Part shown: piece after piece, positions 1 to 64,000 of the stretch
Layout of the letters: every line of letters begins with the position of its first letter
Position numbering within the stretch: the first letter of the stretch is position 1
Assembly (NCBI GenBank): GCA_020137815.1
Contig: CM035352.1
Location: 2,976,001-3,040,000 of the forward strand
Length of the DNA: 64,000 bases
From: Hormiphora californensis
Taxonomy: Eukaryota; Animalia; Ctenophora
Reading direction: 5' to 3'
Translations under genes and position numbers: made by a program
Notes under the pieces: model-generated
What the model was told of the DNA's origin: nothing
Databases searched by the model: none
What the model saw: the letters and a program-made list of their open reading frames with translations, nothing else

Positions 1-764
1 TTGATTTTCTTGTTTTTTGGATTTTGGCATTTTTGACAAACTTCTGATTGAAATGGTCAATCGGGACCATGCTTAAGTTGTTTATGGGACAATTTTCGAC
101 TAAAATCCAAGATTTCATACCAATCCAATAACAGATCGTTGATTTATAGAAAATTTAAGTAGGCAAAACGGTGAAAATAAGCAAGAAAAGTTGTCATTTT
201 GACCGTTTTGCCTACTTAAATTTTCTATAAATCAACGATCTGTTATTGGATTGGTATGAAATCTTGGATTTTAGTCGAAAATTGTCCCATAAACAACTTA
301 AGCATGGTCCCGATTGACCATTTCAATCAGAAGTTTGTCAAAAATGCCAAAATCCAAAAAACAAGAAAATCAAGTTACGGTTCTCCTAGTTGGCAGATTA
401 CAACAATTTGCCCAAATCTAACCATAAATCGGATATACACGAAAACTTGGTTCTTGGTAGAAAAATGACCATTTTAACGATTGGCACGTGTTTTAAATTC
501 CTATCTCAACGTTTTCAATGGTTTAGGGGCCAAAAACCTCCAAAAAATGGTAAAAAATCAACTTTTGACCATTTTACAGTCATTTTAGAGATTCGACTTC
601 AACGGCAATCGATTCTACGTGCAAAAATAGGTAGGGGTGACATATTTCGTGTGCTAAGTCATTATGGATTTTTCGGGACCACGTTTAATATAGCCAATTT
701 TGACCCAAATCAAATAAAAGTAAAAAAAACGATTTTAGGGCATGGACTTTTTTTTCCCGCACCG
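1..764. mobile_element. Foldback/MITE, Tc1/mariner-like; left end outside window
   Basis: Near-perfect palindrome centred near 187 (about 1-171 pairs with 203-373). Probable right terminus ...CCCGCACCG|TA at 764-766 resembles a TA-flanked Tc1-type end. Confidence 0.65.
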
Positions 765-1247
765 TAGCGCCATTCTGTAGACCCTCAGCTACCACGTACA
801 AGTGGTGGTTTCCCGTTGCATGCTAGGTCGTGTTAAAATTTCACCAGGCACGCCGTGTGCTTACTAAAATTATGATCCTTCCCATTTCCCATGTATTGTG
901 GTTGAAAAAACTTAACTGTCTCTTTCCCAATTGAATAATGGACGACCTTGTACCCATCACAGCATTGTAATTTATATTGATAGAACATTGTACAACTCAT
1001 AGTTAGAAAACATTGGTTAGGCCTATTCTACAGATTATTACTGTTAGCCTTATACTTTGTAATGCTATTTACTAAACAATAGCCATTAGCCATACCATTT
1101 ACTATTCTAGGGTTCATTAATAGTACTGCTGCTATCATGTTATTCAAATCTAGCCCTATACTTTGTGATACTATTCACTAAACAATAGCATTTAATGAAT
1201 TATTATTAACTACCCTTTTTACGGGTATAGCACACCACAAACTACTT

Positions 1248-3584
<2,337 letters not shown>

Positions 3585-3811
3585 GACTATAGGAATACGG
3601 GATAAGTAGAGGATTTGAGTGAACAAATTGGACAAAATAAAACGTCATAATTTTAAGAAAACTGCTTAAATGTCTGACCTAAAAACATGCAAACTAACTT
3701 ATTTGATACAACCCATAAAAATACATGATACACAAGTTTAAAACAGACTGATTGATATCATCACTAAAACACACTACATAATTTGTTTCTTACAATGTGC
3801 AAACTAAGAAC

Positions 3812-3920
3812 CAGGAACCGACCGAACGAAGTAAACTATCAATCAGAACTCGTTATATAGGTCACGTGACTGGTTATCAGCCAATCAGGGACCAGTATTT
3901 CCTGATTCGGTCGGTTCCTG
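3812..3920 (+). mobile_element. 109-bp hAT-type MITE
   Basis: TIR CAGGAACCGACCGAA / TTCGGTCGGTTCCTG; 8-bp TSD CTAAGAAC at 3804-3811 and 3921-3928; second copy at 18046. Confidence 0.92.
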
Positions 3921-4088
3921 CTAAGAACATAATTCATTATAAAGTTGGATTTGAGATTAAAGATTTGTTGTACAATGGTACTCTGTCATGGTCAATATGA
4001 CTGAGCACCATTGTTATATACGACTAACGGCGAATGGTCCACTCAGCCATATATTACATCACGTGGGGATCACGTGATTAAAAAACAG

Positions 4089-4997
4089 TCATTTAATCTT
4101 CTTATGCCACTCCTGACCCCTAAACTGTGAAATAACTTTCACTGCATTAGCTGATCTCGCCTTTCTAATGGCATTAAAAACCCGTGTGGGTATGATCTTG
4201 ATCAGCCAAACCAGTAGTAGGAACCTCCTGGGTACAGCCACCACCTCCTTCCCTTCCTGGGCAGCAACAATACCAGCACTAGCGACCTGCTCAGGAGAGA
4301 TAGCACTCACGAAACTCTCGATACCTCGTATCATACCAGTGTTAACGAACCAAGGACACACTGCTGTGAAGTTAACATTTGTGTTTCCATGAGCAGCAGC
4401 TAACTGCCTGATTGTGTTGATTGAACCAGACTTAGCAGCGCAATAATCCGTGCTGTCCATGAGAGGTAACATACCAGCCATGGAGGCGATATTGATAATA
4501 AACCCCTGGTCCAATCTGAGCATGTCAGGGAGGAACTCTCGGATTAGCCACAGATTAGACACCAAGTTAACATTTAGGGCCGCCTGGATTTGGGTCATCG
4601 TCAGGCTTTCTAGCGGCTTTCCAAATGCAATACCAGCGTTATTTACTAGTACAGTAATAACAAATTCCTCTTTACTTGTGGCGTATATCTTCTCCTTTAG
4701 TTGTTCAACCTCCTCTACCTTAGTAAGATCACACGTGTAGGCCCTGGCATTACCGCCTGATTTCTTTAGCTCTCCCACAAACTCCTCTAACATCTCTGTG
4801 TTGACATCAACACAGTGAACTGTGTTACCCATGGCAACGAACTGTCGAGCAAATGCAGCTCCGATTCCCTGGGCAGCACCCGTGATAAGGACATGACGAC
4901 CTGAGATTGTCTGACGAGGACGGCACCGGAACAAGAAGTATATTATCTCCAGTAACCAGTAGACAGGGACAAGGAGGAGCTGCTTCAGAACAGACAT
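4089..4997 (-). CDS. Short-chain dehydrogenase/reductase, SDR16C (RDH10/HSD17B11-like), intronless, 302 aa
   Basis: N-terminal hydrophobic anchor, TGAAQGIG cofactor motif, VNNAG, catalytic YCAAK, VCPWFVNTGM. Start taken at MSVLKQ (4997) rather than the upstream ORF start. Confidence 0.9.
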   Translation of the reverse strand: MSVLKQLLLVPVYWLLEIIYFLFRCRPRQTISGRHVLITGAAQGIGAAFARQFVAMGNTVHCVDVNTEMLEEFVGELKKSGGNARAYTCDLTKVEEVEQLKEKIYATSKEEFVITVLVNNAGIAFGKPLESLTMTQIQAALNVNLVSNLWLIREFLPDMLRLDQGFIINIASMAGMLPLMDSTDYCAAKSGSINTIRQLAAAHGNTNVNFTAVCPWFVNTGMIRGIESFVSAISPEQVASAGIVAAQEGKEVVAVPRRFLLLVWLIKIIPTRVFNAIRKARSANAVKVISQFRGQEWHKKIK

Positions 4998-5149
4998 GTC
5001 TCTCCTTGAAAAAACAGAGCGGTAAATAGATTGGAGACAGGAGAAATAGCAGTAAGTAAAAAGAAGCGATAGATTGGGATAGATTTGAGATATATCTCGG
5101 AACAAGGTGAAGGTAAAGTGAGAGAAAGAGATAAGAATAAATAGGGAGT

Positions 5150-6068
5150 GTGTGTGTGTCGTGTACCTCCCGTACTTCCACCCACTTGCTGTCGTTGGGG
5201 AGCAGCGATCCCTAGATTTCACAGTTCTCTCCTCAGGTCACCAACACACATGGCTGCCCAGAGCGCCGTGCTCGATCTCCCGGTCAGGTCCCACCAAGGT
5301 AGCGCCGGGTTTCCCCGGTACCCCTTAGTGGTACCCTTCCATTGGAAGACACGAGTCGACAGACGAGAACTGTTTCGATAAAGAGCATGAAGGTCACCAC
5401 CAACAGCAGGCGCACTAGTACTACTGTACCAGTCTTACGGTACTGGGTTTCCCCAGAATAGGTTAAATCGCCGAACGATAGTGCGCGTTCATCTTCACCA
5501 TGATGAGGCACCATTTGTGCACTACCACCTGCCTGTTTCCAGGCGTGTACCTCTGATCGGGGTACAGTGGTAGGGTTCGGTCCATCGAGTCGTCATAGCA
5601 GCTATGATCGAGTCGACCCAGGTGGCGCTGTTCTTTTTGTTTAGCCGATCTAGTTGTGGGGGGCCAGTCCAAAGACTAGTGACTTGGTTTTTATTGCGCT
5701 TTTGCTAGTTGCGGATTTGCTTCTGCCGTGATGGTTTCAACAGACTCTACCTGATGAGATCAGGGCTTTGCCAGTGTGCACTTTTAAACTACCGTTGGTA
5801 TAGAATCATTTTGGTGGTAGCGTTATGTTTTATTTGAATAGACCGGATTTGGTGACTACGTTGGTGAGTTTCCTTAGTTCCAGTGGCTCGTCTTCATTGT
5901 AAATGTTTTCTTTGATGTTTTGATACTCTTGAGTGAATCTGAGGTGGTCAAGGTCAGGACAGTTTAGTAGTTTGTGTTTGGAGTTTTCTCTTTCCCCACA
6001 TAACTCACAGTTGGGATTTATGGAAGGGTCTCTGTGGGAGAGGGCGCTTCCTAGGTTGTTCTGGCCCG
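5150..6068 (-). mobile_element. 5'-truncated non-LTR retrotransposon (C-terminal CCHC knuckle, long 3' UTR, (CA)n tail)
   Basis: 13-bp TSD ATAAATAGGGAGT at 5137-5149 and 6069-6081. ORF end CELCGERENSKHKLLNCPDL with stop at 5830. About 680-nt 3' UTR ending in ACACACAC. Confidence 0.85.
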
Positions 6069-6440
6069 ATAAATAGGGAGTAACAACCAAATCACAAATG
6101 GATTCCAAAAATGAAAACGTTTTATATACACATCACATACAATCTTTACAAGTTTCAGAATCAGACTACAAAGACAACTGATCTTATACCATAAAGCAGG
6201 GGTTACGGAAGCTTTATGGTGAACAGTGCACGAACAGGTTAAATTAAACTCATGCTAAAAAACACATGCCCCCATGTCTCCAGTGTTTACCTTGGAATAA
6301 CAAAAGGAAGCCAAAGGAAGTGTCGCCTTGACAAAGCTTTACACACACAATGGATGAGAAGAAAGGGAGACTGTATTGGAAGAACTTTGCCTTGCTCGAC
6401 CCTCTGTCCCTATTAACACTAAATAGTAAATAAAGGGGCA

Positions 6441-7736
6441 CTAGTTCTCGTTATACCGATAGAAATTAACATGGTTACTGCCCCCACCACTCATAACAAT
6501 ACCATCCCTATAATCAACAGTACACGACCCGGGTACTCCATCAGTCCACAAAGCGGTGTCCAGGGTGGGTGCCCAAACTCGAACTTTAGTCGGTGTGGCG
6601 ACAACCATCGCCCCATTAGTATGAGACATATCCAGGACCTTTTCACCATCACCATAATCATACTTGCTAGCGAGCTTCATATCAGAATTGAAGCACCTTA
6701 CTATACCGTCAAATCCAGCGTACCAAAGGAAGGGAGCGTGGTATTGAATAGCAGCCGATTGGCGGTTAAACTTGATTCTTTTAAAGAGGCGTCCCGCCCT
6801 CCGATCATAGCAACTAAGGGCATGGTCTTCACCCGTACTCCAAATGTATTTATCAGAAGCAGTTACACTCAGAACACTCTTGCTATGATTCTTCAACCTG
6901 AACACTTCACTCCCTTGCCTAGTGTCGTACCCAATAACCAGCTTGCTGAACGTTCCATAAATTGCCAAATTCTCCTCAAAGCGAGAACAAAGCACAGCAC
7001 TGTGGACGTTGATTGTGTTAATTTTTGTCATCTCCCCACCCCTACCCATGTCATAGGTAAATGCGAAGCCATCCCACCCTCCAGACATCACCCGTGTACT
7101 GGCTCCATCCTCCTGATCGAATGTCCACACCCATCCGTTGTGTTCGGAGCTGGTTCCGACACAAAAAGTGGAAGGTCCTTCGTCTAGATAATTGGTGTTG
7201 TACACTCCAACCTGCATGTCTCGAGCACCAGAGAGTGCTAGATGGTTCAGAGGGTAGGACAACATTTTAACCTTTGTGATAAGCCCATAGTGGCTTGCCC
7301 CACACTCAATTTTGATACAGTTATCCGAAAAGGAGAGTTTCCGGGCTGATTCGAGTTCGTAGACACACCGCTCAAGGCCAACACTTTTCATGGCCTCAAG
7401 TTCAATCTCGTTTACTTTCAGTCGTTTGCTTTTAGATAAACGTAGCGCCCCGGTAAGTCTAACCTCCCAATAATCCTCTGAAGTCAAAATATCGTGAAAG
7501 TACCTGGAGACGAACATAACTTCAGTTCGCAAATGTCTAATATTTAGATATCCAAAAATATTTTCAATTATTTCCGCGGGAAGGTCCTGAAGTCCAGTCT
7601 TTGTAGATGATCGGTTTTCAATGGACGTTTTACGACATAGTTTGGCATCTATTTCCGGATAAACTACGTTGTGCTCCTCCTCTAGCTCACTTTCATCGCC
7701 TGAAAATTCCATTGTTTCCTCCGGTTCATCGGCCAT
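6441..7736 (-). CDS. FBXW9: F-box/WD40 protein FBXW9 (MEC-15-like), intronless, 431 aa
   Basis: F-box LQDLPAEIIENIFGYL; WD repeats LALSGARD, HNGWVWTF, VMSGGWDG, SAVLCS, GTFSKLVIGYD, STGEDHALSCYDRRAG match FBXW9. The longer ORF to 8198 reads through a MITE; start taken at MADEPEE (7736). Confidence 0.88.
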   Translation of the reverse strand: MADEPEETMEFSGDESELEEEHNVVYPEIDAKLCRKTSIENRSSTKTGLQDLPAEIIENIFGYLNIRHLRTEVMFVSRYFHDILTSEDYWEVRLTGALRLSKSKRLKVNEIELEAMKSVGLERCVYELESARKLSFSDNCIKIECGASHYGLITKVKMLSYPLNHLALSGARDMQVGVYNTNYLDEGPSTFCVGTSSEHNGWVWTFDQEDGASTRVMSGGWDGFAFTYDMGRGGEMTKINTINVHSAVLCSRFEENLAIYGTFSKLVIGYDTRQGSEVFRLKNHSKSVLSVTASDKYIWSTGEDHALSCYDRRAGRLFKRIKFNRQSAAIQYHAPFLWYAGFDGIVRCFNSDMKLASKYDYGDGEKVLDMSHTNGAMVVATPTKVRVWAPTLDTALWTDGVPGSCTVDYRDGIVMSGGGSNHVNFYRYNEN

Positions 7737-7865
7737 TGCAACTAAAGAGGAAAAAACTTGTAGATTTGACTTTTGAGCATCCATTTTGGGATCTGGAGCA
7801 TCAATAGGAGCTGGCAATAAGTCTTCTGTCAGTCCAAACACGGGCGCCGTTACGATAACGGGATA

Positions 7866-8247
7866 AGGAACCATAATAAAGTTCAAGAGCGCACCCCATC
7901 CAAGAGCGCACCACCTCCAAAAGACACCACTCCGAGAGCGCACCACATCAAAGAGAGCTCCCCATCCAGAAGATACCGCGCGCAGGGGACACCACGCGCA
8001 GAAGAGACCGCACGCGCAAATACAACGCCGCGCTGGTCTCTTCTGCGCGTGGTGTCCCCTGCGCGTGGTATCTTCTGGATGGGGAGCTCTCTTTGATGTG
8101 GTGTGCTCTTGAAGTGGTGTCTTCTGGAGGTGGTGCGCTCTTGGATGTGGTCTCTTTTGGGTGTGGTGCGCTCTCAGGTGTGGTCTCTCTTCGATCAAGT
8201 GCGCTCTTGGGTGCTCTTGGAGGCTCTTGAACTTTATTATGGTTCCT
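7866..8247. mobile_element. MITE with TA TSD and internal ~20-nt repeats
   Basis: TIR AGGAACCATAATAAAGTTCAAGAGC / GCTCTTGAACTTTATTATGGTTCCT flanked by TA; relative at 52736-53033. Confidence 0.85.
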
Positions 8248-8780
8248 TATAAGACAGCGCTTTTCAGGCCCCCAAACACGGGCGACGTTAAAATCTGGGT
8301 GTTTGGTTACGCGCAAATCCAGAATTTACGCCGCGCACGCGCGCGCGTGGTTTTTTCGCTCGGAGAAAATCACAGCTCGAATCAGTTCAAATTTTTGAAC
8401 TGAAACTTTTTCAAAAAAGAGAAAAAGAGAAAAAGTCGAGAAAAATCCGAAAAACAGGCTTTGAGGGTTAAAATAAAGAACAATAACGATTGTTGTTGAC
8501 GGGCTTAAAAAGGAATGTGTTTAGATAAGAATTAAGAACGAGGGTTTTGACCAGAAACGTCCAAATTGTGTGATAAAAGTGTGTGACAAACTTACAAAAT
8601 TAAAAGACTTGATCGCTTACGCCTTACCGGTGCCAACCGCCTAGTAAGAAATAAGGACTGTTAAAGAGATAATTAAAGCCTTATTCTAACAATCATAGTA
8701 TCGTTCATGGTCTGGATCATAGTCTGGATCACCGATCACGGTCTGGATCATGGTCTCCCGTCTCGATCATGGTCTCCATT

Positions 8781-9238
8781 ATGACTATGACTATGACTAT
8801 GACTATGACTATGACTATGACTATGACTATGACTATGACTATGACTATGACTATGACTATGACTATGACTATGACTATGACTATGACTATGACTATGACT
8901 ATGACTATGACTATGACTATGACTATGACTATGACTATGACTATGACTATGACTATGACTATGACTATGACTATGACTATGACTATGACTATGACTATGA
9001 CTATGACTATGACTATGACTATGACTATGACTATGACTATGACTATGACTATGACTATGACTATGACTATGACTATGACTATGACTATGACTATGACTAT
9101 GACTATGACTATGACTATGACTATGACTATGACTATGACTATGACTATGACTATGACTATGACTATGACTATGACTATGACTATGACTATGACTATGACT
9201 ATGACTATGACTATGACTATGACTATGACTATGACTAT
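8781..9238. repeat. Perfect hexamer tandem array (ATGACT)n, about 76 copies
   Basis: Directly visible. Confidence 0.97.
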
Positions 9239-10030
9239 GTCATGGTCTGTCATGGTCTGTCATGGTCTGTCATGGTCTGTCATGGTCTGTCATGGTCTGT
9301 CATGGTCTGTCATGGTCTGTCATGGTCTGTCATGGTCTGTCATGGTCTGTCATGGTCTGTCATGGTCTGTCATGGTCTGTCATGGTCTGTCATGGTCTGT
9401 CATGGTCTGTCATGGTCTGTCATGGTCTGTCATGGTCTGTCATGGTCTGTCATGGTCTGTCATGGTCTGTCATGGTCTGTCATGGTCTGTCATGGTCTGT
9501 CATGGTCTGTCATGGTCTGTCATGGTCTGTCATGGTCTGTCATGGTCTGTCATGGTCTGTCATGGTCTGTCATGGTCTGTCATGGTCTGTCATGGTCTGT
9601 CATGGTCTGTCATGGTCTGTCATGGTCTGTCATGGTCTGTCATGGTCTGTCATGGTCTGTCATGGTCTGTCATGGTCTGTCATGGTCTGTCATGGTCTGT
9701 CATGGTCTGTCATGGTCTGTCATGGTCTGTCATGGTCTGTCATGGTCTGTCATGGTCTGTCATGGTCTGTCATGGTCTGTCATGGTCTGTCATGGTCTGT
9801 CATGGTCTGTCATGGTCTGTCATGGTCTGTCATGGTCTGTCATGGTCTGTCATGGTCTGTCATGGTCTGTCATGGTCTGTCATGGTCTGTCATGGTCTGT
9901 CATGGTCTGTCATGGTCTGTCATGGTCTGTCATGGTCTGTCATGGTCTGTCATGGTCTGTCATGGTCTGTCATGGTCTGTCATGGTCTGTCATGGTCTGT
10001 CATGGTCTGTCATGGTCTGTCATGGTCTGT
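9239..10030. repeat. Perfect decamer tandem array (GTCATGGTCT)n, about 79 copies
   Basis: Directly visible; followed by degenerate (ATGAGACATC)n to about 10180. Confidence 0.97.
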
Positions 10031-10253
10031 CTCATGATGTCTCATGTGTCAAAAGACATTATGATACCTGATGAGACATCATGGAACATCGTGAGATATT
10101 TTGAGACATCATGAGACATCATGAGACATCATGAGACATCATGAGACATCACAAGACATCACAAGACATCACAAGACATATCTCATGGTGTCGCCATGTA
10201 TTGTATTGTCTCATGAAGTCTCCTGGGAGATGATGAAGTAGGCGGAATGTGTG

Positions 10254-10287
10254 TGAGAGAAAGAGAAAGAGAGAGTGAGAGAGGGAG

Positions 10288-10370
<83 letters not shown>
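10254..10370. repeat. (AG)n microsatellite
   Basis: Directly visible. Confidence 0.95.
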
Positions 10371-10373
<3 letters not shown>

Positions 10374-12125
10374 AGAATAGGAGAGATCGAGCTACGCGGG
10401 ATCTCTGCTGAGGGCTAGAGGGATTGCTTTCGTATCTCGCAGCTGAGGACGTTTGGCTCTCCACTGATCTTGGTGTTTTGGCTCCCTCTTCCATTCTCTC
10501 GTTGCTGCGTAACGCTCGCTGCTCTTGGGCTGAGTCGCGGTTGTCGCGCCGAGTGCGCTCTGCGGCTTGCGTCTTCTCGCTCGCTATCTCCTTTCGCCGC
10601 CCCCCGTACCGCTGGCCAAAAATCAATATGTTTGGGGTTTGGACACTTTTTTTTTATTGAGAACGTCGCCTTGACGCGCAGCTTTGGTCTCGCGGACGCA
10701 GAACTATGACCGATTTGAACATTTTGCACGGGAACAATAAAAACAGGAGATTTTCATGAGTGAACTTTTTGACAATATGACGTAAATCGCGCGGATGTAG
10801 CAGATAGCTGGTCGCGCATGACTCGCACGCATATACTATTCTCGGAAAACAGATTTACTAAAGCACTGAGCCAAGATACATGGACCTATGTTTATTGGAT
10901 TAACTTAAGTTAACATTTTGCAATCCTACTTCAGGAATACTAGCTGAACCTATCATGTATGTTTAAATGTTGATAAAAAAATTGTTTTTAATGTAACAAT
11001 TTAAAGTATCAGATTAACTAATCATTTTGCTTTAATCAAACATTAAAGTAGGGCGATACAACTTGTTTTTTTGAAAATTTTAAATTGATTTTTTCTTTTA
11101 ATTAAGTTTTTAGTCCTTTTTTGTTGTGTCCAAGGAGAAAAGAGCATGGAAGGAAGGGGAGTGGAGTGAGGACTGAGATTAGGGAGGGAGAGGGAGAGAG
11201 GGAGAGAGGGGTGTTGCGAGAGCATGTAGGTAGTCTGCTCGCGCTCTCGTTGACTCCTCTCTCGGCTCTTCTCGTCCTGCTCTCGGCTGCACTCTCTCTC
11301 TGCTCTCTTCTCTCGTCGTCTTCGCCTGTCGCTGTTCTCTCTGTCTCCGGTCGCTCGTTCTGCTCTCGACTCTCGGGCTGCTCGACTTGTCTTCCTTCCT
11401 CTCGAGATGAGGGTCTTTACCTGCGATTGTGCAAGCAGAAGAACCGAAGACAGTAAGGAAACGTGCTGATGAGAACAATAAAATATCCACTGATTTGGTG
11501 ATTTGGTACACTAAGTTACATTCTGTTGACTTGACGTAACGCGCGGACTGCCTTGAGCTGAGATCAGGCAGGTTGGTCGCGCGCGAGCTCGCACGCGCCA
11601 TATGACGTCATTTCGCGCGAACACCCAGATTTTAACGCCGCCCCCCAAACACACGCTGGCCAAAAACAAAAAATGTCAGAGCTGGGAAACTTTTTAAATT
11701 TGAGAACAAAATCTCACTGCGACGCGCAGTTTCTCGCGCGCAAAAACTATACGCGCATTGATATTCATATTTCAATCGGGGATTCAATTAAAAAAAGAGA
11801 TTTTACGTTATTGAAACTATTTGAAGCAATATTACAGTTTATCCAAGCTGATTTAACTTCAATACCACACATATTTGCCACAATTACCTACTCTAATGTG
11901 ACAATTATACCTATAGCTATAGCCTGATGACATGACCCCTATTTTATTTCGTTAGATCAACAGTTTTAAATTTGATTTCTCTATCTGTCTCATCTAATTT
12001 TTATCTCAGATTTAGCTTCTAGGTCAAACATATTGCTTGTTACAAAACAAAAACAGTAAAGAGGTATGTTATAAATTAATATGACTGTCGCCTTGTCATG
12101 TTCTCTCATTCCCTCACTCGTCAGT

Positions 12126-17968
<5,843 letters not shown>

Positions 17969-18045
17969 TGGCTGTATAACATTGGGATGTTGATTATACT
18001 AAATATGGACAGCTCCCCCTCCCCCTGCTACTACACGATAGAAAA

Positions 18046-18154
18046 CAGGAACCGACCGAATCAGGAAATACTAGTCCCTGATTGGCTGATAACCAGTCAC
18101 GTGACCTAAATAACGAGTTCTGATTGGTTGTTTACTTGTTTCGGTCGGTCCCTG
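18046..18154 (-). mobile_element. 109-bp hAT-type MITE, second copy in opposite orientation
   Basis: Same family as 3812; 8-bp TSD ATAGAAAA at 18038-18045 and 18155-18162. Confidence 0.92.
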
Positions 18155-18235
18155 ATAGAAAACAATTCACTTCAGAAACGTATATAAATAAAAATCTGGT
18201 CAATATATTTATTGTGTTATTACAGAATTTTAATT

Positions 18236-20396
18236 TTAACTGAACAGCCCTATCCAGTATGTCTTCCCTCTGTTATTATGAATTGCCTGGGGTGTCGGCT
18301 CAGTTAACGCCCACTCATACCATATCTTGGTGCTCTCGACAACCCTCCAGAAATCCACAACGATCCGCTCCCCAGGTTTAACCAGGGTAGGAGTGGCAAG
18401 AGGGAAGAACATGGGAAACCAACTAAACATATCGGGGGAGTGGGTGTCGGGGTGTATACTAATCATCACATCCTTGTAGAGCTTAGCATCGAAATATCCT
18501 GCGAACCCGTGTAGCAAGGCCTCCATGGGTACTGGGCCATCCAGGGGCGCTGAATCTACAGGACCAGAAAACTCAAGGGATATATGCCGGCTATTGTCAA
18601 TTGGATTGTCGTGGTTAGGGTGTTTGAATGTGAAACACGCCTTTATTTTATCAAACACCCACACATTCTGTAGCCGCACTACATAACCCATATGGAAGGA
18701 ATTCTCGCTGGGGCTGTCTGGGGACTGCTTGTTGGTGTTGTTGTACAGCCTCCTAGACATGATGGGTGCCAGATAGGAGGTGTATTCACAGGGTATAGAC
18801 ACTCCATCCTCCTTCAACAACCTCTGGGCTCCATCTAGACACTCTGGAGAGAGCTCGTTATCACTGAATGATCCGAGGAGCTCACTAACAAGGATATCAG
18901 CCTTTTCAGGGGGGTTCCAGTCCCTCATATCGCTATCTATCAACGTCACATCAGAGAAGTATGGGTCGGTTATCAAGTGACGGAGGGTGATCAGGGCACA
19001 CTCGTTCTTTTCAACAGCATAGACCTGAAAAGAGATGGATGATTTACATATTGATTTATATTTAGATCACTCCCAGATGACACTAACATTACCCAGTCCC
19101 AACTCCCAGATCATGAGATTACTAGATTGAGGGTGTTATCATTACCTTGACAGGGATGTTGCACCGTTTTGAGGCGTTTAGAGATGCCCGGACTAGAGGA
19201 CCCCTACCAGCCCCCACCACCATAACCACTTGCTTCACTGGACCCTCTCCTGGTAACGGGTTGTTTCTGTCTATTAGAGCCCGATATACTGCCTCTTCGT
19301 ACTGTCGGTACTTTATTGGATCTTTCTCAAATATCTGTGGAGTGGGAATGTAAAATTAGTTTATTAATTAACCAGACTTTTCTCAAATATTAAAAAATAA
19401 TATTTAATAATTGTAATGTTGACTGGGAACCTGTGATTACCTCATAAGTAGCGTTATCAAGGTTATCCTTTAGAGGTTGTAGTGGTATTTGTAGCAGTTC
19501 CTCGTAACCCTGTGAAAAGCTCTCATACTCACTCTCCTGACCCCTGTTCTTGTAGAGGTAGGAGAGATAGCTCTGATAGGACTCCATACCTTTCCCGTGG
19601 CAATCTGATCCAGTCACAATCACCTGAATACAAGGTGTTATTAGGGGCCGCAAACACTTCATTTTTACAGTGTATTTGCACTTAATCTGGGACCTGGGTA
19701 TTTATTGGGTGAGTGGAAAATACAATGAGATGAACGAACCTGTATCTTATGTCGGTAAGCCCGTTTGATATAAGCCTGAAACTCTCTTCTCAGTACAGGA
19801 TAATCCTCCTTATTAGGAACAAACAGACTGGTGTCAAGGGAGAGGGCCAACACGACATCCCCAATCCACCGATCTAACTCCCGTAGTGAGGGTAAACAAG
19901 AGGATAGCTCCAACACCGCTGCTATCTTGTTCTGGTTCTCTGGGAAGAGAGTAAAGAATGTATTCCAGTTCTGCCACGAGGTTTTATCTGATATTTTAAT
20001 TCTAAACCAAATGGGTTTCCCGCCAGAATCCTGCAGCTGGTAAAGACACAGCCTGGCCAGGTTTTGATTCCTTTCCCCCGATAACTCCATCAGTACTGTG
20101 TTCACCCCCACATATTGGGAGAGTTTGAAACATCTCTTGAGTAGATTTTCAGATTTAGCCCTGACGAGAGGATCGCTACTGTCCACATTAACGTTAGGTG
20201 GTACTATTCCTATGACTTTAGATGACCAGTCAAAGTCGTGGTCAAAGAAGGGAAGCGGTTGGAAAGTGTAATCCGGAGAGAGTTCAGATAAGGGGACGCC
20301 AACAAATGAAAAGCCCTGGGTGTCAAATATCTCGGTTACATCCTTCTCTATGTCTCCATGCGTCTGATACTCAATTCCACAGATGGCTACTGACAT
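18236..20396 (-). CDS. PRMT5: Protein arginine N-methyltransferase 5, 4 exons
   Basis: Exons 20396-19740, 19623-19441, 19334-19146, 19024-18236, all GT-AG and in frame. Motifs LQIPLQPLKDNL...YEIFEKDPIKY, MVVGAGRGPLV, VEKN, KADILVSELLGSFSDNELSPECLDG, MFSWFPMFFP, IHNNRG. Confidence 0.96.
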
Positions 20397-20967
20397 CCCT
20401 ATAAACGGGGTGCATTGGCGACGATGAGCGAGGTGATACTCTTATTGGGGGAGTTGGAGAGCGGAGAGCCCCCTTTTCTCACTCAAAAAACGATCGGGAG
20501 GAATTAGGAAATGTGAACGAAAAGTCCAAAAATGAGCCAGGAAACATACATGAGATGTCTCACGTATTTAAGGAAGAATAATAATAATTCATGCTCTGGT
20601 GAGTATTTAATAAATGAGTATAGGCCCCTCGTTGCGGGGGCGTGGGCGAGGGTGCGTATCTGAGAATTCTCTTCAACAGCGGTCAAACGCACACAGTAGG
20701 GGACTCAGCATACCACAAGATGTTTCAGCATATTTTAGAGGCGAAGAAAGGCTGTTTCTAGTGGATAGTGAGTAGTGACCCGTTTTTGGCGAGAGACGGG
20801 AAGAAAAATGGGGAAATTAGCCTAAAAAAGACAAAAGTGGAAAAAAAGAAAGAAAACATATAATAAATTAATTCATGGTCTTGATAATTCTTCTTATCCT
20901 CTTCTTATTCACTTCACGTAACAAGCTCTATGGCGGCGCATTGACGCAAAATCAAAAAAAATAAAAA

Positions 20968-23287
20968 CATTCATAACATTCATAACATTCATAAATAAAT
21001 TTAGTATTGTACACAAAGTTTTAGCTCAAAAGGAGCCAACACTCAGATGACATGGAAAGTCAGCAGGTTATATGTATCAGCCAAATGACGATGAAAAGCA
21101 AAACACACTTTTATGATTCACCCATCTCTTTAAACACACTGGGGTCATTTCTCCAATCAATCAAGGAGTTACTGTGCTCCACCCGGTAGCCGCGGACAGG
21201 TGGCTGGTCGGGAATGGTGGTTAAGTAAGACCCAAGGGACTGTTTCAACTCGAGCAGTGATGTTGCTTCTCTCACTGCACGGGGTAGGGAATTCCACAGC
21301 TGTGCTCCTCTAACGCCGAATGATGAGTCATAAGGGCCAGATATGGATTTTTGAGCGAGGTAATTGTAACGGGGGACCAATGCTCTGGTACCAAGACGGG
21401 TGTGCTCAGTAAACAGGAGACCGGTGCCGTTTGGAACTACCTCGTGTAGAACCTTCCAGACATGGATAATCATGTATCGTTCACGACGCCGCTGGAGGGA
21501 CAAGATTTTGAGATGTTGGAGTCGATCCCAGTACCCAATACCAGAACAGCTCTCAATCCTACGTGTGAAGTGTCTCTGGGCCTCTTCAACCAAGGCAATA
21601 TCGGACTTTTTCACCGGACTCCACAAAGGACAGCAGTACTCCACCTGAGGTCTTATGATGGACTTCAGTAAGGTTAGCATTGTGTCATCGGATCTATCTC
21701 GAAACACACTTAGTGCCCAGCCACTCATGCGACGAGCCTTAGCTGTTATGCTGCCGATGTGCTCTGACCATGTGCAGTCTGCAGAAACAAGAACCCCTAG
21801 ATCTTTCACAGTGGAACTTGGCGATATAGTCTCACCTCCAGGTCCGCTATAGAGGTAGTTATCAGTGGAGAAAGGAAGCTCCCTCAGAAGTTGGGTGGAA
21901 CGAAGTGTATAGTTCAGCACCTCGAACTTGTCCTGATGGAGTGACATATTGTTGTCTATAGCCCAACGACCAAATTCATTAAGACTCAGCTGCAGATCAT
22001 CTCTGTCATTGAGTGACCTGATGGCTTTCCACAGCTTAGAGTCATCTGCAAATGTTAGGACTGTGCCAGCAAGGAGTGATTCAATGTCTATCATGTAAAC
22101 CAAGAACAGAAGCGGACCAATAACAGTACCCTGAGGGACACCACTAATGACGAATTCCGGTCGAGACTGAACTCCGTCTACCACAACTGTCTGTACTCTA
22201 GCTGAAAGAAAGTCACTTATCCAGCGCAGCAATCTACCACGTATACCATACTTTTCAAGCTTTCCTAATAGCACCTTGATATCGACCTTGTCAAACGCCT
22301 TCTCCATATCCAAGTAGACGACATCCACTTCCAAACCATTATTCAGTTCACGCATGATGTTATCATAATGGTTCAAGAGTTGGGTCAGACAACTCCTATT
22401 TCTTCGAAAGCCGTGCTGACCATCATTGAAGATTCCATTTCCCTCCAGGTGATCCACAACTTTGTTCCTCACAACCCTCTCAAAAGTCTTGATCATATGG
22501 GATGTGAGTGCAACAGGGCGATAGTTTTTGGCCTCCATCTTTGAACCCTTCTTGAAGACTGGTGTGACCTGTTGACGTTTGAGACAGGCTGGTACAACAC
22601 CCTCAGTGAATGAACGGTTCCAGAGCAACCAAAGCGGGTATGCTAGCTGTTTCCGGCACTTGGATAGTATAACCGCAGGTATGTCATCTGACGGTGCTCC
22701 AGCGTAGGGGTCCAATTCAGCCAGTGCAGCTTCAATACAACCAGGGGTGAAGTCAAGTTCATCTAGTGTGCAGGTCGTAGAAGGAATGTCCTTGATAGCC
22801 TCCTCAACCGAGCACATGGATGGGTCACTGAATACTCCTACATATTGTGACTGGAGAATATTAGATTTTTCCAAGGGGTCATCAGTCACTGTACCATCAG
22901 ATCTCAGGAGTGGTGCCACACTGGATTTGATTTTTCGGTGCTTGTTAACAAAGGACCAGAAAAACCTGGAATTCGACTTGATGGTGTCAATGGCTTTCCT
23001 CTCCTTCACTTCCAGCAGCCCTAACAAGTGAGCCTTAATGTTATCGGCTGTCTTATTTACCTTGCGTTCGAGTTTATTGATAAGAGACTGGTGTGAGTTT
23101 CTCTGTATGGCCAGTTTCACCCGAGAGTTCAGCTTTTTCTGCCTCCTTTTCAGTCTTCTCAGGTATGGATCTCTCTTTCTTTGAGTACCAAACCTCTTTC
23201 TTTTGCTGTGTTTTTCAAATACCCTTAGTATAGTCTCTCTGATACACTGAACAAATGAGTGACCATCATCATCAGAGTTACAGGAGG
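20968..23287 (-). mobile_element. 5'-truncated CR1-like LINE with (ATGAATGTT)n tail
   Basis: Open RT ORF, short 3' UTR, tandem tail at ~20968-20995, A-rich TSD (AAAAAAATAAAAA) at both ends. Confidence 0.9.
21111..23285 (-). CDS. LINE reverse transcriptase, 5'-partial (no endonuclease)
   Basis: NYRPVALTS, QHGFRRNRSC, YLDMEKAFDKV, SGVPQGTVIGPLLF, FADD, KDLGV, SLQRRRER; uninterrupted frame. ORF-track N-terminus comes from the flanking repeat. Confidence 0.88.
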   Translation of the reverse strand, partial: SCNSDDDGHSFVQCIRETILRVFEKHSKRKRFGTQRKRDPYLRRLKRRQKKLNSRVKLAIQRNSHQSLINKLERKVNKTADNIKAHLLGLLEVKERKAIDTIKSNSRFFWSFVNKHRKIKSSVAPLLRSDGTVTDDPLEKSNILQSQYVGVFSDPSMCSVEEAIKDIPSTTCTLDELDFTPGCIEAALAELDPYAGAPSDDIPAVILSKCRKQLAYPLWLLWNRSFTEGVVPACLKRQQVTPVFKKGSKMEAKNYRPVALTSHMIKTFERVVRNKVVDHLEGNGIFNDGQHGFRRNRSCLTQLLNHYDNIMRELNNGLEVDVVYLDMEKAFDKVDIKVLLGKLEKYGIRGRLLRWISDFLSARVQTVVVDGVQSRPEFVISGVPQGTVIGPLLFLVYMIDIESLLAGTVLTFADDSKLWKAIRSLNDRDDLQLSLNEFGRWAIDNNMSLHQDKFEVLNYTLRSTQLLRELPFSTDNYLYSGPGGETISPSSTVKDLGVLVSADCTWSEHIGSITAKARRMSGWALSVFRDRSDDTMLTLLKSIIRPQVEYCCPLWSPVKKSDIALVEEAQRHFTRRIESCSGIGYWDRLQHLKILSLQRRRERYMIIHVWKVLHEVVPNGTGLLFTEHTRLGTRALVPRYNYLAQKSISGPYDSSFGVRGAQLWNSLPRAVREATSLLELKQSLGSYLTTIPDQPPVRGYRVEHSNSLIDWRNDPSVFKEMGES

Positions 23288-24589
23288 AAAAAAATAAAAA
23301 AACGTGTTTCAAAAAACATGTTTTTAAAAAAACATGTTTTCGAAAATTTTGATTTTGCGTCAATGCGCCACGTAAGCCGGCTCAATGACGCAAAATCATG
23401 TTTTCGAAAATTTTTATTTTGCGTCAATGCGCCACGTGGCCGGCGCATTGACGCAAAATCAAAATTTTCGGAAAAAAACATGTTTTCGAAAATGTTGATT
23501 TTGCGTCATAGGGATCCCTAAAAAAGTTCAGAGTTTACACAGCGTTTAAATACACAGTCTTTACTCAGTCATTACACCCAGAGCGGCGCGTGCTGCGCGT
23601 TTTGGTGTTTTCACTGCAATCATGAGTGTTTTACGCGCTGCGGCTAAAAAATATGGTAACAACGCTGCTAAATTTTTAATATTCAGTGCGCTCTAAAAAT
23701 AGGGGTTTTTTAATTTTTTTTAAAGTGGAAAAGCTACTAAAGATTTGAGATAAGCGTTCAATTCAAACTCTCAAGGCCTCAGGCCTAGGCCCTAGCTAGA
23801 TAGATTACAATCTGGGTACATACACAGCTATAGGTATATATAGCCTACCTATGATAGTAAGATATAGCCCATCAAAGATGTACTTCGACTGTAATTTTCA
23901 AACGGCCCGGTTTTGAAGGAAAGCGAAACATATTAATATGATATTGGGCGACGGGCGTTCTCCGGTCGCTACAGTTGGACCCTGATTAGGGTGGTGTCAA
24001 GGTCAAGGGATTACTTCGGCCCCTCGGTTTTCTGAAAGTAGACACCTATAGCTGTCGATAGAGCCCAATATCAGCTCTCTAGCCCATCTACGATTAGCGC
24101 ATTAACACCAAGCTTTTTTGGTCACGTGACAGACCGATTTCGACCACGAGGTAGCGATGTGCTCGCGATCACCGTGTGCCGCGCCCTAGTGCTGACAACT
24201 CAACTAAACAGAAGAGCGCACTAGTTCACACATTTCGATAATTGAATTTCTCAGTCTGGGAATGGGAGCCCTCAGAGCATGGAACAGAAGCCCTCCAACT
24301 GGCGCCAAATTAGCCCCATACTGATAAGACTGGGGAGCGGGGAATGTCAATGAGTTCTCCCTTTTCTCATACACACACTGTAATACACACCAACAAACAG
24401 ACAAATTGTGCCACCCAACTTTCAGGCCTTCCTGTGAACCGTGAGTGTGGCTATAGATGGTCCGATCAAAATTGCTACAATCAGATTTATGGAAAGTTAT
24501 AACCAATAGAAGAAACTTTTAAATATTATGTTGTCCAGCAATATCGGAAAAAAGTGTGGTTTATCATAACATACTACTACTAGGTACTA

Positions 24590-25908
24590 GAGTACCCGTT
24601 TGCTGGGAACCCGTGACCTGGTAAATGGTAATTTATCCTCATATAACCGGTGACATTTGTGTTTGATTTTTAAAAGATAAATTAATTTGTTTGTCCCTTA
24701 GAGCAATGAGTCTCATAGTAGGAGCGCGTTACAATTTTGGCGAGGCGGGTAAATCATTTACTGTAACGCGCGAATTTTCCCAAAAAAGCGCTGCTTTTTT
24801 ACGCCGCGCGCGGAACCTAGAGTTACGCGCGCAGTGTAAAATTTTAAAATTCATTGTATTGAATTTCCTCGCCAAAAAAAAAGTCGACGAAAAATTCCAA
24901 ATTCGTGAATTTAGAATTATAAGAACTCCGGTCAGTTCTCATCTTGCCAATCCGTTTTCCGGGAACCCCTGGCCAAAGGACATTAAAATTCACATAACGA
25001 CCAAGTTTCATATCGATAGAGTACCCGTTTGCTGGGAACCCGTGACCTGGTAAATGGTAATTTGTGTTTGATTTTTAAAAGATAATTTGTTTGTTCCTTA
25101 GAGCAATGACAGTGGTCATCCGACATATTCCGACGTGAAATTCGACCTGAATCTCGACCTTGAATGAGGCGCGCATCAGAGAGATGTGCCGCAGTAAGCA
25201 AATGATGTCGCGCTTCAACTCTTCTCTCTCGTTAGTCTTTGTATCTCTCACTACGAATGCGCGCCTCATTCCAGGTCGAGATTCAGGTCGAATTTCACGT
25301 CGAGGTATGGCAATTATGTCGGATGACCACTGTGAGTCTCATAGTAGGAGCGGTTAGATCTGCACGTGCAGAAAGTCGCGCGCCACCCTAATCTCAGGTT
25401 ACTCTCACGGCTTCATTTCGCATCCAATCCAAAAGTGACCTTCATCAAACATGTAGATCTCCTCAAGGAGAAGCGAAAATTTGCGGGACATTTCTTGATT
25501 GGATGCGACCTCGAGGAGCTATGACAATGCGCAAAAAGGGGTGGCACGCGACTTTAACCACGTGGTGATCTAACCGCTCCTACTATCATGATACACATTG
25601 GGTTTTTGAAAAAACGGCCATTACAATTTTGGCGAGGCGGGTAAATCATTTACTGTAACGCGCGAATTTTTCCAAAAAGCGCTGCTTTTTTACGCCGCGC
25701 GCGGAACCTAAAATTACGCGCGCAGTGTAAAATTTTAAAATTCATTGAAAATTTCCTCGCGTTTTATGTCGCCAAAAAAAAGTCGACGAAAAATCCCAAA
25801 TTCGTGAATTATAAGAACTCCGGTCAGTTCTCATCTTGCCAATCCGTTTTCCGGGAACCCCTGGCCAAAGGACATTAAAGTTCACATAACGACCAAGTTT
25901 CATATCGA
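24590..25908. repeat. Partially duplicated, nested non-autonomous repeats
   Basis: About 24729-25017 recurs at 25621-25908; 24590-24634 recurs at about 25018-25062; internal inverted arms near 25107-25177 and 25258-25333. Confidence 0.75.
25342..25585. mobile_element. MITE
   Basis: TIR TAGTAGGAGCGGTTAGATC / GATCTAACCGCTCCTACTA. Confidence 0.7.
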
Positions 25909-28053
25909 TTGGATAAGATTTTGGGTGGCTACGGTGAAAAATATCGTATTTTTGGCATTTTTAACTTTCCCGACGCGATTTACGACCCTTAAACATTGAG
26001 TTACGGGAAATCGCTATCATGTAAAATGAAGTTCAAACGATTCTCTTTCCCCACTATTGCGTTAGTTTTTTGATTTAGAGCCGTTTTCAGGGTCTTAGAA
26101 GCGTTTGAAAAATGTAAGTATTTTTGGCGCAATGACGTCACCCCGTGACGTCACTGTTGTAAAGATCGGATCAAAAATCTGAGCCCGTACTTACACCCGC
26201 CTTGGTCCAAAGTACCAGTGTACAAATTTTCAGGGGTCTAGCTCAAAAACTGTAGGAGGAGTAGGGAGAAAACAATTATCGGACTAACATTTTGGAATTT
26301 ATTATATGGATACTTGACATACAGCATATTGACTCATTTTATGTCGGAATTGGAAAACTCATTCTCTCACCTCTCGGGGCAGAGTGGGAGAGGATGAACT
26401 GACGAACTGTGACACACTATAAACTATCAAGTGGAAAGCATCCAATGTCAAAGCATGTCTAATACTGTCTATATGTATACTACAGCCCTGTCCTGCAAGG
26501 TGCCACATGCCCCCGTTCTCGCTTTTAACGGTCAACGGAGGTAGGTGCTGCCTGACCTGTATGGGGGCGCCAAACGCCATAGTGCCATACCCCATTTGAT
26601 TCTCAAAGTGCGCTCAGATGGGTCGCGGCGCCAGACAGTGCCTGACAGATTACACCAGCACATTATGCTGTGGTGCCGTATCAGTGATAGAGCATGCTCC
26701 ATTTTGATTCTACTGTGACAAATTCAGGTAATCAAGCGTTTAGGTTCTTGTAGACACTAGACCTGTCAGACCTTTGGCCTGACCCTATTCTGAATTCTCA
26801 TTTTTCTTTAGAATAACAGATGTGAGTGCTTTGGCCTGACAGCTCTCACACCTATTCTGATTTCTGTTCTGCACACGAAACACATTAACAGTGGTAAGTT
26901 GTTGAATAAGGGAGAATAGTCTCCCACTCTTCCCCCTTACTCAACAAGTGGTAAGAGCTTTGGCCTGAAGACAGAATAGTTCTGCGAGATGGAGAACGGG
27001 GCAGGCAGTACCTGATAGTAGAACGGGGCAGGCAGGACCTGACAGTACACCATTGCCTACTGTAACTAACAGCTTAGCTACAAACATTCTCTGAATCTCT
27101 GATTCAAGCTATGAGAGAGGACCAGCTTCGGAGTCCCATTGTGTTATACTGGCCAGGAAATGTTTTGAGCAATTATTATTACAGTGGGGAAAGGAGACGC
27201 CGGCTAGGTATATGAAATTGTCGAAAAATTTTGTTTCTCGTCTAGGACTGTCAGGTGCTCCTTCCAATTTTGGGTTTTGGGCAAAAATTTTCCTTTCTGA
27301 GATGAATTAAGGGGAAACCTTGCTTTTATAGTGCTGTAGGGCCCATTTAAACGGGAAAATGGGAAACTAAAAGGTTTCCGTACGACCGTACGTTGAAACA
27401 AAATTTTTCGGGGGGGAAAAAGGTGAGAAGGGTTTTGTATCTATCCTGAATATGTCTGTAGTCATGTATTTCATTATGTTGCCCAAGTTTTTTACTGTTT
27501 AAAATTTTTATGGGTGCTCCCCCAAGGTTTTTTAAGGGCTCACCTTCCGGGTGACCATTCACTTTTAAACTCTGTAAACAACAATTTTTTCCCAGTGAAA
27601 TTTAAAAATTAACGTTGCTGACTTGCTGCCCTCAGCCCCCGGATAATGGAGTTTTGGGCTGACATACCAAGAAAACCTTTTTGCATGCATGTACGGGAAA
27701 GGGCCAGGGGTTTTTTTCGAGAAATTTAAACTCCGACCTCGCTCGGGTCCCAACAGGGGCAAGGGTTTGGGGGGTCCTTATCTACCAACAATGCTCAAAA
27801 TACTGTACGTTTTTTTTGTCTCCAATAATGATTTAATTTCATTCGATCTTTGGTTTGAACCTATTCTCGCGTGAGAACTGTGGTCAGAGCATTGGCCTGA
27901 CAGATAATTCAATAATTCATGATATTGATATAAAAAAGATACAATATCTTACTATCATATGTCACAAACATTCCAATGGAGGTTTGGTATTCCCGGCCCG
28001 GGTTTTCCCTTGGGGGTCAAAGAGAGAGAGAGAAAAAGAGAGAGAGAAAAGAG

Positions 28054-28084
<31 letters not shown>

Positions 28085-28777
28085 GAAGGAAAAAAAAAGG
28101 AGAGAGAGGAAGAGAGAGAGAAGAGAGAGGAAGAGAGAGAGGAGAAAAAGAAGAGCGAGAGGAGGGGCCCCCGAGAGAGGAAAAAGAGAAGAAAAGGGAA
28201 AAGGAGGGAGGGGGAAAAGGGGGAGGTAGGAGGGGGAGGGGGGGAGGGAGGAAGGGGGAGGGTTGGGAGGGGGGGGGGAGGGATTTGGGGATTGGAAAAG
28301 AGGGGGGAAGGGAAGGAAAAGAAGGGGGGGGGGGTGGAAGGGGGGGGGGGGGAAAAAAAAAGGGGGGGGGGCCCCCCCCCCGGGGTTTTCCCCCCCCCCC
28401 CGGGGGAAGAGGGGCTTTTTCCCCCTGAAAGGGTTTCAGGCTACAGAAACCCAACCTGAAAAAAGGGGAAAAAAGGGGGAAGGTAGAAGGCACGGACCGT
28501 CCTGTTTTTCCTCTCTAGATTTGCTATGGGGTTTTAATGGGCCCCATTTTTTATTTTTGGGGTTTAAAAAATAGAAAACAACATTTTTTTTTCAAGTGGA
28601 AAATCCATCATTCATGATATTTTAAAAAAATATGTCCCCCTTTAAAAACACCCCAAAATGGGATGAAATGGATGGGAAATATATATAATAAAAATTTAGG
28701 ACACTTACATTTACCAAAATTCCCTCTCGGGGTACATTTTTTTTTGGGGTTACTATTTTCAAATTGATATTTTACCA

Positions 28778-29727
28778 CAGTTATAGAACCCCGATTTACC
28801 CGGCTCCTCGGGGGGAGGGGGAGCTAGTAAAAAAGGGTAAAAATTTTCACCCCAAAACCCCTTGGTTTTTGGGGAAGAAATTTAAACCGCTCGGATAGTA
28901 AAAATATCATATAGGGGGCGACTTTGGGGGTTTTTAAACGTCGGCTAATTTGAAACCCTACTTTAAAAATTTTAAGGGCCCGTAGCTGTGCAAATTTGAT
29001 TTTTTGACCCCCATGGGCTGGCCTGAATTCTAAAATAGCCCCCCGATGTTTAAAAAAAACCCCAAAACTGGGGGCACCGCTGGCCCCGTAAAATGGGGGG
29101 TTTCAAAATTTGCCGCCATTTTAAATAAACCATCCCCCACGGGGACGGGGATTAGGGGGTCCGGGGCTGGGGGAAATCGGAAATTCTAAAAATCCCAAAG
29201 TAAAATTTCTATTATATATAATAAAGTAAAACTTTTTTTTAAATTTCTTTTATTTTTTTTTTCAAAAACCCCTAAAAAAAAAACGGGCAAAAATAATTTT
29301 CTGTAGAACCCCCCCGGGTTTTTAATGGGGAGGACTATACGCCCGGGATAAACGGGGAAAATTTTTAAAACATGGAATTGAATTTTTAAAAGAAAATTTT
29401 TTTTCCCCCCAATTTTTTTGGGGATAAATTGGGGTACAAATAGAAAACTTTTAAATCTTTTTAAAGGAAAAACCAAATTCCATATTTTCCAAAGCTGTAC
29501 AGTGGACCCCCCGGGGTCCCCGGAGATGCATAGTACCAATACCATCAGTTATTCGATGCGGGGGTCCGAAGACTGGGTCATTCAATTCAGTTGTCGTGAA
29601 AAACACGCCATGTGAATGAACAGTTGGGATATATGTAGTTTAGAAATCTATAAGTTGCAAACGTTTGTGGGGCATCTATCCGCCTGATATATCGCCATCG
29701 GAGGCCAGTAAATCGGGGTTCTACAGT
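28778..29727. mobile_element. Tc1/pogo-type MITE, degraded or low-quality sequence
   Basis: TAGAACCCCGATTTAC near 28783 and GTAAATCGGGGTTCTA near 29708-29723; a miniature relative lies at about 31832-31897. Confidence 0.5.
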
Positions 29728-30808
29728 AATTGAAATCCGTGCAAAAGTTTCATAATATGATACTAAAAAAACTCTTAAAGAGCTCTTCACCAACATGAAC
29801 AAAACATGAACAAAAAAGCGTCTTTATTGTTCTATCTAAATTTTGAGGCATTAATTGACACTGAAACGTTTTCATCGTAGATGATTCAGTGCAGTCGTCT
29901 GCGGTTGCCACAACAAACTACCGTCCACCACGGCACCTGAAAATATTAAAATGTTACGAACAATCAATAAAAACCAATATTAGATTTATTAGGAAATTGC
30001 TGTATATAGTGTTGGACAACTATTAATCCACATTTAACCTAAAAGGCCAAGGGCGGGAAGGGACGCCAGGGCGGGATGCAACGCGGGGGAAGAAGGGAAG
30101 TAAGGGCGGGAGGGAACGCGAGGCGATAAACGGTACAAATTTGAACTCAGGACAGCCGTGAGACTTCAGTTATTCGTTTACACCATGCCTTTTGCGCAAC
30201 ACACTCGTCCTTCCAACAATGATGTTCTGCAACATCTTGTGTTTGTACAAGGAAATTTGGGGAAGACACGTGTGGTTGACCCAGTGCTTGATACTGCTGC
30301 CGAGGACATTGTTACCTTGTTTTCTACTCTTGGTCATGTTGTGCACAAGAAACACGTGAAAAGGTATAATCCATGTTATTTTCTATTCGAACTATACGCT
30401 CGACGTAGGTATCGTTATGCTATTTTTATAGTTTGATTCCGATGATTTTCGGACGACCGAAAACCGATGAAACAATACCACCGACGAATATATTACTGTA
30501 TTTTAACTTAGATTTAACCCGAGTAACAAATTATTGGCATAAGTTGATTTTGTCTCCCATTTTCATCCAGCCCTTGACTTAACTTAACTTTATTCATATT
30601 GTTTAGATCACTTGTACTCTCGTCCGCGTCCCGGAATTCCAATCTTTATTTGTCCTTTATAGCAGAGCTATAGTTATAGTTAGATAGGATAGTAAATACT
30701 AGTAGACAGTTTTTTTTGATAGTTCATTAACCATGCCCTATAGACAGATGGGGTAAATGGACAGATGTAGAGATTGGGGAGGAAGGGGAAAGGAGCGTGA
30801 GGGAGTGT

Positions 30809-30847
30809 AAGAGTGAGAGAAAGAGAAAGAGAAAGAGAAAGAGAAAT

Positions 30848-30913
<66 letters not shown>

Positions 30914-30926
30914 AAGCGAGAGAGAG

Positions 30927-31000
<74 letters not shown>
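30809..31000. repeat. (AG)n-rich microsatellite
   Basis: Directly visible. Confidence 0.9.
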
Positions 31001-31001
<1 letters not shown>

Positions 31002-31335
31002 GAAAGAGAGAAAGAAATGACAGGGAGAAATTACAGAGAGCACAGGATAATGAGAATTGTGAGAGAATGGGGAAAATATCATGGGTCGCGACTGTCGGGC
31101 GTCGGCCTTATCTGATACGTTATCATTTGAAAGTTCCCAAGGAGAGAAGCCCTAGATTGTTATAAAATTAGTGTCTATGATGGTCTATGGCTTAGGGAAG
31201 ATCAGACAAGCCATGACATCACGAGAGAGCCAAAATCGGTGTAACCAAGTAGCATGATCGTGGTGTCTCAAATCACCTGAGCTGCATTAAATGAGTCAAA
31301 TAGTGCCATGTAATTTCAGAGATTAAAATATTTCT

Positions 31336-31507
31336 CTATTCAAGTGTTAGGGGACCCTCTCAATTATGTCAATTATGACGTTATCAGTAGCTATCAGAAA
31401 TTGACGTCATAATTACCATAATGATGAATAATTAGAGAACGAGAAAAGATTGGGAGCTCTGCTTGGGCGCATTTTACTCAGGAGAGGGTCCCCTAACACT
31501 TGAATAG
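31336..31507. mobile_element. Short inverted-repeat element (MITE core)
   Basis: 26-bp perfect IR CTATTCAAGTGTTAGGGGACCCTCTC / GAGAGGGTCCCCTAACACTTGAATAG; true ends unresolved. Confidence 0.6.
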
Positions 31508-32879
31508 GGTCATTTCAAAATCTCTGACATCACCCAACACTATCGTTCCTACTATTAATTATTAATTACCTTTTCGCTAATATGTGATAGAAGATGTAGA
31601 CAAGATGTAGAAATTGAACTGAGTTCGTTGACACATCCGCGATTTCTGAACCTGTAATAAATCATAGTTAATGAAAGTATTTTTCAGAGCTCTGAAGAAG
31701 TTACACCAGAATAAGAATGACGGGAAAAGAAGTCCAACATCAAAGACTAAAAACTCCCAGTTTCAGAACGCTCTCAATACCACGTTCATGAAAAATTGTT
31801 GGGATGTAAGTCAACGTATAATAACTACTCACAGTAGAACCCCGATTTATCGGCCCTTCGGGGCAAGATCTAGACGGTAAATCGGAGTTGTACAGTACAA
31901 TCATGTAATATACATATTATAGTATAATAATATATGAGACAGGTTGAGCATGCCTAACTTTTGTCTTAACTTTAGATGTTTGATCAAGTTAGAGCAAAGC
32001 CTACAGCTCCCCCTGAAAAGCCTTCAACCCCGGTAACGCCGATCAGGACTAAAAAGAGATCCCGGTTTCGAGAGTATTCAGATGGCTTTCAGGAGCTAAT
32101 GGACAAAGTAAGTCGAACTAAATAGACAACACCCCTATTCCTATGACAATGATTATTGACTATGACAATGATGAGTTACGGATCAAAGATGGGGCATAGG
32201 TTGGACTATGGATTCAATCAACCCGGCTGATGATAGTCCTTGATTGACTTGAAATGCATTGCGATTATATCATAGCACTGGCAAGTGCCCCGGGCCCAAA
32301 AGGGGGGTGTGGGGGCACAGCCCCCACCATAAACGGGGGTGTGGGGGCAGAGCCCCCACCTTAGAAATACCCTCTAACTCAAAAAACAAAAGAGAGAGCA
32401 CACGCAACACTTCTACACACAAGCGCGTGAAAACCTGCCAGTGCTACTATATACCATTGCAGATTTCGAGGTTTTTGATGCTTTAAAAAAGCATGTTCTA
32501 GATGAAGTAGAGAGCTGAAATTTTGTACTCTAAGGGCCCTCATATAGGAGAAGAGGCATGCAAATTTTCAGAACGATCGGATGTAAGGTAAAAATTTGCC
32601 AGAGGGGTCCCAAAATGCAAAAATGTAAGGAGGGGGAGGGGGAGGGGGAGGGGAGGGGGAGGGGGAGGGGGAGGAGGACGCTTTTTTATCTTTGAGTGTT
32701 CTCCTAAACCACAAATAGTAGAGACTTGCCGTTTGGAACAGTGGTTCCTTACATCATTGCGCTCGGTAATAGCTGTGTGAGAACTTCGAAATCGCCATAG
32801 TTCATTAATTATTCATTAATTAGTCATTAAATATTCATTTTAACCATGGTTGCGATATGACACGACTGGAAGGTCATAA

Positions 32880-33480
32880 AGACTTGAAACCGGTCTTATT
32901 CGACGCGGAACGGTCGGTTTATGGGGGGTCTTACTCGGGACAAAAATCTCTATCTCGCACCGTTAAGCCGTCATTTGCATATTTATGCACCTATTCACGA
33001 TTTTATGCATATTTTCAATATTTTCACTTCGGCTGGTCCTAGAACGTTTTCGTGGACATATTTCGACGCAAAATAGTCGATTTATGGGGGGTCGTCCCCC
33101 GGACGAAAAGTCGTATCTCGAAACCGTTTAGCCGTTATTTGCATAATTATGCACCGATTCATAATTTAATGCATATTCTGAATATTTCCAGTTCAGCTGG
33201 TCCTAGAACGTTTTCATGGACATATTTCGACGCAAAATAGTCGATTTATGGGGGGTCTTACTCGGGACAAAAATCCTCATCTCTCACCGTTAAGCCGTTA
33301 TTTGCATATTTATGCACCGATTCATGATTTAATGCATATTCTTAATATTTCCACTTCGGATGGTCCTAGAACGTTTTCATGGACATATTCCGGCGCAGAA
33401 TAGTCGATTTATGGGGGGTCGTCCCCCTGACAAAAAGTCGTATCTCTCACCGTTTAGTCGTTATTCGCATATTTATGAAT
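32880..33480. repeat. About four degenerate tandem ~163-bp units in a transposase intron
   Basis: Unit core TCG(A/G)TTTATGGGGG(G)TC recurs near 32913, 33077, 33241 and 33404. Confidence 0.8.
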
Positions 33481-33564
33481 TATTCAAATTCAAAAATATG
33501 CAGAAATCAGAAAGAAAAAAATCCGAAAAATAGCTTTTTCTATTTTACACCAAAAAGAACAGAA

Positions 33565-33782
33565 ATTTAGTCCAAAAACCAATTAAATAAATTAGTTTGG
33601 ATGCCCGGGCCCATGTGGTGTCACGGGGGTAACACCTTTAGGCTATAACTGTCATAAATGATGGATATCGAGAGAGATAAAGGCAAAGGAAATTAGGATA
33701 GAAAGGGTGAGATATAATCAAGAAAGACGGAGAGATAAATATGAGGAGAGAGAAAAAAGAGAGATATAGTGAAAGAAACAGT

Positions 33783-33872
<90 letters not shown>

Positions 33873-34038
33873 GAGAGTGAGAGAGATAGACAAAGATAGA
33901 CAGATTGAAGGATAACAATTAACAATTAACGAGATATGCCGTTAATTATGGCAGTTATAGCCTAAAGGTGTTACCCCCGTGACACCACATGGGCCCGGGC
34001 ATCCAAACTAATTTATTTAATTGGTTTTTGGACTAAAT
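33565..34038. mobile_element. MITE with ~85-bp TIRs and internal (AG)n
   Basis: ATTTAGTCCAAAAACC...GGCTATAACTG mirrored at about 33951-34038. Confidence 0.88.
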
Positions 34039-37000
34039 ATATATATATACTCGTTTAGACATGATATGTAGTATGTCTAAACAAGTTGTAAATCTACAAT
34101 TTTAACGCCCACAATTACACACATATCCAACTCCGCCCATGTACTATTACTACAGCTATCACGTTCTATCTAGGTGGAGTCAGGCGAGATCGAGATCGTA
34201 GACGATTATGAATGCGACCCGACATACACCCCGGACGCCTCTCCATGTGACACCCCGCTAACCAGTTTTGCCAGGGCTGCCCATGATGCTGGAGTATCCG
34301 ATAGAGTCTTGTGCCGGCTCCTAAAGAACTACCATTTCGTGAGTGAAGCGTCAAGCTAATCAAACTAACAAACCCCTTTTTGAGATCCAGAAACATCAAT
34401 TATAAGACATTTTTCTTAGGACAAGACTGGAGAGATTATCTCCTGTTCGAATACGAAGGTAAGGAGAGAAATGGACAAAGCTGCAGAAATGGCGTTGAAG
34501 GCGCTTAGGGAAGCAGGATCTCCCATCGGAATATATTTCGATGGGAAGAAGGTCCTGAAAGCCATGAAAAAGGGGACGGTGTGGCAGGAACAGATAACAG
34601 TTCTAGGGTTTTCAGAATCTTCAGAGCGGCCTATCTACTACACCTATTGCCTCATGGACTCACCCATCAGTGAGTTGATCGTTTCCTGTTTTTGTTCCGC
34701 ATATTACAAATTTCATATGTATTGATACAGTTTCCATTATAATGGTATGTTCATTTATTAGGAGGCGATGAGAAGCCCGCCGAGTTGATTGCCCGTGGGA
34801 TCATTAGCCACCTCGAGCAATTGGGCATCGATAGGAAGCTGATAAGAGTAATTGGGTGTGATGGTACCAACACAAACGTGGGAAGGTGCGGAGGTAAGGC
34901 ATCATGATTATAACGCATACAAAATGCAACGGAGCTCATTCAGATTTTTAGAAAAACATAACTAACAATGTTTCAGGAGTGGTGTTCCATCTACAGGAAC
35001 TCTTAAAGAGAAAACTAACCATGTTAGTGTGCTGACTTCACAGGTTAGAACTAGGACTGAAGGCCGCCGCTAAATACTTCTCCGGAGGAACCATTTCCCC
35101 GAGCGGATTTAGGGGAAGGATGGGGCTCCTTCTCGGTTCGAACCTACATGAACGCCCACCAGTTAAGGTATAAAATCTAATCTTTTCATTCTGATAATTT
35201 TCTTTATCTAACAAGTACAAAGTTTCATGCTATAAATAAGCTGTAACTTACAGTGCAGTAAGTATAACCATGGATAATATGATTTCAGTATAGGTTTATT
35301 GGTGCCATGAGAGAGTTCCCAGACCATGTAGTGCAGAATCTCAGCAGTGACAGCAAACTCCTCTACTGGTACTGCCTCACCGCTTCATTTCGTAAGTTGA
35401 CCTGTAAAGATATAGTTTCATAGGTATAAATTCATATAAAATTAGACAAAATTCAGGGAATGTTTCTGAAAGTATTAAATATATTCCCGACCGGCCCCTA
35501 TTAGTTGGTCCACCCGAAAAAACAGCCAGGCACATTACTGGTCTGCCCAGTCGCTTCCTGGTGAAGGCTTTGTCCCTTAACCTTTAATGAGATCTCATTA
35601 GATCTTATTTGAGAAATAAAAATAAATCTTTTCAATAGTCGTAATTGGTTTAGCAGTGTGCTTTAAGTAACGAGTCCCTCTTCATATAATATTTTTCTAT
35701 AGAAATTGAGAACCGCAGTGTGCTTATTATTTTATTATTACAACTTTACATGCTATCAAAATTTAATTTCCAAACTACAGCCCCTAGATTTGCTGAAGAT
35801 GGTTCTTGGTTGCCCAATCACCCGAGCCTTCCTCCAAACCTTATGGAAATGAAACCTGGGCCACTTTTTCATGCACGGTGGTTAACGTTGGGGAGCAGGG
35901 TGATGAGAGCGTTCCTTTCTTTGCCCCATTCAGACGATCCGATGTACGGCAAAATCAAGTGTCTGGCAATGTATGTCAGCAAGATTTACTTCCCCATCCA
36001 CATGGAGATGAAGGTACAAGTTCTATTTGTAACTTAGAGAGATCGAGAATAAGAGGGTTGAATGAGAGTGATAGAGAGAAAGAAGTAGCAACAGTTCATA
36101 CCCATAGGAAAACGAGAAATTTAAAAAAATAGGAGACCAAAAGCAGAGATCAGGATAATATTACACATCTTTTTCAGTTGAAAAGTGGCATGGAGTTTGG
36201 GCCAGGGCACCTCCTAAAAGAAATCATTGAAGTAAACAAGGCGGTGTACTTCCTATCCCCCGAGGTGCGGGACATGGTGTTGAAAAAAATATCGAACAAT
36301 GCCCACTTCGCCCACCCAGATCATGTCCTGTACGCCATGTTGCGTAAGTGAGCCAAATTTCTTCATTTGTATAATAGATAGTTAAGTTGAGAATTATTAG
36401 TTCAAGAGGGAGTGGGATAAAAATAGTGATTGATAATAAGGGACGGATAGACAAGTATCTTAAGATCAGTTTCGTTTCTTTTCCAATGAAGGTCCTCCCA
36501 GATTTAGATCTCGGTCGAAGAGAAGGCTTTTCCAGAGTGATGAATTATAGAGATACTTATTAGATAGAATAAATAGAGATATAATGAAAATATATTTTCG
36601 ATTCCAGAATAAGTTTCTTAATGAACCCATTACCCATCAGATTCCCCTGATTCTACGAATGCAATGAGGGAGAAAGCCAAGCAGTTGTTGGACAAGGCCA
36701 GCCAGCTCCCTGCTCGTCGTGACAAATATGTTGATAAGCCATTCCTTAATACCAAGGCACAGAACATATCCGACTTATGCTTTTTCAGGACGCCGGTAAG
36801 TTATTTGAGTGTTTATTTCAGTCTTTAATATCGAGGTTTTCCATTTCTATTACATATATTATTTAGACTCACTGATGCATAACTGTTATGAAATACAATT
36901 ATAAAGCGAACAAAATTTTTGTTTTTTAGAAGAAGGGAAAGTACTCTGGCCAGTTGTGCTGGGCGACACAGAAAATGACCAAGGATAAGAACGGGAAGGT

Positions 37001-37484
37001 AGAGATCCTCAAGATCTGGAAACCTGTGACGCTGCCTCCCTGCAATGATGTTACACCCGGAACCTGCCCCAATCATTCTCAAATGGTGGAGAGGCATGTG
37101 GCCACAAGCGCTTCAGTGGCAGATAGGTAAGGCCAGCAGACTGAGACATAGACTCTAGTTCAACTAGATTAGTTGATACTTGATAAACTAAACCTAGCTG
37201 ATATAATAACGATGGTCATGTCGCCTAGAGCACATGCCTATTCTTGAAACACTTTTCTCATTTCCAGGTTTAGATCAGACCGTAAGTGCCAAGCAAGTGC
37301 ATTAGTAAAGGAGCTGGAAAGAGCAAAGAGGAGAAAACTGTTTTAGACCCATTTTGGTGAACACACTACTGACACTGTATATATCGTTTTTCCAGTTATG
37401 CTGATTTCTTTTGAATTTCGATACTGTTTTAATATTTATTTTTTTACCACGTAAAAATATATTATGTATATGAGTATAGTATGA

Positions 37485-37670
37485 ATTTAGTCCAAAAACC
37501 AATTAAATAAATTAGTTTGGATGCCCGGGCCCATGTGGTGTCACGGGGGTAACACCTTTAGGCTATAACTGCCATAATTACGGCATATCTCGTTAATTGT
37601 TAAATTGTTATCTTCAATTCTGTCTCTCTCTGTCTATTTCCTGTTATCTCACCTCTCTCTATTCTCTCTC

Positions 37671-37723
<53 letters not shown>

Positions 37724-37800
37724 CTCTCTCACTGTTTTCTTTTTTTTTTTTAAAAAAAAAATTATTTTATTCCTTCTCTTTTTTTTTTTTTTTTTTCTCT
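37485..37800. mobile_element. One-ended copy of the 33565 MITE
   Basis: Identical TIR at 37485-37571 followed by (CT)n; other end not seen. Confidence 0.7.
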
Positions 37801-37908
37801 CTCTGCGAAGTCTACGGCAACCGTTCGAAAGGCCTAGAAGGAAGGACATTGGAGGACGGGGCTTGGGAGGGGTAGGAAGAAAAGACAGGAAGGAAGGATG
37901 AGAGGAAG

Positions 37909-38155
37909 AAGGAAAGGAAGGAAGGAAGGAAGGAAGGAAGGAAGGAAGGAAGGAAGGAAGGAAGGAAGGAAGGAAGGAAGGAAGGAAGGAAGGAAGGAAG
38001 GAAGGAAGGAAGGAAGGAAGGAAGGAAGGAAGGAAGGAAGGAAGGAAGGAAGGAAGGAAGGAAGGAAGGAAGGAAGGAAGGAAGGAAGGAAGGAAGGAAG
38101 GAAGGAAGGAAGGAAGGAAGGAAGGAAGGAAGGAAGGAAGGAAGGAAGGAAGGAA
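37909..38155. repeat. (GGAA)n microsatellite
   Basis: Directly visible. Confidence 0.97.
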
Positions 38156-38597
38156 ATGAAAGAAATGAAAAGGTAGAAATCATAAAATTAACACGTTGTA
38201 CCTCTAATTATAACACCTCTATCATCCAAAAAATGCAATAAATGCAAAATTCCATCTCCTTTAGATTTTTTCAACTGTTGGAAATGGGTGAGAACGAGTT
38301 GACACCGGAACCATATCCAATTGCATAATGCATATGATTAGGCCATGGCCCACGCCCTACATAGATCCAAAATATTGTGTGTACCAGCTAATTCACACCT
38401 CAATTTAAATCCCATGTTTGCTCGATTGCTATTGGTTATCGCCATTCGAATCTTAGTACCCCATTGGTTGTGTACTGTCACATGACACCATAATAATGGC
38501 TATCGAGGGAATGTTTCCTCAACAATGCTCAGCATGTAACCAGCATGTGCCACTCATCTTGGATGATGGGATCGAAGAAGGGGAGGGCACGCAGCTG

Positions 38598-38761
38598 GGC
38601 AGGTCGGAAGAATCTCGACACCGAAATATATATGTATTTCAAGTACATTTGTATTTCAAATACACATGTCTATTTCAACTGAAATATATATGTATGTATT
38701 TCAAATATATATGTATTTCAAATACATATATATTTCGGTGTCGAGATTCTTCCGACCTGCC
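38598..38761. mobile_element. Small palindromic MITE
   Basis: About 41-bp TIR GGCAGGTCGGAAGAATCTCGACACCGAAATATATATGTATT. Confidence 0.8.
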
Positions 38762-39885
38762 GGTCAGGTACAGGTAAAGACAGAGTTCTCACCAAACTCC
38801 AGTCGAAGAGGAGACGAATCAATCGAAGAATAGCAAAAATAAGAAAGGATCAAGCCGTTCGAGAGTGGAAAAGCTAGAAGAACTCGTCGCGGTCACTATA
38901 ACAGCCATCAAGGAGCATTTAATCAACCAGATAAATGCAGAAGAGGACAAGATTGTGACCCAGATCAAGACTAACCCGAAGGTCTTCTTTTCCTACGCGA
39001 ACAGCAAGAGGAAAACACACTCAAACATCGGACCCCTATTAACGCCGAGTGGAGCCCTTACTGATGACCCCTGGAAAAGGCCTAGTTCCTCCAGACCCAG
39101 TAAGGTATTCAGCGATCCATCTCAGGTAAAGGTAGAGGACGCCCTTCTAGGTATCGAGGAGCAGACAGAGGAGCTGACCGACACCCAAAGATGGAATTCC
39201 AGCTCTCATATTAAGGGAATTTCGAAGCTATTTAGCCTACCCCCTGTGGAGACTGTGGACAGAATCCTTTGCTGAGGGAAACATTCCGGAGGAGTTGAAG
39301 AGACAGCAGATAGCCCCTATCTTCAAGAAAGGAAACAAAAGTATAGCTGAGAACTACCGACCGGTAGCACTGACCAGCCACGTGACCAAAACCTTCGAAC
39401 GAGTGGTGTGCAAGGAGATAACTGAATTTGTTGAGTGGCAAGGTATTCTAAACAACGAACAACACGGATTCAGATCAGGACGTAGCTGCCTTACTCAACT
39501 ACTTGAACACTATGATGTAATCCTGGAGGACCTCAACCAAGGGAGTGAAGTAGATGTGGCTTACATCGACTTTAGCAAAGCCTTTGATAAGGTTGATATC
39601 AGTATCCTTCTTCATAAACTGAAAAGATATGGTATCAGGGGAAGACTACTTCAGTGGATCAGAGCCTTCCTCACTGGTAGGTCACAGACTGTGGTGATAG
39701 ACGGAGCATGCTCCAGGGCCGAGAGTGTCACCAGTAGTGTCCTCCAGGGATCTGTGCTTGTACCCCTTCTATTCATCATATATGTGTGTGACTTGGTATC
39801 CCGGACGACGGGAGGTACGCTTACCTTCGCGGACAATTACACCAAAAGCCGCCAAGCAATTACTGGATTGGAAGACAGGGATGCC

Positions 39886-40601
39886 TTGGTAACGAAGTTA
39901 CCCCTCCCTTGCCGGCGCGGCGTGCGAAGCACGCCAAACGAAGGCCGCGAAGCGGCCTGAGTAGGGGTAACAAACCCGCTTTGATTCACTTCAAAAATTA
40001 ATAGCTCCTCAACCACTCAATGAAAATGCACCAAATTTTGGTATTCCCCACCAAATTGTCTGAAAATTATAATTCTGTACTCATATTTAAAAAATTATCC
40101 CCGGAACCTTGGTTTTGAAATCAGTTTTAGGTGTTAATGATGAAAAAAAATTTTGAAAAAGTAGGTTAGGTATGCTTAACATCATATCAAAGATCGTGGC
40201 AAAGTTTGAAGTTTCTATCTTGAAAGGTCTGGCCATCAAAATTAAAAAGGTCTTGAAGTTGAACCATTTGTACAAAACATGTTGTAACTCAGCTTCTACT
40301 TTGCCAAATTAAACCTGGTTTGAAACACTGAACTGCTAATCTATCCCTCCGAATACGGACGAAGTTTGAAACCGCCAGCTCTATTGGCCGCTCTGCAATA
40401 CTTGTTTGTGTCAAAGAAATCAGGAAAGTAACGAGATTTGGTCTCGGTGTGGCCCTGTGCGCGGCTCAAACCCCTTAGCTAGAACTATGTAGTGTAGACT
40501 ACAACTTTTCAGTGCTCAGTATAACGTTTTGGGCGCGCTATAAAAATAGGGCAAGCCCTTCTGATACCTCTAAACAGAGTGTGAGGTGTCTTCGATACCA
40601 A
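39886..40601. mobile_element. MITE with 12-bp TIR, 9-bp TSD and subterminal T-shaped hairpin
   Basis: TTGGTAACGAAG / CTTCGATACCAA; TSD AGGGATGCC at 39877-39885 and 40602-40610. Removal restores LINE frame EDRDALQENLEQI. Confidence 0.88.
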
Positions 40602-40836
40602 AGGGATGCCCTACAAGAAAATCTGGAACAGATAGCGGAATGGTTGGGAAGAAACAATATGCTGCTGCATGAGCAGAAGTAATACTCTGTAATACTCCGA
40701 GTTGAAGGGCATCTCCCGGAGTTCTCTGGTCTTGTTAAGGGTGTAGTTTAGGACTTCAAGAGACCGCTCCGAGAAGATTATGTTAACTCTCCTCAAGTCA
40801 CTGCTAAGACCCAAACTTGAATACTGTTCTCCCTTA

Positions 40837-41430
40837 GGCTATAAGCATACTGATCGTGATGATCATAATCAGTTAAAAAGATGAAGTGTGCTCATGGTTT
40901 TGATCATCATCATCTGCAAAAAACTGCAGTGTGCGGAACATTATGATCATCACGTAAGAGCTGGCCCTGGAGCCGTCTCTTAAGTTGGATGATGATCATC
41001 AACACCTAGTGTGCGCACGTTCTGATCTTATTCTTATGGAGGGCTGCACTGTAGTCATGTGATATGTACCACGTGGTACGACTTCGCGCGCGCGAGAGGC
41101 TGTTGTACAGGTCACGTGATATGCGACAACCTCTCAGAGCGCGCGACTCGCAAAGGGGGAGATAGCATCATCATGCTGAGCACACTGGTCATGATGATCA
41201 TGATCAAAAGGCAAGTTCCAACAAGTTGAGTATGGTTTATGATGATCAAACCTGCGCACACTATGGTTTATGATGATCAAACGTGAACACACTATGGTTT
41301 GAGAACATCATGATGCATCAAGCCTCCATCATGATGATAACCATCAGTGTGTGCGCTCCTTTGATGGTGACCATCAAAACGTCCGCACACTGACCTGATT
41401 ATGATCATCACGATCAGTATGCTTATAGCC
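40837..41430. mobile_element. PIF/Harbinger-type MITE
   Basis: TIR GGCTATAAGCATACTGATCGTGATGATCATAATCAG; 3-bp TTA/CTA flanks; removal restores CSPLWSP. Confidence 0.85.
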
Positions 41431-42081
41431 CTATGGTCTCCAACCAAGATCGGAGATGTTATCAAGATCGAAACTATACATAGATTCTTTACCAGGAGAA
41501 TTGCGGAATGTCAAGGCCTTAACTACTGGGAAAGGCTGACACAGCTGGGAATTTTATCTCTTCAACGGAGACGCGAGAGAAATAGGTTTGGTAGAGACGT
41601 TTTTGAAAATTTTGCATTGAGCTCCTTCAAATTGAAAACTTTACTACAGCGCAGGACATCAAAATCAGCGCTACAATGGCGAAGAAATTACACAGAAAGC
41701 TTCAAAACACGCCTTTTTTTAAACACAGCCTCAGAGATTTAGCCCTGACTTTATTGACCGTTTAATCATTCGAAAGTCATCGATACTCTCTTCCCAACGA
41801 GCCTAAGATTGTGCGATGTGGACAAGAAATGACAGAGTTATTGCCAAAAAAGTCAAAATTTGACCATAAAAGGGATTTTACTCCACCGTTATCCAACTTA
41901 TTTTCGTCCGCAAGCATGCCGTAAGTCAAACAAAAAAGATTTTGAAACTTTTGGAGACAAAATTTTTTCAACTTTTTTTGGCAGTTTTACTCGAAATTCA
42001 AAACAGGGTGCGCGTCGCAATGCCAAAATGCGCGTCGCATGCGCGTCGCATTGTGCGCGTCTCAACACAGTGTCTCGCCTC

Positions 42082-42620
42082 CATAATAAATTAATTCATG
42101 GTCTTGATAATTCTTCTTATCCTCTTCTTATTCACTTCACGTAACAAGCTCTATGGCGGCGCATTGACGCAAAATCAAAAAAAATAAAAAAATGAAAAAA
42201 ATAAAAAAACGTGTTTCAAAAAACATGTTTTTAAAAAAACATGTTTTCGAAAATTTTGATTTTGCGTCAATGCGCCACGTAAGCCGGCTCAATGACGCAA
42301 AATCATGTTTTCGAAAATTTTTATTTTGCGTCAATGCGCCACGTGGCCGGCGCATTGACGCAAAATCAAAATTTTCGGAAAAAAACATGTTTTCGAAAAT
42401 GTTGATTTTGCGTCAATGCGCCGGCGACGTGGCGCATTAACACAAAATCAAAATGTTCGAAAAAATGATTTTGCGTCATTGAGCCGGCTTACGTGGCGCA
42501 TTGACGCAAAATCAAAATTTTCGAAAACATAGTTTTTTAAAAACATGTTTTTTTTCACGTTTTTTATTTTTTTTTTCACGTTTTTTACTTTTTTGATTTT
42601 GCGGTAATGCGCCGCCATCT
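42082..42620. mobile_element. Foldback-type repeat with iterated GCGCATTGACGCAAAATC motifs
   Basis: Alternating direct and inverted motif copies; uninterrupted counterpart of 20860-23510. Confidence 0.8.
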
Positions 42621-42763
42621 CTATCTCTATCTCGTCAGGAACCGGTTTTATAGTCATTTACGAAGTTTGAAAATACCCAGGGGGGTGACAGTTTCAAAAA
42701 ATCCGACTTTAATTCCACTTAATTCCATTTGCGCGTGCTAAATTCTGTTCTTGACAATCTTAA

Positions 42764-44139
42764 AGGGATACTGACATATTCAAAATTTTTTGACTTTTTC
42801 AACGATCCTGGGTGTGGTAACTGGTTGGGAGATAAAAATAGGATGAGTCGAAGTGCGAACTCTCTACTCCCTCTCGTTCTCAAGATATAGGGCCCCACCT
42901 TTTAGCACTTCGTAATTGGTTATGGTATAGGGGGAGAGTTTTATTGCAAATTACATGTAAACACGAGTCTGTTTATCTGTCAATATCTCAACTTTCACAT
43001 GCACGATTTTGACCGGATTTTTTTCTGGAAGTTAGAAATGTTTTAAATTTTTAGTATTTTCTTACGATCTGTATCAGAATAACCAAAAAAATCAGTAAAT
43101 AAACAAGTAAACAGTGCAGTTTGAGGTAAACTGGAGTAAGGTCAATTAGACCCAATTATGGGCAATTAGGGCACTTTGCCGACCTCTTAGGACTTGGAAA
43201 AGTTGCTCACGTGATTCAGTGTATCAAAATTAGTGTGTAAAGTGCCCCACATGCGATCTTTCAGCATTTCCAGTTGAAAAATGCAATTATCGCCAATTAG
43301 ACTAAATTATGCTCAATTAGGACACTTTCTTCACCTCTGACGGCTTGGAAAAGCCGCTTACGTGATTCAGCGTATCAAAATTAGTGGTGATAGTACTCTC
43401 ACATGAATTGATAACGTTTTCATGCGATAGGTTACAGTTACGATCAATTAGACCCGATTATGTTCAATTAGGTCACTTTCTCCACCCCTGGGCGCTTGCC
43501 AAAGTTGCTCACGTGATTCAACGTATCAAAATTAGTCGGGTTGAATGGTTTTGCCTTTTATACCAATTATTTGGCTAAATTTTTCAGTTTATACTCTCCT
43601 AGGATACAATATTCATTTCAGGGCTGAATAGTTGATAACTATTGACTATTTAATTGACTATGGGCTAAATACTAACAATTTGTATGTAAAATTGAGGAAG
43701 TACAGCCAAGTCTGATTGACATTAGTTACTGTATACCGTGATAATATTGTTCTAAGAAGGCATACATTTCAAAAAAATCACCGTCTTGCTTAGTTATAGT
43801 TCTATCTATTCATGACAAGTCTAGAGACAAATGGAAACCAAAAATAGAAACTAGAAGTGGTCTTAAAGGTTTTAGAAAAAACCCGGTCAAAATCGCATGT
43901 GTATTAGCTGAGATAATGACATATAAACAGGCTCGTGTTTACCTGTAATCTGTAATGCTGGTCTCCTCCTCTTACCATAACCAATTAGTGGGTGTTAATA
44001 TTTGGGACCCTATATCTTGAGAAGTAGAGGGAGTAGAGAGCTCGGACTTCGACACAATGTATTTATTCTCTCAGATGATGTGATTGGGCAATGTTTTACT
44101 AAAATTTGAGATGGTCGATTTGAATATGTCAGTATCCCT
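42764..44139. mobile_element. Kolobok-type non-autonomous DNA transposon
   Basis: TTAA|AGGGATACTGACATATTCAAA...TTTGAATATGTCAGTATCCCT|TTAA; long imperfect subterminal IRs; internal ~150-bp degenerate repeats. Confidence 0.85.
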
Positions 44140-45004
44140 TTAAGACTTGATCCCAAAAGTATCGGAAAGATAATTTTAAGACCTTTTCAATGCAACCAAG
44201 ATCAGGTCTTTATCTTATCAGGAGCCAGAGATATGATCGAAACAATCGGAAAAAAACTTTCCCACGGTGCGTGGGAAAGTTTTTTGCGCGCCCCCGGTTC
44301 GCATTATTAAAAATCGGACTTTACTTATTTTCAAGAGGGCGTGATTATAATCTGGGTGCCTTGCAGCCTGTTTACAGTTGCACGCTACCAAAAGAGTATA
44401 CTTAGACCGACTTTTTTCAAACGGCTATAGCCATGGAACCACATGGCCGATTTGAGTAAACTAAACGGTATCAGTTAGAGAATCGATAGCCCTAACCGAT
44501 AACCCCAAACCAAACACTAACCAGACCCTAACGGATAGCCCTAACCCGTCGCGCGCGCCAAAACTACGAATTGTTAGCAGTGAAAGGCACCCAGATTTTA
44601 ACGTTTTCCTTTTCAAGATGGCCGTTTTCTTCAAAATTGCCGTTTGGTTCCTTTTTAATCTTTTCTCGTGTTTTTCTTTGCTCCACATTCATTGCCACAC
44701 ATTTTGTATTTTCTGTCACCAATTTGAGGATTAACAAAGCTCAGGATCGGTTTCTACAGCAAAAGCTGACCAGTAGGTCTGTCGGTTCTGTTGGGCATCA
44801 GTACCATGACTTGCCCCAACGGCCCATCTCTGGTCGGCTTTCTGTACATTAGTTTTGCTAGAAGTAGGCATTCAGTCTTTAGGGGTGATCAGAAGTCAGA
44901 TAAAAGAAAATGGCATTGTTAGAAAAGCCTGTAAGTTCCTAATTTAAGTGCTCTGTGCTAATGAAACTTTTTAGCACATAACACATTATTATAACCTATT
45001 AGAC

Positions 45005-48000
45005 ATGTCTTTGGGAAGCCTGTTAGACATGCGTACAGAGTCGCAGAAGCTATTAAAGAAACAGGAACTTGACCTACGAAAACTGGAATTAAAGTTGAAC
45101 AAGAAACAGGCCGGAGGAATTTCCCCTCCAGTTGGTCCTATCAAACGACGGGTAGCTGGCGGAAAAATTGTAAGTTATAACTCGAAAAATTTGACATTGA
45201 CATAATCCTACGATCAAATAATTGTTTTTTGCAATGACTGAGTAATTGGAAGGCCGCCAGGGCAAGTTTGAAGCGTCTGGAGGATGTGAAGCTCAGGGGG
45301 AGCCTTGACATGGACAACAGAGACAGCGTTAGCAAGCGCTTCTGGGGCCAGGTCAAGGTTAACTCTAAGACCACTCGTATTCCACCTATTGTTAACAATG
45401 GAGAGGTTTTTAGATCTAGTGGGGTTGAGCAAGCTAACTTATTTAACGAGTGTTTTGCATCTAATTTTTCTACCGCTAGTGATTATAGTGTGTTACCGGA
45501 TATTACTGATAATGGTTACGTTATGGAGTTCAGTGCTAGTGAGATTTACGATGTTTTGTCTAAGCTTAATGCTCGCAAAGCTGCAGGCCCTGACGACATT
45601 CATAGCGTTATCTACTGTGTGATTTTAAATGACTGAGACTGCTCTATCTGAAATTGTGTAAAAACTATGGCATCTTTCGACTTCAAATTTTGGGACACGA
45701 TAAAACATAATTTCTCATTTATTCTCCCAGATTTTCAGAACGTTTCCGTGTTCCTGAATGAACTTATTGCCATAAAACCTCCTCCAACTTTACACAGTCA
45801 TATCTCTGGAGTCTAATGAGATAGAGTGTTCAGATTTTTAGGAGAAACAGATAAGACGATTTTGAATGTTTTGTCTGCTTTACGAGTTGATAACTTTTAC
45901 CGTCTGTTCACAGGAACTGTTTAAAGTGATGTAACACGCTCTAATTAGGCCAAATTTAGGTCATTTTACCCCTCAAAGATCACATGTCCAGCTGATTCTA
46001 GTGGGCTAATGAGGCCTCTTACACGAATTCGTCACGTGTTACTGCAAGGATACCGCTCTCCCTTTTCACCTTGACCAAGCAGACATGATCATGGTGTCTG
46101 GAAGTGGTAACAAGCTGTAGGATACCAGACAGATGCTGCTCTCTACTTAAATCACTCTCTCGTTATATGGTCACGTGACTGGAATTGGGATCTCGACATC
46201 AGACATGATCACAATGTCTACAAAGCGTTCTCTCTCTCTCTCTCTCTTCTTGCTTTGTAGACATTAGGGGTTGCTAAGTTGAAAATTTTTGAATACTCAA
46301 TTTTAAAGTGTTGCACGTGTATTGGGATGTTCTAGGGACTAATTTCCGTGTTTTGAAATTTTAAAATTTCAAATTTTTTTTTCGATTTTTCCCCGATTTT
46401 TCACCGAAAACAAGGGTCACAAAAGTGGCTTGCGATCCTTAGTGGCTCAACCGTTTGTGCTGAAACTTCTAATATCAGTAGAAAATTACCCACTGAATAC
46501 TGGACATATTGTTCCAAAGCGATATTTTGAGTATACAGCAAGGTATACAAAATATAGTGCTCCATTGACTTCATTAACCCTAAAATTCCCATTATTTACG
46601 CAAAAACGCGGGTTATGAAAGTCGCTTGCGATCCTTAGTGGCTCAACCGTTTGGGCTGAAACTTCGGAAATCAGTAGAAAATTACCCACTGAATACCAGA
46701 CATATTGTTCCAAAGCGATATTTTTCAACTTAGCAACCCCTAGTAGACATTGTGATCATGTCTGATGTCGAGATCCCAATTCCAGTCACGTGACCTTATA
46801 ACGAGAGAGTGATTGAAGTAGAGAGCAGCATCTGTCTGGTATCCTACAGCTTGTTACCACTTCCAGACACCATGATCATGTCTGCATGGTCAAGGTGACA
46901 AAGGAGAGCGGTATCATTGCAGTAACACGTGACGAATTCGTGTAAGAGGCCTCATTAGCCCACTAGAATTAGCTGGACATGTGATCTTTGAGGGGTAAAA
47001 TGACCTAAATTTGGCCTAATTAGAGCGTGTTACATCACTTTAAACAGTTCCTGTGAACAGACGGTAAAAGTTATCAACTCGTAAAGCAGACAAAACATTC
47101 AAAATCGTCTTATCTGTCTCTCCTAAAAATCTGAACTCTCTATCTCATTAGACTCCAAAGATATGACTGTGTAAAGTTGGAGGAGGTTTTATGGCAATAA
47201 GTTCATTCAGGAACACGGAAACGTTCTGAAAATCTGGGAGAATAAATGAGAAATTATGTTTTATCGTGTCCCAAAATTTGAAGTCGAAAGATGCCATAGT
47301 TTTTACACAATTTCAGATAGAGCAGTCTCAGTCATTTAAAATCACACAGTATAAGGAATGTGCTGGTCCCTTGGCGCATCCCCTCTCGATACTTTATAAC
47401 CAGGCATACAATAGTTCTGCTCTTCCTAACATCTGGAAAGCTGCTAATGTGGTGCCTGTACATAAGTCGGGGGACACCAAGGATGTGCGCAATTACAGAC
47501 CTATATCGCTTACTTGTATCATTATGAAGATCCTAGAGAGATTGATTTATAACCGTTTACTTAGCGTTTGTATTAGTAAGCTTGACAGTAGACAGCATGG
47601 TTTCCTACCTGGTAGGTCGTGTCTGACTCAACTCGTCCTGTTCCTCGATGATTTGATTTCTAATGATAATGAGAGAGTTGCTACCGATATTATATATTTT
47701 GATTTCTCCAAGGCGTTTGACTCAGTTAATCACGACTTGATTCTGAGTAAAATCCGTAATAGATTTGGTATTGATGGCAAACTTCTGGGATTAATCAGGG
47801 TGTATCTTATGGGTAGAACTCAAAGAGTGGTTGTAGGAGGGTGTTTTTCTTCTTTTCTCTCTGTTCTTAGTGGTGTTCCCCAGGGTAGTTTGCTAGGGCC
47901 GCTTCTATTTGTGATGTTTATTGACGACATCACTGAGTGCCTCGTAGGTAACACCAAAATGCTGTTGTATGCAGATGACCTGAAAGTATGGAGTAAGGTT

Positions 48001-51000
48001 GCCTGCCTGCAGGAACACTTGGATTTGCAGTTCACAGTAGATTGTCTACAATCTTGGGCAGTTGCCAATAAGATGGTGTTTCACCCGGGTAAGTGTAAGG
48101 TAGTCTCTACCCGAACGAGCTATTGGGTTGCCACTTGGAGTCAGCTACCTTTCTATCTTTACTCCTACAAACTTGCCGGAGTTGTGCTCGATAATGTGGA
48201 TATTCAGCGATCAGATCTCGGTATCTATGTATGCTGGGATCTCGACTGGAGGTACCATTGTCAGTACATTCTTGGTAAGTTTACTGACAGATTTAACTTA
48301 TTACGTAGAACTACTGTAAAACCATTAATTTTCGTGAGATTTTAATTTTCGCTCTATATTTTTGGCTGGAAAATCCGCGAAAATTAATTCCGCGAAAATA
48401 TTTTTGGACGATTTTTCACAAAAAACTCGTGCAAATCATTGAGCTTGTAGAGAAACTTGAGCATTGTAGATGGGAGTAGTGGTAATAATGGTGTTAACAC
48501 TGCTCATATGACTGACTCTTGGCGTAATTAGACAATAAACGTGGACCGTGAAATGGGGGTGGCAGTGGGATTAGCGAAAATTAAAACCGCGAAAATAGTC
48601 AATTTTGATCGAATCGCGAAAATTAATGGTCGTGAAAATATCTGGTTTTACAGTATGTATATGATTGTAAACCCACACCAAAAACGTACCCTCTATGTTA
48701 CCCTGGTGCGCTCATTTCTTGAGCACTGCTCTCCAATCTGGACCCCACACCACGTGGGTGTTCTCAATGATCTGGAGGCTGCTCAAAAAAGATGCATTAA
48801 GTGGGTGTATGGTGTTAGCCCCCTCGATAGTTGGAGTGAGCGTGATTATTACGATAAACTAGTGACTCTTCGTATTTTACCCATTCGTGAGCAATTTTAT
48901 TTCAACGATATATGAAACTTTTATTCAAGATTATCCATGGCCTAGCTCCGTACGGCCTCCCGGGTTATATTTGTTATATTCTCCCTACGGATTACTCATA
49001 CAGGTCTAGACTGAATAAAGATATTGTTGACGGGGTCGATACTACAACTATCAAGTGTACTGTTGACCCTTGCACCAGTACTTTCCGTAACAGTTTTTTC
49101 TACCGATCTGTTAAAGCATGGAATTCTATCCCATATGAGATTAGACAAGCTACTTCGTATGATAGCTTTTGTTTACGTTTCAAATGCCACATTTTCAACT
49201 CTCTTGGTGACTAGGTTTAATTTCTATTTACCCCCCCCCCCCTATGTTACTTCCTCCATATACATGCGCTCAGTGGTTTTTGACCTCTACCTGTATCCTG
49301 CTGGCATACCAGCTGCAGCACATCTTCGTCAACTCGTCAACTCACCTCGCCTGCCCAACTCTTCGGTGTACACGGTGGCAGTGTTTGGGAGACAGCACGG
49401 GCTGAGAGATTTTTCATGGACTTGTGTTTCTGTGTGTATTTTACAAAATTACCGTATAGTAATTTTAATAGACTCTGTTAAGGTGTGTCCTGAGGGTGCC
49501 GCCTGTAACCGCGGGTTTTTACCCTGTTGGTGGAGCCCTATGAGCTCGTTATGATTTATAAATTTTCCCGTTTTAACTTTTTCACAATAACTACCGCCAC
49601 TACTTTTACCAGGTTATAAAATCAAAGCCTAGTAAGGGCCTGGTAATGCGTGTGAGGAATGATAGAATTAATGTGAGCAGTGACGATTCTGCAAGGGAGG
49701 ACTCAGGCGACGACCGACGAAAGAAAAAGAAAATTACCATCACCACCAGAAATGAGAGAAAATCTGCACCAGCCTCTTTGGGAAGGGAACAGGAACATCT
49801 ACTTCCCACATCCCGTGCAGTACCTCCTCCTAGTGCTCCTACTCCTACCTCTCTTCCTTACAATATACCACATGGATACCAACAACCACATGGCTACCAA
49901 CAACCACTAATTCTTCCCGTACAGTACATCCATGAGTGAGTAAAATGTGGGAATAACTGTACTTGGACCTTGGTACAGTTATTATCAAGTATGATTTAAA
50001 TACCGGACATGTTATTGTGTAACATGACCCAGGATAAGCACTTATTATGTAACCTGACCCTTTATCTGTGTAACATTACACCCAACGTTGTAAATTAACA
50101 TTCTACTTTCTCCCAGGCCTCCCGTACCCCGACGACGTGAACCAAGTGATGATTGCAGTATATGCCACCATCACACATCCCACCACCCCTCCCACCATCA
50201 CCACAGATCAAGATCACCTTATGAACGGCACCACCACCCTCCACCACCTCCAAGATATGCCTCACCCCCACCGGCCCCAAGATACGACCGGAGGTATAGC
50301 GAGGGAAGGAAGTATCATCAAGAGGCTGAGGAAGAGTTGAGGTACCCCGAGGAGAGGAGATCATACCGGCCAGCCCCGCAACAACAACAACAACCAAACA
50401 TCGTTAGGAGGACTCACCATCAGGTCGATATTGGGGATGAGAGAGGAGAAACACTACCTAGAGTAAGTTTCTTTTAGTGGTAACTGGTAATCATCATCTC
50501 TAGTGACATTGTATTATTTAGGTCCTATTTAGCTTGAAGTTGTAATGTGCCACCCATACGATATTGTTCAGTTTTTTATTGTTCTGAGTGTACAGGAGTC
50601 TGAAGAAGACCCAACTAACTTCTAAAATGGTCTTGCGAATTCCAATAGTGGGGGGGGGGGGTGCAGCCCAAAAAAAACCACCATACCCTGGATTTTCAAA
50701 AGTGTTGATTTTTTTTGGTCGTTTTTTATTTTTTTTGATTTTTTTTAATCTTTTTTTATTTTTTCCCTGCCCGGGTGGATGCCCGAAGGGCATCCACCCG
50801 GATGATCGTTTTAGCACGTGTGCTAAAAAGATCATAAAGGGTTTAGAAATCTCGGATTTGAAATAGTAACTCGAGCGTGGTCAAAATCGCGTGTGTCACG
50901 GTAGCAGCATAGTAACTGCTCCTTCATAAAATCAAATAACTGTTTTGATGAAATATGATGTCAGGACGCTTATTTTTCAAAGCTGTGCGCGGCGCTCACA

Positions 51001-54000
51001 ACACTGTTGCTGAAGGGGTGAGGGTAGAGTAAAACACCTGTGTAACTGCATATACAATATACATACAGGACGCATGCATCTCACATTGTGACCAAGCCTT
51101 GATATTGTGATACTGATAGTGTGATACTGATCCTGTCGACGGAGGGCAGGGAAACACCGCATTATGAATACATAATGCAATAATTCTTGTTGTTTTGTTC
51201 AAACGGGGAGGGAGGGTCGAACAAGGCAAAATTCTTGTTTTTTTTTTTTGATCTTTTTTATTTTTTTTGATCTTTTTTGATTTTTTTGATCTTTTTTGAT
51301 TATTTTTGATCGTTTTTGATTTTTTTAAAATTTTTTTGATCGTTTATGATTTTATTTTTATTCATTCTCAATGTTAAGGAGCGTGACTCTCTCACTCAGA
51401 GGATATATAGAGGTGGGCGAGTAGAGAGCACAACGGACGATATACAGTCGGACCCCGATTTAACGGCACCCTCGGGGGAAAGGGTTTTGTCCGTTAAATC
51501 GGGGTGTCCGTTAAATCGGGGTAGAGCATATTTGGCCCATAAAACCCTATTTGTGTCCAAAATACTATACTAAAACACCTCTAAGTAAATGCTATGTCCA
51601 TGTATTGATTACATGATCATTTCCGGTTAGAAAAATAAAATAATTTTAAAAATTTAAAAAAAAAAATTCTAAGGTACGTGTACTGGTATATCAACTACGT
51701 CCGAATCAGTGCATCTTATCGCATGTCTTGCTGCTAATTAGACGGTTCGGAACGAACCGATACGTGATACCATGCCGAATCGGGGCACTTTAAGCGGGGT
51801 GAGGAAGAATTCGAATTTCAAAATATCTTTTTCTCTGAAAATTCATGAGGAGCACCGATCAAAGCATTGACAATCATTCTGTAAAATTTTCCAAAAAAAA
51901 GTTATGAAAATTTTTCAAAGATATATCAACCACGTCTGAATCGTGTTTCGAATCAGTGCATCTTATCGCACGTCCTGTCGCTAATTAGACGGTTCGAAAC
52001 GAACCGATACGTGATCCCCATGGGGCCAGTTTAACAAGTGTCAAAATTGCGACTCGATTGGCCTCATGGGGATCACATATCTGTTCGTTTCGAACCGTCT
52101 AATTACGGGTAAGACCTGCAATAAGATGCACCGATTCGAAACACGATTCGGACGTGGTTGAAACACCTTTGGAAAATTTTCAAAAAAATTTCAAAAAAAT
52201 TTTCAAAAAATTGTTGGGGGAAATTTATCCTGCCGTTAAATCGGGGTGCCGCTAAATCGGGGGCCGTTAAATCGGGGTCCGACTGTATATGTTTTATAAT
52301 TTTGTTTAGTAATTTATTTCTGACGTGTTAGCGCAAGAGCGCATTTATTTCAATAACAACTGAGAACTCTCAGCATTAAAGATTTGTTTACGGGAGCACT
52401 CTCCCCCCAAAAAAAAATTTTATTTGATCGTTTTTGATTTTTTTAAAATTTTTTTAATCGTTTTTGATTTTATTTGATCGTTTTTGATTTTTTTTGAACT
52501 TTTTTGTTCAACATTAAACAATTAAAAAATATCAAAAACAATCAAAAAAATTAAAAAACGATCAAAAAAATTCAAAAAAAAATCAAAAACGATAAAAAAA
52601 AATCAAAAAAGATAAAAAAAAAATCAAAAACGACCAAAAAAAATCAAAGAAATTTCAACCAAAAAAACCAACCATACCCTGGGTTTCGGAAAAAGTTTGA
52701 ATTTTTTTGGGGCTGCACCCCCCCCCCCCCCCCAATAGTGAACCATAATACAGTTCAAGAGCCTCCAAGAACGCACCAGGACCAGGAGGGCACCCCAGAA
52801 GAGGTCACACACGCAAATACAACGCCGCGGACATCTTCTGCGTGTGGTATCCCCTGCACGTGGTATCTTCTGGCTGGGGAACTTTCTTGGATTTGGTGCG
52901 CTCTTGATTGTAGTCTCTCTTGGATTTGGTGCGCTCTTGATTGTGGTCTCTTCTGGGTGTGGTTCGCTCTTGGATATGGTCTCTTTTGGGTGTGGTTCGC
53001 TCTTAGAGGCTCTTGAACTATTATGGTTCACTATTTCCAGAACTTCACTAATTGTACATTGTTTTCCAGGAAAGGAAGCGAGGCCCGGTATCACCACGTG
53101 GTAATGGGGCTACAGCTGTTCCGGCGGCAAGAGTGGGAGGAGGTGGTGGTACAATTGAGGTTTATCGTGTTATGATTTCTAACCTCCATCCTTCCGTATC
53201 AATAACCGATATTGAGGTAATTCTTGTTGTTCTTCTTTGTCATTTCTCCTTCAGAAAGGGGTTCAATGACCCTTTCTTCTACTGCAGCCAAGCAGCTTGG
53301 ATGTAGAAGAAGGGGTCAAACTACCTAACTTTATATGAATATTGAAATGTAGTTGTAGGCAGCTGATCTGTAGTAAAACAAGCACCAGTGCTCACAACGT
53401 CCAAGTGTACACACTATTATACAAGGTGTACATGTTGTCTTCACATTTGTTTAACATGTTACCTGATCCTCTCACTATCCTCTCTCACTCTCTCACTATT
53501 TCTGTCTCTCTCTCCTCCCTGCCTCTCTATCTATTCCCTCTCTGTATGTGTCTGTTACCCACTAGCACCCTATATCCATCCCTATCCCTAACACTACTTC
53601 ACTGCAATATTCATACAGCTATAGATTCCAGATATATCTTTATTCGTTGTTATACGACTGCAGTGTCTGCTATCCCATGACAGACTGCAATATTTACTTC
53701 CGGATGGGAGAAGACAGTCTTTTGTTAGAAAAAGAAGAAATATATCTCTCTCCCTACCCCCACTGCTGCCATGCTGCACTGCAGTATTTCACATATATGG
53801 TACACCTTTTCAGGAGTTGTTTGTAGCCATTGACCGGATTGATGCCATCCAAATGTTGTACCCCGGTGTTGCTGAGGTGACATTTCTAAATGAGGAAAGT
53901 GCTGCTACCGCAATTGAAAAGTACCACAATAGACATCTTGATGGGCAGCCCATGCAGCTCAGTTACACAGTTGTTCAAAGGTGAGGGATAGGGAGTTAAA

Positions 54001-54621
54001 ACAGAGATTGTATATCACCATCATCATGATTCATCGTAGTTGTCAAATGTCATTATTCATTTCCATTTCTTACGGGGTCTTCTAAATTTCTACACCTCCT
54101 AAATCCATTAGCGATGAGGTTGTGCTAATCCCGGATATTACACGTGCACGCAGCACGATATACAACACATGTGTGCTGTGACCCACTTGCCTCACTTTTC
54201 CTGCTGGTATAACAGCCACTGCTGCAGCTGGGACTGGTGCAGTAGGGAGAGTGAGGCGATTCAACTTCCTCCCAGATGTTTGTTTTCATATCGACACCAC
54301 GTATATCATGTCACCTCAGCATTATGAACCATAGTATATTACATTCCACAGCTGGTACTAAAACTGGAAAAGAGTAACCAGAGTGTAACCAGTGACCACT
54401 TATATTGTTTTTATTAACCAGATGACCCTTTCAGATCCCATAAAGTAGCACGAGAGGCAAGACAGGAGGAGCGAGAAGAGAGGCCCGCTAGAGAGCCTGC
54501 TAGAGAGGACCGAGCCCCAGCTGTCAGACAAGAGAGACGACAAAAAACAAACTACCATCGGAGAAATGTTACAAAACAACAACCCTCCACCAAGTCACAT
54601 TCTTTTACTGTGACAATGTAA
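45005..54621 (+). CDS. POLDIP3: POLDIP3/SKAR-like RRM protein, 6 exons
   Basis: Exons 45005-45169, 49613-49935, 50117-50462, 53070-53216, 53814-53980, 54435-54621; all GT-AG with consistent phases. RRM VMISNLHPSVSITDIEELF...PGVAEVTF...KYHNRHLDGQPM; C-terminus SFTVTM. Confidence 0.85.
45615..47349. mobile_element. Large foldback element (TA TSD, ~610-bp arms)
   Basis: TA|CTGTGTGATTTTAAATGAC...GTCATTTAAAATCACACAG|TA; removal restores HSVIYKECAGPLA. Confidence 0.92.
46265..46742. mobile_element. hAT-type MITE nested in the foldback
   Basis: TIR TAGGGGTTGCTAAGTTGAAAA; 8-bp TSD GTAGACAT at 46257-46264 and 46743-46750. Confidence 0.92.
48314..48653. mobile_element. Tc1/mariner-type MITE
   Basis: TA|CTGTAAAACCA...TGGTTTTACAG|TA; removal restores LLRRTMYMIVNP. 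Confidence 0.88.
50650..52731. mobile_element. MITE with poly-G/poly-C termini in POLDIP3 intron 3
   Basis: (G)n-TGCAGCCC...GGGCTGCA-(C)n; TSD CCAATAGT at 50642-50649 and 52732-52739. Confidence 0.8.
51445..52285. mobile_element. Tc1/pogo-type MITE, nested
   Basis: TA|CAGTCGGACCCCGATTTAACGGC...GCCGTTAAATCGGGGTCCGACTG|TA. Confidence 0.9.
52736..53033. mobile_element. MITE related to 7866-8247
   Basis: TAGTGAACCATAATA...AGTTCAAGAGCCTC / GAGGCTCTTGAACT...TATTATGGTTCACTA. Confidence 0.8.
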
Positions 54622-55244
54622 GGGTGAACTTTCAAGAGATATTATTATTGGTTTAAAAAGGGCTTGTTTTGTTCAAGAGAGAGGGAGGGTCTAGATAGGC
54701 AAACCTGGACACAATGAACAATTCTTCTTCTTTGTCAATTCGACCGAAATTGTACGATATATATTGCTACATAACAACCATCTGGGTTTCCAATAATACA
54801 TTTATATTGCAAACAATTTTAAACCCCTCGTTTGACTGTCAGCTGTTTATACCAATAAAATAGTGTTGGCCTTCTGCTTCACTCTTCGGTTCTTCCCTTG
54901 AACGGTCTCAATTTTGAGGTTCGCTCTAACGGGATCGTCACGCGCGAAGTGGTTATAATAATGAAAGCTCATCTCTTTTCGCGCGCGCCCTAGAACCATT
55001 TTCGGAAAGATGGAATTCCAGATCTCCGATTTTGATTGGTACTGACTGGCGCCGCCAGACGCCGTTTTGATTTTTAGATCGGGCTTAGGTCGCCAGACAG
55101 TATTCGTTTGTAGGAATCAATAAAACGAGTCAAATTACAGTAAGTTGGGTATAAATTGCAAGGGCTCAATTACATAGGGGAAGAAAATTAACAAAAATAT
55201 CTTCTTTTTTCGACCAAGTAAAAGTAAACGAAACATGCAAAAAC

Positions 55245-56085
55245 GGGGGGGGGGGCCGGCTGAAGTTTTTGAAGTTTGAAGTTTTCCACCCTACTTTTTG
55301 AGTTTTTGAAGTTTTTGAAGTTGACTTCAAAAACTTCAAAAACTTCAAAAACTCTAAACTACTTTTATATGCTATCAGTGACTATTATTACACTTGTTTA
55401 GGTTAGTTTCATGCTTAATACATATTGTGGCAAAGTTATCCGTCCTTGTCTGCTCTTTTTCTACCACAAATTAGGATATTTACAACGATTCCTAGCCATG
55501 AAATCCATGGCACAATTTGGTGTAAAAAAATTATTTTTTTTGTAAAAACAGATTTTATTTCCATTCTATAACTCAAAAAATTGCCTAGAAAATGCTAAGA
55601 AAGTGTTTAAAAATTATGAAGTAAATTTTCAAAATTTTTTGGGGCCACACCCTTTTTGCCAGTTTCACAAAATCCAAATTTTTTATGAAGGGAGTAGTGA
55701 AAAAAATATGGACACCAAAATCATCAGCGGCCTCGAGTTAGTGGGGGTACGTGCCAAAATGAAGTCTCCACCTCATCTAATTCGGAAGATAATGGGATAT
55801 TTTCATAATTTTGTGTGTGCGCATGACTTTTTTTGGACTAGACCAGTTTTAATGGTTTATGAGTGACTATAGGATTTTTAAAGGGGTGCATCTTGTTCGG
55901 AATATGCAAGTTTATATAAGAGTTATGAAGCAACATAGGGCCTATCTCCAACGGTTTAGGAGATATGAGTTTTTGAAGTTTTTGAAGTTTTTGAAGTTTT
56001 CCACCCTAAGTTTCTCTTTGAAGTTTTTGAAGTTGACTTCAAAAACTTCAAAAACTTCAGCCGGCCCCCCCCCCCCCCCCCCCCC
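55245..56085. mobile_element. MITE with poly-G/poly-C termini
   Basis: (G)n-CCGGCTGAAGTTTTTGAAG...CTTCAAAAACTTCAGCCGG-(C)n; 8-bp TSD GCAAAAAC at 55237-55244 and 56086-56093. Confidence 0.88.
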
Positions 56086-56397
56086 GCAAAAACAACTTAA
56101 CCATCTCTCCATGTAAATAAATGTAGTTATTATTATCATCACACGATGAGAAAAGTCTGAAAGTAACGTGTATAAACGGTATTATTATGATATGACTAGA
56201 TCTAAATTGAATGTTAAGATTGCCTAAATAAATGATAGGGACACTGAGAGTCTCTCTCAGAGAGAGAGAGAGGTTAATAAAAAAGAGATATCAGAAGATC
56301 TGTAAACAAAAACGTCTGTGCTCTGGATATCTCATATCTGACGAGTCCTCTCCATGTTACTTCACTTTGAATGTGTCTTTGTGTGTGATGTCTACCA

Positions 56398-57700
56398 TTA
56401 GATCTGGGTAAATTCCCTACCCTGAAGTTGTTTAGTTTGTTCAAGTTCCGATCTAAGCCTACGGATAAGAGAGTTTTTCTCCTGTAGAGATCTCTCCAGT
56501 ATTCTTATCTTTGCGTCCTGAACGAAAGAGTGTGGTCAGAATAAATACGAACTGTTCATTTCTAGACATGGTAAACTTGATAAATTGAATATGTGCCCTA
56601 AATGGGGCTTTTTTAATATACCTGTTTGAAAGCTGTGCTCTCGAGTTCTATTAATCTCTCCTTAAGAGAGTGGCCATCCAGCCTATCAAGGCTACAGTGT
56701 GAACTATACTCCGATGTCGAGCATGCGTCTTTGTATTGTAGAGGTATTGGCTCGTTGCTGCCACAGGAAATGTTTGACAGAGATACCCCGTTGGATATTT
56801 TATCAAACCTGAGAAGGGAGTGTTGGGCATTGAGGGGGCAAGAAATAAGGGCTATTGTTGTGGTTCTCGAATTTCATTTATACGTCAAGTCGTGTGCCAG
56901 ACAAGTGTAAAGAAAGTTCGTTATGTGGTCATAATATCCAGTTTGGGGAGTCTATAAAAATACCTATGACTCATACCTCTCAATATCACGTTCACTCAGT
57001 CGATAACAAAATTCCTCCAAATTCCGTAGCCGCTTGTTTACCTCCGTCTGGGGAAGCTTAGTTTGGTTCTGTTCCAACATCGATCTCAACCTCTCGTTCT
57101 CCTGAAATCGAGTGAGAGTTTTTTACACGAGAAACAATTAACACGACATGCAAGCTACTGCAGGGGGGGGGGTGAGTATCAGGGCTGCCCCGGGGCGGCT
57201 CCATATCCACCCTTGGAGAGATGGATCGTTGGAATGTGTGGCGCGCACAAACTAGACAACAACACACAACCCTCTCACCACAACCCAGACCCCCGTCCTG
57301 CTAGTTGTTTGTGCGGGAGGCGCGAAAGAGCCACACACACTCACCTCTCGAAGGGCTATGTTTTGTTGTGCGTTGTACCCGCTCCCCTCCCTTAGTGATG
57401 TCATTTGTACGGACAGCTGGCTCAGCTTGTTGTGTAGGTTTTCATTGGCACGCTGACATCTATCGTACTCTGGGTGAAAATATAGGGGTTCGAGATCAGA
57501 TCGGAGTGTCTATAAAGTGGAGACTTAGAGGCGGAAATAAGAGAAAAATAAACTACTAAACAGACACACTGAAAACACTCACGGTGTGTAAGGTTGTTGT
57601 ACGCTTGTTGCAGGGACACTGAATCATTCTGACTATTGGTAGAGTTTGGTGGCTCTATGTAGGGGGGACACTTGTTACTAAACCTAGGATCAACATTCAT
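56398..57700 (-). CDS. Small coiled-coil protein of unknown function, about 120 aa, 3 exons
   Basis: Exons 57700-57583, 57469-57345, 56517-56398 splice in frame via GTGAGT donors and CAG acceptors: MNVDPRF...SLQQAYNNLTHQYDRCQRANENLHNKLSQL...DAKIRILERSLQEKNSLIRRLRSELEQTKQLQGREFTQI*. 3' end uncertain. Confidence 0.65.
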
Positions 57701-57761
57701 CGTATCAAGGAGTCATTGAGATCTTGTGTTACTGGCGGTGTGTTGTGGTGGTTAATCCATT

Positions 57762-57869
57762 CTAGAGGGGGACAGGTTAGTAATGTCAATTGTGAGCCGT
57801 TAGAAACTTAACATTCAAAGAACATTGAAATAAAATGTCAATAAATTATTTAAAACCCTTTCTAATAAA
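57762..57869 (-). promoter_or_regulatory. 108-nt U-rich intergenic spacer ending in branch point plus unpaired 3' acceptor (putative trans-splice site)
   Basis: Minus strand directly after the POP1 stop ends in ...TACTAACCTGTCCCCCTCTAG; no strong GT(A/G)AGT donor in the spacer (only a weak GTTAAGT). Confidence 0.55.
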
Positions 57870-59318
57870 TTAATTGCCCTCCTCAATAAAAGAAATAGTT
57901 ACAGGCCGAAGTATTTGAGATTTAGGGTTTCTAAGTTTCATCTCCACACTACTACCACGTGTCACTAGTCCTCTATTGACGACCCCAATGCCACCTCCCC
58001 GTCCACTTATCAAGTTGTAGCCTCCTGAGGTTACCCACCCAACCTCAACCTCACCTTCTAACAACACACCTCTAACCTCAACTGAACCTCGCCCTGAACA
58101 CTGCACTGATACACGAGTTAGAGGACCTCCTCCCCTCTTCTCACCGGAAGGGGAATCTGGGTAGTCAGAGGGGAAGAAAGGAATGTTAGAGAGTGTAGAA
58201 ATGGAATGTGAATCAGAAAGTCCTGTGATGCGGCCCCCGCTGTACACCAGGGGTAGGAGAAACCTAGTACCCCATCCGGGTGGTAGAACTAGGACGAAAG
58301 ATGACGAAACTGGGTCACGGTATACACAGTATGGTGCTCTACAGTCTTCAGTGGTAGTGGTAGTGGTATCCATGGGTGTTTCTATTGTACTTCCTTCTTC
58401 TGCCGTCGAGTTAAAAAGAGGGCTACCGTTGACTAGATCCATACAGGGTGTTATCACATTATCTGGCTGCCTCACAGGTCCATCAAGGAGAGAGGTAAAC
58501 ACTCTGTACACCTTTTCTGGAACCTCAACTTCACCCCCAAACACTACCCCCTTGGCAATATAATAAAAGTACGGATCTTTCCTCAACTCACCCAACCTCC
58601 CTCCAAACTCCAGACTCTTCGCCAGCAACTCTAACGACCTCTGACCGGATATTGTAAATTCCTGGAATTTCTGACGTTTTGCGGTGGTGATGACATCAGG
58701 GAAAACAGGTGTAATTACAGGATGGAAGCGGAGGTATAATCGTGTGGGAGATGTCCAAAACACGGTTACAGGGCCCTGGTATACCTCCCCATTATACCAT
58801 GAACACTCTTGCACTCGATCTAACAACACCCTACTGGGCTGTATGGGTAGGGTGGTCTCCAGATCCAGTCCCCTCACCTCCCACCAGTGATAGAAACTAG
58901 TATCCTGGACCGTGGCGCTGTCTCGTATCGCCCGAAACTGGGCTCTATCACCCTTCTGCGTGGTAGTCATGGGGATGCGGTGTCCCCATTTGTCTTCCAT
59001 GTGGCACCTCTTGGCATGCCACAGATGGGTCTCTAACTTCTCAATCCCTCCCTCGTTTCTCCTCTCCCTATTTGGGTTCCTCTTCTTCTTCCACCTGCAT
59101 TTTGTTTTCGTTCTCTCAGCCCCAACAGGTCGGAACCTCGCGGGTAGCCTGGCTGGGTTGTGACTGGCAGCCCTTCGTCGCATGTAAAACGGTATTGCTA
59201 GCTTGTAGCTGATTGCACACTGAGTTTTCATTGCTTCCAATGCTTCCGTGATTTCCAAACTCCGGGAATCCACAATATCCATAACGTTCACAGCAGTAGT
59301 TGTAGTAGTTGTGGCCAT
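57870..59318 (-). CDS. POP1: RNase P/MRP subunit POP1, intronless and unusually short (482 aa)
   Basis: MRRRAASHN, LETHLWHAKRCHM..KWG, QDTSF, POPLD-type LVLPPGWG..F..PLV..GGR, FFPSDYPDSPSG, C-terminal VGWVTSGGYNL..G.G.G; start MATTTT at 59318. Confidence 0.9.
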   Translation of the reverse strand: MATTTTTTAVNVMDIVDSRSLEITEALEAMKTQCAISYKLAIPFYMRRRAASHNPARLPARFRPVGAERTKTKCRWKKKRNPNRERRNEGGIEKLETHLWHAKRCHMEDKWGHRIPMTTTQKGDRAQFRAIRDSATVQDTSFYHWWEVRGLDLETTLPIQPSRVLLDRVQECSWYNGEVYQGPVTVFWTSPTRLYLRFHPVITPVFPDVITTAKRQKFQEFTISGQRSLELLAKSLEFGGRLGELRKDPYFYYIAKGVVFGGEVEVPEKVYRVFTSLLDGPVRQPDNVITPCMDLVNGSPLFNSTAEEGSTIETPMDTTTTTTEDCRAPYCVYRDPVSSSFVLVLPPGWGTRFLLPLVYSGGRITGLSDSHSISTLSNIPFFPSDYPDSPSGEKRGGGPLTRVSVQCSGRGSVEVRGVLLEGEVEVGWVTSGGYNLISGRGGGIGVVNRGLVTRGSSVEMKLRNPKSQILRPVTISFIEEGN

Positions 59319-59641
59319 TGTGTGGAGTTCTGCAGGGGAGAGGGGAAGGGAGGGATAGTGAGAGAGGGAAGGAGACAGAGAGAGAGGGAAGGAGACAGTG
59401 AGAGAGATAGGGTACAAATATATCGGCTACTCAACCATGGGATTGTGATGGAAAGTGTAACACACTCTTGCACACGCTGCATTCAAAATTTCAAAGAAAA
59501 TAAATTCACAGAATCAACACAGACATAACTGGCACAAAATATCCTCCCTTGCATAATATATTCCCAAACACACCATTATACCATATTCAGTATAAGTGAT
59601 CTCAAAAGAATTCAACTAAACGAATGACGTCATTTCTGACG

Positions 59642-60403
59642 TCACCTCTCCTCTCCCTCATCATCCGAAGATCCCCCCATGGCAGAATAAAATGACATGG
59701 CAACCTTCTCTGCGTACTGCCTTCTCTCGTCTGTTGGCAGCCCATTTGCTACCTCCCTTAGCTTCAGTAGGTTCCCAAACAAGTCATTAAAATCCCCATT
59801 ACCATTGAGGAGGTCCTCTAAATTACCCTCTCCTAACAAATCATCAACCCCATCCAATATCGCTGGACCCCCATCCTTCACCTCTTCTTCTTCCTGTCTT
59901 TCAGGAGCAGTAAGAAGTGATGCCAGAGTGCTATCGGACTCCTTCATTGTCCTACTAGGCCACATGTGGCATTCAAGTGCCTCCCTAACCCGACCCATAC
60001 CATCAGAGTGACCCAGTAACCCTGCTACATCATCCTCTCCATCAGATAGATAGTGAACTAACTCAAACTCCCTCTCAATACTCCATTCCAGAAAACCAGG
60101 AGCTGAGGAGTTTGAGTTGACCAGTAGAATCCGGACTTCTGGGTCTGCCTTTTCTAGCCAGTCTGTCCATGTGGCTAGTTTATCTAGTTCAATTAGGACA
60201 TTATCAACAACAAACACAACTGCTTCTACCGGATCCTCAGGAGGTGTCTCTGTAAAGAGGACTTGTGTCGTGACGGTGAAATATTTGTTGTCGAAGGTTA
60301 GTCTGCTACTGGCCGGGTCACATTGTAAGGCAGTTGATATGTCAGAGTTGGGGATAGATGAGACGTTGTTGATTGCAATCCGATCTATATCTAGCGTTAC
60401 CAT
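59642..60403 (-). CDS. AAGAB: Alpha- and gamma-adaptin-binding protein p34, intronless, 253 aa
   Basis: DNKYF, WSIEREFELV, GMGRVREALECHMWP, LPTDERRQYAEKVAMSFYSAMGG plus acidic tail. Confidence 0.92.
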   Translation of the reverse strand: MVTLDIDRIAINNVSSIPNSDISTALQCDPASSRLTFDNKYFTVTTQVLFTETPPEDPVEAVVFVVDNVLIELDKLATWTDWLEKADPEVRILLVNSNSSAPGFLEWSIEREFELVHYLSDGEDDVAGLLGHSDGMGRVREALECHMWPSRTMKESDSTLASLLTAPERQEEEEVKDGGPAILDGVDDLLGEGNLEDLLNGNGDFNDLFGNLLKLREVANGLPTDERRQYAEKVAMSFYSAMGGSSDDEGEER

Positions 60404-60741
60404 GCTGAGTGGGAGAGAAGTTAGTTAGAGCTGGGAAATTGAGGGACGGGGAAATGGGAATAGAGATAAGTTGAGAGCGTCTGTTGGTTAGAGCTGGGAA
60501 ATTGAGGGACGGTGGTCGGGGAGTAGAGATAAATGGTGAGAAAGAAGACGGGACAACTGCAGTAAAACTTAGTAAGTTGGATGGAAATTGAAATAATATT
60601 TACACCTGCACTGCTGGTAATTTGTCGGCAACATTGTAGGTCACAACAGAATAATAAAAAGGTTAAATAACACACTGTCTACGTAAGACTAATCCTACAC
60701 CATTGCTAACTTAGTAAATAACAACTGTTCAAAAAGAGTCT

Positions 60742-63700
60742 TCATTCCATTTTTTCCATGAACTGGTAGTGATCCATAAGGCCCTGAGCCCTCGATCTGG
60801 TAGGCATCCCTTTGACAAGACTGTCCAACGAGTCAATAATACGCTCCAAATTTGGTAAACTATCACAATCCGGCACATTGAGGAAGGTGTCATATAACAT
60901 CTCGAAAAACTCTCTATCCACCCTACGATGAGGCTTCTTTGTTGGCACCCATTTCCCTCCTTTATCCTGCATGACGCTCATGTACTCATTGTGGATCATC
61001 ATGTGAACACAAGACAGCAGTCCATAGTAGTCCACCTGGTAGGTCCAAGGTCGGCCACTCTGCATCTCTACACACTCGAACTGCTCCGTGTGACATGACA
61101 CCGTGAAATGTGATCCATCCGGTAGTAGCTCCATGTCAATAGACCGCCCAAAGTCTATCAGCACCACACTTTTGCTCATCTTACTGAGGGTCATGGTGTG
61201 CTCCTTATCCCGTAGCAGCCAGTTATCAGGCTTCACATCTCCGTGGATTATACCAGTTGAGTGGATGGCGTGGATACACCGTAACATATCAAGGGCGTAG
61301 GTGCATATCACCACGTGAGGTATATCCCTCCTGTAGCTCCGATAATGGTTGATCATATCCAGTAGGCTACCCTCGGGGAAGAGGTTTGTGACAAGAACGG
61401 ATGCATTGGTAAACACATGGATCGCCTTCAGAGGCAGGATCATCTCTATTATCTCTACTTCAACTCCATCCTGCACCATTCTCTCCTTGAGTTCCCGTAG
61501 AATGTAGAACTCCCATGAGGCAGGAGGATAGGAGATTTTAAAAGCGCTCGTAACTGGTTCATTTCCTTCCTGGGAGCATTCCCCTGAGTAGACCTTAGCG
61601 AAAGCACCTTCCCCTACCTGTCTAATGTTCCTGACCGTCTGGGGACCTAGCTGGATAACTTGAGCCTTCTTTAAATCCGTATCGTGTTGGTTGAAATTCT
61701 CCTTGTAACATAGAGGTGGGTCAAGAGATTGGATAAGTCTCTCGATCAAGTGCTGATCGTATGGGTCTGTAACGGGATCTGTTGGGGCGAGGGATTGCCG
61801 GGGTACACGGGGTAGAATGGACATGTCCAGTATAATGTCTCGACAGGTTCGGTCTGGTTGAAAGGCATCCTTCGTTTCTATTTTCAGCAACTGGAGGAGG
61901 AGATAATAATGTGTTAGAGATAAGGTTAATAATAGAGCAGGGCTGCAATACTCTATGTCCTTTCCTTTCCCCACCCTATCGAATAGGGCCCAACTGGGAA
62001 ATTCCTAATCACTCCCAGTATATACTTCCTAACAAGAACATGCCCGATGCAATGACACCTACCTCAGGTACATGATCACCCAGCTCTGCAGTATCCTCAA
62101 AAGCAGACATACTGATTTTTTCAGTCATCTGTAATCGTTCTGTCAACTGGTAGTCCGCATCCGCTTTCACCGCGAATCCTGGCATAAACGCTGTTTCACT
62201 CTAGGGGATAGGGAAGGTTACTACTAGCAATGATTAATGAAATCAGAGATTTACAGAAAAATAAGAGAATATTATATCAGATAGAAATTGATTATTGAAC
62301 TTACTTTTCTGGTCAGATTTCCGAGGAGCATGGCGCTAGATTCATCAGATGACACTGGTGTGGGTGCCTTTCCTTTCTTAGCGGTCTGCTGATTTGAATC
62401 GAAACTGGAAAACGACTCCCTACTTCCCTCCAAAATGGGGGATAACTGCTTCGTTGAGTCCTCCCCAGCTGGAACAGGTCGAGTTGTGTCCCCTCCCCCG
62501 GTACTACCCATTGTCGGATCTTCAACTGAGGGTGTACCGTTCAGGAAGTTGATGAACTGATTGTTGATAACCTGGGTCTCCGTTGCACCTCGCCTACCCA
62601 TTCTCTCAGTGGTGGGTGGTACAAAGGATGAATTATCTGATTTACAGGGTGTTGTCAATGCCTTGATGTCATACGAATCCTCTGCTTTCTCAGGTGTATC
62701 TTTGAAGATATCGAACGCATCGGAAGGTCGGCCAAGATCGGCGTATTCAAGTTTCTCAGGAGTCTGCATTTTCTCTTCGAACAAATCAGTAGTAACTTCT
62801 TTTTGTTCCTTCAGGGCGAGTTTCTTCTTGGCAAATAGTCCCTTGATCATTGCTGGTTCTTTGAACTCTCCTTCACCTGCTGCAGCACCGCCCTTACACA
62901 TTGTGTCCTCGTAAATTGCAAAGCCAGCCCCAAAACCAGCTGATGCTGCTGCAGGTTTCTTTTTTCTGTCCGGTGTTCTGATTGTTGTCTCCAACCTCTC
63001 CATAGTGTAGTTCTTCTCCTCTTCTGGGGGCGAGTGGGACTTTTTGGCTAGCTTTATACTGTCCTCTACGACCATCTTGGGCACGGAAACAGATGACTCT
63101 CCACCTCCTCTCATTGAAAGATGCAACGATAACCTATCCGCTTTCTCGGGCAGCACTTTCCGTGTGGATGACATTAATGAGTTGTCGAGGTGGAAATCAT
63201 TACCGTAAGTTGAGTTGAAGGCCGTCTTCTTGGGCACCATAACTATCTCGTCGCTATCATTCTCATCAGGATCTGAGCTGGACCTTTTCTTTCCCCTGAT
63301 TCCCTCATCCTCACTCTGACACTCTTCACTCTCCCGTTTAGCAAACCGAGCCATGGCCCGCAGCTCCTCAAACGTCCACTCTCCCCCACTCGGTGGGTAT
63401 ACCTTAGTCTTGGAATAAGCCACCGTAGTTGTGGCCGCACCGGTATTCAGGACCGGAGCATCACTGGACCCACCTCCCTTACTAATCCCTGCCCCTGTCG
63501 TGATCTTCTTCGTTTTCAGGGCTGTTGTGTTTCGTTCAAACTTTGGTTCACTGACATTTTGATCGGCCATTTCCTCGAAAATTGAGAACCGTTTTCCAGC
63601 AGGTGCTACCGAGTCAGTTTCCGGGGCAACGACATTCTTCCACCTTTGTTTGGCCAACACGTTCTCCTTGTTGTGCCGAGTTCTGTCCAGAGGGTTGGTT

Positions 63701-64000
63701 GACCTCTTTGGGGCTGTTGTCTCACCATCCCCACCACCTTCGCCGCGATCTTGGAAAATATTGAAACCCCGGTTTGCACTTTTCATGATCGATGGTCCTG
63801 CACGTTGGTCTTGTGAGGTATCACGGAACATCGTTTCCCCGGCTTTCCGGACCTCAACCGGTTTTTCCTTGGCGTCCAGTTCTATTCCACGTTTTTCCAT
63901 GGCCCTGATAATCTGGGTCTTGATGTCCGTCCAATAAGATTTGTCAGGATTCTTACGAAGTGCTGCATTACACACAGCCATTGCTCTTCCAAAGTTTTCA
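60742..64000 (-). CDS. BUB1: Mitotic checkpoint kinase BUB1/BUBR1 (MadBub type), 5'-partial
   Basis: Exons >64000-62305, 62200-62063, 61890-60742. KEN (NKENV), GLEBS (YSKTKVY...EWTFEELRA), ABBA-like (FNIFQD, FSIFEE, FAIYED), KARD-like LSPILEGS, kinase GEGAFAKVY / HGDVKPDN / DFG / CVEMQSGRPWTYQVDY. Confidence 0.93.

Follow-up and report, generated by a model that had tools for sequence, protein, structure and literature searches.

A candidate spliced leader-resolved operon of BUB1, AAGAB, POP1 and a coiled-coil gene in the ctenophore Hormiphora californensis

Nematode operons of the SL2 type carry an AAUAAA hexamer ~100 nt upstream of the acceptor, and spliced leader (SL) trans-splicing in ctenophores was reportedly described by Derelle in 2010. 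In the SL2 operons of C. elegans a U-rich spacer of ~100 nt is combined with a downstream gene that is trans-spliced (PMC7986045, PMC3273482), and the leader is operon-specific (PMC7986045). The operons of Ciona, Oikopleura and the chaetognath Paraspadella gotoi contain co-oriented, housekeeping-type genes with gaps under ~250 nt, mostly ~1 nt in Ciona and ~30-60 nt in Oikopleura, and the leader on the downstream genes is a widely used general one (PMC7986045, PMC12460157). For chaetognaths, operons have been called by the rule of a gap <250 bp plus a leader (PMC12460157). Hydra provides a non-bilaterian case, the bicistronic and reporter-proven RFC140-flp operon, in which a T-rich gap of <417 nt, shown to be promoter-free, holds a pyrimidine tract and a putative poly(A) signal and precedes an intron-poor, leader-bearing gene (PMC3273482). 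No report of a ctenophore operon was found in the literature searched, a search that was incomplete.

Here, four unrelated genes of H. californensis, in the order BUB1, AAGAB, POP1 and a coiled-coil gene (gene 4), are described head to tail on the minus strand, 108-337 nt apart, in a window of 64 kb, which is the whole stretch of DNA that was analysed and to which all positions refer. They probably form an operon that is resolved by the leader and holds at least four genes, and co-transcription of at least one gene pair of the cluster is likely. The initial annotation had recognised the same four co-directional genes, and open reading frames, Pfam families and PDB matches confirm them. Coding sequence makes up 77% of the 7.6-kb cluster. 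Repeats occupy most of the window between 21 and 49 kb, the three spacers of the cluster have no repeat match elsewhere in the window, and Rfam gave no matches in the window. Acceptor-like sites also open other genes of the window.

BUB1 is open at the window edge, with its 5' end outside, and its spliced frame has 993 open codons up to that edge. Its large coding exon (62305..64000, an open reading frame) is followed by an internal exon (62063..62200), both flanking introns of which are spliced in RNA run X1, including the intron at 62304-62201, and by the kinase exon with the stop codon (60742..61890; PF00069), for which all six PDB matches at E<=1e-20 are BUB1 (E 1.5e-56). AAGAB, encoding the alpha/gamma-adaptin-binding protein p34, is a single coding exon of 253 aa (59642..60403) that matches PF10199 (E 1.8e-13) and has a relative, P0001, that is 91% identical; in an alignment search the matches drifted to proteins that are not ctenophore-like, and a named ctenophore AAGAB was not found there.

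POP1, an RNase P/MRP subunit, is likewise a single coding exon (57870..59318, 482 aa), with matches to PF06978 (E 1.5e-20) and PF08170 (E 1.4e-10). In a quick tree, where its branch is long, it forms a clade (SH-aLRT 100) with the POP1 proteins of Mnemiopsis leidyi, KAL5265800.1, and Bolinopsis microptera, XP_063675772.1, whose genes are ACHWQZ_G006488 and LOC134812322. This grouping and the leader (see below) agree with a ctenophore host, and the leader by itself suggests a pleurobrachiid. An assembly artefact is unlikely to account for its shortness, as contig X3 aligns gaplessly to 58070-58231. A metagenome scan with the POP1 alignment returned 21 loci, all weak partial matches (E 4e-12 or weaker) and none of them ctenophore-like. 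Gene 4 (56398..57700) encodes a protein of 224 aa, modelled with heptad-rich stretches, in five exons (57700-57583, 57469-57345, 57101-56977, 56808-56622 and 56517-56398). Its last two introns are spliced in RNA, one joint being in run X6, and its first two are predicted from GT-AG borders and an open frame; its 3' UTR is RNA-covered at 56166-56314. None of the five exons reached the Pfam cut-off, and an Atlas search with one exon was uninformative (best 0.81), yielding no name.

The distances from stop codon to acceptor were first estimated at ~335, ~310 and 108 nt; the last is exact and the first two measure 337 and 312 nt. Spacer 1 (60405..60741) contains the BUB1 3' UTR, RNA-covered to 60640, which leaves at most 235 nt, a pyrimidine tract in which 58 nt are duplicated, and the acceptor CAG at 60407-60405. 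Spacer 2 (59330..59641) contains the AAGAB 3' UTR, RNA-covered to 59516, and of the at most 186 nt left a 95-nt AG-free pyrimidine tract takes up a large part before the acceptor CAG. Spacer 3 (57762..57869), with a branch-point-like CTAAC, the acceptor TAG at 57764-57762 and no usable donor, is 42% T and 71% A+T, in agreement with the U-rich spacer noted earlier in front of gene 4, and since it has only 108 nt, the POP1 3' UTR, branch point and pyrimidine tract must all fit within that length. The genes had also been said to start right after their acceptors, which holds for AAGAB (1 nt to the ATG) and POP1 (11 nt) but not for gene 4, where the 5' UTR (57701..57761) is 61 nt long and carries two very short uORFs, one with 2 codons and one with 3.

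With these upper bounds of 235, 186 and 108 nt after RNA-covered UTR, all three gaps fall within the chaetognath rule, although these bounds are wider than the gaps usual in Ciona and Oikopleura. The cluster is like those of Ciona, Oikopleura and P. gotoi in its co-oriented, housekeeping-type genes and in the general leader found on its downstream genes (see below), but the phylum is different and the leader unrelated (PMC7986045, PMC12460157). It resembles the Hydra operon in the size of the gaps, their T-rich composition and pyrimidine tracts and the intron-poor, leader-bearing downstream gene, whereas the present case comprises four genes, is drawn from sequence and RNA contigs and has no AATAAA or ATTAAA in its spacers (PMC3273482). 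Spacer 3, together with the leader joined behind it, is comparable to the U-rich spacers and downstream trans-splicing of C. elegans, but no sign of an operon-specific leader is seen here over the 21-24 letters covered (PMC7986045).

Both hexamers are absent from all three spacers, so the AAUAAA feature of nematode SL2-type operons is lacking, and ctenophore 3' ends might be set without a canonical poly(A) hexamer. A donor matrix built on 13 introns of the window, which themselves score 5.2-11.3, gave best GT scores of 4.9, 5.3 and 1.7 in spacers 1, 2 and 3. The acceptors had been described as unpaired; spacers 1 and 3 indeed offer no good donor, while the 5.3 of spacer 2 makes for one borderline site. 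A cis-spliced exon within spacer 1 or 3 is ruled out, since the RNA carries the leader there. The spacers are poor in CpG and CGCG, which is uninformative on promoters; the density of these motifs was rejected as a promoter proxy because most of the sequence enriched in them is repetitive.

A non-genomic leader had been predicted at 60404, 59329 and 57761, and RNA contigs place it at the first and last of these. At the AAGAB acceptor (60404..60407), record 22 of run X4 is identical to the genome in 133/133 letters and continues into a 19-letter leader end attached at base 60404, and at gene 4, record 2 of run X5 is identical in 147/147 letters with a 22-letter leader end attached at base 57761. 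Each junction is one read-length contig, of 152 letters and depth 7.9 for AAGAB and of 169 letters and depth 3.5 for gene 4. Together with the shared AG, the 19 and 22 non-genomic letters are exactly the published Hormiphora leader, the junctions matching the 3' part of this common leader over 21 and 24 letters. The genome at the junctions differs from the leader at 15 and 16 of 24 positions, and the match far exceeds chance. The leader was seen at both of the downstream acceptors covered, in two studies (P2 and P3), and exactly at the predicted AG. Two of the 19 loose contig ends listed, beyond which 10 more exist and one was set aside at a repeat, match the leader; the other 17 are taken to stem from tags of primer or adapter type, from foreign organisms, from repeats or from stretches where X6 has diverged. 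X6 comes from a relative, mostly <90% alike, and supplies pieces of gene 4, POP1 and BUB1 but neither 5' ends nor AAGAB.

In principle, a copy of the leader might lie in the genome upstream of BUB1 and act as a first exon common to these genes, joined in cis to one acceptor or another, with one mRNA per precursor. This is very unlikely: the 64-kb window has no leader copy (the best match has 6 mismatches in 24), all BUB1 exons and 3' ends would have to be skipped, and the authors of PMC8527503 deem shared exons probable mapping artefacts. Even then, the cluster would be transcribed as one unit.

Of the Iso-Seq reads of Hormiphora, 56% or more bear the leader (PMC8527503), and an orphan acceptor is therefore expected at many monocistronic genes too. 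All four genes might accordingly be monocistronic, with promoters buried in the 3' end of the upstream gene and the leader replacing a short outron. That most Hormiphora mRNAs bear the leader is in keeping with such an arrangement, as is the statement in 2021 that operons were unreported for ctenophores (PMC7986045); the main text of PMC8527503 contains 'operon' 0 times and, as far as that text goes, leaders are not tied to polycistronic units. No contig bridging a spacer was seen in any of the six runs, which also fits separate transcription, but their coverage is sparse and mostly oligo-dT, so the missing contigs are weak counter-evidence. Separate transcription would require three overlapping promoters in succession, and the promoter and outron of gene 4 would overlap the POP1 3' UTR or coding end, given 108 nt in total. 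It would also leave unexplained the apparent linkage of BUB1 and POP1 across distant ctenophores, and is on balance improbable.

Rather, the short gaps and the leader on two genes make it likely that the cluster is transcribed as one long RNA and cut into separate messages. We infer the single precursor, the trans rather than long-range cis origin of the leader, the formation of 3' ends within the spacers and where the promoter lies. All four genes would be driven together by a promoter that is located beyond the window, upstream of BUB1; 3' ends would form inside the spacers independently of AATAAA or ATTAAA; and the leader would supply each downstream gene with its own capped 5' end, the POP1 acceptor being the predicted third site. 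In tunicates, Hydra and chaetognaths a general leader serves operonic and ordinary genes alike, and it would do so here. The polycistronic unit proposed in the initial annotation has thus gained a leader at two acceptors, and that the trans-splicing here goes with polycistronic transcription is something we infer.

The cluster might be polycistronic in part, with a POP1 promoter near the AAGAB stop that gives BUB1-AAGAB and POP1-gene 4 units or a hybrid operon. Two unstranded TGACGTCA palindromes, which we take to be CRE-like motifs, lie at the AAGAB stop (59625..59644) as a possible internal promoter element, 12 nt apart and separated from the POP1 acceptor downstream by 295-315 nt, which by nematode standards is a plausible outron length; the window holds six copies against 0.74 expected. 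However, this pair lies in the AAGAB stop and 3' UTR, RNA-covered at 59516-59670, and a second pair (26133/26146) sits within repeat-like sequence, so the motif need not be a promoter. Furthermore, BUB1 and POP1, which flank the point in question, appear linked in another lineage. An internal promoter of this kind is considered unlikely.

That linkage comes from a Mnemiopsis-like lineage, in which BUB1 homologues (P0061 and P0211) and POP1 homologues (P0028 and P0007) lie, in two assemblies, on ENA contigs of identical size, 107,745 and 437,354, a result at the same-contig level only, from one lineage and with AAGAB and gene 4 left out. The two POP1 copies of this lineage are 97% identical to each other, 81% to Mnemiopsis and 43-44% to the POP1 of the window. 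The chance of two genes sharing a 108-kb contig is ~0.04-0.6%, and the data indirectly suggest that BUB1-POP1 linkage is conserved in the Mnemiopsis-like lineage. Colinear blocks between Hormiphora and Mnemiopsis reach four genes at most (PMC8527503). Tentatively, ctenophores may use leader-resolved operons widely, some of them kept since the lobate/cydippid split, with the few four-gene colinear blocks that survive in otherwise scrambled genomes being operons and the present cluster one case.

The question can be settled at the named junctions with existing Iso-Seq (PMC8527503) and promoter-chromatin data (PMC12221973). If the operon is real, the 108-nt spacer could be used to link two cistrons in transgenics, as was done in Hydra, and some of the residual microsynteny would be explained. 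If ctenophores have operons, downstream genes would have no promoter of their own, and promoter, enhancer-loop and single-cell co-expression data would be read differently. The discussion of whether trans-splicing and operons arose repeatedly would also gain an example from a deep branch.

The cluster at 56398-64000 is a real feature, in which BUB1, AAGAB, POP1 and a fourth gene (gene 4) follow one another on the minus strand, with a coding share of 77%. The initial annotation had claimed four co-directional genes with short spacers, and this is what was found: the stop-to-acceptor gaps measure 337 nt between BUB1 and AAGAB (spacer 1, 60405-60741), 312 nt between AAGAB and POP1 (spacer 2, 59330-59641) and 108 nt between POP1 and gene 4 (spacer 3, 57762-57869), and the acceptors lie 1, 11 and 61 nt ahead of the ATG of AAGAB, POP1 and gene 4, respectively. 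The BUB1 kinase exon resembles human and fly-type BUB1 structures, BUB1 accounting for all six PDB matches at E<=1e-20; two of its introns were found spliced in RNA and the spliced frame runs for 993 codons without a stop up to the window edge, so the start codon lies outside the window. AAGAB (PF10199) and POP1 (PF06978, PF08170) are single-exon genes, while gene 4 has five exons and encodes 224 aa with coiled-coil-like stretches; attempts to name it gave no result. The cluster spacers have no repeat in common with other parts of the window, a large share of which consists of transposon debris. Nine of the ten recognised host genes in the window are on the minus strand, the only plus-strand one being a gene at 49600-54600 with a C-terminal RRM (weak PF00076 match), which converges on the 3' end of gene 4 about 1.8 kb off.

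Trans-splicing is supported at two of the junctions. Six RNA runs (X1-X6) were all set against the window: the oligo-dT run X4 (study P2) contains a contig of 152 letters that agrees with 60274-60406 at every position and carries a 19-letter tail foreign to the window, and the oligo-dT run X5 (study P3) contains one of 169 letters that agrees equally well with 57617-57763 and carries a foreign tail of 22 letters. With the shared AG and on the gene strand, both tails are the 3' end of the spliced leader of Hormiphora californensis as printed in the available part of PMC8527503, whereas, of the 24 genomic positions upstream of each acceptor, 15 (AAGAB) and 16 (gene 4) disagree with the leader. 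AAGAB and gene 4 therefore carry the leader, joined precisely where it had been predicted, each junction being represented by one read-length contig and the POP1 acceptor lying outside RNA coverage. Two of the 19 loose ends listed match the leader; 11 more lie outside that list. When a leader copy was looked for across the 64-kb window, the closest match had 6 mismatches; cis-splicing from a genomic copy beyond the window is very improbable, and we infer that the leader arrives in trans. The leader-spliced 5' UTR of gene 4 (57705-57760) contains two uORFs, 2 and 3 codons long, of which the first starts one base past the leader junction, and 57101/57098 may be a tandem acceptor.

We favour, with moderate confidence, a single precursor RNA that would begin upstream of BUB1 and be resolved by leader addition at every downstream acceptor, presumably including that of POP1, and by 3'-end formation inside the spacers; an operon is likely, if unproven. 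AATAAA and ATTAAA are absent from all three spacers, unlike in nematode SL2 operons, which have a poly(A) hexamer; elsewhere in the window, AATAAA does occur at the 3' end of PRMT5. RNA-covered 3' UTR extends to 60640 for BUB1 and 59516 for AAGAB, leaving at most 235 nt (spacer 1) and 186 nt (spacer 2) before the next acceptor. Scored with a donor matrix built on 13 introns of the window, which themselves reach 5.2-11.3, the best donors reach 4.9, 5.3 and 1.7 in spacers 1, 2 and 3, respectively. No contig bridges a spacer in the six runs, at a coverage too low for absence to mean much. The leader alone is no operon marker, because it is present on 56% or more of the Iso-Seq reads from Hormiphora (available part of PMC8527503), a figure that also speaks for the cluster being four monocistronic genes, each with an outron and a buried promoter. 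We regard that explanation as quite unlikely; POP1 to gene 4 is the strongest single case for the operon, because 108 nt must contain a 3' UTR, a branch point and the pyrimidine tract. The AAGAB stop carries two TGACGTCA palindromes (6 observed across the window against 0.74 expected), which count against a single promoter, though this is tempered by another pair at 26133/26146 in repeat-like DNA, and a split or hybrid unit in which POP1 has its own promoter is unlikely. The POP1 acceptor is preceded by a 95-nt AG-free tract, the last 40 nt of which are 92% pyrimidine. Ahead of the AAGAB acceptor, the branch-point-like region and its pyrimidine tract are duplicated in tandem (60420-60540; 58 nt, copies 83% identical).

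POP1 is fast-evolving. Its seven best relatives are 36-44% identical to the window protein, and Mnemiopsis leidyi KAL5265800.1 and Bolinopsis microptera XP_063675772.1 belong to their clusters. A quick tree of 23 rows places the window protein in one clade with Mnemiopsis and Bolinopsis POP1 (SH-aLRT 100), as the longest branch of that clade. This grouping marks the window as ctenophore DNA, and the leader match would point to a relative of Hormiphora. At 482 aa (57870-59318) window POP1 is short compared with the 566-601 aa of seven other ctenophore-like sequences and lacks about 90 residues ahead of the C-terminal barrel; an RNA contig covers 58070-58231, ungapped.

Two ctenophore-like fragments of the BUB1 kinase, P0061 and P0211, share 59% identity with window BUB1 and come from ENA contigs of 107,745 and 437,354 bases, the same two sizes as those carrying the POP1 homologues P0028 and P0007, and from the equal sizes we infer that BUB1 and POP1 homologues share contigs, irrespective of order, strand or distance. 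POP1 of this lineage shares 81% identity with that of Mnemiopsis and 43-44% with window POP1, which would extend the linkage across distant ctenophores. Sharing by chance is put at ~0.04% across the genome, and at 0.6% on the assumption of conserved chromosomes (based on 248 Mb and 13 chromosomes, available part of PMC11797021), for a linkage that represents one lineage, the P0028 and P0007 POP1 copies being 97% identical. The size of a third ctenophore-like BUB1 fragment's longest contig (P0064; 92,081) equals none of the POP1 contigs listed. Hormiphora-Mnemiopsis colinear blocks hold four genes at most, according to the accessible text of PMC8527503. Late in the kinase domain, P0061 and P0211 enter unrelated, intron-like sequence where window BUB1 is continuous (61030-61050), which suggests an intron difference between these Mnemiopsis-like fragments and the window.

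Two other same-strand groups are candidate operons on sequence grounds, and the downstream genes of both start at acceptor-like sites. PRMT5 is followed by a SENP-like gene, the 5' exon of which is predicted, after 264 nt (17972-18235; 155 nt without an inserted element), and FBXW by SDR and a NONO-like RRM gene after 1436 nt (5005-6440) and 502 nt (3587-4088). One 109-nt element occurs in two of these spacers (3812-3920 and 18046-18154) as mutually inverted copies that are 94% identical; it has terminal inverted repeats and CCAAT/E-box-like words and may be either a MITE tolerated in spacers or a mobile promoter cassette. By eye, the SENP-like exon changes frame near 13160, probably through a homopolymer assembly error, with weak PF02902 matches there and in the preceding exon. 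The noisy, homopolymer-rich stretch at 27200-29500 resembles unpolished long-read assembly. Repeat remnants at 21100-23400, 31700-37300, 38800-40000 and 45200-48900 resemble, also by eye, LINE reverse transcriptases and a decayed multi-exon transposase-like gene, and a 617-nt inverted repeat was seen in the same way at 45613-47351.

The cluster is proposed to work like the operons of tunicates (PMC7986045), chaetognaths (PMC12460157) and Hydra (PMC3273482), in which the leader is general, as described in the available parts of these papers. It falls under the operational rule for chaetognaths, which asks for less than 250 bp and for at least one gene with a leader (same part of PMC12460157), and outside the strict operon definition, since precursor and promoter are here putative. 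Operons had not been reported in ctenophores as of 2021, according to the available part of PMC7986045, and no such report was found in the full-text literature searched, which reaches few subscription papers; the word 'operon' has 0 occurrences in PMC8527503, PMC12221973 and PMC11184263, and the accessible portions of PMC6005172, PMC4824033, PMC13498776 and PMC10282587 hold nothing on ctenophore operons. The cluster would be a known type of arrangement, in a phylum where it appears to be undescribed so far.
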